UHGV virus genome: UHGV-0090851
Reading direction: 5' to 3' (one strand)
From: a virus
Length of the DNA: 37,840 bases
Below the pieces are notes generated by a model. The model did no database searches, was not told the origin of the DNA, and worked only from the letters and a program-made list of their open reading frames with translations. The position numbers and the translations under genes were made by a program. Positions 1 to 37,840 of the stretch are shown in pieces; within the stretch, counting starts at the first letter, position 1, and each line of letters begins with the position of its first letter.

Positions 1-49
1 CGCACAGGTTCCCACGTTTTATGGGAACCCGAAATAACGAGGTCGTGTA

Positions 50-1147
50 ATGGCGTACTATAACATAGAGAAACGACTAAAATCCGATGGCACACCACGC
101 TATCGCTGTAATGTGATTATCAAAGAAAAAGGTGTTATCACTTACAGGGAAAGCAAAACATTCCCTAAACATGCTCATGCCAAAACATGGGGCACACAGA
201 AAGTGATGGAATTAGATCTATATGGCATTCCATCATCAAATGCAGTTGACGGACTTACAGTCCGTGACTTACTACACAAATATTTAAATGACCCAAATGC
301 CGGAGGTAAAGCAGGCCGTACTAAAAGATATGTGCTGGAACTGCTTATGGATAGTGACATCTCCGCGATCAAACTATCTGAACTGACAGAAAATGACGTA
401 ATTGAACATTGCAGGCTAAGAAACAACGCTGGCGCAGGTCCAGCAACAGTCAGCCACGATGTTAGTTATCTTGGCAGTGTTCTGGATGCGGCCAAACCTG
501 TATACGGAATTAATTACACATCAAACCCGGCGAAAAGTGCTCGTCCATATCTACTTAAACTTGGTTTGATTGGTAAATCAAACCGTCGTAATCGTAGACC
601 AGCATCTGATGAACTGGACATGCTCATTGAAGGCCTTCAACAACGATCTACTCATAAATGCTCAAAAATTCCGTTCGTTGATATCCTCAAATTTTCTGTG
701 TGGTCCTGTATGCGAATCGGAGAAGTATGCCGGTTACGATGGGAAGATCTCGACCAGGAACAAAAATCTATACTCGTAAGAGACAGGAAAGATCCACGCA
801 AAAAGGAAGGCAACCACATGAAAGTAGCCTTGCTTGGGGAAGCCTGGGATATCGTCCAACGACAGCCCAAAAAATCGGAATTCATTTTTCCATATAACAG
901 CACTTCTATTACTGCGGGATTTCAGAGGGTAAGAAGCAAATTAGGTATTAAGGATCTGCGATACCATGATTTGCGTAGAGAAGGGGCAAGTCGCTTATTT
1001 GAGGCTGGTTTTAGTATTGAGGAAGTAGCCCAGGTTACAGGGCATCGTTCATTAAACGTGCTATGGCAGGTATATACCGAACTGTATCCGAAATCTTTAC
1101 ATAATCGTTTTGAAGAGCTCCAAAGGAGCAGAAATAAGACCCCTTGA
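50..1147 (+). CDS. Tyrosine recombinase / phage integrase
   Basis: 365 aa ORF with ATG at 50. C-terminal catalytic region HDLRREGASRLFEAGFSIEEVAQVTGHRSLNVLWQVYTELY fits the R..H..R..Y tyrosine recombinase signature. Confidence 0.88.
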   Translation: MAYYNIEKRLKSDGTPRYRCNVIIKEKGVITYRESKTFPKHAHAKTWGTQKVMELDLYGIPSSNAVDGLTVRDLLHKYLNDPNAGGKAGRTKRYVLELLMDSDISAIKLSELTENDVIEHCRLRNNAGAGPATVSHDVSYLGSVLDAAKPVYGINYTSNPAKSARPYLLKLGLIGKSNRRNRRPASDELDMLIEGLQQRSTHKCSKIPFVDILKFSVWSCMRIGEVCRLRWEDLDQEQKSILVRDRKDPRKKEGNHMKVALLGEAWDIVQRQPKKSEFIFPYNSTSITAGFQRVRSKLGIKDLRYHDLRREGASRLFEAGFSIEEVAQVTGHRSLNVLWQVYTELYPKSLHNRFEELQRSRNKTP

Positions 1148-1195
1148 CACTGTTTATCCATACAGTTAAAAATAATACTGTATACAAACACAGTA
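1144..1195 (+). promoter_or_regulatory. dinI promoter region with two tandem LexA (SOS) boxes
   Basis: TTGACA at 1144-1149. CTGT-N8-ACAG at 1150-1165 and a near-consensus 20-mer TACTGTATACAAACACAGTA at 1176-1195, 14 nt upstream of the dinI start. Confidence 0.65.
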
Positions 1196-1208
1196 TAGAG
1201 GGACTTTT

Positions 1209-1457
1209 ATGCGTATTGAAATCTGCATAGCCAAAGAAAAAATGACTAAAATGCCAACCGGTGCTGTGGATGCGTTAAAGGAAGAATTAACCCGACGCAT
1301 CAGTAAACGTTATGACGATGTAGAGGTGATCGTAAAAGCCACCAGCAACGATGGCCTTTCTGTTACACGCACCGCAGATAAGGATTCTGCAAAAACTTTT
1401 GTTCAGGAGACTCTGAAAGATACCTGGGAATCTGCTGACGAGTGGTTTGTTCACTAA
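1209..1457 (+). CDS. dinI: DinI-family DNA-damage-inducible protein
   Basis: 82 aa; MRIEICIAK...[33 protein letters not shown] matches the DinI/MsgA family; LexA boxes immediately upstream; ATG at 1209 with SD GAGGGA. Confidence 0.85.
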
Positions 1458-1600
1458 TTAACACGTAAAATCGGTAACGGCTGGAAATCATTCAATAATC
1501 GCACTATCGAAAGTTCGCCAGCCAGCCGCAGCACGTTCTTGCATACGACGTGGCTGCGGCTTCCAACATTAGACAAATAACTCTTTAAATTGCTTTTAAA

Positions 1601-1846
1601 TTATTTCGTTTGAATGCCAGTAACAGGAAATCGTTTATATAGGGTTGATATCCGATCTAACTTCCAGACAATCAACTCATCTCCACTTTTCATCACCGTA
1701 ATTAATTCCTTTAACACAGGGCGATTAGCTGTTCTGCCACTGGCATATTCTTCATAAATTCGCTCACAGCCAGCTGACTCAAGTGCAAGACGTTGCAACT
1801 CTGTATCCTGATGATTTGTTGATACACGAACATACCCGTAAATCAT
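1601..1846 (-). pseudogene. Truncated serine DNA invertase (Pin/Gin/Hin family), N-terminal remnant
   Basis: First ~65 aa (MIYGYVRVSTNHQDTELQRLALESAGCERIYEE...LIVWKLDR) match the invertase catalytic N-terminus including the active-site Ser motif, then the frame degenerates. Too little room before dinI (1457) for a full ~190 aa invertase. Confidence 0.7.
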
Positions 1847-1920
1847 GAGTGCTTCTCCTGTTGTAAAAACAGGAGAAGAGGCGAAATATCACCTGATTCA
1901 GAAAAATATTTCAAAGGTTC

Positions 1921-2415
1921 CTATGCTGGTTTTTCTGGCCACTCTGGCTTTGAGGTATCGACGCGCATCAGTAAGACCCGGTATTTTTTCCATTCTGACA
2001 AAGCGGCGGTTTCGTCTTCTGTCGCTATTCCCGCATCAACCGCATCCTGCCGCCATGCAATTTCAGAATCAGCTTTCAGCCTCAGGCTTGCCTTCATAGC
2101 CTCTGAATCAGCGATTAACTCGCTCTGCGATTTTTGATACTCGACCAGTTTTCCACCGATTAATCGCTGTTTATCTGTATCAATCGTTTCAGCATTAATC
2201 TCCACCACATAGAAGCCAGCAGGGTCAGGAAGGCTGGAAACATCGCGTGTAAACGCTGAAATACGGCCGTCATCGTCGTAGAGGATTTTTAGTGTATCTT
2301 CAGCAAAGTTATTCTGTTGCTCATACCAGTCGCCGTCTGCGTTTCTGGAATAGCTGACAGTGCCATATTTCAGATTATCTGGTGTGTAACGTTCAAATTT
2401 TTTACTGAGTGACAT
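1921..2415 (-). CDS. Tail fibre assembly protein (Tfa-like chaperone)
   Basis: 164 aa, directly downstream of the tail fibre gene with a 14-nt overlap; C-terminal region typical of Tfa proteins; ATG verified at 2413-2415. Confidence 0.75.
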
Positions 2416-3310
2416 TGACCCATGCTCCGTTAATGTAAGCCTGAAGAGTTGCGACTTTTACTTTGTTAAGTACCCACGCACCACCACCTGGCGTCGGGGT
2501 GATATAAATACCCACAACCATTTCACTAGTTGTGAAATTCATCCAGGCATCTGCAGTCGTAACAGTTACTTCTCGGGGCGCAGAAAGGCGCAATGCTGAA
2601 ACCGACTCGCCCGCCAGAGCCATTGTCCCTGCTTTATCTGGGATGATAATTGCCTTACCGTTAATCCCTGTAATGGTCGCCTGGTTGTTCGTGGAATAAA
2701 TACCAACACGGATAATATTATTGCTGTCCGTAACCTCTAATCCGTATCTGCATGAAAGTGCGTCAGATAATGATTGTTTCGTGCTGGCGTCCGTAATGAC
2801 GTAGTTTCCTTTCGGTTGCAATTTATCAATACCGAAAGCGGCTTTAACTCCATCAACAGTCGTTTGACCTGTCCCCCCTTGTGTGACAGGTAGAGCGATA
2901 GCGGCTCCGGTGTCGTTATTCCACATTCCCCAACTGGTGTTCGACACCAGGAGAAATTTTTTCAAATCAGGAGAGAAAATCTTCGTGGATACAGGGTCGG
3001 GTTTAATGGTCTGCAATCCAAGGTTTTCGAGAGCTGTTTTCACCGTGCCATCCGATTTGATATCGCCAAACGGATTCTTGCGGCTTAACAGCAGCGCGCG
3101 AAGTGCGGTAAGTAACTGGTCGTGCCGCCCCTTCTCCAGGCTGGCACCGGATGCCTCCACCACGCTGCAAAGTTCCTCCTGCAACATGTCAAAGTAGTCA
3201 TCATCCAGATCGGTGGCAGGCGTGCCGGTCTGGGGGTTACCACGGGTAAAACCGTTCTTACCCGCGCCGAACTTATCCTTCTGCGCGGTTTTCGTGTCTA
3301 TACGATGCAT
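2402..3310 (-). CDS. Tail fibre protein (short, receptor-binding part)
   Basis: 302 aa, Gly/Thr/Asn-rich C-terminus, placed between the baseplate gp48-like gene and Tfa; ATG verified at 3308-3310. Confidence 0.7.
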
Positions 3311-3313
3311 GGA

Positions 3314-3898
3314 TTACTCCGGATATTTAAAAATTACGTAGGTATGCGACGGGCAGAGTTTGTTAAGCACGCACTCGACAACGGTGTCCCCCCAGATACG
3401 CAGTGCGGAATCACAGGGATCGCCACATGTCATCCAGGTGGTGTTGGTGGCGGCTGGCATGTTGACCTGCCAGTAATACCGCCATTCCGGCGCATTCACC
3501 GCGTCAGTACAGGCCGATGAGCAGGTGAACGTGCTTTTGTCGTATCGCGTGATGGTAGCGTCTGGTCTGCCCAGGGCAGCAAGCTGTGCAAGGTAAAAAT
3601 CCTCATTGATGCCGCCCGCCAGGTTAACCTTCGCATCCAGTCGTTGCTGACGCTGGCGAAGGGTCTGTGTCCCTGCGGGAATACATTCATCCGGCAGGCC
3701 GCACAGACGCTCCCAGCGATTTATCAGTTCGGTGGTGGTGCGCGGATCCAGCTCCCGCATCAGGGCATCCGCACGCTGATGAACACGAGTTAATGACGGT
3801 GCCGCACCGGCAATCGCCGGATCGCTGGCTGACCACGCCGGACCGGGCGGCAGCAGTGCCGACAACAGACGGATGTAATCATCGTTTGTCACGTCCAT
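3314..3898 (-). CDS. Baseplate/tail protein, Mu gp48-like (DUF2313, YmfQ-like)
   Basis: 194 aa; position immediately after baseplate J; sequence reminiscent of the YmfQ/gp48 family. Confidence 0.65.
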
Positions 3899-4947
3899 GA
3901 AATCGTCCCCAGAACCGCCAGTTCATTTTTCGCAATGGAGATATTGTCTGCCGGTACAAGCAACTGATGGCTGTATTCCCCGTTCGCACCGGAAATCGCT
4001 TCACTGATACGCGACACCTTCAGTTCTCCCTGCGGATAACCATCACGCAGCAGGAACGAACGCAACTCAGCAGTGATGGCGGCTCGTATTTCCGGTGTGT
4101 CCGGCGTCACGCGGATATGAAAATCCACCGTATGCGCCACCGGCCTGAACACATACAAATCAGAGCCTGCCACCGGGGCCAGTGGCTCAATGTGTTGTCT
4201 TGCCGCCGTTTCCGTTGATTCTTCCGGAATGGGATTAATCAGGTCACTGCCGGCAATCATCACACCGACAGTCCCCGTTCCCATCCAGTGACGGTATGTC
4301 CATGCGCGGGTAATGCCGGGCACTTCTTTAGCCCAGACGACATAGTCCCCGTCAGCCCCGCCCTGCGGCGTCCAGTAATACCGCTCAATGACGCGGGCGC
4401 GCCACGTTTCCAGATCTTCAGTATCGAATCCGCCAGTCAGGGTATCTGCCACACCGGAAGACGGCAGACCATTCACCGGCGTGACCAGGATTAATGCCGT
4501 ACCGTCGTCAGCGTTACCGACCGCGCCTGCACTTGAGCAGGCGATCGGCACGCGCAGGACACCACCGGAGCTGGTTGCATCGGCAGTTGCCGTGTACTGA
4601 ACCAGGTCATCGCGCTGAATAACACTCCCGGCAGTCACCTTCAGGCCATCGCTGACACCTTCCCAGCGCATATACCCGCTGGCAGCCGTGGCCCCCTTGC
4701 GCGGACACCGTTTCATCGCAGCATGTCGCGCCAGCCAGGACTCATCGCACAGGTCAGGCAGCATGTTCATTGCCAGATAATCGATGTAACCGTAAACCGT
4801 ATGCAGCGCCGCCGCATACACCTTTGCCCGCACGTCTTCATCCATGCGCCGGAGCGTGTCGCTGACGTCCAGCCTGGCGAATAAATCGTTACGGAGCATA
4901 CTGATATTTTCTGCCAGCGTCGGGCGCTGAAATTCACTGTCCGCCAT
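3889..4947 (-). CDS. Baseplate J-like protein
   Basis: 352 aa; baseplate J family features and synteny (gp46-like, J, gp48-like). Confidence 0.8.
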
Positions 4948-5362
4948 GCGTTATCGCACTCCACAGATCATCAAAAGAAATCATTACCGGTCCGTCACGA
5001 CGCCAGAGAGTGATACTGTTACCCAGTTCATTAATCCCGGTGCGGCGGATATCCAGATCAATACGGGACACCACGCCGTCATCAATCATCCATTGCAGGC
5101 ATTCGCGGATATACCCCCTTACCGTCTGCACCAGCTGATTGGTCAGTTTGCTGCGCTGAAGCAGCCACAGCCGGGAGCCGTAACGGTCATTCTGTACCGC
5201 AGGCCAGGTATCCCCCCACCATCCCATCGGGACGTCGGCGTTGTCATCAGGCTCCGCCCGCCGCCAGGTAAACAGGGAAATCACCACGGCGCGGGTCAGC
5301 GGATCCAGCGGTGCGCTGGCGCAGGTGCGTTTACCGTTCACCGTCAGCCACAGTTCCATCAT
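4934..5362 (-). CDS. Baseplate protein (Mu gp46 / GP46 family)
   Basis: 142 aa between the spike and J genes; overlapping start/stop with neighbours. Confidence 0.65.
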   Translation of the reverse strand: MMELWLTVNGKRTCASAPLDPLTRAVVISLFTWRRAEPDDNADVPMGWWGDTWPAVQNDRYGSRLWLLQRSKLTNQLVQTVRGYIRECLQWMIDDGVVSRIDLDIRRTGINELGNSITLWRRDGPVMISFDDLWSAITHGGQ

Positions 5363-5907
5363 GCCTCCATCGCTTTATCCGGTTTGTCGGTGTTACTGCC
5401 CTGACCGTTCTCTCTGTGACGATGCCCGTTATAGGCAAGCCGCATCGCTGACATGGTGGTGCCGCCGGAGTCGCACAGGTCTTTCACCTGTCCTGTCACT
5501 TCCAGGTCCATTTCAAAACGTGCTTTAGGTGAATTGCGAAACGTGATCGTTTTACCTGCACCGTCCACCACGATCCCCTCCCGGGTCAGCGTCACGGACT
5601 GCCCCTGATCGTCATAGACAGCCACCTCACCCGTCTGCAGCCCTTTCAGGCGGTAGCGCCGGTCCGACACCGTAACAACCACCGCATGAGAACGGTCGCC
5701 ATCCGGAAACAACACTACCGCTTCCGCACCGCTGTTTGCCCTTGCGGTAAAACCGTAGGGTTCAAGATGTTCAACCCCGGCTTTGGGTTCACCGGCAATC
5801 AGGGACACATCCACGGTCTGACATTTCGTGGCGGCACTGATGCTTTTCACCACGGCTCGCCCAATCAGGCCGAGGAGTTGTCGCTGCATGGCTTCAATCG
5901 TCCTCAT
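5359..5907 (-). CDS. Baseplate assembly protein V / spike
   Basis: 182 aa; gpV-like beta-rich sequence; synteny between hub and gp46. Confidence 0.7.
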   Translation of the reverse strand: MRTIEAMQRQLLGLIGRAVVKSISAATKCQTVDVSLIAGEPKAGVEHLEPYGFTARANSGAEAVVLFPDGDRSHAVVVTVSDRRYRLKGLQTGEVAVYDDQGQSVTLTREGIVVDGAGKTITFRNSPKARFEMDLEVTGQVKDLCDSGGTTMSAMRLAYNGHRHRENGQGSNTDKPDKAMEA

Positions 5908-6986
5908 CAGAACGGGTCCTCCTGTACTCTGGCTTTTTTCTTTTTCCGCACGCCGGGGGCTTCGGGTTCAGGCAGATAAGCATCAGGTGGGCCGACACGG
6001 ATTTCCGTCAGGGTGCCGTTCTGGTCCTGAGTAAACGTGACTTCCGAGACAAGCAGTTCGGTATTGTCAAAACCACAGACCGGATCGAAGACAATCACCC
6101 GCTGGTTGGGCTGCCACAGCGTACCGTTACCCTGTCGCCAGCCCTGCACCACATAGGTGGTTTCATCCGTCCGCGCCGCCCGTTGTCGGGCTTCAAAGTC
6201 AGCACGCGCAATACAGCCTGCCCCCGTAGCCTGCCCTGTCTGCCTGATATACATCGGACGGTAACGGGCAATAAATGCGTCCTCTGTGCGGGCCCGCAGC
6301 GCGGTGGTGGTGGCCTCACCGAAATCATCGTCGTTTCCGGCACGCTGCCCCGCCACCTGGTAAACAGAAAACCGCTCCCGGATACTCTTCTCCGTATCGC
6401 AGGAAAGGATGTTTTCCCCGAGTACCAGCGCAGTATGTGCCCGCGTTGAGCCAATACCGCCAATCACCAGCCTGCCGTGCGGGTCGTCGTAAGCCAGTGC
6501 CTGCTGCTGACCGAGTATTTTGTTGATCACCTCAATCACCGTTTCGCCGTGATCAGGCTGGACATCAGGAATAACACCCGACGGCGCACTGTTGTTCACC
6601 ACCTCAATGCCGAAAGGCGCAGCAAGCGCCTGCGCAATCTGTACCAGCGATCGTCCGTTAAACTGTGTCGGTTCGGCTGCACAGTCAATCAGGTCAGCGG
6701 TCAGACTGCGTCCGGCAATACCGGTGCTGACCGAACGGGCATCGTAACGAACGGGCGTCGCCTCCACCCAGCCGGTGATCACCAGCTCATCACCAATCAG
6801 CACCTCCACTTTTGAACCGTTTTTAATGCGCGGCTGAAGCGTGGTAATACCCTCATCTCCCGGCCACTGGCGGGTGATCTCCACACTGAAATCCCGCGCC
6901 AGCCGTTCAATACCGGCACCGATGCGCACCGATGTCCAGCCATTCCACTCCCGGCCATTTACCCGTAGCGTGACATTGTCGTTCAT
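5907..6986 (-). CDS. Baseplate hub (phage late control D-like)
   Basis: 359 aa; gpD-like; follows the DNA circulation gene as in Mu-type tails. Confidence 0.7.
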   Translation of the reverse strand: MNDNVTLRVNGREWNGWTSVRIGAGIERLARDFSVEITRQWPGDEGITTLQPRIKNGSKVEVLIGDELVITGWVEATPVRYDARSVSTGIAGRSLTADLIDCAAEPTQFNGRSLVQIAQALAAPFGIEVVNNSAPSGVIPDVQPDHGETVIEVINKILGQQQALAYDDPHGRLVIGGIGSTRAHTALVLGENILSCDTEKSIRERFSVYQVAGQRAGNDDDFGEATTTALRARTEDAFIARYRPMYIRQTGQATGAGCIARADFEARQRAARTDETTYVVQGWRQGNGTLWQPNQRVIVFDPVCGFDNTELLVSEVTFTQDQNGTLTEIRVGPPDAYLPEPEAPGVRKKKKARVQEDPF

Positions 6987-8356
6987 TGCACTGGCACCTT
7001 CAGAGGGATCACCGGCACAAAGCCGGGATGCGTAATGGCATTACGCCGGATAATGTCCGCGTCACGCGCCGCGTTATCAAACCAGGTCGCCGCCAGCACC
7101 AGCGCGGGTAAAACCTCATCCGGTGTGCGCTGAATGATCCGTGCAGACTGTTCAAGGCGCGTGTTGATATCCGCATTCAGATCTGCTTTCACCCGGCGCA
7201 GCGCCAGAAACAGCGCATCACTGGTTGTACGGGACAACTCCTTATCAATTGCCGTATTCAGTGTGTCGCGAATGTCAGTCAGTTCTTCCCACGTCGGCAG
7301 GTCAACCGTGTTTTTCACCGCCGGTGCATTGTTCAGTGCCGGATGCGTGACGGAAGGCCAGCCAGTGCTCTGCGCGGGTGTTGTTGCCTGCCCCACTGCG
7401 GAATTCTGCATCACCGCGGAAGTTGTTGGCGCAGGCAATCGGGTGACGGCATACGCCGCTTCGCTGATTGCGGTCGTACGAAGGGTGCTGGCAACCACGT
7501 TACGCTGCTGCGTCGCCGTGGCGGTGGTTTTACTGTCCGTTTTCCAGACGCCGCGCGGTTGCAGATCGCTGCCGAGGCTGACACCGGAAAGCGTTTTGAT
7601 CATGGTGACCAGGTCGCTGGCGTTACCATAAAGGCGTTTCCCGGTACGCCACATTTTCTGCACCTGCTCAACGAAATTTTTGCCTGACGATGGCGGCGGC
7701 AGAAGTACCGAGATATCCCCCTGCAACAGCCTGGCGGCATCCGATACGGCAGAATCCACCACTTTCATCGCATCAGAAACATACCCCAGCATTATGCTGG
7801 CATTACCGATAACGTCGTTCTGCACGAAATCCGCCACACCATCGATACTGAAACCACTGAAGCTGTCACTGATGCAGTCATCCAGTGCAGAACAGGATGA
7901 CATCAGCGTCTGCGCCGTCGCCGCACCTGAAGTGGGGTAAGAGAGCTCTCCTGCTTCGACAAACTTCAGGTCAAAACGGACAATACGCCCTTCACTCTTC
8001 GATGTGCTGACCCGAACTTCCCCGTCAACACAGACTTTCAGCTCACCGTAAGTCGGATGGACAAGCGTGCCGGGACCGGGTTTATTCAGCGCTTCAATCA
8101 GGCGATCGCGCTGGTCAAAGCAGTCATCTCCCACCACATAAGCTGTGATGGACGGGCGGAAAGTGACTTTTCCCAGATCTTCGGTATAGGGCTTGTCGCG
8201 GTTCGGGTATTCATGTGTTTCCACACGACGACCGGTTCCCGCACTTTCTTCTTCAACCTTAAACGGCACACCTCGAAATGATGCTTCAAGTAGCTTTTCA
8301 CGCCAGCCACTTCGAGAATCAGAGGATAGGTACGAAGAAATATGAGAAAAATCCAT
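6983..8356 (-). CDS. Tail protein with DNA-circulation N-terminal domain (Mu N-like)
   Basis: 457 aa; lies between tape measure and hub; ATG verified at 8354-8356. Confidence 0.75.
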   Translation of the reverse strand: MDFSHISSYLSSDSRSGWREKLLEASFRGVPFKVEEESAGTGRRVETHEYPNRDKPYTEDLGKVTFRPSITAYVVGDDCFDQRDRLIEALNKPGPGTLVHPTYGELKVCVDGEVRVSTSKSEGRIVRFDLKFVEAGELSYPTSGAATAQTLMSSCSALDDCISDSFSGFSIDGVADFVQNDVIGNASIMLGYVSDAMKVVDSAVSDAARLLQGDISVLLPPPSSGKNFVEQVQKMWRTGKRLYGNASDLVTMIKTLSGVSLGSDLQPRGVWKTDSKTTATATQQRNVVASTLRTTAISEAAYAVTRLPAPTTSAVMQNSAVGQATTPAQSTGWPSVTHPALNNAPAVKNTVDLPTWEELTDIRDTLNTAIDKELSRTTSDALFLALRRVKADLNADINTRLEQSARIIQRTPDEVLPALVLAATWFDNAARDADIIRRNAITHPGFVPVIPLKVPVQ

Positions 8357-8371
8357 GGCGTCACCTCAAAT

Positions 8372-8398
8372 AAAAACCGCGTGTAAACGCGGTTTTTT
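8372..8398 (-). terminator. Hairpin with flanking T-run downstream of the moron gene
   Basis: AAAAACCGCGTGTAAACGCGGTTTTTT: 5-bp GC stem CCGCG/CGCGG with A-run and T-run flanks, so it could terminate in either direction. Confidence 0.45.
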
Positions 8399-8412
8399 AT
8401 TAGGTAATAAAA

Positions 8413-8901
8413 TTAACGATCATAATCAACATTATGAGTATCTATTCTACATGATGAATAAGTAATTCCGCTTTCACCACTAATATTTACGCCAGCCTTT
8501 ACCTTCCCTGTTTTCGTAACATCAACAAAGAATTGCCCTCTTGGCATTTTAAATGCAAAAGAGAAACCAATAATTTCCGAGTCAAAGTTATTTTCATCCT
8601 CACTAATTGGTACAATAAAAGTCAATGGTGCAGATTGTGAGTTATTTTTAAAATCAAAAGCACCAATGCTTTTATTAAACTCGTAGGATGCTTTTTTTAT
8701 TAAAAGAGTTCCACTTGCCGACTTTGCTGGGCATATTACAGACAGTCTATTTATTCCCTCTACATCTAGATCTATATTCTTATCCGCTGAAGTTTTAACG
8801 TTATCTATAAAGTATGTAGCAAGCTGCTTTTCCGTTACTGGCTTCGCAAAGGAGTTTAATGGCAGTCCTACAGCCAACAACAATATAAACATTTTCTTCA
8901 T
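8413..8901 (-). CDS. Secreted/periplasmic protein of unknown function (AT-rich moron in tail module)
   Basis: Start taken at ATG 8899-8901 (SD GGAGAG), giving MKKMFILLLAVGLPLNSFA-KP, a signal-peptidase-I-type signal peptide. Region is clearly AT-rich relative to GC-rich flanking tail genes. Own downstream hairpin. Confidence 0.6.
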   Translation of the reverse strand: MKKMFILLLAVGLPLNSFAKPVTEKQLATYFIDNVKTSADKNIDLDVEGINRLSVICPAKSASGTLLIKKASYEFNKSIGAFDFKNNSQSAPLTFIVPISEDENNFDSEIIGFSFAFKMPRGQFFVDVTKTGKVKAGVNISGESGITYSSCRIDTHNVDYDR

Positions 8902-8965
8902 ATTCTCTCCTACATTCAGCACAAACTTTACCACTCAATAACCCTACTTGATTAAAGTAGTTATA

Positions 8966-10867
8966 TTATCGTCTGAATGGAGAATACCCCACATCGTGCG
9001 TGATTTTCATCAGGGGATCGGCTTTGCCCGGTACATCAATTATCTTCATACCTGGCGGAGCATTCTCGAACGTGACTTTCAGCTCGCTGTGCTGTGTCAT
9101 GGAAGAAGATGGATTCAACAGCGGAACATTGGGTTTGTACTGACTCAGGCTGGCCTGATACTGCTCGTACTCTTTACGATCAAAAAAAGGCGTCCAGTCT
9201 GAAGCCAGAAACAGCCCTTTATTATCCAGCCAGTTAACCGTATCTTCAGGAATAACACTTTCCAGAGTATCTTTAACCGGCTCATACATCAGGGTTCCCA
9301 GAAAACCATATACCCCGGCCTTCCCGATAAAGCCGCGGCCTTTCCCCATCAATCCCGTTTCTGCCGATACCTTCCCCAGCGTACGCATCTCTCTGGTCAC
9401 TGCGGTAATGGATTTGGTAACGTCAGCAACCCATTTGGTTGCCATAAACAGGGCAATCGCTTTCAGAACAGTTTCCCATCCCCCCATCGCCTGCGCCGTT
9501 TCATCCACCACGTGCCAGACTTTTTTTATGACAGGACCTACGGTTTCCCAGTTATCAATAATGAGGTAAGCGCCACCAACCAGAAGAGCAATCAACCCCT
9601 TAGCAGGCGTCATATTCATCACACCGCCGAGAACTTTCATAATTCTGGACAAAGAGCCTGCAGCGGCTCCCACCGTCAGTAAGGCCAGACCGATTTTAGC
9701 AATGGTCTTAACGAGCTCCGGGTTTTCACGAACAAACGTTCTCACTTCCTCAAGGAGCGGTTTTACCGCTTCAAGACCATCATTAACCTCAGGAAGAAAC
9801 GTTTCCCCCAGCGTGGAAGAAATGGCATCAAGTTGATTTTGCAGAAGTAAAAGCTGGTTTTCCGTCGTCGCTGCCCTCGAAGCATATTCCTTCTGCATCG
9901 AACTGCCATACTGCTGGGAATCCGCAACCCGCCTGAAGTTGGTACGCAACAAATCAAGGTTAGTCAGCAGAGGTGCTATCGCGCCCAGAGACTCTTTCCC
10001 GAACAGGGCATTCAGCACAGCTGCCTGTTTTTCTTTAGGCACTTTAGCCATCGCATCCAGTACAGACAGCATGGTGCCCCGGGCATCTTTCTGCATATCA
10101 GCAGCTAATTTCTTCGGATTGATCCGCAGAAAACGCAATGCCTGTTTCTGCGATTTTGTCGCAGAATTTCCCGCGGTCAGGGAAAGCATGAAGTTCTTGA
10201 TCCCTGTGGCGGCAATTTCTGACTCCACGCCCATCCCGGCAATGGTTGCCCCCATTGCCGCGATTTCGCCGGAAGCCACACCTGCAACACCACCTAAAGG
10301 ACCAATACGCGTAACAATATCGGAGATTTTCTTCGCGTTCGCCGGGCCGGTATTACCAAGGTAGTTGATTTTGTCAGCCAGCCCGGCCACTTCATCCTGC
10401 GTCATATTAAACGCAGTACGCCACTGGGCCATCATCTGCCCGGACTCTTCAGCCGTGGTATCAAAGGCCACGCCCATCTTCACCGCATCAGTGGCAAACT
10501 GCATCAGTTCATCACGTGCAATCCCGGCCTGACCGCCAGCCGCCACAATTTCCGCGATCCCGTCTGCAGACATGGGAAGCTCAGTAGACAAAGCGCGTAC
10601 CTGCTCCGTCATGGCCTTAAACGCATCCGGCGTATCCAGACCGTCCACCACTTTGCGGACATCAGCCATCTTCGATTCAAGGGTGATGGCTGATTTTACA
10701 GGGAGTGCCAGTGCCCCCATTATTGCAGTACCCGCCCCGGCAGCGCCCAGAGCAAGGCTGGAGACTTCTTTCTGAAATCCCTTAAGCTGACGCTGCATAC
10801 CTTTAAGCGGGCCGGACAGCCTGTCAACAGCGGTGATGATGGCTTTCAGCTGAAAATTATCAGCCAT
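8966..10867 (-). CDS. Tail tape measure protein
   Basis: 633 aa, Ala/Gly-rich, with predicted helical and hydrophobic segments; located after the chaperone pair; ATG verified at 10865-10867. Confidence 0.85.
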   Translation of the reverse strand: MADNFQLKAIITAVDRLSGPLKGMQRQLKGFQKEVSSLALGAAGAGTAIMGALALPVKSAITLESKMADVRKVVDGLDTPDAFKAMTEQVRALSTELPMSADGIAEIVAAGGQAGIARDELMQFATDAVKMGVAFDTTAEESGQMMAQWRTAFNMTQDEVAGLADKINYLGNTGPANAKKISDIVTRIGPLGGVAGVASGEIAAMGATIAGMGVESEIAATGIKNFMLSLTAGNSATKSQKQALRFLRINPKKLAADMQKDARGTMLSVLDAMAKVPKEKQAAVLNALFGKESLGAIAPLLTNLDLLRTNFRRVADSQQYGSSMQKEYASRAATTENQLLLLQNQLDAISSTLGETFLPEVNDGLEAVKPLLEEVRTFVRENPELVKTIAKIGLALLTVGAAAGSLSRIMKVLGGVMNMTPAKGLIALLVGGAYLIIDNWETVGPVIKKVWHVVDETAQAMGGWETVLKAIALFMATKWVADVTKSITAVTREMRTLGKVSAETGLMGKGRGFIGKAGVYGFLGTLMYEPVKDTLESVIPEDTVNWLDNKGLFLASDWTPFFDRKEYEQYQASLSQYKPNVPLLNPSSSMTQHSELKVTFENAPPGMKIIDVPGKADPLMKITHDVGYSPFRR

Positions 10868-11275
10868 GCTTCATCTCCTCATTTATACGGACAGCCTCTG
10901 CCTCCAGATCAGCAAAGTGGGAAATAGCCGTCCGGCGAAGTTCAAGGGGGTTTAATTTCCAGAACCACGCGACATTGTAGAATCGCTTCCGGAGCTCTCT
11001 TCCGTCTCCAAGCCGGTAAAAAAACGCATTACAATCATGCCTGCCTTGAAAATATCCAGCTTCGTCATCTGCGCTGCAGACGAGCGCGGGATCCCGGCCA
11101 GAAGCGGGATATATTTCAGCGCCACCTGACTGTCCATTTTCATACCACCATCAGGCGAAACAGAGAAAGGGAACCCCAGCGCCTCAATCTCGTCATACGT
11201 AGGCTCACGTATTTCCAGCACATGCAGTGTTTCTTTGTGGGCGATGATCGGTTTTTTAAGTACAAGCTCAATCAC
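10860..11275 (-). CDS. Tail assembly chaperone, putative -1 frameshift-extended product
   Basis: After slippage at T_TTT_TTT (plus-strand 11018-11024) the -1 frame stays open for 52 codons and stops at a TGA overlapping the tape-measure start codon. Confidence 0.45.
10952..11275 (-). CDS. Tail assembly chaperone (zero-frame product)
   Basis: 107 aa between tube and tape measure; GTG start overlapping the tube stop (GTGA); contains slippery heptamer T_TTT_TTT. Confidence 0.6.
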   Translation of the reverse strand: MIELVLKKPIIAHKETLHVLEIREPTYDEIEALGFPFSVSPDGGMKMDSQVALKYIPLLAGIPRSSAAQMTKLDIFKAGMIVMRFFTGLETEESSGSDSTMSRGSGN

Positions 11276-11628
11276 TGGTAATCCCCTTCTTCACCGTGGA
11301 ACTCAAGATCAACCGTGCCTTCTTCGGCATTATGGTTCGCTTCTCCGTGCAGCCAGGCGGACGACAATACATAGACCTGACCGTTCGCCAGCTCGGCAGT
11401 GATGGTCATCTCATCAGACGAGGTGATTTTGCTCACCGGAAAATTCTTCGGCACCTTGAAGGTCCCTTTGACATAAGGCGCACGGTGAGTTTCCTTGCGG
11501 TCCACTGAACCGTCCAGACCGATGATGTCATCGTTAACCGTTTTGTTCATGGGCACCTCAATGCCGCCGGTCAGCGATAGCTGCTGACCGTCAATTTTGA
11601 AATAACAGGTTCCCCCGATACGGGCCAT
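11272..11628 (-). CDS. Tail tube protein
   Basis: 118 aa directly downstream of the sheath gene; ATG verified. Confidence 0.75.
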   Translation of the reverse strand: MARIGGTCYFKIDGQQLSLTGGIEVPMNKTVNDDIIGLDGSVDRKETHRAPYVKGTFKVPKNFPVSKITSSDEMTITAELANGQVYVLSSAWLHGEANHNAEEGTVDLEFHGEEGDYQ

Positions 11629-13124
11629 TATGCAGACTCCTCTGAATACTGAAGACGGAACTGGTTAACCACGGCAAAGACACGCAACTGGTTAACATAG
11701 TCAGGCGGGAACAGCGTGTTCAGGCGGTTCGGATCGCTGGCATCACGCTCCACAATCAGGTACTGCTTGAACAGTTCGTAGTTTTCCACGATCCCCGCAC
11801 GCTCGAGCTGACGGTAGGTTGCCAGCAGTTCCCCTTTGATCACCGCCGGGGTGACAATCGCCTGACCGGGACCAAAGCGGGTACCGTCGCTGGCAAGCTT
11901 GTGACGCCCGTACTTACTGGTAATGACGGATTTCAGTTTGCGCAGTACATACGCACTGGTATGCAGCGTCTCGCTGTCGAGGTAGCTGTTATCCGCAACC
12001 CCGTAAGCGTTTTTCCTGTACGTGGTGACATCACGCTGAATGCGCAGTACCCCGCTTTCGACATACGCCGTTGCCACGCCATGAGACAGCAGGGTCTGTT
12101 GTTCGGTCATCGTGAACCGTTTCCCCTTCGGCGCAGGCAGCATACCCACCAGCTCACCGGTCTGCGTGGAACGTGCCGGATCGTTGCGGATAAACACCGC
12201 TGCGCGGGCGGTACGGCTTGCCGCCAGCTCGTCGGCAGGCGTCTGGGTCTCTTTTTCGTACCCCGCCAGGGTAATGTGCTGCTGGTTAAACTGGTCACCT
12301 GCGGTCACCAGTTCTGACAGCGTGCCGATCTTTGCCGTATACACATGACCATACAGCTGACGCGCATAGCTCCAGCGACCGCTGGTATCGTTCATCTCGG
12401 TCACCAGCGTGTTAACGGAGGCTGTGTCGTTGAACGGCAGGCCGATATAATCAAACGGCTCATCCGCCATTGCAGCCACCGCGCCGGTGAGAACAGGAGC
12501 GCCCGTTCCGGCGGTACCCGTCGCCACGGCAATCTGTACGCCCGCTGGCAGCACTTCGCCCCCACCAAAGCCGTAGTAATTGAGGCTGACAGGAATTTCA
12601 TTCCCGCAAAGCCCCTTATGACGCGCGGTCAGTGTGACCACGCCTGCCGAAGATGAAGCCGTAAACGGCAGGGTCGGAACGGCATTGATGGCATCCTGGA
12701 TACTGCTGGCAATCGTCGCAACGTTATCGCCGTTGGTCACCGGTGCCTGCACGCGGGTACGTCCCACATAAACATTCACCGTGCCGGTTTCGGTTGCCGC
12801 GCCGGTCACCGTCAGCGTAACCGTTGCCGCCGCGCCCGTGGATTCAGGAACGGCAATCACATACAGCTCGCCAAACGGGTCGGTCTGGCGATAAGCCTCG
12901 ACCATACGCGCCAGCTGACTTCCCGCACCACAAATCTGGCGTGCATAGTCTGCCGACGGCATCAGTACCAGACTGTTGGCAACAATCTCCGCACCGTTAT
13001 TGGCATGACCAATCAGCAGCGATGCTCCGCTGTCCTGTGCAGTATTCGCCGCCTGATTATCCATTTCCGCATAAAACAGCGGAACCAGCGTATTCGACGG
13101 AATGGTGTTAAAGCTTATCGTCAT
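11628..13124 (-). CDS. Contractile tail sheath protein
   Basis: 498 aa; sheath family features; sheath then tube order. Confidence 0.88.
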   Translation of the reverse strand: MTISFNTIPSNTLVPLFYAEMDNQAANTAQDSGASLLIGHANNGAEIVANSLVLMPSADYARQICGAGSQLARMVEAYRQTDPFGELYVIAVPESTGAAATVTLTVTGAATETGTVNVYVGRTRVQAPVTNGDNVATIASSIQDAINAVPTLPFTASSSAGVVTLTARHKGLCGNEIPVSLNYYGFGGGEVLPAGVQIAVATGTAGTGAPVLTGAVAAMADEPFDYIGLPFNDTASVNTLVTEMNDTSGRWSYARQLYGHVYTAKIGTLSELVTAGDQFNQQHITLAGYEKETQTPADELAASRTARAAVFIRNDPARSTQTGELVGMLPAPKGKRFTMTEQQTLLSHGVATAYVESGVLRIQRDVTTYRKNAYGVADNSYLDSETLHTSAYVLRKLKSVITSKYGRHKLASDGTRFGPGQAIVTPAVIKGELLATYRQLERAGIVENYELFKQYLIVERDASDPNRLNTLFPPDYVNQLRVFAVVNQFRLQYSEESA

Positions 13125-13278
13125 CGGTGTTCACCTTTTTATTCACGCGCCGGATATCACCCGCTACTTCACGGCGCAGCCAGTAGTTGTTCTCGTCAAC
13201 ATTTCGCCCTTCGGCGGGCAAAAGGTCGCCGCGGGCAGGGTCAGGAACTGACCGCCCTTTAACAGGTTTGACAAACAT
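13108..13278 (-). CDS. Small hypothetical protein upstream of and overlapping the sheath gene start
   Basis: 56 aa ORF missed by the >=60 aa track: ATG at 13276-13278 with SD GAGGA 7 nt upstream; MFVKPVKGRSVPDPARGDLL...; fills an otherwise non-coding 160-bp gap. Confidence 0.35.
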   Translation of the reverse strand: MFVKPVKGRSVPDPARGDLLPAEGRNVDENNYWLRREVAGDIRRVNKKVNTDDDKL

Positions 13279-13286
13279 GAGGATCC

Positions 13287-13847
13287 TCAGGAAGGAAGGG
13301 TTATTTCGGTGTGATGTTCGATATCGCCGTCAGGCCCGTTACCGGGCTCGAGATAATCAACATCAATCGCCAGCGTTTGCAGTTCATCCAGACTGTTCAG
13401 ATCATCCTGCTGGCGGGTATCGTCTTCAGTCAGCTCGCTGATGACCGAAAAATCGAACTGATAAATCAGCTCATGACGATTCAGATCCAGCAGCGTGCCG
13501 CCGTCATAGGTAATCGGGTTACCGCACGCTTCCGGGTTCCAGCCCAGCAGGGCCTTAAAGAGCATCTGCCGGACATCGTCCACCACATCATACGAGGCAA
13601 ACTGACCGCGCTCATCACGCCCGTTACTCAGTATGACAACCACGGAGAAGCCCTCTTTCAGCTCCTGCCAGTAGTCGGTCTGGCTTTTGTTTTCTCCCGG
13701 AGAGTCATCACCCGGTACCACATACGCCGCCGGGAGTCTCAGCTTTCCGACCTCCGGCAGATTTTTGAACTGTGCCGCGCCTGCCACCCGGTTTTCAAAA
13801 TACGGGCAGCGGGCACGCAGCGCAGCAATAACAGGCGTCAGTTTCAT
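13287..13847 (-). CDS. Putative tail completion / neck protein
   Basis: 186 aa ORF between head-tail joining genes and sheath; assignment by position only. Confidence 0.45.
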   Translation of the reverse strand: MKLTPVIAALRARCPYFENRVAGAAQFKNLPEVGKLRLPAAYVVPGDDSPGENKSQTDYWQELKEGFSVVVILSNGRDERGQFASYDVVDDVRQMLFKALLGWNPEACGNPITYDGGTLLDLNRHELIYQFDFSVISELTEDDTRQQDDLNSLDELQTLAIDVDYLEPGNGPDGDIEHHTEITLPS

Positions 13848-14350
13848 CTGTGTCGTCGCTCCGGCTTCAGTGATTTACGCAATTCCCGCGCCAGAAAATA
13901 GCGTGTCCAGCTGCGGTTCTTTTCAAGAGTTTCCACCATGAAGTTATTACGTGGAGCCAGTCGCCAGCCGCTGCCACCGGATGCACCACGATGATGACTA
14001 CGACGACGTTTTGCTCCTCCCCGGACACCAAAAAACAGAAATGCCGGATAGAAGTCACCAGAGATCATCCGGTTCCCCTTCCCGTTGCGCTGGTTAGGGG
14101 CAATGCGTGTCATAAAACCGGCTCGCTTTTTACTGGCTCTCGGCACCATATAACCAATCGAACGAGCCAGGCGTCCGGTCTGATAACCGGGGTTTTCACC
14201 TGGTGCCGACCGCGCACGGCGCATCACCAGCCGACGGGCATCACGCATATGACGCTGCCCAATCGTGACAAACGCCCGCCGGACACGGGCGCGGTTAAAG
14301 CGCATCTCGGCGGGCTGCTGAACATCAACGTGAAAAAAGGGAGTCGCCAT
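13844..14350 (-). CDS. Putative virion morphogenesis / neck protein
   Basis: 168 aa, very basic; position in head-tail joining cluster. Confidence 0.45.
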   Translation of the reverse strand: MATPFFHVDVQQPAEMRFNRARVRRAFVTIGQRHMRDARRLVMRRARSAPGENPGYQTGRLARSIGYMVPRASKKRAGFMTRIAPNQRNGKGNRMISGDFYPAFLFFGVRGGAKRRRSHHRGASGGSGWRLAPRNNFMVETLEKNRSWTRYFLARELRKSLKPERRHR

Positions 14351-14735
14351 TGCTGCCTCCGTGACTCTGCCTGCATTCGCCCAGCTCCGTACACTCCAGC
14401 AGCAGAAAGCGCCGCGCCCCGTTCAGATCACGCTGACGTTTCACCCGGTACACACTGTCATCACAGACCACCTCATAATCAGCAGTGATCCCCCGGCGGT
14501 AACGAATGGTGATGTAATGGGTGATGGCGTCCCCGGTCTGCGCGGTTTCCTGCCAGGTGGTGGCACTGGTCTGGATAACCTTCGCCCATGCCCGGAACGT
14601 AACCGGGTATTGAGGCTCCACGCCAAAGTTATCCGCGGGCATATCCACCCGCTGGCGGATCAGGACGCGTTTATTCAGTTCACCGGGGTCCGGCAGAATG
14701 TAGGTTGCGCTGGTCTGCGCCTGACGAATTTTCAT
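14325..14735 (-). CDS. Head-tail adaptor / head closure protein
   Basis: 136 aa; synteny downstream of the connector gene. Confidence 0.5.
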   Translation of the reverse strand: MKIRQAQTSATYILPDPGELNKRVLIRQRVDMPADNFGVEPQYPVTFRAWAKVIQTSATTWQETAQTGDAITHYITIRYRRGITADYEVVCDDSVYRVKRQRDLNGARRFLLLECTELGECRQSHGGSNGDSLFSR

Positions 14736-15055
14736 TGCGGAAAGTACCTGTACGGGCCGACAAGCCAGCCAAAACTCTGCGGCATGTCGAGTTTCTCCAC
14801 TTCCGTAACCGACGAGCGGTTTTCGTAAAAATGGCTGATAAGCATCAGCATCCCCAGACGAATATCATCCGGCAGGTGCAGCCCGTCCGGATCGCTGTCC
14901 GGAATGGTTTCATCCGGTGCATAGAGCTTCCGGTTCAGATACGTTTCCGTCCGCTTTTGCGCCGCACAGGCCAGCAGTTGCAGATGGCGGTCATCAGCAT
15001 CGAAATCCTCATCCAGCCGGAGTTGGGCTTTAATCTCTTCCATTGTCAGAAGCAT
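14732..15055 (-). CDS. Head-tail connector protein (gp6-like)
   Basis: 107 aa; typical size and acidic character; follows the capsid genes. Confidence 0.55.
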   Translation of the reverse strand: MLLTMEEIKAQLRLDEDFDADDRHLQLLACAAQKRTETYLNRKLYAPDETIPDSDPDGLHLPDDIRLGMLMLISHFYENRSSVTEVEKLDMPQSFGWLVGPYRYFPQ

Positions 15056-15057
15056 AC

Positions 15058-15258
15058 TCAGCCCTCTTTACTGGTCGTGGCTTTTTTCTCTTTTGCCGCT
15101 TTACTGCTTTTTGCACTGGTTCCGCGCTCTGCTAACCCGGCCTGAAGTGCAATCTCCTGCACCCGGGCAGGAAGCGCCCCGTCGTCATACTCACCGGCCC
15201 GAATGACCTCAACACGCATACCGTCCGGTGACCATTTCAGATCTTGTTTCAGGATCAT
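15058..15258 (-). CDS. Small hypothetical head-module protein
   Basis: 66 aa, ATG verified; Lys/Ala-rich C-terminus; lies between capsid and connector. Confidence 0.4.
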   Translation of the reverse strand: MILKQDLKWSPDGMRVEVIRAGEYDDGALPARVQEIALQAGLAERGTSAKSSKAAKEKKATTSKEG

Positions 15259-15307
15259 GATTCTTCACCCGTCAGAACAGGGGGCGCGGTTCCACGCCCC
15301 TGAGTGA

Positions 15308-16513
15308 TTACGCCGCTGCAATCTTCAGCAGTTTGATGGCCTGCGAATCGACCAGCATCCCGCCGGTGCGCTTGGTGGTATAAAAACCGACAAACGGTTT
15401 ATTGGTGTACGGGTCACGCAGAATGCGGGTGCCGATACGGTCAACGATGGTGTAACCCCGTTTGAAGTTACCAAATGCAATGGCTTTCGCATCAGCGGCG
15501 ATATCCGGCATCTGTTCGTTTTCAGCGATACCGTAACCCGCCAGAGAGGACGGCTGCCCCAGTTCCAGCCCCGGACGCCACAGATAGTTACCCTCGGTGT
15601 CTTTCAGCAGACGGATGGCAAACAGGCTGTTGTTGTTCATCATGAACTTCGCGCCAGTGCGGTGTGCCTTACGCAGCGTGTAAATCAGTTTGATAATGGC
15701 GTCTGCAGTCACCGCGGTCGCTTCGCCGGATACAATATGCTGAAGTTTGCCGAACGCCCGGACCTTGTCGGTTTCATCAGTGGATTCATACGCCAGGAAC
15801 CCTTTCGGCTTCTTGGTGCCATCGCCTGAGGTAAAGGCAATTTCTTCCTGTTCGGCAAATTCGGTTGCCAGCTCGCTGTTGATCCAGGCCTCCACGTTGA
15901 AGAAGGCATCGTCCAGCATTTTCTGGGTAGCCTGCGGGTTGCCGTAGATTTCCCCCATGAGAGGTTCAATCAGCTCCAGTCTGGAGGTGGCAGTCTGGGA
16001 TCGCGTATCCGTTTCCCCCACCCATCCGGAAGCCGTACCGCCCAGATTCACCAGTTTTTTGTAGTCGGAACCGCCAACGGTGATCACCGTGGCTTCCTGA
16101 CGCATCACCACTTCATCTTTCAGCAGGTTAAGAATGTTGCGATCCAGTGCTTCCGGCACGGCGTAGCCACCGTCTTCATCGGTACCCACCTGCAATGCCT
16201 TACGCTCCAGATCGCGCAGACCGTCTTCACGGCCTTTACGCAGGAAGCCCACAAACGCCTCTTTATGCTCGGTGGCCAGTTTATTTTGCGCTCCACCTGC
16301 CGGACGTTTCAGCTCAAGCAGCTCTTTTTCAAGGTCGCTTTTGAGATTTTCCAGCTCGCTGAGTTTCCCGTTCAGGGTTTCCACCTGCCCGGCAAGCTTG
16401 CCTTTTTCCTGCTCAATCGCATCCACGCGCTTGTCGTTCTTTGCTTTGAAGTCGTCAAACTTCTGCTGCAGCTCCTGCGCGACCTGTTCGACATCTTTAA
16501 TATCAACCGCCAT
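15308..16513 (-). CDS. Major capsid protein (HK97 fold)
   Basis: 401 aa with N-terminal coiled-coil delta-like domain followed by capsid domain; preceded by prohead protease and portal. Confidence 0.85.
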   Translation of the reverse strand: MAVDIKDVEQVAQELQQKFDDFKAKNDKRVDAIEQEKGKLAGQVETLNGKLSELENLKSDLEKELLELKRPAGGAQNKLATEHKEAFVGFLRKGREDGLRDLERKALQVGTDEDGGYAVPEALDRNILNLLKDEVVMRQEATVITVGGSDYKKLVNLGGTASGWVGETDTRSQTATSRLELIEPLMGEIYGNPQATQKMLDDAFFNVEAWINSELATEFAEQEEIAFTSGDGTKKPKGFLAYESTDETDKVRAFGKLQHIVSGEATAVTADAIIKLIYTLRKAHRTGAKFMMNNNSLFAIRLLKDTEGNYLWRPGLELGQPSSLAGYGIAENEQMPDIAADAKAIAFGNFKRGYTIVDRIGTRILRDPYTNKPFVGFYTTKRTGGMLVDSQAIKLLKIAAA

Positions 16514-16527
16514 CGTATTTCTCCTGA

Positions 16528-17178
16528 TTAGAAGTTCAGATTTTTCAGTGCATTCAGTGCAGAGCCCACATCCTCAGCGTCGCGCAGGGACAGTGCGCTA
16601 TAGCCCCCGGCCATGAATGCTTTGGCCTGGGTGCGGGAGAGTCCGACATCACGCAGGACTCTTTCGATTTTTTTCTGTTCGGGGATTTCCCCGCGGGCCA
16701 GTGCGTTCTTGACGTCGCTGATCCGCGCCTCGTCGTTAGACGGGAACGTCACCAGGCTGACTTCCCAGAGGTCGATTTCTTTCAGCAGAAAGGCTTCTTT
16801 GCTCCGGTCGTATTCCCAGTCTTTCAGGACGTACCCAATAGAAAGGCCGGTTAACGAACCGGCCTTCATGTGTGCATGTGCGCGTTTTGCGAGGGGATCA
16901 TCATCAATAAGCAACCGTCCCCTGACGTAAAGCCCGACATCGTCTTCCTTCATTTCGGTGTAAACACCGATGGGTTCATCCATGCGGTGCTGCCAGAGCA
17001 GCGCAGGTAACGCTTTTCTGTCACTCCACGCCCGCAGGGAAGCAGCAAATGCCCCGGACATCACCACATCATCGTGGCTGTCCTTTACACCAAAGACGGA
17101 GCCATACCCTTCAAACTCACCGGAGTCACTGACAGATTTCAGACTCAGCGGTACATCAAGACGTTGTTTCGTCTGCAT
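16528..17178 (-). CDS. Prohead protease (HK97-type)
   Basis: Start preferred at ATG 17176-17178 (SD AAGGA); the table's longer ORF begins at 17214 with no SD. Order is portal, protease, capsid. Confidence 0.8.
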   Translation of the reverse strand: MQTKQRLDVPLSLKSVSDSGEFEGYGSVFGVKDSHDDVVMSGAFAASLRAWSDRKALPALLWQHRMDEPIGVYTEMKEDDVGLYVRGRLLIDDDPLAKRAHAHMKAGSLTGLSIGYVLKDWEYDRSKEAFLLKEIDLWEVSLVTFPSNDEARISDVKNALARGEIPEQKKIERVLRDVGLSRTQAKAFMAGGYSALSLRDAEDVGSALNALKNLNF

Positions 17179-18397
17179 TGGCGTTATCCTTCTGCTTACC
17201 GGCTTTACTGCCATCGGAGGGTTTCGTGGTCATGTTCATCGGTGTGAGATAGACATCACCACCGGGACGCGGATTCATATCTTCCAGGTCGCGGCAGTCA
17301 TTGGGAGAGTAAATTCCCCAGTTGATCCCGGTGGCGTAGGCTTCAAAACGGGACTTCATATCCCCGCGCAGTAACGCCCCGGCGTTAAATTTGGCGTAAT
17401 AAACGCCCTGCTTACTTTTTCGTACCAGTCCGGTGTTGATCCGCTGTTCGATGCGGGTCAGATACGGCACCAGTGAATAGTTGATAAATCCCAGCCCCAG
17501 CTCTTCGATATTGTTGAAGGTGGCGCGATCGGTGTTCTGCACCATGTGCAACGGCACCCGGAACAGACGACAGATTTCTTCAAGCTGAAACTTGCGGGTT
17601 TCCAGGAACTGGCTGTCCTCGGCGTTCAGCGCCATCGACTTCCAGTCCAGCCCCATCTCAAGGATCATCGGGCGGTGAGCATTGCCAAGCCCGGTGTGAC
17701 GCTCCTCAAAATCTTTCTTCAGGCGCTCATAAGCCTGATCTGACAGCGTCTGCTCTGTACGCAACACACCCGACGTCACCGCGCCATTGCTGAACAGTCT
17801 GGCCCCGTGCTCTTCGGTCGCAGCTGCCAGCGATATTGCCTCGCGGGCATAGGCGATGGGATTCAGCCCCACCAGTCCGTCCAGCGTCAGCGTGCGCACA
17901 TGCCAGATATCCTCCTGGCTCAGTACATCCGTGGAGCCATCCGGGAATGTGACCTGATAGATCGGCTCCCAGCTACTGTTAAGCTTCGGTACCACACAGC
18001 CGGGATCGACGGGCAGCAGTTCAGCCACTTCGCCAAATGCTTTCACTTTGTAGGCGTAAAAGTTTCCTCGCAGGCACAGACAGGTGACCACCAGCTCCCA
18101 GAACTCCTGCGGCGTCATATAGCCATTGGGATGCGTGGAGATCAGTTTATGCAGACGTTCGCCGGTGGCTCTCTGTTTCAGGCTGCCGTTCAGGTGATAC
18201 AGGTTGCAGGGCAACATCCCGACCGACTCCGCCAGCACCCTGACGCAGGAAAAAACCGCCGTCAGTCGCATGGCCCGCTGGCTGCTGATCTGCTTTCCGG
18301 TATAGGTGTCATATGACAGCCCGATAGCATCCGCCAGCTCTGCTGGCGTGGTCACCGGTGCGTCACTTTTTCGTTGAAATAATCCCGAAAAGAACAC
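17156..18397 (-). CDS. Portal protein
   Basis: 413 aa; GTG start at 18397 with strong SD GGAGG; follows the large terminase. Confidence 0.85.
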   Translation of the reverse strand: MFFSGLFQRKSDAPVTTPAELADAIGLSYDTYTGKQISSQRAMRLTAVFSCVRVLAESVGMLPCNLYHLNGSLKQRATGERLHKLISTHPNGYMTPQEFWELVVTCLCLRGNFYAYKVKAFGEVAELLPVDPGCVVPKLNSSWEPIYQVTFPDGSTDVLSQEDIWHVRTLTLDGLVGLNPIAYAREAISLAAATEEHGARLFSNGAVTSGVLRTEQTLSDQAYERLKKDFEERHTGLGNAHRPMILEMGLDWKSMALNAEDSQFLETRKFQLEEICRLFRVPLHMVQNTDRATFNNIEELGLGFINYSLVPYLTRIEQRINTGLVRKSKQGVYYAKFNAGALLRGDMKSRFEAYATGINWGIYSPNDCRDLEDMNPRPGGDVYLTPMNMTTKPSDGSKAGKQKDNANADETTS

Positions 18398-18579
18398 TAT
18401 TTACCTCCGCCGACAGACGGCTGTGTACGGTTGAGATATCGCGCCACCAGCCACGACCAGAACAGGCACAGCGCCCCGGCAACAACAAACCCCGCCGGGG
18501 GATAAATCAGCCAGGCACCATACGCCAGCAAAAGCGCACCCAGCACGCCCACCAGAGGCGCGAGAATCAGCATGATCAT
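18397..18579 (-). CDS. Small hydrophobic (membrane) protein between terminase and portal
   Basis: 60 aa, almost entirely hydrophobic with two predicted TM segments; ATG with SD GAGGT; its stop overlaps the portal start. Confidence 0.45.
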
Positions 18580-18590
18580 AATTACCTCAG

Positions 18591-20324
18591 TTAAAGCGAG
18601 CGGATCCCATAGGACTCAATGTGGTCAGACAGCGTGTCTTCTTTCTCGTACAGCATGGCTCTGCCAACCGCCATAATCAGCGCAACTGCACCATCGATTT
18701 TGTTTTCCGCCTGCTCTTTGACGGGCTTCACCACATCATCGTTACCCGGAATGGTTTTGCCGACCACGTTGCCGATACACCAGGTCATGATGGGATTGCC
18801 ATCATGATGAAAGCGCCCCGATTCAATTGCCGCTTCCAGCTCTTTCATCGGGTCGGACATGTTGGTGTAGTTCTGAATGATGGTGACGGGGTTCAGGTCT
18901 TCATCAGCAAGGTCATGTGAGAGCCCGGTCGCCCCGAAGGGGTCGATGGGTGACTCGCTGACCGGGCTGATTTTGTTCGCCGCTTTGGCCTCTTCGAGGA
19001 TGTAGCGATAATCCACCTCTGCACCATCGGTAACGGTCAGGACGCCCATTTCCACCCATTTCTGAAAGCGTTCGGCTGTCCGGCGATCTTCATTTTTCTC
19101 GACGCTGTACACCGTGTCATACGGTACCCAGAAACGCGGGGCCACACTGTAGTAATGCGTTTTACCGTCAATCTCGCGGGTATAAAGTCGCGCCATGCTG
19201 TTCATATCCAGCTTACGCGCCAGGTCAAAGGCCAGAATGCACGGCTGCCCCTCGAACTGCTCAAGGGTCAGTGATTTATCCTCGCAGCTCTGCCAGCTCA
19301 CCAGGTTGAAATACGCCGAACGCGCCGACACCCAGATATTGAGGTGTTTTGTTTTAAAGACGTTTGCCAGACGGGCGTTATTTTTCGCACGCTGCTGCTG
19401 ACTTAACAAAAATTCGCGATAAACCGACACGCCAATATTCGGGTTAGCTTTTTCCAGCACCTGCGGGTCGGTCCAGTCGTCTCCTTCATCAACGGTATAG
19501 ATGATCCCGAACAGTTCATCGTTAGGCACCGAGCCGTTGAGCATCTCGATGACTTCCCGCCGCTTGTCGTAGCACGGCCCCTCAATGTTGTACCCGGCGG
19601 TAGTGATGGCCCACATCAGTGGCTGACGTCGCGCCCCCATCCCGGTAAGCATTGTGGTATAAAGCGCATCGGTGGCATGCTCGTGATATTCATCAACCAC
19701 GGCACAGTGGGGTGATGAACCATCACCGGGGTTGCCGATCAGCGGTTCAAACCGCGCGCCATCCTCCGGACGGTTCATGTTTGAGGCGTTAACCTCAATC
19801 CCGAACGCTTCCGTCAGCATGGGTGTGCGTTTACACATCAGTCGCGCCGGGCGAAAGACTTCCCACGCCTGTTTCTCTGTCGTGGCACCGGAATACACTT
19901 CCGCGCCAAACTCGTTATCACAGGCAAAACAATACAGGGCAACACCGGCAGAGATTGCCGATTTGCCGTTCTTACGGGGGATTTCGGTATACACCTCCCT
20001 GAAGCGGCGCAGCCGGGAGCCTTTATTGACCCAGCCAAACGCACAGCAGATCACAAAGAGCTGCCACGGCTCCAGCGTGATGGGCATCCGTTTGAATGCC
20101 CACTCACCCTTGGTGTGCGGCAACAGCTGAATAAATTTCGCAGCCCGTTCAGCCAGGTCCTTGTCGAAGCGGTAACGAAACGACTTACTTTTTTCCACCA
20201 TCAGGTCATCAAGATGGCGCTGGCAGGCCTGAATCACAAACTGGCAGGCAACAATCTTTCCGCGCACGACATCCCGGGCATACTGATTGGCAGCATTTAC
20301 GTTGGGGTAAGATTTCCGGCTCAT
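18591..20324 (-). CDS. Terminase large subunit
   Basis: 577 aa; ATPase and nuclease regions; ATGA overlap with the small-subunit stop. Confidence 0.9.
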
Positions 20325-20815
20325 GACTCGATGATTTTCAGAAACGGGTTAGTGGCTTTCTTCTGCCCCGCCAGGCCAATCAGACGCTGGCGGCTGCTGG
20401 GGTCGAGTCCGAGCATTGCCCCCGTGCTGCTCATCTCGGACTCCTGTTCTTTCTTGGCGGTCAGCTCCGGGTTTTTGACCATACCGCCCATTGCACCGGT
20501 AATGGTGTTGCCCTGGCTGGCAATATTTTTCACGGCACGTCGCCAGAACTCATAGGCCACGCACCACCGCTCAAGCACCGCGAGGTCAGTCACGCACAGC
20601 AAGCCCTGACCGCAGAGTTCTTTGGTTGTCAGTTGCCACATGATCGTGGCGAGAGGGAGATCTTCTTCAGCGAACCACTCCGGTGGCTCAACACCTTTGA
20701 TGGGCGTAAAAACAGGTTCATCTTTATTCAGGGCTCGCTTGCCGGGGTTTCCGGCAAGCGCCTTGCGCGCCGTTGGCTTGGGGCGACGCCCGGAACGCCC
20801 CGCCGTTCCAGCCAT
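20321..20815 (-). CDS. Terminase small subunit (P27 family-like)
   Basis: Start taken at ATG 20813-20815 (SD AGGAG 8 nt upstream); the table ORF starts at GTG 20824. Confidence 0.7.
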
Positions 20816-20824
20816 ATGCGGCAC

Positions 20825-20940
20825 TCCTGGTTAAATTTCATTTTTCGCGGGTATAAAAAAACGATGGGGCGGGCAGTCCGGAAGACGTCAGGTCACAGAG
20901 ATTTGACCCGCCCCTCCCCTCAGACAGTTGAGAGTTATTA
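20825..20940. other. Candidate cos / packaging-site region
   Basis: 116-bp non-coding gap between HNH endonuclease and terminase small subunit with a G-rich inverted repeat (GGGGCGGGC...GCCCGCCCC). Confidence 0.3.
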
Positions 20941-21291
20941 TCACTTAAGCCGTTCACGGGCCGTCTTCGCCTTATGACACGGCCAGCACAGACTCTGCAG
21001 ATTACTGTCGGCATCAGTGCCGCCATGTGCTTTAGGGATGATGTGGTCAACGGTTTTCGCTTCACGCGCCACACCGGCACGCAGACATAACTGACACAGG
21101 CCTTTGTCACGTTGCAGCACACGCACACGGATAACATCCCACTTAGAACCATAACCGCGCTGATGACGGGATTGTCCTGACTTGTATTGCTTCCAGCCTT
21201 CGCTTTTGTGGCTTTCGCAGTAGCCTGACGGGTCTGTCGTGGTATTACGGCAGCCGCGAACGCGGCAGGCTTTTGGAGTTCGAGGGGGCAT
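20941..21291 (-). CDS. HNH endonuclease (terminase-associated)
   Basis: 116 aa with Cys-rich zinc knuckles and an HNH-type motif (VDHIIPKAHGGTDADSNLQSLCWPCH); immediately upstream of the terminase. Confidence 0.85.
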   Translation of the reverse strand: MPPRTPKACRVRGCRNTTTDPSGYCESHKSEGWKQYKSGQSRHQRGYGSKWDVIRVRVLQRDKGLCQLCLRAGVAREAKTVDHIIPKAHGGTDADSNLQSLCWPCHKAKTARERLK

Positions 21292-21317
21292 AAATATATT
21301 CCTGATCTTTGTCCGGA

Positions 21318-21590
21318 CTATTTGCCTGCTGCCAGCAAAGCGTTACGGCGCATCTCGATACTTCGAATCCCCGCTTTGTCAATATTGCATTGTCCCAACG
21401 CCGAAAGCAGGCTCACATTCAGATCCAGACTGGCCCCATAGGTCAGCGGCTCGGGAATGACTGGCTGGGGAGTTTCAGTAGTCAGGCTTGCTGGCAACGG
21501 TACCGCCGGAATCGGTACGTAAACTGTTCGCGTACTTCCGCAACCGGTCAGCAGCGGCAGCAGGCACAGGACGTGAAGCACAATCATCAT
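21318..21590 (-). CDS. Rz1-like outer-membrane spanin (o-spanin) in the +1 frame of Rz
   Basis: Internal ATG at 21588-21590 gives MMIVLHVLCLLPLLTGC..., a lipobox followed by a Pro-rich mature region; overlaps the Rz 3' end and extends beyond it. Confidence 0.6.
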   Translation of the reverse strand: MMIVLHVLCLLPLLTGCGSTRTVYVPIPAVPLPASLTTETPQPVIPEPLTYGASLDLNVSLLSALGQCNIDKAGIRSIEMRRNALLAAGK

Positions 21591-21867
21591 CCGCAACAGC
21601 CACTTTGATATCTTCCTGGGTTCTCTGTGACTCCAGTGTGATCTGCTGTTTTGCATGCTGGTTAGCCTCCAGAACTGTATTGACGATTTGCAGTGATTGC
21701 AGGACGTTATTGGTAATGACAGTTGCCGATTTGGCATTTTGTACAGCCTCATCAGCACGTTTCTTTTCGTGCTGATATTTGCTGTAGTAGTGGTTGGCAG
21801 ACCAGATGAAAGAACCGATGACAGTAAAGAAGAATGCAGCGATAACCAGCTTATAGCTCAACTTCAT
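21475..21867 (-). CDS. Rz-like inner-membrane spanin (i-spanin)
   Basis: 130 aa with N-terminal TM segment and coiled-coil periplasmic region; overlaps the endolysin stop. Confidence 0.75.
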   Translation of the reverse strand: MKLSYKLVIAAFFFTVIGSFIWSANHYYSKYQHEKKRADEAVQNAKSATVITNNVLQSLQIVNTVLEANQHAKQQITLESQRTQEDIKVAVADDDCASRPVPAAAADRLRKYANSLRTDSGGTVASKPDY

Positions 21868-22327
21868 TTACCACCCCACCAGCCTCTTTAAACCGGGAAA
21901 TCAGATCACTGATTTTATGTTCATACTGACCATAACCTGCACCAGGTAACGACGCCCAGATATTGCTGCAACGATCGATAGCCTGACGGATATCACCGCG
22001 ATCAATCATCGGTAAAGCGCCACGCTCCTTAATCTGCTGCAATGCCACAGCGTCCTGGCTTTTCGGAGAGAAGTCTTTCAGGCCAAGCTGCTTACGATAG
22101 GCATCCCACCAACGGGAAAGAAGCTGGTAACGTCCGGCGGCTGTTGATTTGAGTTTTGGGTTTAGCGTGACAAGTTTGCGAGGGTGATCGGAGTAATCAG
22201 TGAACAGTTCGCCACCAACAATAACATCATAACCGTGGTTACGTGTCGGTTGTCGCCCGTTATCCGTTCCTTCTGACCATGCCACCATATCCAGGAAAGC
22301 TTTACGCTGGGAATTTAGTGCCTGCAT
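21851..22327 (-). CDS. R: Endolysin, lambda R-like lytic transglycosylase
   Basis: 158 aa; near-identity over long stretches to lambda R as recalled (QRKAFLDMVAWSEGTDNGRQ...RYQLLSRWWDAYRKQLGLKDFSPKSQDAVALQQI). Confidence 0.9.
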   Translation of the reverse strand: MQALNSQRKAFLDMVAWSEGTDNGRQPTRNHGYDVIVGGELFTDYSDHPRKLVTLNPKLKSTAAGRYQLLSRWWDAYRKQLGLKDFSPKSQDAVALQQIKERGALPMIDRGDIRQAIDRCSNIWASLPGAGYGQYEHKISDLISRFKEAGGVVNEVEL

Positions 22328-22330
22328 AAA

Positions 22331-22666
22331 TTACTCCTTCGAGCTACCAAATTTGTTACCGATTACTCGCATTGCAGCCCCACGAATAGCATCGACACCG
22401 ATCAGCCCCACGCCACCACCAATGGCAACAGAAAGCGATTTAGGCCATCCGACATATTCAAGAGCGGATGCAAAGGTCAGCGTCAGAGCGCCACAGAGCA
22501 AAATCTCGAGCGTTTTTCGCTTCCAGCCACCACCACCGCCAAAATAGGCGATGCGCAAACCAGCCATAACGATCGACATAATCACTGCACCCAGCGGTGT
22601 GTCTCCACGCCACCAGCTCTGAAACAACTCCAGCCAGTCCGGCCAGGTATTTGGGTTATGAGGCAT
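22331..22666 (-). CDS. Holin (lambda S-like, class I)
   Basis: Start taken at ATG 22664-22666 (about 111 aa, three hydrophobic segments); the table ORF extends to a GTG at 22762 that overlaps the methyltransferase gene. Confidence 0.6.
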   Translation of the reverse strand: MPHNPNTWPDWLELFQSWWRGDTPLGAVIMSIVMAGLRIAYFGGGGGWKRKTLEILLCGALTLTFASALEYVGWPKSLSVAIGGGVGLIGVDAIRGAAMRVIGNKFGSSKE

Positions 22667-22742
22667 TTCGTCATCTCTCACCTCGCGATATTTGCGGGTG
22701 CTGTGTTGGAAATAAAAAGGCCACGCAACGTGGCCACCAGAA

Positions 22743-23795
22743 TTATTTCCCCACCAGTTCACTTACCTCTTTCACCGTCTGATTAAACCGCTCTGACTCA
22801 AGTTCAACACCTAACGCCCGACGCCCCAGCGCCATTGCTGCTTTTATTGTGGAACCGGATCCCATAAAGAAATCAGCAACCAGATCACCAGGTCGACTAC
22901 TGGCATTGATTATTTGCCGGAGCATATCCGTCGGTTTCTCGCACGGATGTTTACCCGGGTAGAACTGAACGGGCTTATGCGTCCAGACATCGGTATAAGG
23001 CACGGAGACTGATACGGAGAAATAGCGCCGGAGAGATTTAAACTCATCCAGCAATTCAGAATATTTGCGATTCAGTGAATCATAAGATGCCACCAGCTGG
23101 TGGTGTGGTTGTTCCAGTTGTTGTTCCTGAAACTTCTCTGCCGCTATACGGGAAAACAGTGCCTGTAACTTCCGATAGTCAGCCTCATTCGGCAACTGCC
23201 ACTGACTGGCACCAAACCAGTGGGAAACCATATTTTTCTTACCTGTGGCTTCGGCAATTTGTTTTGCCGTTATACCCAGTTCGGCACGAGCATCCCTGAA
23301 ATACGATATCAGCGGTGCCATTATGTGCTGTTTGAGTTCCCTTTCTTTTGCCGCATAGCCGTCACTTTTGCCGCGATATGGCCCCCGGTAATGTTCAGCA
23401 AACAGAACGCGCTCTGTGGCAGGAAAATATGCGCGCAGACTTTCTTTATTACACCCATTCCAACGTCCGGACGGCTTCGCCCAGATGATATGGTTAAGCA
23501 CGTTGAAACGTTCACGCATCATGATCTCAATATCAGATGCCAGGCGATGCCCACAGAACAGGTAAAGGCTTCCGGCAGGTTTCAACACCCGCCAGAACTG
23601 GGCCAGACAGTGGTCCAGCCACTTAAGGTAATCTTCGTCCCCTTTCCACTGATTGTCCCAACCGTTAGGTTTCACCTTGAAGTAAGGCGGATCGGTAACA
23701 ATCAGGTCAATGGAATCATCAGGCAGGGACTGAATAAAATGCAGGCAATCAGCGTTGATTAAATCAACACTGTTTATTTTTACAGTATTTTTCAT
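22743..23795 (-). CDS. DNA methyltransferase, beta-class (DPPY then FxGxG), probably N6-adenine
   Basis: 350 aa; DPPY motif near the N-terminus (LIVTDPPYF) and AdoMet-binding motif near the C-terminus (DFFMGSGST); ATG verified; no adjacent restriction endonuclease. Confidence 0.85.
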   Translation of the reverse strand: MKNTVKINSVDLINADCLHFIQSLPDDSIDLIVTDPPYFKVKPNGWDNQWKGDEDYLKWLDHCLAQFWRVLKPAGSLYLFCGHRLASDIEIMMRERFNVLNHIIWAKPSGRWNGCNKESLRAYFPATERVLFAEHYRGPYRGKSDGYAAKERELKQHIMAPLISYFRDARAELGITAKQIAEATGKKNMVSHWFGASQWQLPNEADYRKLQALFSRIAAEKFQEQQLEQPHHQLVASYDSLNRKYSELLDEFKSLRRYFSVSVSVPYTDVWTHKPVQFYPGKHPCEKPTDMLRQIINASSRPGDLVADFFMGSGSTIKAAMALGRRALGVELESERFNQTVKEVSELVGK

Positions 23796-23945
23796 GGATC
23801 AGTAAGCGTAACTCTGGTAGGCTCACTCTGCTTTTGCGCTAAAGCAGTGGGCCGTGGTTCGCTTGTGACCAGTAAGCATGAGCGAATGGCTGGCAGGTGC
23901 TACCAACACCCACCAGCCGCCCATTTTCACAGCAGGAAACCGCCA

Positions 23946-24173
23946 TTACTGGCAGCGTCTGAATTTATTCCCGTACCCGCCGTTATCCTTCGCCAGACCC
24001 GCCAGAACTAACTGAGTCAGTATTAACTGGCACCGGGCTTCGCTTACTCCGGTAGTTCTCGTCATCATGCGTGGCGTTACCCACTTGTCAGCAGGTAAGA
24101 AATGAAGGACTGCGGCGGCGGTTTCTGTCATATCTTGCTGTTTTAGCATGTCTTTTTCCCTTCTGGTTAACAT
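23946..24173 (-). CDS. Hypothetical small protein, first ORF after tR'
   Basis: 75 aa (or 67 aa from the internal ATG at 24149); possible HTH-like segment; function unknown. Confidence 0.35.
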   Translation of the reverse strand: MLTRREKDMLKQQDMTETAAAVLHFLPADKWVTPRMMTRTTGVSEARCQLILTQLVLAGLAKDNGGYGNKFRRCQ

Positions 24174-24269
24174 GACATACCAATAACTCTTGTCTAAAAA
24201 TCCAGCAAGATAAAAAGTCAGTATTCACGACCACCAGCGTGTTTACTGTACTGCACCAAGTTTACAGGT

Positions 24270-24293
24270 ACAAAAAACCCGCTCAGTGGCGGG
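24270..24293 (-). terminator. Intrinsic terminator tR' (target of Q antitermination)
   Basis: Minus-strand CCCGCCACTGAGCGGG followed by TTTTTT, about 65 nt downstream of the predicted pR' start. Confidence 0.65.
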
Positions 24294-24341
24294 TTCTTAA
24301 ATCTTATCAACGGTAGACATACAAAGCCCATCGTTGGGAAA

Positions 24342-24370
24342 ATCTTATCCATATTTTTTGAAAAATGCAA
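24342..24370 (-). promoter_or_regulatory. Putative late promoter pR' (with qut region)
   Basis: Minus-strand TTGCAT, 17-nt spacer, TAAGAT, immediately downstream of the Q gene and upstream of tR'. Confidence 0.45.
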
Positions 24371-24401
24371 GCATCATGTCGCCATCTTCGGCGAAAATCA
24401 T

Positions 24402-25154
24402 TTATCTTGTCACTTTTCTCAATTGTGTCTCTGCATATGCTTCTTCCTGCCAGCACTTTGTAACCAGTTTATCAATGACATCTGCATATCCTTTGTACCA
24501 CTGATAATCCGTCAGATCCGGTACCAGCTTCTGGACATGATGCCGCGCCAGTGTGGTTGGTAAACGGCTAAACCGGTTTCCATTGCAACGCCCACAAACC
24601 TTATAAACAGGCGCACCATGAAGCCGGGTTCTTTTTTCATCCAGGACAATACCTTTACCCTTACACCCTCTGCACGCTGTGCTGACTTCTCCCTTACCAT
24701 GACAATGCTGACATAGTTCCTTCACCCACTCTTCCTTGATAACAGATTCCCCGCTTCTGGAGTGTTTCACCACTTCGCGCAATACATTATGAAATCCAGT
24801 ACCAGCACAATGCTCACAGCGAGCCTTACTTGCCGCAGACCTGGAATAATCAGCAAAGGCAAAATTCACAAGGTAAGGAATAATCTGTAGCCGGGTTTCT
24901 TCACTCAATTTATTCAATGTCGGGTTATCCAGTGCCATCGCGTAATTGAGCAGACCTTCAATCGCAAACTGAGGATCCTGAACACCAACTTTTGCCAGGA
25001 ATAAGGCAAACCCAAGCGGTGCTTTCGACTGCACCATCCCCTGCGCAGCCATCACATCCGTAATTGTTAAACCACCAGAGCCTGTCGCCGGTGCGTCATC
25101 GCTCAATTTTGGAGATTTTGGGGAGTAATATTTCGGTAAGGCTTCAAGGTTCAT
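24402..25154 (-). CDS. Late-gene antiterminator Q-like protein
   Basis: Several CxxC zinc-ribbon motifs; position immediately upstream of pR'/tR' and the lysis cassette. Start preferred at ATG 25152-25154 (SD GGAGA) over the table's GTG at 25181. Confidence 0.7.
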   Translation of the reverse strand: MNLEALPKYYSPKSPKLSDDAPATGSGGLTITDVMAAQGMVQSKAPLGFALFLAKVGVQDPQFAIEGLLNYAMALDNPTLNKLSEETRLQIIPYLVNFAFADYSRSAASKARCEHCAGTGFHNVLREVVKHSRSGESVIKEEWVKELCQHCHGKGEVSTACRGCKGKGIVLDEKRTRLHGAPVYKVCGRCNGNRFSRLPTTLARHHVQKLVPDLTDYQWYKGYADVIDKLVTKCWQEEAYAETQLRKVTR

Positions 25155-25167
25155 GCTCGTTCTCCAC

Positions 25168-26163
25168 TTACGCCAGTACACCTATTGCCAGCGCACGATC
25201 GATAAAACGAAATATCAGCTCCAGCTGGGAGCCATACTTCTCTTCAAATGCCACGGTATCCGCATGCAGCTCGTCGTGATGCTTTCTGCACAAAGGCAAC
25301 ACAAAAAGGTCATGCGCTTTTGTTCCCATTCCACCCTGACCGTGACCTATCAGGTGGTGGGGATCATCAGCGGGCTTTCCACAACATGCACACGGCTGTG
25401 TCTTAACCCAGCGCGTGTACTTTTCATTAACCCAGCGGCGACGTTTTGGGCGTAACATAAAAGACTCCGGCGACTCCGGATCCACTTTCAGCGCCAGCAC
25501 CTTTTTCGCCTTATCCTGGATGATGCTGGTGGCAGGAACCGAAGGCACAAGGTCACTTTCCCGGGTGACAGACGGCACAACAGGCTTCGGTAATCTCAGT
25601 GCCTTACGGGCTGCACTTTCCGGTAAGGCGTCCGCCAGGTCATTACGAATCAGCCACCAGCACAGTTCCGGCATTGTCACAACGTGACTGTCATCAAAAC
25701 CGAGATCCCGACGCACAACAGACAACACCCAGCGGGCACAGTTATCCGTTGCCATTGATTCCAGCCGTTCCGTGAACTGATCGCGCAGCTGGTTATCGCA
25801 GTGCCAGCACAGACGGATTGCGCCCGGAGCGTGTCGCATTGTTGTCATGTTCTCGCTGTGCCAGTCGGAATGAAGCCACTGGCAGCCTTTTTCACGAAGT
25901 AACCAGCTTTCAAGACATTCCACGCCACCAGCACGACGGATCACTGCCTCATTGCGGAACACGGCCCGAACGGCAGGATCATCCGCCAGCGGTTGTGATG
26001 CCGCGGGAACGGCACCACTGGCGAAAGATGAATAACGTTCCGGCTCAGGCTCCAGCAGGACACGCCCCTGCATAAACAAGGGCATCAGCTCTGAACCTGG
26101 CCTGAACAATACGATCCCCATACGCGGGGCAATTTCAGGGGTCAGTAGTGCTCTCACGGTCAC
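25168..26163 (-). CDS. Conserved lambdoid nin-region protein (DUF968-like, C-terminal Cys/His cluster)
   Basis: 331 aa; CACCGK...HH...H cluster; GTG start; family name from memory only. Confidence 0.5.
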   Translation of the reverse strand: MTVRALLTPEIAPRMGIVLFRPGSELMPLFMQGRVLLEPEPERYSSFASGAVPAASQPLADDPAVRAVFRNEAVIRRAGGVECLESWLLREKGCQWLHSDWHSENMTTMRHAPGAIRLCWHCDNQLRDQFTERLESMATDNCARWVLSVVRRDLGFDDSHVVTMPELCWWLIRNDLADALPESAARKALRLPKPVVPSVTRESDLVPSVPATSIIQDKAKKVLALKVDPESPESFMLRPKRRRWVNEKYTRWVKTQPCACCGKPADDPHHLIGHGQGGMGTKAHDLFVLPLCRKHHDELHADTVAFEEKYGSQLELIFRFIDRALAIGVLA

Positions 26164-26164
26164 C

Positions 26165-26974
26165 TCAATGAACGGTATCGAGCAGCTTTAACAGCTCTGG
26201 GAATCGGGATTCGAAGAAATGCGGCTGCGTCTCGCGCGGATTTGCGGGACTGGTGATGTTCTTGCCGAACATGCAGCCTTTCGCCGTCAGCGACCAGAAT
26301 TTTTTGATGTTGTTAATCGCTGTACGGCTGTATCGTTCGCGCTGTTCGACGATCCCCAGCTTCGCCATCTGGTGATATGCCTGATTAGCCGTAAGGCGGA
26401 TACCATACTGTTTCAGCAGTGCACTCAGCGACAGCGTAGGGCGACTTGAGCCATCAGGCGCGTCAGCAGGAGCATCAATGGCATAGCGCGGTGCCAGATT
26501 CGGTAAGCCAACAGCCTCCTGGAGTTTCTGACAGGCACCAAGCACAGATGAGTTAGACAGGTTTAACTCCCGGCGCATAAAGTCCAGCAGAATCACGCCA
26601 GCCTGCATCTTGTCAGCAGCCTGTCCGGATAACTTTTCCGGCGCGCTGGTTACCATATCGAAAGTACGGATCACCTTCAGATGGAATGACGGGCTGATCC
26701 ACATTGCATAGGCATACACCAGTTCCTTACAGACATACGTTCCCCGTTCATTTCCCCCATGAATCACACTCACCGGGTCAACACCCAAATTCTGGGTGTT
26801 GGTCAATTCATGAACAAGCTCAACAGTTTGTTGGCTGGAAAGAAACTTTCCCGGCTCCTTGGTTCTGGCATTTGCACCAGATGCTACTGCTGCGCGATGC
26901 AGATCGTTCAGGCTGTAACGCCCATAAGCATCACGACGAACTTCAATACCATCAATGACCATCAGATTATTCAT
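26165..26974 (-). CDS. KilA-N domain protein
   Basis: Start at ATG 26972-26974 with strong SD AGGAGA; N-terminus MNNLMVIDGIEVRRDAYGRYSLNDLHRAA typical of KilA-N. Confidence 0.7.
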   Translation of the reverse strand: MNNLMVIDGIEVRRDAYGRYSLNDLHRAAVASGANARTKEPGKFLSSQQTVELVHELTNTQNLGVDPVSVIHGGNERGTYVCKELVYAYAMWISPSFHLKVIRTFDMVTSAPEKLSGQAADKMQAGVILLDFMRRELNLSNSSVLGACQKLQEAVGLPNLAPRYAIDAPADAPDGSSRPTLSLSALLKQYGIRLTANQAYHQMAKLGIVEQRERYSRTAINNIKKFWSLTAKGCMFGKNITSPANPRETQPHFFESRFPELLKLLDTVH

Positions 26975-26993
26975 ACTTCGTTTCTCCTTTTGC

Positions 26994-27383
26994 TCAGGCG
27001 GCTGCACCCGCCGTTTTCTCGTACTTACTGATAGTGATCTCGACCTTCCCTTCCGGGATAACCGGTCCCCACTCCACCAGCATTCTTTTCACCTGTCTGT
27101 CGTCTTCCCACACACCCGCGTGGGTCAGGGCGTCAAACAGCGCCTTGTTATAGTTGTCCAGATCGCGGATCCGGTTATCCGGAGGAAACAACACGATCTC
27201 CACTGAAGCAGGTGCCGACGTTGGTTTTGGCAGACGACGTAACTGCTCAACTATTGCTGCGCACGCCGCGCTCTGAAATTTTCGCCCCGCCGCGCTTATC
27301 AGGCTCTTACCAGAAAATGCCCCTTTGTTGGGGTGTCGCCAGTACGTGTTCACGCTGGGCGGAAAAGGCAGGATCAGCTTCAT
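26994..27383 (-). CDS. rusA: Holliday junction resolvase RusA
   Basis: 129 aa; RusA-like motifs (LPFPPSVNTYW...RDLDNYNKALFDALTHAGVWEDDRQV). Confidence 0.85.
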   Translation of the reverse strand: MKLILPFPPSVNTYWRHPNKGAFSGKSLISAAGRKFQSAACAAIVEQLRRLPKPTSAPASVEIVLFPPDNRIRDLDNYNKALFDALTHAGVWEDDRQVKRMLVEWGPVIPEGKVEITISKYEKTAGAAA

Positions 27384-27706
27384 ACTTTCAGGTCCCTCTC
27401 ATGTAACCAGTGGGTTGCACGCAGCCTTGCGTTTTCCTCACCGGCAAGCAGTGCGCGGATAATCCCGACCGCCTCGCTGTCGTCGTCCTTCACCGCGGTA
27501 TGAAGCGTTATCCCCCGGGCCACGCCACGCTTTATCGTGATGACGCCTTTTTTCTCCAGTGCGCGAAGATGCTCCACCGCTGCATTCACTGAACGGTATC
27601 CCAGCATGGTTGCCACCTCCTGATTGGTTGGCGGAAAGCCACGCTCTTTCTGATAAGAAATCAGCATATCCAGCACCTGCTGCTGGCATTGAGTTAATGT
27701 CGTCAT
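27380..27706 (-). CDS. LexA N-terminal DNA-binding-domain homolog lacking the S24 peptidase domain
   Basis: 108 aa; strong similarity to the LexA winged-HTH as recalled, including the recognition helix (SVNAAVEHLRALEKKGVI vs LexA SPNAAEEHLKALARKGVI); no catalytic domain. Confidence 0.7.
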   Translation of the reverse strand: MTTLTQCQQQVLDMLISYQKERGFPPTNQEVATMLGYRSVNAAVEHLRALEKKGVITIKRGVARGITLHTAVKDDDSEAVGIIRALLAGEENARLRATHWLHERDLKV

Positions 27707-28356
27707 GCCGCCATCTCCCTGACCAGTTTTTCCGCCTGCTGGCGAACCTGCGCCAGAAACGCCTCACCACATGCCTCAAGTTCATCGCGCCCGATGTAGC
27801 TGATTGCCGGTCCCTTCCAGGTCTTGTCAAAAACAGCAATAGCACCAGCGAAAAAAGCTCCTGTCGGTACCTGCTTCTCGTCTTTCGGGATAAACCAGAC
27901 AGGCAGTTCAAAACCAATACGCCCGCGAATAAAAGCAATATGATCTGCATCTTCCGGCCACCACACTTCGCTGGTGGCAGCTTTGATCAGGAAAACATAG
28001 CGCCCGCCCTTATCACGCATGGCACTGGCATGTTTCATGATGTAACGCATGCCGGTGATGTATTGCCCCTCATGCTGACTGGCGCGGCTGTATGGAGGAT
28101 TACCAAAGGCAGCACCTTTAAGCTCCGCAAGGCGTTCTGACCAGTCATGCGCCAGCGCGTTGTCTTCCGCCGTGTAATACGCGGCACATTTGGCGTTATC
28201 ACCGTCAGTGAACAGATCCAGAACAAACGGGCCAAACAGGGTGTTAATTCCCCAGAAAATGTTGTCCGGCGTGCGCCACTGATCACCCACTTCCTTCAGT
28301 TCATGGGCTGGTTTGTTCCGCAGTTCCACCAGCTCCTGGCAATATTTATTACTCAT
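27703..28356 (-). CDS. Phage Dam-like DNA N6-adenine methyltransferase
   Basis: Start taken at ATG 28354-28356 (TAATG overlap with the upstream stop); conserved WRTP near the N-terminus and FGNPPYS catalytic motif. Confidence 0.8.
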   Translation of the reverse strand: MSNKYCQELVELRNKPAHELKEVGDQWRTPDNIFWGINTLFGPFVLDLFTDGDNAKCAAYYTAEDNALAHDWSERLAELKGAAFGNPPYSRASQHEGQYITGMRYIMKHASAMRDKGGRYVFLIKAATSEVWWPEDADHIAFIRGRIGFELPVWFIPKDEKQVPTGAFFAGAIAVFDKTWKGPAISYIGRDELEACGEAFLAQVRQQAEKLVREMAA

Positions 28357-28844
28357 TAAGCCCCCACGTAATTCCCTGACAGATACCACTCATCACCCGA
28401 TACAGCGCGCTTGCTGCTTTTCCGTAAACACTGCTCACGACGCACCAGAAAATTGTTTCGTTCTGGCTGGGAGTGGCTTTCACGGAATGCCGCCATCCAC
28501 ACCGTTGCAGCACGACGGTATAGGCCCCTGGACTCCAGTTCTTCCGCCTGGCGGGTCAGGCACAAAATCACCCGGGGATCGTTAGTGCCGACATAGAAAT
28601 TGCGCACAGGTCTGGTTTCACGAACTGGTTGTGGTTCCGGCTCCTGCGCTCTCTCAGTCAGGCGTGGGAAATGTCTGCGTGTATCTCCTTCACAACGGTG
28701 AGCCACACGCCCACTCTGACGTAACTTGCTTGCTGACTGCAGAACGCGCTGCCGTGAGTAACCTGCAAAAGCATCCGCAATGTCTCCGGAAGTACACCCC
28801 GGATGGGCTTCAATGAATTTCTGAACTTCATTCAAAAGACTCAT
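28356..28844 (-). CDS. Hypothetical protein, possible winged-helix N-terminus, in the helicase-loader position
   Basis: About 162 aa from ATG 28842-28844; follows the replication initiator where lambda P or DnaC-like genes usually sit, with no resemblance to them. Confidence 0.4.
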   Translation of the reverse strand: MSLLNEVQKFIEAHPGCTSGDIADAFAGYSRQRVLQSASKLRQSGRVAHRCEGDTRRHFPRLTERAQEPEPQPVRETRPVRNFYVGTNDPRVILCLTRQAEELESRGLYRRAATVWMAAFRESHSQPERNNFLVRREQCLRKSSKRAVSGDEWYLSGNYVGA

Positions 28845-28846
28845 GA

Positions 28847-29839
28847 TCACCCCCTGAATCCTGCCGGGATCTGGCTGTAGTCCACGTTGTCGTAACTGGC
28901 TTTGAAGTACGGGTCTTCACGTTTTTCTGTGTGCGTGCTGACGGACGGCGATAAGCGCAGGGAAAGCTCATCCCATTTTTCCCGCAACTTCGACGGGCTG
29001 AGCACGTTACGGCACCAGAACGGATCGCGGCTGACGCGGCTGTACATCTCGCAGATTTGTTTGTGAGTACGACCATCCTGCACACACATCAGGCGAATTT
29101 CGTTTGCCCAGGCTGTCCAGTTCGGTTCTTTGGGACGAACCACCTCGCCGTCACATTCGGCGGCCTGCTCGTACAGGGCGATGATTTTTTTCCAGAGCCA
29201 CTGTGCGCAGGTCAAATCATCCTGCGTTCCCCACTGGCGCTTTTTAGGGCTGAATACAACCGCATCAGGATGGCGAGTTAAAAACTCCTGTTCAGCCGTT
29301 TGCGTGTCCGGTTGCGAAGCGTCCGGACGAGAAGAGGTTTTATTCTCTGTAGTAATCTCTGTTGTATTCTCTGTAAGATCATTGGGCCATTTTGACCCGA
29401 TGACAGCGTGTCGTTTTGAACCAATGGATCGTGTCATTTTGCGCCCATCCATCAGGTCACTTTGACCCGATGGAGAAGTGCATTTTGACCTGATCGATTC
29501 GTTCACTTTGACCTCTTCTAAAAGCTCACTTTCATAGTTGATCGTGTAGAAGTTGGTCATGTCACGCTTCGATTTATTGAGTTGCTCGCGACGCAAAACC
29601 CCAAGTGATTTCAGGCTTGCAAATGTGCGTTTCAGAGTGGACTCTGACCAGAACGGAAACTGCTCCAGCCACTGTTCTGTCGTGTTATAAACCCAGCGAA
29701 TTCCGCCATGCTCAGTGCCTGAATTCGTTTCATTCAGCCAGTAATGAAGCTGCTGCAACACAATTGCCTCATTCAGACCAATACGGCATGCAAGATCACG
29801 ATTTATCACAATGGGCTGGGATGTCATTAACAGGCTCAT
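28847..29839 (-). CDS. Replication initiation protein (lambda O-like replisome organiser) carrying the origin
   Basis: 330 aa; iteron array and AT-rich tract lie inside the coding sequence as in lambda O; ATG verified at 29837-29839. Confidence 0.7.
   Translation of the reverse strand: MSLLMTSQPIVINRDLACRIGLNEAIVLQQLHYWLNETNSGTEHGGIRWVYNTTEQWLEQFPFWSESTLKRTFASLKSLGVLRREQLNKSKRDMTNFYTINYESELLEEVKVNESIRSKCTSPSGQSDLMDGRKMTRSIGSKRHAVIGSKWPNDLTENTTEITTENKTSSRPDASQPDTQTAEQEFLTRHPDAVVFSPKKRQWGTQDDLTCAQWLWKKIIALYEQAAECDGEVVRPKEPNWTAWANEIRLMCVQDGRTHKQICEMYSRVSRDPFWCRNVLSPSKLREKWDELSLRLSPSVSTHTEKREDPYFKASYDNVDYSQIPAGFRG
29388..29516. repeat. Origin of replication: six 23-bp-spaced iterons
   Basis: CATTTTGACCCGATGA, CGTTTTGAACCAATGG, CATTTTGCGCCCATCC, CACTTTGACCCGATGG, CATTTTGACCTGATCG, CACTTTGACCTCTTCT, with an AT-rich tract containing short TTCTCTGT repeats at 29337-29385. 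Confidence 0.65.
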
Positions 29840-30008
29840 GACCGACCTCTATTTCCCTGAATTTACGACGAAACTGTTCGAGCGGACTGAAGCATTCATG
29901 TTCATAGCCTTCACGGAGGTAGATAACCCGTTGTGTTTCCGGCTCCCAACGAATGACTCTGACGGGCACTCCGTAGTGATCTTTGAACCAGCGGTTAACT
30001 TGTCGCAA
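29796..30008 (-). CDS. Alternative-frame ORF (TTG start), possible downstream part of a frameshifted gene
   Basis: 70 aa, no ATG; TTG at 30006-30008 preceded by SD GGAGA; protein-like composition. Confidence 0.25.
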
Positions 30009-30187
30009 AGGACTGTCTCCTTCTGCCGGTTGAAATCACCCACAGCCCACTCTGCAAAGCTGTGGGTTACAATTTCCCTGTCACCTGGTACATTCACTGC
30101 ATAGCAATACTCCACCTTCGCTTTTCCACCCGGTACAGGAAGCGCAATCAGTTGCGAGCGACGGTAGTGTGTTGTTAAACTGTTCAT
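29849..30187 (-). CDS. Hypothetical protein (ATGA-coupled to the upstream gene); C-terminal part doubtful
   Basis: 112 aa ORF with ATG at 30185-30187; the last ~50 aa are Ser-rich and low complexity while the overlapping alternative frame looks more protein-like. Confidence 0.35.
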
Positions 30188-30735
30188 GCGTTAGTTTCTC
30201 CACAGACACAAAACGCCACGGCGCCCGGAGCTGCACACTCGCGGGCGTCACTCTTTTCTGGAGCGCAAAAGATTTTGTAGACCAGTGCTGCATGCTCCTG
30301 CAGCTTCGAAATTGACATGTACAGCTCGTCGTTAATTGCTGCCTGCTCGTGTGGTTCCACCACCCCGTCTTCAATTGCTGAACGAATCTGTCTGGAATAA
30401 CTGCCGATCTGTTCAATGACCTCCAGCAGGCGCTGGTTGATATCGGCGTTCTCTACTTCCTCAATTTCAGGAAGTGATACAAACACCCCACCAGCAGACT
30501 GTGCGACAGCATCCGCAATGTGGTGATTGCCAGCAGCACGCTGTAAAACCATTGCCCATCCCAACGGGAAAATCTGATCGCCATCTGCACGAAGGCGGTT
30601 GAATAAAGCGTTCTCTGTTACATCCAGCCAGTCAGCAGCTTCAGCGTAACCCCCTGGCAATGCCGCGATAGTTTTTCTGACAGCTTTCACGTACCACTCA
30701 GGTTGTTTTTCCACTTTCCAATGATGCTTACCCAC
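30184..30735 (-). CDS. YdaT-like protein (CII-position early regulator)
   Basis: 183 aa immediately downstream of the Cro-like gene; GTG start with strong SD AGGAGG; family assignment from memory of Rac-type immunity regions. Confidence 0.5.
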
Positions 30736-30988
30736 GGCTTACCTCCTGTTCCTGTGGTTTAAACCCATTCTGGTTTTGGCTAGATTGAAAACGTGCCGGA
30801 TAAAGAATCTGCATTTCGCTGATTTCACCCTTAAAAAAATTGGCCAGACGTTCTGCAAGATCGATAGATGGAATTTGTTCCAGTCTTTCAATACGACTCA
30901 GCGTCGCTGGATTGACCTGAACGCCCGCAGCAACATGCTGCAAAGTAAATCCGTGCGCCTTACGCACATTCCGTAATGGTGATTGCAT
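30728..30988 (-). CDS. Cro-like HTH regulator (YdaS-like)
   Basis: 86 aa; HTH (FTLQHVAAGVQVNPATLSRIERLEQIPS); divergent from the cI-type repressor; ATG with SD GGAGG. Confidence 0.7.
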   Translation of the reverse strand: MQSPLRNVRKAHGFTLQHVAAGVQVNPATLSRIERLEQIPSIDLAERLANFFKGEISEMQILYPARFQSSQNQNGFKPQEQEVSRG

Positions 30989-31085
30989 ATAACCTCCACA
31001 TATTGCGTGATGAGCATATTATTTCACGCAAATATTTTGCGCAAGTTGATTTGCTTAACGCGCAATAAAGAAATGTAATAAACGC
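30989..31085. promoter_or_regulatory. Immunity switch region: divergent pR / pRM candidates and operators
   Basis: Palindrome TTGCGTGA-N13-TCACGCAA (31003-31031), TTGCGCAA (31037-31044), TTGC-N7-GCAA (31051-31065). Minus-strand promoter TTGCGC-17-TAATAT for cro; plus-strand TTGCTT-17-TGTAAT ending about 6 nt before the cI ATG. Confidence 0.5.
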
Positions 31086-31778
31086 ATGAACATAGGAAAT
31101 CGAGTCAGACAACTTCGCCAGGCGAAGAACATGAAAATCGCCGATCTCGCTGAAGCAATAGGAGTGGATGCGGCGAATATCTCGCGCCTCGAAACAGGTA
31201 AGCAGAAACAATTCACTGAACAAGCCCTGAGTAATATTGCCAGGAGCTTAGGTGTTGATATTGCTGATCTCTTTACCTCAGACCTCAAAAGTAATACTGT
31301 ATGTAAAAACAGTATTAGTGAGGATGTTGCGCAGGTGAAGGATGTATTCCGTATTGAAATGCTGGATGTCAGTGCCAGTGCGGGAAATGGCCTTATCCAG
31401 GGCGGTGATGTCATTGATGTGATTCATGCCATTGAATACAGAACTGATAATGCTGTATCGATGTTTGGTGGACGACCAGCAAATCACATTAAAGTTATCA
31501 ACGTTCGTGGGGACAGTATGTGTCCAACCATTGAGCCAGGAGATCTCATCTTCGTTGATATCAGTATCAATCAGTTTGATGGGGATGGTATATATGTATT
31601 TGGTTTTGATGATAAAATTTACGTCAAACGACTGCAAATGATACCTGATAAACTGCTGGTAATTTCTGATAATCAGATTTACCGCGAATGGGGAATTACC
31701 AGCGAAAACGAACACCGGTTTATGGTCTTTGGAAAGGTCTTAATCAGTCAGTCACAAACCCTTAAGCGACACAATTAA
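31086..31778 (+). CDS. CI-type phage repressor (HTH plus S24 LexA-like peptidase domain)
   Basis: 230 aa; N-terminal HTH (VRQLRQAKNMKIADLAEAIGVDAANISRLETG) and C-terminal autocleavage domain (VRGDSMCPTIEPGDLIFVD...VKRL). Confidence 0.9.
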   Translation: MNIGNRVRQLRQAKNMKIADLAEAIGVDAANISRLETGKQKQFTEQALSNIARSLGVDIADLFTSDLKSNTVCKNSISEDVAQVKDVFRIEMLDVSASAGNGLIQGGDVIDVIHAIEYRTDNAVSMFGGRPANHIKVINVRGDSMCPTIEPGDLIFVDISINQFDGDGIYVFGFDDKIYVKRLQMIPDKLLVISDNQIYREWGITSENEHRFMVFGKVLISQSQTLKRHN

Positions 31779-31800
31779 CCCCCTACCTCAACATCAATTA

Positions 31801-31824
31801 GCCACCAGAAGGTGGCTTTTCATT
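31801..31824 (+). terminator. Intrinsic terminator downstream of the repressor gene
   Basis: GCCACC-AGAA-GGTGGC followed by TTTTCATT. Confidence 0.6.
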
Positions 31825-31834
31825 ACTCACGCTA

Positions 31835-31872
31835 TTGCATATCTCGCAATAAAATACTTGCACGTTACGCAA
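31835..31872. promoter_or_regulatory. oL-like operator pair
   Basis: TTGCATATCTCGCAA (31835-31849) and TTGCACGTTACGCAA (31858-31872), same TTGC-N7-GCAA architecture as the site at 31051-31065. Confidence 0.45.
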
Positions 31873-32343
31873 TTTCATTTTATCTTTCTTTCCAGACCAA
31901 CAAACAAGGTCCTGACAAAATTTGGTTGTAACACGGCGTATGGCACATGCGTCGTTAGCGGTCTGGGGACGTTAAAGGGGACAATCCACTCCTTGCTCGG
32001 GCAAACAAACCAGGTAGCCGGAATGTGCAAGTCAATGATGATGCTGATAAGACGCCTAACCAGCGCGGCGATCCGGTTTGACGCCTGGGAAGAGACCAGG
32101 GTGCAACGATGAGGGCATTTATGGAACCGCGACAAAGTGTGGTGCCGTAACTGGCTAAGTGCTCTCAGCGTTGTGGTAATCCGCGAAATGGCGCGGCGGT
32201 AAGTATGGCGGGGTTACTCTTTCCCCGTTGAGGACACCGGATTGTCAGGTTGACCATACGCCTGAGTGACAACCCCACCACAACAGCCACTGCTTTGGCG
32301 GTGCCAGTTTGTACACTTGCTTCCGGCTGGTACCGCTCTTTTT

Positions 32344-32432
32344 ACAAAACAGAGAAGAGCATCACCGGACGACGGGCTCATAACCCAATCCATCCGGGCG
32401 GCTGCCACCGCAGGTGTTCTTCTCTGTTTTGT
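32344..32432 (+). repeat. Perfect 15-bp inverted repeat with 59-nt spacer in the early-left leader
   Basis: ACAAAACAGAGAAGA (32344-32358) and TCTTCTCTGTTTTGT (32418-32432); sits about 50 nt upstream of the first early-left gene. Confidence 0.4.
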
Positions 32433-32480
32433 GGAGAAACCAACCGACCTTGCAGGGTCGATATGATGAGGAACAGCAAA

Positions 32481-32843
32481 ATGGCTAGCGAACGCAGTAC
32501 TGATGTGCAGGCATTTATCGGGGAGCTGGACGGCGGCGTATTTGAAACCAAAATCGGCGCAGTTCTCAGTGAAGTCGCTTCCGGTGTGATGAACACGAAA
32601 ACCAAAGGGAAGGTCTCACTCAACCTGGAAATCGAACCATTTGATGAGAACCGTGTGAAAATCAAACACAAACTCTCATATATTCGCCCGACTAACCGCG
32701 GGAAAATTTCCGAAGAAGACACCACCGAAACGCCGATGTATGTCAATCGCGGTGGTCGCCTGACTATTCTGCAGGAAGACCAGGGACAATTACTGACTCT
32801 TGCCGGTGAACCTGACGGAAAACTCCGCGCAGCAGGTCATTAA
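32481..32843 (+). CDS. Hypothetical early-left protein
   Basis: About 121 aa from ATG 32481; the longer table ORF from 32250 starts at TTG and its N-terminal region does not look protein-like. Confidence 0.45.
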   Translation: MASERSTDVQAFIGELDGGVFETKIGAVLSEVASGVMNTKTKGKVSLNLEIEPFDENRVKIKHKLSYIRPTNRGKISEEDTTETPMYVNRGGRLTILQEDQGQLLTLAGEPDGKLRAAGH

Positions 32844-32908
32844 TATCGTTTTTAATAAACTGATTATTTATCTCATCACTGAATATTTTTATATAGTGAG
32901 GACTTATT

Positions 32909-33733
32909 ATGTCTCAGAACTTAGACGCAACCGCAATTAATCAAATCCATGCCCTTATTTCTGCTCAGGGTGTTAATGAAATTATCAGTAAGATTGGTGC
33001 CGATGCTGTGGCATTGCCTGAGAATTTCCGCATTCATGATCTGGAAAAATTTAATTTAAATCGCTTCCGTTTCCGTGGTGCGCTTTCCACTGCCAGCATC
33101 GATGACTTTACCCGTTATTCTAAAGATCTTGCAGATGAAGGCACCAGCTGCTTTATCGATGCTGATAATATGCGTGCCGTCAGTGTACTTAACCTGGGTA
33201 CTATTGATGAACCAGGTCACGCAGATAACACCGCCACTCTCAAACTGAAAAAGACAGCACCGTTCTCTGCCCTGTTGTCTGTTAACGGCGAGCGTAACTC
33301 CCAGAAGTCACTGGCAGAATGGATTGAAGACTGGGCCGACTACCTTGTGGGCTTTGATGCCAATGGTGACGCTATTCAGGCAACAAAAGCGGCTGCGGCA
33401 GTCCGTAAAATCACGATTGAAGCAAACCAGACCGCTGATTTTGAAGATAATGACTTCAGCGGCAAACGCTCCCTGATGGAGTCTGTCGAAGCGAAGACAA
33501 AAGACATTATGCCAGTGGCATTTGAATTTAAATGCGTTCCGTTTGAAGGTCTGAAAGAACGTCCGTTTAAATTACGCCTCAGCATTATCACTGGCGATCG
33601 TCCTGTACTGGTTCTGCGCATTATTCAGCTGGAAGCGATGCAGGAAGAAATGGCTAACGAATTTCGTGATCTGCTTGTTGAGAAATTCAAGGACAGCAAA
33701 GTAGAAACCTTTATTGGTACTTTCACCGCCTGA
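32909..33733 (+). CDS. YfdQ-like protein (DUF2303)
   Basis: 274 aa, ATG with SD; resembles the CPS-53/KpLE1 prophage YfdQ family as recalled. Confidence 0.6.
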
Positions 33734-33861
33734 TTTCATTACTGCAAATGCCCCTGCGGGGGCATTTATGGAAACGTAATTAACTCAATAATCACCGGAT
33801 GGTGAGAGCTTCCTTTTAGCAGAATTCAGCGCGGTGCAGCGCATATAAAGTGGAGAACAAA

Positions 33862-34398
33862 ATGTCATTTATTAAAACTTTTTCCGGGAAGCATTTTTAT
33901 TATGACAGGATAAATAAAGACAACATCGATATTAACGATATCGCGGTTTCCCTTTCAAATATCTGTCGCTTTGCCGGTCATCTTTCACACTTCTACAGCG
34001 TCGCCCAACATGCGGTGCTTTGCAGCCGGCTGGTGCCGCAGGAATTTGCTTTTGAAGCGTTAATGCATGATGCAACAGAAGCGTATTGCCAGGACATCCC
34101 CGCGCCACTGAAACGCCTTCTTCCTGACTATAAACGGATGGAAGAAAAAATAGACGCCGTAATCCGTGAGAAATACGGGTTACCCCCGGTTATGAGTACG
34201 CCCGTGAAATATGCCGATCTCATCATGCTGGCAACCGAACGCCGTGATCTCGGGCTTGATGATGGCTCTTTCTGGCCTGTACTGGAAGGCATCCCGGCAA
34301 CAGAGATGTTCAACGTGATTCCACTGGCACCGGGCCATGCCTACGGGATGTTTATGGAACGCTTCAACGAGTTATCGGAATTACGCAAATGCGCATAA
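33862..34398 (+). CDS. yfdR: HD-domain 5'-deoxynucleotidase, YfdR-like
   Basis: Start at ATG 33862 (SD GGAG); H...HD metal-binding motif (AGHLSHFYSVAQHAVLCS...ALMHDATEAY); strong resemblance to E. coli YfdR as recalled. Confidence 0.7.
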   Translation: MSFIKTFSGKHFYYDRINKDNIDINDIAVSLSNICRFAGHLSHFYSVAQHAVLCSRLVPQEFAFEALMHDATEAYCQDIPAPLKRLLPDYKRMEEKIDAVIREKYGLPPVMSTPVKYADLIMLATERRDLGLDDGSFWPVLEGIPATEMFNVIPLAPGHAYGMFMERFNELSELRKCA

Positions 34399-35267
34399 CT
34401 CATGTAGTTAGTTTTTCTGGCGGGAGAACATCTGCATATCTTGTTCACCTGATGGAAGAACAAAGAAAGGCTGGCAATAACGTCTGCTACATCTTTATGG
34501 ATACCGGTTGCGAACATCCGCTGACATACCGCTTTATTCGGGAGGTTGTGAAGTTCTGGGGCATATCGCTAACTGTGTTGCAGGTCGATATAAATCCAGA
34601 GCTTGGGCAGCCAAATGGTTATACGGAATGGGAACCAAAGGATATTCAGACACGAATGCCGGTGCTTAAACCGTTTATGGACATGGTAAAAAAATATGGC
34701 ACGCCATACATCGGCGGCGCGTTCTGCACTGACAGATTAAAACTCACCCCCTTCACAAAATACTGCGATGACCATTTCGGACGAGGGAATTACATCACAT
34801 GGCTGGGTATTCGTGCAGACGAACCTCGTAGGCTGAAACCGAAATCGGGCGTCCGGTATCTTGCCGAGCTATCTGATTTTGATAAGTCGGATGTTATCCG
34901 GTGGTGGCATAAACAACCTTTTGATTTGCAAACCCCGGAGCACCTCGGGAACTGTGTTTTCTGCATCAAAAAGTCCACGCAAAAGCTGGGGCTTGCATGT
35001 AAAGACGAACCTGGTCTGATGCGAGTTTTTAATGAGCTGGTTACAGGTAAACACGTCCGGGATGGTCACCGAAAGACAAATAAAGACGTTATGTACCGTG
35101 GTCATCTGAGCCTTGACGGGATTGCCAGAATGTATGCCGACAGCGACTACAGAAATTTGTATCAGGCGATGGTGCAAGCCAGGCGATTCGATACCGGCTC
35201 GTGTTCAGAGTCATGTGAAATCTGGGGTGATCAATTGGAGTTGAAATTCGAAGAGGTGGTGGCATGA
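34389..35267 (+). CDS. PAPS-reductase-like PP-loop protein
   Basis: 292 aa; N-terminal PP-loop SFSGGRTSAY; C-terminal Cys clusters; overlaps neighbours (translational coupling). Confidence 0.65.
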   Translation: MRITHVVSFSGGRTSAYLVHLMEEQRKAGNNVCYIFMDTGCEHPLTYRFIREVVKFWGISLTVLQVDINPELGQPNGYTEWEPKDIQTRMPVLKPFMDMVKKYGTPYIGGAFCTDRLKLTPFTKYCDDHFGRGNYITWLGIRADEPRRLKPKSGVRYLAELSDFDKSDVIRWWHKQPFDLQTPEHLGNCVFCIKKSTQKLGLACKDEPGLMRVFNELVTGKHVRDGHRKTNKDVMYRGHLSLDGIARMYADSDYRNLYQAMVQARRFDTGSCSESCEIWGDQLELKFEEVVA

Positions 35268-35740
35268 CAACCAAAATTAACTATCAGGCACTGCGTGAGG
35301 CGGCAGAAGCAATAAAAATAGTAGCCACACCACAAAAATTGCTGGCATTTCGTATGAAAGTCACACCGCAGGTTGTGCTGGCGCTGCTGGATGAGCTGGA
35401 AGCAGCAGAGAAGCGAAACGCTGAATTACAAAGCGAGAATGCATACATCCGCAACCGGTACAAAGAACTGGACCTATTAATCGGGAAAAACATTCTGGTC
35501 ATGCAGGCTGCCATTATCGAATGGCAGGCAACTGGCGACGCTAAGAGCGGACTGGCATGGATTTATAACACACTGTTTGGCCCTGGCGAATTACCGGACG
35601 AATCTGAGAAAGATGCTCAGGCCTACTTTAATCGCAAATATGCACCGATTGACGAAAAGCTTATGGCGCTTCACAAGTGGTTTTGGGAACAAAGTGAAGC
35701 CGAGCGCGCCGCCGCCAACATTGGTGTGAAGGGGAAGTGA
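35264..35740 (+). CDS. Ead/Ea22-like protein
   Basis: 158 aa; coiled-coil central region; ATGA overlap with the upstream stop; family assignment from memory. Confidence 0.5.
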   Translation: MTTKINYQALREAAEAIKIVATPQKLLAFRMKVTPQVVLALLDELEAAEKRNAELQSENAYIRNRYKELDLLIGKNILVMQAAIIEWQATGDAKSGLAWIYNTLFGPGELPDESEKDAQAYFNRKYAPIDEKLMALHKWFWEQSEAERAAANIGVKGK

Positions 35741-35741
35741 G

Positions 35742-35933
35742 ATGAACGGACAAATCTCAATTGTTCGACCGGGAGCATGTGACGATTGCGAGATACGAAT
35801 GATTATTCGTCTGGCGAGGGGGAAAACAATAACTGCTCTCATTACTCCTGAAAATCTCGCATTAGCATTAACAGGAAAGTCAGACCTGCCAGTAGAGCTA
35901 AAGCTGCGAAATATTGAGATTAAAGTGAAATAG
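35742..35933 (+). CDS. Small hypothetical protein
   Basis: 63 aa, ATG with SD; tightly packed in the operon. Confidence 0.4.
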   Translation: MNGQISIVRPGACDDCEIRMIIRLARGKTITALITPENLALALTGKSDLPVELKLRNIEIKVK

Positions 35934-35935
35934 TT

Positions 35936-36679
35936 ATGAATACTCTTACCAAAGAATGGTTACAGAACACGATTACCAGCATTGAGTCAGCACGGGATGA
36001 AATACCGTTCGGACTCGATGAAGATCAAAACAACATGCTTACCGCATTAAAAATTGCACTGGCATCACTGGCATCACTGGCAGCAGTATCGGATGAACGA
36101 GCAGCCTATGAATTATTTATGGAGAAGCGTTTCGGGGAATCTGTAGATCGCCGTAGGGCAAAAAATGGCGATAGAGAATACATGGCATGGGATATGGCGC
36201 TTGGCTGGATTATCTGGTGTCACCGCGCCGCCATGCTTCAGGGTAGCCAACCTGTAAGCCAAACTTACAACTTGCCAGAATTAATCGAAGGCATGGAAGT
36301 TTCCATTGATGTAAGCACTTGTGATGCTGATTTAGGTAATCGCTATTTCGGCACCGTCACCGAGGCGTTAGAACTTGATACAGCCAAGAATGGTTACATC
36401 CTCCTGGTTCAGGACGCAGAGCCAAACTTCGATGTAAATGGCAACTCTCCGGTAACTCCGGATAGTTGGATAAGCTGTAGTGATCAAATGCCTGAAAAGG
36501 GCCAGAACGTGCTTATTTCGGTGAATTTCGATAGCTCTCTGGTTGAACCGCTAATATGCTCCGCACGCTATACCGGAAGCACCTTTCGGCGCGGAGATGC
36601 AACGATTAAGCCGGGTAATGGTATTGAGCAAGCAACTCACTGGATGCCGCTACCGGAACCGCCGCAGGAGGTGAAGTGA
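35936..36679 (+). CDS. DUF551-containing protein with Ea22-like N-terminus
   Basis: 247 aa; C-terminal segment (WISCSDQMPEKGQNVLI...THWMPLPEPP) resembles DUF551. Confidence 0.55.
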   Translation: MNTLTKEWLQNTITSIESARDEIPFGLDEDQNNMLTALKIALASLASLAAVSDERAAYELFMEKRFGESVDRRRAKNGDREYMAWDMALGWIIWCHRAAMLQGSQPVSQTYNLPELIEGMEVSIDVSTCDADLGNRYFGTVTEALELDTAKNGYILLVQDAEPNFDVNGNSPVTPDSWISCSDQMPEKGQNVLISVNFDSSLVEPLICSARYTGSTFRRGDATIKPGNGIEQATHWMPLPEPPQEVK

Positions 36680-37251
36680 TGAACAACTTAATGATCGACC
36701 TTGAGACGATGGGGAAAAATAAGGATGCACCGATCGTTTCCATTGGCGCGGTGTTCTTCACTCCAGAAACCGGAGACATCGGACAAGAATTCTATACGGT
36801 TGTTAGCCTGGAAAGTGCTATGGGGCAAGGAGCTACACCTGACGGCGATACCATCCTGTGGTGGTTGAAACAAAGCCCTGAAGCACGAGCTGCAATCTGT
36901 ATTGATGATACTTTGTCGATCAGCGATGCTCTCTCAGAACTAAATCATTTCATTAACCGGCACGCAGACAATACGAAATATTTAAAAGTCTGGGGTAACG
37001 GAGCCACCTTCGACAACGTAATTTTACGTGGAGCTTATGAGCGAGCAGGACAAATCTGCCCGTGGGCATACTGGAATGACCACGATGTACGCACGATCGT
37101 TACGCTTGGGCGTTCCATCGGATTCGACCCCAAAATGGACATGCCTTTCGATGGCGAACGGCACAACGCCCTGGCTGATGCCCGTCATCAGGCAAAATAT
37201 GTTTCCGCTATCTGGCAGAAATTAATTCCTGCCACCAGCACAGAATTATGA
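36679..37251 (+). CDS. 3'-5' exonuclease, DnaQ-like DEDDh family
   Basis: Start at ATG 36679 (SD GGAGG); Exo motifs IDLET (motif I) and HNALADA (motif III). Confidence 0.7.
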   Translation: MNNLMIDLETMGKNKDAPIVSIGAVFFTPETGDIGQEFYTVVSLESAMGQGATPDGDTILWWLKQSPEARAAICIDDTLSISDALSELNHFINRHADNTKYLKVWGNGATFDNVILRGAYERAGQICPWAYWNDHDVRTIVTLGRSIGFDPKMDMPFDGERHNALADARHQAKYVSAIWQKLIPATSTEL

Positions 37252-37287
37252 TTTTCCCGGGTGCAGCCGGTTTTGATGGAGAAAATT

Positions 37288-37569
37288 ATGAACACCTTGT
37301 TTTTACTGATGGCTGAATTCAATACCCCTAACATTGAACTCTCAGCAGTTAGCCAAAAGTACTTTGGCATGAGTCCAGCCACGGCAGAAGCAAAAGCAAA
37401 CGCTTGTAAGTTGCCCGTTCCAACATATCGCATCGGCACATCACAAAAAGCAAAACGTTGCATCAATATTCAGGATCTTGCGGAATACATAGACAAAAGA
37501 CGAGAAGAAGGACGTATCGAGTGGGAACAGGTCAGAACAAGCAAACAGAAGGGCAAAGAACATCACTAA
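37288..37569 (+). CDS. PrtN-family / excisionase-like small DNA-binding protein
   Basis: About 93 aa from ATG 37288 (SD GGAG); MNTLFLLMAEF...KLPVPTYRIG...INIQDLAEYID resembles PrtN-type regulators; last gene of the early-left operon. Confidence 0.5.
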   Translation: MNTLFLLMAEFNTPNIELSAVSQKYFGMSPATAEAKANACKLPVPTYRIGTSQKAKRCINIQDLAEYIDKRREEGRIEWEQVRTSKQKGKEHH

Positions 37570-37577
37570 ATAAAAAA

Positions 37578-37597
37578 CCCGCCTAAAGGCGGGTTTT
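37578..37597. terminator. Bidirectional intrinsic terminator
   Basis: CCCGCC-TAAA-GGCGGG flanked by an A-run upstream and TTTT downstream; sits between convergent genes. Confidence 0.6.
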
Positions 37598-37616
37598 CAA
37601 AAAGCACCAGCTATGA

Positions 37617-37790
37617 TCATGCTGCTTTGCGACGACGAAGCTTACCCTGCTGCTCTTTACCAGAGACAGTAGCGTGAGTGAACGCATTAGGAGCAGCCTT
37701 CATCAGAACTTCAACAGCAGCACCCATACCTGCGAATGCTTTCATTGTGTCGAACTTAACCTGTGGCTTGGTTGCTTTTTGATCTTCCAT
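37617..37790 (-). CDS. Small hypothetical protein, convergent with the early-left operon
   Basis: 57 aa ORF absent from the >=60 aa track: ATG at 37788-37790 with strong SD AGGAG 7 nt upstream; Lys/Arg-rich C-terminus; could be host or phage. Confidence 0.4.
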   Translation of the reverse strand: MEDQKATKPQVKFDTMKAFAGMGAAVEVLMKAAPNAFTHATVSGKEQQGKLRRRKAA

Positions 37791-37840
37791 AGAAAACTCC
37801 TGAAGTTATACCGAAACAATTCCTGTTGTTTACTCATCAT

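Follow-up and report, generated by a model that had tools for sequence, protein, structure and literature searches.

The closest described system to the locus considered here is the intergenic region between ydfC and dicB of the Qin prophage, which belongs to the dicBF operon and encodes the small RNA DicF (RF00039). The promoter of this operon, dicBp, is PL-like, and DicA acts like CI (bioRxiv 10.1101/2023.04.14.536235). Work on the operon has also shown that for the 190-nt DicF the 5′ end is made by RNase III, while that of the 53-nt form is made by RNase E (bioRxiv 10.1101/2023.04.14.536235). The 3′ ends arise either by Rho-independent termination (53 nt) or when RNase III cuts the full-length mRNA (72 nt) (PMC5069750).

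A second point of reference is put of phage HK022, an RNA of ~70 nt with two stem-loops that occurs in two copies, after PL and PR, and antiterminates in cis, independently of factors, by binding the β′ zinc-binding domain (PMC9378689). Phage P1 provides a third. Just 3′ of its C1-controlled ban promoter lies a copy of one of the modules discussed below (module B), which the P1 record labels a “dicF-like region”. The lambda N leader carries nutL and an RNase III site upstream of N. Finally, the tRNA cluster of T4 encodes two structured non-tRNA RNAs, the stable RNA species 1 and 2, that are co-transcribed with tRNA genes and presumably freed by tRNA-processing nucleases.

Control region and coding content of the interval

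The interval of interest, 31823–32480, lies in a window of 37,840 nt, the whole stretch of viral DNA (UHGV-0090851) that was analysed. It holds an oL/pL region followed by a ~590-nt untranslated leader of conserved RNA modules (Table 1). Taken as a whole, the explanation that we favour, with somewhat better than even confidence, is that the interval comprises the oL/pL of an SfV/mEp460/cdtI-type lambdoid prophage plus its early-left leader, and that the leader is a chain of RNA modules that fold independently and have been shuffled horizontally, arranged as in the Qin ydfC-dicB intergenic region.

Table 1. Positions of the features in and around the early-left leader, numbered along the window.
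Feature	Positions	Strand	Basis or remark
CI-like repressor gene	31086-31778		PHROGs
Terminator-like hairpin and T run	31800-31821	+	Terminator scan; ends repressor (cI-like) transcript
Operator-like palindrome TTGCATATCTCGCAA (oL site)	31835-31849	.	Exact TTGC-N7-GCAA
Second operator-like palindrome TTGCACGTTACGCAA	31858-31872	.	Exact TTGC-N7-GCAA; overlaps pL -35
Predicted pL promoter	31858-31886	+	-35 TTGCAC (31858-63), 17-nt spacer, -10 TATCTT (31881-86)
Module A, multi-helix pseudoknotted RNA	31913-32112	+	Covariation, covariance model
Module A, P1 hairpin	31934-31954	+	
Module A, P2	31962-32014	+	
Module A, near-invariant 19-mer GGUAGCCGGAAUGUGCAAG	32013-32031	+	
Module A, P3	32032-32051	+	Variable
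Module A, P4	32052-55/32063-66	+	Loop 32058-61 pairs with 32075-78 (H-type pseudoknot)
Module A, P5	32084-32100	+	
Hairpin P6	32103-32174	+	Fold and covariation; base CAAC/GUUG, stem GAUGAGGGCAUU / AAGUGCUCUC, variable tip
Module B (type B2)	32170-32284	+	Qin similarity; domain closed by GUUGUGGU/ACCACAAC
Module E, intrinsic-terminator hairpin with short 5′ single strand	32279-32345	+	Covariation, DicF link
Module E stem and U tract	32298-32307 / 32327-32336; 32337-32343	+	U tract UCUUUUU
Hairpin F	32339-32437	+	25-bp stem, branched tip; contains the 15-bp inverted repeat
Hairpin G (CGACC-UUGCAG-GGUCG)	32445-32460	+	Small, GC; just 5′ of yfdP ribosome-binding site
Shine-Dalgarno GAGGAA	32468-32473	+	Serves yfdP
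yfdP, first early-left gene	ATG 32481, stop 32843	+	phrog_204, E 5e-49

The boundaries given in a preliminary description of this DNA, which set a gap between the repressor terminator and the first early-left gene, agree with ours. On one side, the terminator scan found a hairpin at 31800–31817 with a 7-bp stem of which five pairs are GC, followed by TTTTC; on the other lies yfdP, the name that the homologous stretch also carries in RefSeq. PHROGs names CI, Cro, CII, O and Q-like proteins, and the CI, Cro, CII and O genes flank the interval. The cro-like gene overlaps the CII-like one, so that cro is followed by no non-coding gap. The oL-like operators of that description are likewise present, as the two palindromes at 31835 and 31858. 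Exact copies of TTGC-N7-GCAA number only four in the 37.8 kb, three of which flank the repressor gene (31051; 31835; 31858), and a site with one mismatch lies at 31003.

Transcripts from pL are predicted from the sequence to start near 31893. The promoter was too weak to be detected in a consensus promoter scan; its TATCTT hexamer also lies directly 5′ of module A in the unrelated immunity types L012, L042, L130 and L132. In relatives, xis and int are found directly 3′ of the leader. The CPS-53 prophage of K-12 has yfdP but lacks this leader.

Six ORFs of 39–86 aa occur in the interval, on both strands, and the GenBank record of mEp460 annotates the hypothetical proteins mEp460_036 and mEp460_037 across the homologous stretch. 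That a small ORF encodes a protein here is nevertheless scarcely credible. An excess of substitutions at third codon positions is absent in all six, with, for example, 38/59/56 substitutions by codon position in one of them as against 243/145/856 in the repressor gene that served as control. Moreover, diverged homologues show frameshifts or stops in these ORFs, such changes as are seen compensate one another in base pairs, and RefSeq, in the records listed, annotates only yfdP at the leader and nothing on module A. The earlier judgement that the interval holds no credible ORF is therefore upheld.

Module A and the question of antitermination

Module A represents an RNA domain that is new and under strong constraint. 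In an alignment of 56 sequences, 94.8% of the cells are paired, compared with 28–52% when the partners are slid. Thirteen pairs are changed on both sides, and the observed covariation score was reached in none of 500 shuffles. A covariance model scores the window’s copy at 140 bits (E 2.5e-44), the sole one on either strand. Of 124 copies located by means of a different motif, 118 carry the 19-mer exactly.

No match to module A was found in Rfam 15, at the gathering score or at E<=10, and a literature search with its invariant sequences and with broader topics returned no relevant paper. Resemblances of the P5 region to part of the glmS ribozyme, and of the 19-mer to SRP RNA or CsrA sites, lack Rfam support and were set aside. 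The anti-sRNAs AgvB and AsxR and the Pas sRNAs were considered as relatives and set aside, being unrelated and located in the late region. An integron attC-like reading of GTTGTGG/CCACAAC was also discarded, for the motif does not fit GTTRRRY. The stable RNAs of T4 are comparable to module A in general description; T4 is virulent, and its RNAs are shorter.

The element occurs in lambdoid, P1-like and epsilon15-like phages, often adjoining tRNA genes, which directly flank it in 46 of 126 copies. It is found in 1833 of 5426 complete E. coli genomes (about a third), and in the records listed it coincides with no annotated feature. It is always on the sense strand, with repressor-controlled promoters on its 5′ side and a terminator plus cargo genes on its 3′ side. 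Of 134 distinct copies, 130 have a terminator-like hairpin beyond the 19-mer, the median distance being 326 nt; this cassette grammar of module A and a later terminator is conserved. Placement is otherwise variable, with module A at the transcript start in L012 and L112 and directly before an ORF in L065. The sequence is conserved whatever cargo lies downstream, and this argues for the binding of a conserved host component. Antisense pairing of the conserved segments with the rrnH operon (16S, 23S, 5S and its tRNAs) gave nothing beyond shuffled controls.

A location just 3′ of an early promoter and 5′ of terminators, in a lambdoid phage without N, is what module A has in common with putL and putR of HK022. 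It might thus be a cis-acting processive antiterminator, put-like in function, that lets polymerase from pL pass terminator E and resist Rho across the leader. The absence of an N-like gene, which had been noted before, fits: PHROGs detected no N-like protein in a scan of ten ORFs (immunity-region, early-left and Q-like). A boxA in its ungapped forms, UGCUCUUUAACAA or CGCUCUUA, was likewise not found within three mismatches in the early regions, which sets this window apart from lambda N and rrn-type boxA systems. The consistently sense placement of module A between promoter and terminator is a further point in favour. Indeed, a put-like RNA has been speculated for N-less relatives, with LLS compared with 2H10 (PMC12315714), and phage 2H10 carries this leader.

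On balance, however, we consider such an antiterminator unlikely. The size and architecture differ: put is a V-shaped pair of stem-loops present twice (PMC9378689), whereas module A, of ~180–200 nt, combines at least five helices with a pseudoknot and has a single copy. On the HK022 immunity region the covariance model of module A reaches 4.8 bits at most, and the only similarity that blastn returns there is to the repressor, so that the put-like element proposed in the preliminary description does not stand as a homology. Terminator E is kept by compensatory changes, which would be puzzling if polymerase invariably read through it. In some relatives (L029, L042 and L084) a hairpin and an exact rrn-type boxA (UGCUCUUUAACAA) come directly after module A, suggesting that module A alone does not antiterminate. 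Moreover, the module A of P1 sits ~2.3 kb from its promoter, directly after a tRNA gene.

P1 also shows that the modules can be arranged differently. Its ban operon leader resembles ours in having early, repressor-controlled and largely non-coding segments, with a B-type module after the ban promoter and module A between trnI and ban. The order differs, though, and in P1 the modules extend over ~2.3 kb, interspersed with tRNA and tci genes. No E-type element was found in the P1 stretch searched.

Modules shared with the dicF locus

The part of the leader that follows module A corresponds to the Qin ydfC-dicB region, both lying in a PL-like operon under a CI-like or DicA-like repressor. The common order is a P6-type hairpin, module B, a GGCGG...CCGCC hairpin of the terminator type with a U run, a long stem and the next gene. 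In Qin the cassette comes after three small genes, while in the leader it directly follows the promoter. Qin also lacks module A, and the dicF analogy is therefore silent on that element.

Hairpin P6 has a minimum free energy of -33.4 kcal/mol (z = -4.2). Its two strands co-vary in 42 distinct units, for example as GAGAGCAUU/AGUGCUCUC, GAAAAGGCG/CGCCGUUUCC and GAUGGCUUUC/GAGAGUCAUC. A boxA was considered in the 3′ strand, which starts UGCUCU(U)U; since this strand covaries with its partner, it was taken as stem. In Qin, the 3′ strand of the corresponding stem holds the position 190 nt upstream of the DicF 3′ end, and P6 is by analogy a candidate site for RNase III.

Module B shares 89.4% identity over 123 nt with the K-12 Qin sequence directly upstream of dicF, the conserved upstream segment of the 190-nt precursor. 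In both loci it is followed by TTTGGCGGT-N2-CAGTTT, and its closing pair is U-A in the window and C-G in Qin. The fold itself has z = -1.3, and covariation support is absent among the 11 sequences available, which are near-identical. The slot that it fills is the site of a tRNA-Arg(UCU) gene in other phages. Among 138 distinct copies, what follows module A is tRNA-Arg in 25, B1 in 25, B2 in 25, B3 in six and another element in 24; the remaining 33 are without such a slot. No tRNA cloverleaf is recognised in module B. ARAGORN found no tRNA gene in the window and no tmRNA in the leader (relaxed settings gave noise only), and Rfam found no tRNA, although the variant of module B in L093 scores 43.9 bits as a tRNA.

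Module E holds the position relative to module B that DicF holds in Qin. Four of its stem pairs are changed on both sides in relatives. A model built from 17 such elements, with DicF left out, matches K-12 DicF at 30.3 bits (E 8.5e-5, on a rough calibration), and DicF is the only match in 57.5 kb besides the window’s own module E, itself one of the 17 model sequences. In the other direction, the Rfam DicF model gave no match to module E at E<=10, on either 901 nt or 91 nt, although the same model scores Qin at 76.7 bits at the expected place. Module E also lacks the ftsZ-pairing 5′ seed of DicF, UUUCUGGUGACG, and the window has AGCCACUGCUU there; Qin DicF has both the seed and the Rfam match. 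On these sequence grounds, module E is a candidate DicF-like small-RNA module. A boxA reading of CGCUCUUUUUACAA at E was rejected, given that the sequence is boxA-like only in this subtype and varies in others.

Hairpin F is where the perfect 15-bp inverted repeat with a 59-nt spacer was first noticed (32344–32358 / 32418–32432). The repeat is real and proves to be part of a longer hairpin, whose arms of 25 nt (32344–32368 / 32408–32432) are 84% complementary, which is well outside what chance would give. Its folding energy is -51.2 kcal/mol (z = -7.1), and none of 200 shuffles was as stable. Across 15 sequences its stem is 97.3% paired, with five double-change pairs, and it also pairs with the U tract of terminator E. 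By position, hairpin F is the analogue of the long stem 3′ of DicF at which RNase III generates the 72-nt form (PMC5069750), although the downstream stem is F-type in the leader and a B-type or weakly STnc100-like module in Qin. The lambda N leader, too, has a long hairpin of the RNase III type immediately ahead of the first early-left gene. The inverted repeat is one of at least six conserved elements in a region that the preliminary description had under-described, module A, the most remarkable of them, having been missed.

The last element before the gene, hairpin G, was flagged on the minus strand by the terminator scan. Relatives have GCCC/GGGC, GGCGG/CCGCC or CGCCCC/GGGGGC at this place, as judged by eye.

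Several of these hairpins recall tRNA. The tip of hairpin F holds GGGCUCAUAACCC (32374–32386), a stretch of 13 nt identical to the initiator tRNA anticodon stem-loop, and T-arm-like hairpins occur in P6 tips. Together with the tRNA genes that flank module A and the tRNA-like score of the L093 module B, these features could suggest that the leader is what is left of a tRNA gene array that has decayed and no longer has a function. This is highly improbable. Neutral decay does not fit the conservation of module A, with its near-invariant 19-mer and its many compensatory changes across phages that are otherwise 30–40% different, nor does it fit the share of E. coli genomes in which the module is found.

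It is also conceivable that module A acts as a riboswitch-like sensor of a metabolite or tRNA, in which CAAC, GUUGUGG and CCACAAC pairings choose between termination at E and read-through. The anatomy is typical of an aptamer, combining a pseudoknot and invariant nucleotides at the junctions with peripheral stems that vary; GUUGUGG has possible pairing partners on both its upstream and its downstream side; and the placements of module A at a transcript start or directly before an ORF would suit such a role. We nonetheless regard a sensor as improbable. The terminator lies at least ~200 nt downstream, with a tRNA gene or module B between, and no alternative pairing with the arms of E was found. 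In P1 the module is mid-operon, and there is no ligand to suggest.

The favoured reading, of shuffled modules in a Qin-like layout, thus meets a region that is strongly supported as structured non-coding RNA rather than a gene, as had been proposed. Compensatory changes occur in A, P6, E and F, and the whole leader folds at z = -4.5, which answers the folding and covariation check in the affirmative. The accompanying Rfam search covered the whole window, the region at E<=10, 13 relatives and module E by itself; the leader had no match, and only tRNA genes in relatives were recovered. Of the three roles that had been offered for the structure, the processing site and the sRNA gain real support, since the Qin dicF locus has counterparts of modules B and E and of the long hairpins on either side; homology to put falls away, as noted above.

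Predicted expression of the leader and its significance

The correspondence with Qin suggests how the leader might be expressed. In a first step, the CI-like repressor would leave its two operators, and transcripts from pL would start and fold during synthesis. The repressor gene and operators are present in the sequence and the promoter position is a prediction, while the steps that follow are drawn by homology. By analogy with DicF, many transcripts would then stop at the intrinsic terminator E, and the immediate-early product would thus be a non-coding RNA.

Long duplexes suited to RNase III lie at places homologous to those in Qin, and processing of the leader by RNase III as well as RNase E may be expected on that analogy. 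RNase III would cut P6 and F, and RNase E would cut between B and E. The predicted products are a 5′ RNA of ~220 nt with module A, a ~180-nt B+E species that would correspond to the 190-nt “long DicF”, and a DicF-like terminator RNA of ~60 nt. Finally, yfdP and the genes beyond it would be reached only by read-through transcripts, trimmed at F and carrying hairpin G. If so, E and F would jointly form an attenuator and processing point of the early-left operon. A strong terminator ahead of genes that the phage needs also implies some mechanism of read-through.

As to what module A does, a possible though tentative answer is that it represents an undescribed class of phage structured RNA, expressed immediate-early under repressor control in lambdoid and P1-like phages, and probably in epsilon15-like phages, where an operator-like palindrome is the sole sign of such control. 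Released from tRNA-operon-like or dicF-like precursors, it may serve in host takeover or anti-defence, with a conserved machine of the host, such as RNA polymerase, the ribosome, a ribonuclease or a tRNA-targeting defence nuclease, as its target. Were this true, module B, with its tRNA shape, and the loop in F that resembles initiator tRNA could be similar decoys.

The leader bears on the biology of these phages in several ways. A stretch that is left blank or spuriously annotated appears to be a conserved RNA-producing unit at the most strategic spot of a temperate phage, and would yield the first pL RNA after induction. With covariation on a par with that of accepted RNA families and a near-invariant core of 19 nt, module A is a candidate new family. 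The comparison also frames, in a testable form, the question of how N-less lambdoid phages pass a conserved terminator before their early-left genes. Finally, DicF, which has long stood isolated, would be joined to a larger family of shuffled phage RNA modules in lambdoid, P1-like and epsilon15-like phages, among which new DicF-like small RNAs with different seeds are predicted.

Layout and coding potential of the leader

The window is a lambdoid prophage in which a CI-like repressor gene faces a Cro-like gene, with CII-like and O-like genes behind Cro and a Q-like antiterminator gene further along the minus strand. The plus strand after the repressor carries yfdP, yfdQ, yfdR and a PAPS-reductase-like gene in that order, a run that is the early-left operon of SfV/mEp460/cdtI-type phage. 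A preliminary description, made from the sequence alone, had singled out the interval between repressor terminator and yfdP (31823-32480) as a non-coding leader, and the feature has been confirmed as real at those coordinates. The oL-like operators that it reported are exact copies of TTGC-N7-GCAA at 31835 and 31858, with a third across the repressor gene at 31051, and the window phage indeed yielded no N gene; it has no boxA either. The one further exact copy in the 37.8 kb, unlike the others, is not in the immunity region but within the O-like replication gene (29582-29596), and could be a chance occurrence or an extra repressor site. Elsewhere, on the minus strand, the Q-like antiterminator gene (24402-25181) and the next ORF (22743-23795) are separated by a stretch, 23796-24401, for which no ORF of at least 90 aa is listed; the late promoter and its leader are expected there.

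The ORFs between the repressor hairpin and yfdP are all short (39-86 aa). Their substitutions across homologues, by codon position (38/59/56, 31/56/43, 51/24/35 and 43/24/45), lack a third-position excess, against 243/145/856 for the repressor gene as control, and the reading frames are broken by frameshifts and stops in homologues of greater divergence, as befits the earlier statement that no credible ORF lies here. Because the coding signature is absent, the hypothetical proteins that GenBank phage records place over the homologous leader, in minus-strand orientation, among them mEp460_036 and mEp460_037 (4097-4650 of the mEp460 locus, L001), are probably annotation artefacts.

The leader is instead a chain of conserved RNA modules. 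Folding and covariation analyses, both proposed in the preliminary description, bore out its structured character: the predicted fold of the RNA from 31893 to 32490 is much more stable than those of shuffled controls (z = -4.5; 0/100 reach its stability), and pairs changed on both sides occur among relatives in module A, P6, E and F. The Rfam search proposed alongside gave nothing, as Rfam 15 holds no match to module A at gathering scores or at E <= 10 and its DicF model does not find the window's E. By BLAST, the leader is mosaic and very widespread; some piece of it occurs in 4738/5426 complete E. coli genomes, and separate sub-segments occur in unrelated phages, including P1, P7 and D6, SfV, SfII and ST64B, Klebsiella phages, and the epsilon15-like phiV10, TL-2011b and SPN1S. 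At ~31915 there is a mosaic junction, where the similarity to other immunity types changes.

Features of the control region and leader (coordinates are positions in the window)
Feature	Coordinates	Strand	Remarks
Cro-like gene	30988-30728	-	PHROGs; faces repressor
CI-like S24 repressor	31086-31778	+	PHROGs
Terminator-like hairpin	31800-31817		ends repressor gene
Module A	31913-32112		
Module A, P1 hairpin	31934-31954		
Module A, base of P2	31962-66 / 32010-14		
Module A, P4	32052-55 / 32063-66		
Module A, H-type pseudoknot	32058-61 / 32075-78		P4 loop with 3' segment
Module A, P5	32084-88 / 32096-100		
P6	32103-32174		long hairpin, conserved base CAAC...GUUG; z = -4.2
Module B	32170-32284		closed by GUUGUGGU/ACCACAAC
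E	32279-32345		GC-rich hairpin, then UCUUUUU; four stem pairs with double changes among relatives
F	32339-32437		the inverted repeat first described; 25-bp stem, pairing also with the U tract
G	32445-32460		small hairpin, compensatory variants; just before yfdP ribosome-binding site
yfdP	32481-32843	+	downstream of repressor

Module A, a conserved RNA of early transcription units

An alignment of the window with P1, a phiV10-like phage, TL-2011b, SPN1S and one Klebsiella phage revealed conserved blocks between variable hairpins, with compensatory changes. Further copies were collected from IMG/VR and from a set with one genome for each species, with the near-invariant 19-mer GGUAGCCGGAAUGUGCAAG (32013-32031) and an independent motif as queries. 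The 19-mer is exact in 118 of the 124 copies found via the independent motif; five others differ from it by a single base, and one is a deletion derivative without it. Species-level matches fall in Enterobacteriaceae genera and Ca. Erwinia dacicola, with two exceptions: a chance match to the 19-mer without any other module A motif (L159, a MAG labelled Oscillospiraceae) and a complete enterobacterial-type module A on a 1.7-kb contig that is probably a binning error (L171, a MAG labelled Bacillota).

Covariation was tested with 56 sequences, at most 95% alike, on a five-helix structure. The helices are paired in 94.8% of cells, a share that drops to 28-52% if the 3' partners are shifted 1-3 columns. 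Changes on both sides are seen at 13 pairs, in 133 cells, and the observed covariation score is reached by 0/500 shuffles. Single pairs illustrate this in P1 (A-U in 28 sequences, G-C in 27), P2 (C-G 43, U-A 13), the pseudoknot (C-G 51, A-U 5) and P5 (C-G 36, G-C 12), while in P4 A-U, U-G, C-G and U-A all occur. Searched with a covariance model of this alignment, the window yields a single module A (140 bits, E 2.5e-44), with no match downstream of pR. Module A is present in 1833/5426 complete E. coli genomes at 2466 places, 554 of them plasmid-borne, and among the matches listed none had an annotated feature beneath it. The RNA family that it represents seems not to have been described before.

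Every copy of module A is in sense orientation within an early transcription unit, and in the examples inspected the promoter of that unit has an operator or operator-like palindrome overlapping it. Among the lambdoid phages module A comes after oL/pL, and the same -10, TATCTT, precedes it across immunity types; an Stx2c phage has a different repressor before the same leader, again with no N gene. In P1, where the ban operon is under C1 control, it has trnI on one side and ban on the other, and in epsilon15-like phages it heads a small opposite-strand unit between the terminase and portal genes, directly before a tRNA-Arg(UCU) gene. Just upstream of module A in epsilon15-like phages and a Buttiauxella prophage (L003, L005, L170), a palindrome, TTACC-N5-GGTAA, overlaps a promoter-like TTGACA...TACCTT; since it looks like an operator, the module A/tRNA-Arg unit is probably repressor-controlled too.

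A same-strand tRNA gene adjoins 46/126 copies, either tRNA-Arg, starting 165 nt after the 19-mer, or tRNA-Ile2(CAU), ending 95 nt before it. A hairpin plus T-run follows the 19-mer in 130/134 distinct copies, at a median distance of 326 nt, and the cargo genes past it vary (yfdP, ParB-like genes, xis-int, DUF2829-like genes). In four loci (L084 at ~3330-3376, L029, L042 and L130), a hairpin and an exact rrn-type boxA (UGCUCUUUAACAAUCUGG) stand ~125 nt after the 19-mer in P6's place, so that an rrn-like antitermination signal stands directly behind module A in these phages. Another locus, L163, has such a hairpin and exact boxA 743 nt upstream of its module A. One relative (L023) carries a second, degenerate module A ~+712 nt from the first, downstream of an inserted reverse-strand gene, and in another (L155, 4370-4377) module A comes immediately after the 3' end of a B1 module, so the modules do not keep to one order. 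Just 5' of P1, AUUUGGUUGUAACA is common to the window subtype (31915-31933) and phage P1 (L002, ~3000-3015), and the GUUGU within it might form a helix with GCAAC (32103-32107) that competes with the P6 base.

The preliminary description had offered a put-like antiterminator, a processing site or an sRNA as possible roles, and this interpretation is partly supported: a structured RNA, a processing site and an sRNA gained support, and put homology did not. Judged by put features taken from PMC9378689, module A is not a detectable put homologue in comparison with HK022, and its conserved segments have no meaningful complementarity to the rrnH operon. The use of a put-like RNA by N-less relatives has been raised as a speculation (PMC12315714), and a cis role of module A in elongation control is conceivable. 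Constitutive put-like antitermination ranks lower, because E, lying downstream, is kept by compensatory change, which argues that this terminator is used. That module A is strongly conserved in sequence regardless of cargo and adjoins tRNA genes suggests a stable RNA that would bind a conserved host component.

Modules P6 to G and the dicBF locus

Both strands of P6 change together in 42 distinct units. Module B occupies the slot held in other phages by a tRNA-Arg gene: of 138 copies, 25 have tRNA-Arg after module A, 25 B1, 25 B2, 6 B3 and 24 something else, and 33 lack such a slot. One variant of module B is still recognised as a tRNA (43.9 bits), albeit one with an insertion, and the window's own, of type B2, gives no tRNA score.

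The 15-bp perfect inverted repeat with its 59-nt spacer, as first described, proved to be the inner part of F, whose 25-nt arms lie at 32344-32368 and 32408-32432. The F stem is 97.3% paired with five double-change pairs in 15 sequences (for example, A-U in 9 and C-G in 6, or G-C in 9 and C-G in 6), and its free energy is -51.2 kcal/mol (z = -7.1). F and P6 form one hairpin family, (A)CACAAC-GAGAGCAU...GUGCUCUC-GUUGUGG. At the tip of F, the 13-mer GGGCUCAUAACCC (32374-32386) is identical to the central part of the anticodon stem-loop in the initiator tRNA of E. coli, a tRNA whose gene is found at 100% identity in 5426/5426 genomes. The 13-mer is kept in most relatives, the exceptions being L151, L157 and L173, and could be a tRNA relic or serve as a decoy to some factor that targets tRNAs.

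P1 has a second BLAST match, to a B-type module that lies shortly after the ban promoter and overlaps the "dicF-like region" of the P1 record. In K-12 Qin (L178), which has no module A, the ydfC-dicB intergenic region runs P6-type hairpin, B-like segment, DicF, long-stemmed B-type module, dicB. The B-like segment is 89.4% identical to the window's module B over 123 nt, and DicF (Rfam, 76.7 bits) stands at E's position relative to B. The window's E shares TTTGGCGGT-N2-CAGTTT with DicF; it lacks the DicF seed. A model of 17 E elements, with DicF left out, matched K-12 DicF in a search of 57.5 kb (30.3 bits, E 8.5e-5), the only other match being the window's own E, itself among the 17 model sequences. 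In its modules B, E and F and its arrangement as a whole, the leader represents a new variant of the dicBF-type non-coding cassette.

Proposed working of the leader

The promoter dicBp is similar to lambda PL, with DicA as its repressor in CI's role; the 5' ends of DicF are made by RNase III for the 190-nt species and by RNase E for the 53-nt species (bioRxiv 10.1101/2023.04.14.536235). Its 3' ends arise by Rho-independent termination (53 nt) or by an RNase III cut of the full-length mRNA (72 nt) (PMC5069750). In Qin, counting 190 nt back from the 3' end of DicF leads into the P6-type stem, on its 3' strand, from which we infer that the 190-nt RNA would be module B plus DicF; the point 19 nt past the DicF terminator falls in the 5' arm of the next long stem.

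By analogy, the window leader may be processed in the same manner. Transcripts from pL would start near 31893 and many would stop at E, ~32343; RNase III would cut P6 (3' strand, near 32164/32165) and F, and a cut by RNase E may separate B from E. This would release a 5' RNA with module A, a ~180-nt B+E RNA and a ~60-nt DicF-like RNA, and read-through transcripts, trimmed at F, would express yfdP and the genes beyond. The Qin module between dicF and dicB (L178, 3433-3642) also matches the sRNA STnc100 at 34.4 bits, below the Rfam gathering score of 47, and this sub-threshold match suggests a common pool of shuffled modules that includes STnc100 and the prophage sRNAs of PasD type.

Follow-up and report, generated by a model that had tools for sequence, protein, structure and literature searches.

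A lambdoid Escherichia coli phage early-left operon without a recognisable Rec module, in a genome rich in oriented Chi sites

The window analyzed here is the whole 37,840-nucleotide stretch of UHGV virus genome UHGV-0090851. Its region 32481-37569 is probably (we put the probability at roughly 0.8) the early-left (PL) operon of a temperate lambdoid E. coli phage, complete and of SfV/mEp460 type, that belongs to the "no Rec module, Chi-rich" (LLS) class. The operon without a Rec module belongs to an already described class, so the observation is not new. It comprises nine genes, all on the + strand, at the positions given in the earlier note:

32481..32843, + strand: yfdP, 120-aa protein, obligate upstream partner of yfdQ (PHROG 204; newer Pfam PF27127)
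32909..33733, + strand: yfdQ, DUF2303 protein, 274 aa (PF10065, E=6e-92)
33862..34398 (alternative GTG start 33850), + strand: yfdR, HD-domain phosphohydrolase (PHROG 318, E=1e-110)
34389..35267, + strand: ninC orthologue, PP-loop, Cys-rich PAPS-reductase-superfamily protein (PF01507)
35264..35740, + strand: Ead/Ea22-like protein (PF13935, E=1e-10)
35742..35933, + strand: 63-aa protein (PHROG 1222, E=3e-40)
35936..36679, + strand: DUF551 protein, YfdS/YfdT-related (PF04448, E=5e-21)
36676..37251, + strand: DEDDh (DnaQ-type, Rv2179c-like) 3'-5' exonuclease, adjoining xis/int (PF16473, E=4e-75)
37261..37569, + strand: xis, PrtN-type excisionase (PF11112, E=4e-23; PHROG 1300 excisionase)

The domains previously assigned to these products are real, with family matches and intact HD and PP-loop motifs. 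The ninC product scored 37.5 bits against PF01507 (PAPS_reduct; cut-off 22.5). The C-terminal half of the Ead/Ea22-like protein matches PHROG 250/18739 and the PADLOC 'DpdH' model (E=1e-37), and the DUF551 protein shares 81% identity with K-12 YfdT across 48 aa. The DEDDh motifs of the exonuclease are present (D8xE10, D113, H163x4D168), and its gene was found in 25 of the 80 yfdQ loci from species-representative genomes; int-proximal DnaQ-type nucleases were listed by Zheng et al. 2025 as non-Rec-module genes (PMC12315714).

Three features place the operon in the genome:

50..1147, + strand: tyrosine integrase gene, int (PF00589, E=2e-20)
31086..31778, + strand: CI-type S24 repressor (Peptidase_S24 + HTH), marking the start of the leftward arm
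31800-31817: hairpin terminator 3' of the CI-type repressor gene (terminator scan)

Since int (50-1147) joins xis (37261-37569) across the window ends, the window represents a whole 37.8-kb phage genome in circularly permuted form, and its gene order agrees with that of mEp460. The gene set is full and without interruption, running from integration and regulation through replication and lysis to packaging, head and tail; the tail genes are myovirus-like and of SfV/mEp460 type, and the TerL/HNH packaging module is HK97-like. E. coli prophages share 97% DNA identity with the window, parts of which occur in 3682 of 5426 genomes, and matches were also found to phages mEp460, 1720a-02, SfIV and Stx phages. 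The Dam gene of this phage lies in another operon than the early-left one bearing ninC.

The claim that this operon lacks Bet/Exo, RecT/RecE or Erf was borne out. Pfam and PHROG scans of both early operons, the site of lambdoid Rec genes, revealed no strand-annealing protein (SSAP), exonuclease partner, SSB or RecBCD inhibitor (SSAP, Exo, SSB and Gam families), and tblastn with lambda Bet, Exo, Gam, NinB and NinG and Rac RecT and RecE as queries gave nothing below E=0.07. A novel SSAP is probably absent as well, judging from profile searches and from AF2 models whose confidence is moderate (pLDDT 76-77). RusA and Int were the only recombination enzymes found, RusA being the only one for homologous recombination:

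26994..27383, - strand: RusA Holliday-junction resolvase (PF05866, E=1e-14)

Published work and the number of Chi sites in the window account for the missing recombinase. Zheng et al. 2025 described lambdoid phages that have a yfdP-yfdQ-HD cluster and numerous Chi sites but lack a Rec module (PMC12315714). The window contains 18 Chi sites against 1.63 expected, a number attained in 0 of 100 shuffles, and 15 of them are on the - strand, the active orientation for RecBCD entry from the cos-proximal end, with three on the other strand (strand bias P=0.008):

21876..30495, - strand: cluster of 10 active-orientation Chi (GCTGGTGG on the - strand), cos-proximal lysis/Q/nin/replication region
1339, 12146, 18088, 18444 and 37232, - strand: five further Chi outside the cluster

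Thirteen of the 18 sites, 10 of them on the - strand, fall within about 9 kb at the cos-proximal (terminase-proximal) end (21.8-30.6 kb; P=1e-7 versus host density), where Chi density is about 7x the host average. Chi is the commonest octamer of the window, as it is in LLS and P1. The 15 active and three inactive sites fit the pattern reported for the class, in which 62 of 68 members have at least 8 Chi on the active strand and no more than 6 on the inactive strand (Zheng et al. 2025, PMC12315714).

Like the LLS-type lambdoids LLS, ST64B and phiNP (PMC12315714), the window phage has a lambdoid layout without SSAP, exonuclease, SSB or anti-RecBCD genes, a yfdP-yfdQ-HD cluster within the early-left operon, and many active-strand Chi concentrated near the right end. 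In contrast to them, its mosaic includes the SfV/mEp460-type tail genes and HK97-like packaging module, and it adds a ninC cassette and the RusA gene; LLS lacks any recombination gene in the nin region. The window phage is likened to this class by its genes and Chi, RecBCD dependence being a feature of LLS.

Two other explanations of the missing recombinase were weighed. The phage might be a decaying prophage that has lost its Rec module, with the remaining genes and Chi reflecting passive amelioration to the host genome. Zheng et al. cautioned that cryptic prophages may gain Chi passively, as the chromosome does (PMC12315714), and K-12 CPS-53, a prophage with the same yfdPQR genes, is cryptic. 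However, the gene set of the window is unbroken from integration through tail, its nearest relatives (mEp460, SfV, SfII and 1720a-02) were each deposited as a complete phage genome, and the genome looks intact, with Chi sites that show orientation and clustering, which speaks against passive accumulation and makes decay very unlikely. Alternatively, YfdP-YfdQ could be an unrecognised recombination system, a new strand-annealing/mediator pair replacing Bet/Exo. Within 6 kb of YfdQ, in 80 species-representative genomes carrying it, YfdP was found in 79 (an HD gene in 58), and both proteins have folds unlike anything solved. One PDB entry, for a YfdQ homologue of solved structure, comprises 36 chains, as would suit an SSAP-like large oligomer, and yfdQ deletion causes weak MMS/H2O2 sensitivity (cited in PMC4776307). 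The pair also lies directly beside recombination genes, as RecT-YqaJ-YfdP-YfdQ, YqaJ-YfdP-YfdQ and Gp157-YfdP-YfdQ-SSB in marine gammaproteobacteria and as Bet-Exo-YfdP-YfdQ-NinC in 9 enterobacterial viral contigs; in phage JC1, DUF2303 occurs alongside RecT and YqaJ. Since it thus adjoins full Bet/RecT-exonuclease modules, it is no substitute for them, a conclusion likewise reached from ArgO145 by Zheng et al. (PMC12315714). Similarity of YfdP or YfdQ to Rad52/RecT/Erf, RecA or OB-fold proteins was looked for and none was seen, and the strong, oriented Chi enrichment argues for reliance of the phage on RecBCD. We therefore consider a YfdP-YfdQ recombination system improbable, and retain the reading of a Rec-less, Chi-rich lambdoid phage.

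The earlier note also took the HD plus PP-loop pairing as a hint of a nucleotide or DNA modification or anti-defence module; on this view the two enzymes would share a nucleotide or DNA hypermodification pathway. Both catalytic motifs are intact, a 10-nt overlap between yfdR and ninC fits translational coupling, and the two genes are adjacent in most of 80 close relatives of the window NinC allele. This adjacency is not conserved more widely: NinC occurred within 6 kb of YfdQ in 0 of the 80 species-representative genomes, an HD gene adjoined NinC in 0 of 10 diverse NinC-carrying phages, and in nine enterobacterial viral contigs the gene preceding a 93% identical NinC allele is a non-HD one. 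The window, K-12 and mEp460 sequences part exactly at the HD stop/next-gene ATG, as expected of a lambdoid module boundary; the overlap sequence AAATGCGCAT is shared, and yfdS/EaE cassettes use the same boundary in relatives. In an anti-Dnd cassette, the partner of a NinC-Dam fusion is DUF6475 rather than an HD gene. Functional pairing is thus unsupported and a joint pathway hardly credible; the two genes meet at a mosaic junction that arose by chance.

The earlier verdict, "function unknown", is too pessimistic for the HD protein. YfdP, YfdQ and YfdR share 98.3%, 98.5% and 97.2% identity, respectively, with their counterparts in K-12 CPS-53. K-12 YfdR binds DnaA domain I and inhibits initiation at oriC; yfdQ and yfdR with yfdS or yfdT at high copy block oriC initiation in K-12, an effect of YfdQRST seen in multicopy only, deletion having no replication phenotype (Noguchi & Katayama 2016, PMC4776307). 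The window shares with the CPS-53 yfdP-yfdQ-yfdR-yfdS-yfdT cluster the gene order, junction sequence and DUF551-type genes downstream, and differs in having a ninC cassette at the yfdS position and other downstream cassettes; CPS-53 is a remnant, whereas the window phage is complete. When the window protein was aligned with 52 homologues (53 sequences in all), conservation of the YfdR metal tetrad (H50, H69-D70, D119) was 97% or higher, and the protein matches 2gz4 (Atu1052) at E=8e-14. The HD fold and H...HD...D metal-binding residues are those of YfbR-type 5'-deoxynucleotidases, but YfdR scores below the Pfam and NCBIfam YfbR cut-offs (Pfam YfbR-like, 23.5 bits, just under 25.9), and the literature gives it much lower nucleotide affinity along with the DnaA-binding role. 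The intact metal site suggests phosphohydrolase activity of YfdR as well.

The PP-loop protein is an orthologue of lambda NinC (78% identity over the full length, 290 aa aligned), with the same PP-loop and cysteines; lambda ninC follows ninB in the nin region of the early-right arm, whereas the window gene has been relocated to the early-left operon, after yfdR. No phenotype of lambda NinC has been reported in the literature. The loop is S10-G-G-R-T-S15, and SGGxxS and C113, C189, C192, C272 and C276 are invariant among 25 NinC homologues; the ECGLH motif is absent from the window sequence. The nearest defence-system relative is SspD (PADLOC, E=3e-15). NinC shares the PAPS-reductase-type PP-loop N-terminal half and conserved cysteines with SspD, DndC and BrxP, but only its N-terminal ~150 residues align, the DndC and BrxP matches are marginal, and the early operons of the window, the place expected for an accessory gene of this kind, yielded neither a DndD/SspC ATPase nor a DndE/SspB partner. 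Dam fusions or neighbouring DNA methyltransferases were found in 4-5 of the 10 diverse NinC-carrying phages. The N-terminal domain of the p0018 PAPS-Dam fusion of Vibrio crassostreae phages 44E38.1/75E35.1 is 55% identical over ~96% of the window protein and is likewise a phage accessory gene tied to DNA methylation (Piel et al., bioRxiv 10.1101/2021.05.05.442762). Unlike the stand-alone window NinC, p0018 includes a fused PF05869 Dam domain and has the DUF6475 gene as its companion, and the two-gene cassette let a Vibrio phage overcome Dnd, an activity of the pair, swapped together, in Vibrio only (same source). By analogy with this homologue, NinC is most likely a DNA-modification/anti-restriction factor, which would counter phosphorothioate-based defence in concert with DNA methyltransferases of phages. 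The earlier anti-defence hint thus remains tenable for the PP-loop protein by itself and is unsupported for the HD pairing.

On this reading the operon is a string of accessory cassettes shuffled independently rather than one pathway. The widely conserved yfdP-yfdQ(-yfdR) cassette may serve host-replication takeover, ninC encodes a PP-loop ATP pyrophosphatase related to SspD/DndC with its five invariant cysteines, and the Ea22/DUF551 lysis-lysogeny accessory genes, Xis and the DEDDh exonuclease near int make up the remainder. By extrapolation from LLS and in line with Zheng et al. 2025, host RecBCD-RecA would supply the recombination that yields concatemers fit for packaging, and RusA of the phage itself may help to resolve junctions.

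The early-left operon of this phage (32481-37569) consists of nine tightly packed plus-strand genes, which overlap for the most part and lie 3' of the gene for an S24 repressor of the CI type (31086-31778) and the hairpin terminator that follows it. Profile searches against Pfam and PHROG assigned the products, in gene order, as follows.

32481-32843, plus strand: YfdP-like protein (PHROG 204; PF27127 in newer Pfam)
32909-33733, plus strand: YfdQ/DUF2303 protein (E = 6e-92)
third gene, plus strand: HD protein (PHROG 318, E = 1e-110; Pfam YfbR-like slightly below cut-off)
fourth gene, plus strand: PAPS_reduct (PP-loop) protein, NinC (PF01507, 37.5 bits against a cut-off of 22.5)
35264-35740, plus strand: Ead/Ea22 protein (profile match)
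sixth gene, plus strand: 63-aa protein (PHROG 1222)
seventh gene, plus strand: DUF551 protein (profile match)
eighth gene, plus strand: Rv2179c-like DEDDh exonuclease (PF16473, E = 4e-75)
from 37261, plus strand: PrtN-type excisionase, Xis (profile match)

These searches recovered all the families that the earlier note had named in the operon. In an alignment of 53 sequences, the HD residues H50, H69-D70 and D119 are conserved at 97% or above, and the PP-loop of NinC, together with five cysteines, is invariant across 25 homologues. Since the named families are present and their catalytic signatures are intact, the observation itself is confirmed. The DEDDh exonuclease has retained its ExoI (D8xE10), ExoII (D113) and ExoIII (H163-D168, Hx4D) residues; we found no paper on Rv2179c-type phage exonucleases. 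Residues 46-147 of the Ea22-like protein (35264-35740, plus strand) match the PADLOC model 'DpdH' (E = 1.2e-37), a listed component of the Dpd 7-deazaguanine defence island, and this model may therefore itself describe a prophage-derived domain.

The 5.2-kb operon stretch shares 96-98% identity with E. coli prophages, parts of it being found in 3682 of 5426 complete genomes, and also matches phages mEp460, 1720a-02 and SfIV as well as many Stx phages. The remainder of the window matches SfV/SfII/mEp460-type phages. A tyrosine integrase gene (50-1147, plus strand) lies at the start of the window, and xis with a 57-aa PHROG 2741 gene at the other end (37261-37840), with a complete set of tail, head, HK97-like terminase/HNH, lysis, Q, nin-like, replication and immunity genes between them. 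From this layout, the window represents an entire phage genome of ~37.8 kb in circularly permuted form, and the attachment site should lie close to the window ends. A perfect bidirectional hairpin terminator is present at 31800-31817, 3' of cI. The ~600 nt between this terminator and yfdP (within 31780-32480) contain no convincing plus-strand ORF and no N-like gene. A C-terminal fragment of PHROG 3651 is present on the minus strand (32214-32408). A sigma-70 scan of the cI-yfdP leader gave no convincing PL, and an Rfam search over the whole window returned zero matches.

The claim that the operon carries no recognisable recombinase held up against profile scans, tblastn and the predicted folds of its two uncharacterized proteins. 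Pfam and PHROG scans, which also covered Erf and Abc2, revealed no single-strand annealing protein, Rec exonuclease, SSB or RecBCD inhibitor in either early operon; the products of the early-right operon are CII, an O-like protein, PerC/YfdN, a PF05869 Dam, a LexA-DBD protein, RusA, KilA-N, DUF968/HNH and Q. A tblastn search of the whole window with lambda Bet, Exo, Gam, NinB and NinG and with Rac RecT and RecE gave nothing below E = 0.07. No product was similar by profile or fold to the Rad52/Redbeta/RecT/Erf, Sak4/RecA-like or gp2.5-like superfamilies, and no homology to a known single-strand annealing protein was found. The predicted folds of YfdP and YfdQ had no match among solved structures and no likeness to SSAP, RecA or OB folds. 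Within the reach of sequence and fold searches, the recombinase is truly missing.

This absence has a published explanation. [quoted passage not shown] In the window, Chi (GCTGGTGG) occurs 18 times against 1.63 expected, a count reached by none of 100 shuffled sequences. Fifteen of the sites are on the minus strand and three on the other (strand bias P = 0.008), and Chi is the top octamer of the minus strand (15 occurrences versus nine for the runner-up). The minus strand corresponds here to the 'top' strand of lambda, since it is the one that carries the terminase, head and tail genes, and a RecBCD enzyme that enters at the terminase-proximal end, near 21 kb, meets minus-strand Chi from its 3' side. 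Of the 18 sites, 13 fall within 21.8-30.6 kb, in the 9 kb adjoining this end, compared with 1.9 predicted from host density (Poisson P = 1e-7). Thus, the window displays the Chi pattern of the LLS functional type, with 15 active-orientation sites, three in the other orientation and a concentration near the right end. The lambdoid gene order is likewise that of int-xis-early left-cI-cro-replication-nin-Q-lysis-packaging-head-tail. With this gene order, no Rec module and this Chi pattern, the phage agrees with the LLS functional type in every feature that can be read from sequence, and its growth would be expected to benefit from host RecBCD, being poorer on recB or recC hosts and normal on recD, as for LLS.

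The alternative, that the operon conceals a recombinase or a replacement for one, was discussed explicitly in the same paper for the yfbR(HD)-yfdQ-yfdP cluster of LLS and ST64B. The authors judged a hidden recombinase unlikely because the cluster is also present in ArgO145, which has a full Rec module (PMC12315714). Nine enterobacterial viral contigs have the gene order Bet-Exo-(195 aa)-YfdP-YfdQ-(147 aa)-NinC, a Pontibacterium MAG has RecT-YqaJ(+gp5.9 domain)-YfdP-YfdQ, Kistimonas YqaJ-YfdP-YfdQ and Hahella Gp157-YfdP-YfdQ-SSB, and Burkholderia phage JC1 encodes RecT and YqaJ together with a DUF2303 protein. YfdP-YfdQ is the real conserved unit, and its occurrence in the same operons as complete recombination modules shows that it does not replace a recombinase. 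In the contigs with the Bet-Exo arrangement, the 195-aa gene between exo and yfdP (L064:2479-3066) is unannotated, and a 147-aa non-HD gene occupies the place of yfdR. The Pontibacterium locus (L168:4029-5615) encodes, between RecT and YfdP-YfdQ, a 528-aa YqaJ-type exonuclease with a C-terminal T7 gp5.9-like RecBCD-inhibitor domain, which appears to be an exonuclease/anti-RecBCD fusion.

The earlier note had also read the neighbouring HD and PP-loop genes as a possible modification or anti-defence pair. Their association was analyzed in IMG/VR loci with NinC, in species-representative genomes with YfdQ and in diverse phages with NinC. In 80 IMG/VR loci encoding NinC at least 93% identical to that of the window, YfdP-YfdQ-HD genes lie upstream in most, but these are close relatives and the HD gene is absent in ten. 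The 80 species-representative genomes with a YfdQ homologue (41-99% identity) are mostly Enterobacterales, joined by several marine gammaproteobacteria; Marinobacter, Hahella and Photobacterium are among the genera covered. YfdP adjoins YfdQ in 79 of them and the HD gene does so in 58, the DEDDh exonuclease is present in 25, and NinC lies within 6 kb in none of the 80. Conversely, no HD gene neighbours NinC in any of ten diverse phages (lambda, Oslo, Erwinia 49, a chi-like phage, four Vibrio groups, Riemerella and Agrobacterium). The slots 3' of the HD gene are hypervariable, being occupied by exonuclease, integrase, Xis, ParB-HTH, DUF551, DndB, HNH and methyltransferase genes. When aligned, the window, K-12 and mEp460 share their sequence up to AAATGCGCAT, where the HD stop codon overlaps the ATG of the next gene; beyond it the sequences diverge completely, and ninC of the window stands at the position of yfdS/EaE in K-12 and mEp460. 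In nine contigs, a 93%-identical ninC follows the non-HD 147-aa gene. The neighbourhood counts, the exact alignment break and the occurrence of ninC after a non-HD gene indicate that the adjacency is a mosaic junction and not a conserved two-enzyme unit. The partner gene in the Vibrio anti-Dnd cassette was considered as a possible HD protein and rejected; it encodes DUF6475, and the cassette therefore gives no support for the pairing. The observation in the earlier note was correct and its interpretation partly right, as regards the absent recombinase and a plausible anti-defence role for one gene. Its main inference was wrong: the HD and PP-loop genes do not form a functional pair.

YfdP, YfdQ and the HD protein share 98.3, 98.5 and 97.2% identity with their K-12 counterparts YfdP, YfdQ and YfdR, which belong to the cryptic prophage CPS-53. 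In K-12, initiation at oriC is blocked when yfdQ and yfdR are present in multicopy together with yfdS or yfdT, the YfdR protein binds domain I of DnaA at Phe46 in competition with DiaA and DnaB, and deletion of the yfd genes gives no replication phenotype (PMC4776307). This work is the only experimental handle on the YfdP-YfdQ core, and by analogy with it host-replication takeover would be the most economical reading of an early phage operon with these genes. The HD protein, which aligns to 2gz4, scores below the cut-offs for YfbR 5'-deoxynucleotidases (Pfam YfbR-like 23.5 versus 25.9; NCBIfam NF003009 19 versus 122 bits). Conservation of the HD metal site implies that YfdR would also keep hydrolase activity.

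The PP-loop protein is 78% identical to lambda NinC from end to end (290 aa) with no gaps. In its PP-loop S10-G-G-R-T-S15 (SGGRTS), the S-G-G and the final S are invariant and T replaces the D of SGGxDS. A bona fide PAPS/APS reductase was rejected, as NinC has no C-terminal ECG[LI]H cysteine motif of true reductases (CysH) and a profile search against the PDB gave CysH-type matches to only ~70-100 N-terminal residues. The closest defence-system model is SspD (E = 3e-15, residues 5-150), with marginal matches to BrxP and DndC. A DndC/SspD phosphorothioation enzyme was likewise rejected: the match is partial, and no partner ATPase (DndD/SspC) or DNA-binding subunit (DndE/SspB) was found in the early operons; the late and structural genes were covered by sampling.

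The recurrent partner of NinC is a DNA methyltransferase. NinC is fused to a Dam domain (PF05869) in Vibrio podophages, lies directly 3' of a Dam gene in Salmonella phage Oslo, adjoins methyltransferases in the Riemerella and Agrobacterium phages and is near one in Vibrio K249. When a PAPS-Dam gene and its DUF6475 neighbour were moved into a sensitive Vibrio phage, the recipient became able to grow on a Dnd-carrying host (Piel et al., bioRxiv 10.1101/2021.05.05.442762), which supports an anti-restriction or DNA-modification role for the family. The PAPS domain shares 55% identity with NinC of the window. However, the two genes were transferred together, leaving the share of the PAPS domain and its mechanism not isolated, and the window phage has neither the NinC-Dam fusion nor a DUF6475 gene, its Dam being encoded separately. 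The two DNA methyltransferases of the phage, the first with the PF05869 domain that in other phages is fused to NinC or lies beside it, are as follows.

27703-28389, minus strand: PF05869 Dam-type methylase, early-right operon
22743-23795, minus strand: 350-aa N6_N4_Mtase, adjoining the lysis genes

No phenotype of lambda NinC was found in the literature, and we found nothing on NinC function or on phage PAPS reductases in anti-defence beyond Piel et al. The anti-defence idea remains plausible for NinC alone, from its Dam links and the Vibrio cassette, and not for an HD/PP-loop pair; by analogy, an anti-restriction or DNA-modification role of NinC in the window is a tentative proposal, somewhat short of an even chance. 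Stand-alone NinC could act as a counter-measure to Dnd, Ssp or BREX-4, cooperating with phage Dam methylases. Next to RusA, a 108-aa protein (27380-27706, minus strand) has the DNA-binding domain of LexA (PF01726, E = 3e-19) and nothing else, and could be a competitor at SOS boxes.

The DUF2303 family comprises 1828 cluster representatives at 50% identity, and those of the top 150 that are full-length measure about 250-300 aa, with no added domains. A ~40%-identical YfdQ homologue has been solved (PDB 9o7m, 'YfdQ Protein', 36 identical chains in one entry), for which neither the entry code nor YfdQ/DUF2303 led to a publication; chains A and B may be another molecule, since the example YfdQ chain is C. 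Disorder is predicted for the most conserved part of YfdP, residues ~78-105 (EEDTTETPMYVNRGGxLTxLQEDQGQL), a putative partner-binding tail. A large YfdQ oligomer could handle replication or recombination intermediates or, together with YfdR, hijack DnaA/DnaB. At positions +2/+3 after yfdQ, the yfdQ loci of other genera (L089-L168) encode DndB-family proteins (two), ParB-HTH (four), another PAPS_reduct protein (one), HNH nucleases and methyltransferases, suggesting that the variable slot 3' of yfdPQ(R) is a counter-defence hotspot. It is unlikely that both broader proposals hold together, with YfdP-YfdQ an undescribed DNA-transaction complex beside Rec modules and NinC a general anti-phosphorothioate-immunity factor.

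The operon is a well-known and very common prophage operon whose missing recombinase is already published and explained. The finding as stated is therefore of small importance, as thousands of E. coli genomes carry the operon, three of its genes already bear K-12 names, one of them (yfdR) with a published activity, and another is lambda ninC. The oriented, end-clustered Chi enrichment of the window is that predicted by the 2025 paper (PMC12315714), and the phage is an independent example of the Rec-module-or-Chi rule. Genomic evidence points to yfdP-yfdQ as an obligate pair that occurs alongside recombination modules instead of taking their place. The recurring association of NinC with DNA methyltransferases could give lambda ninC a function in evading phosphorothioate-dependent restriction.
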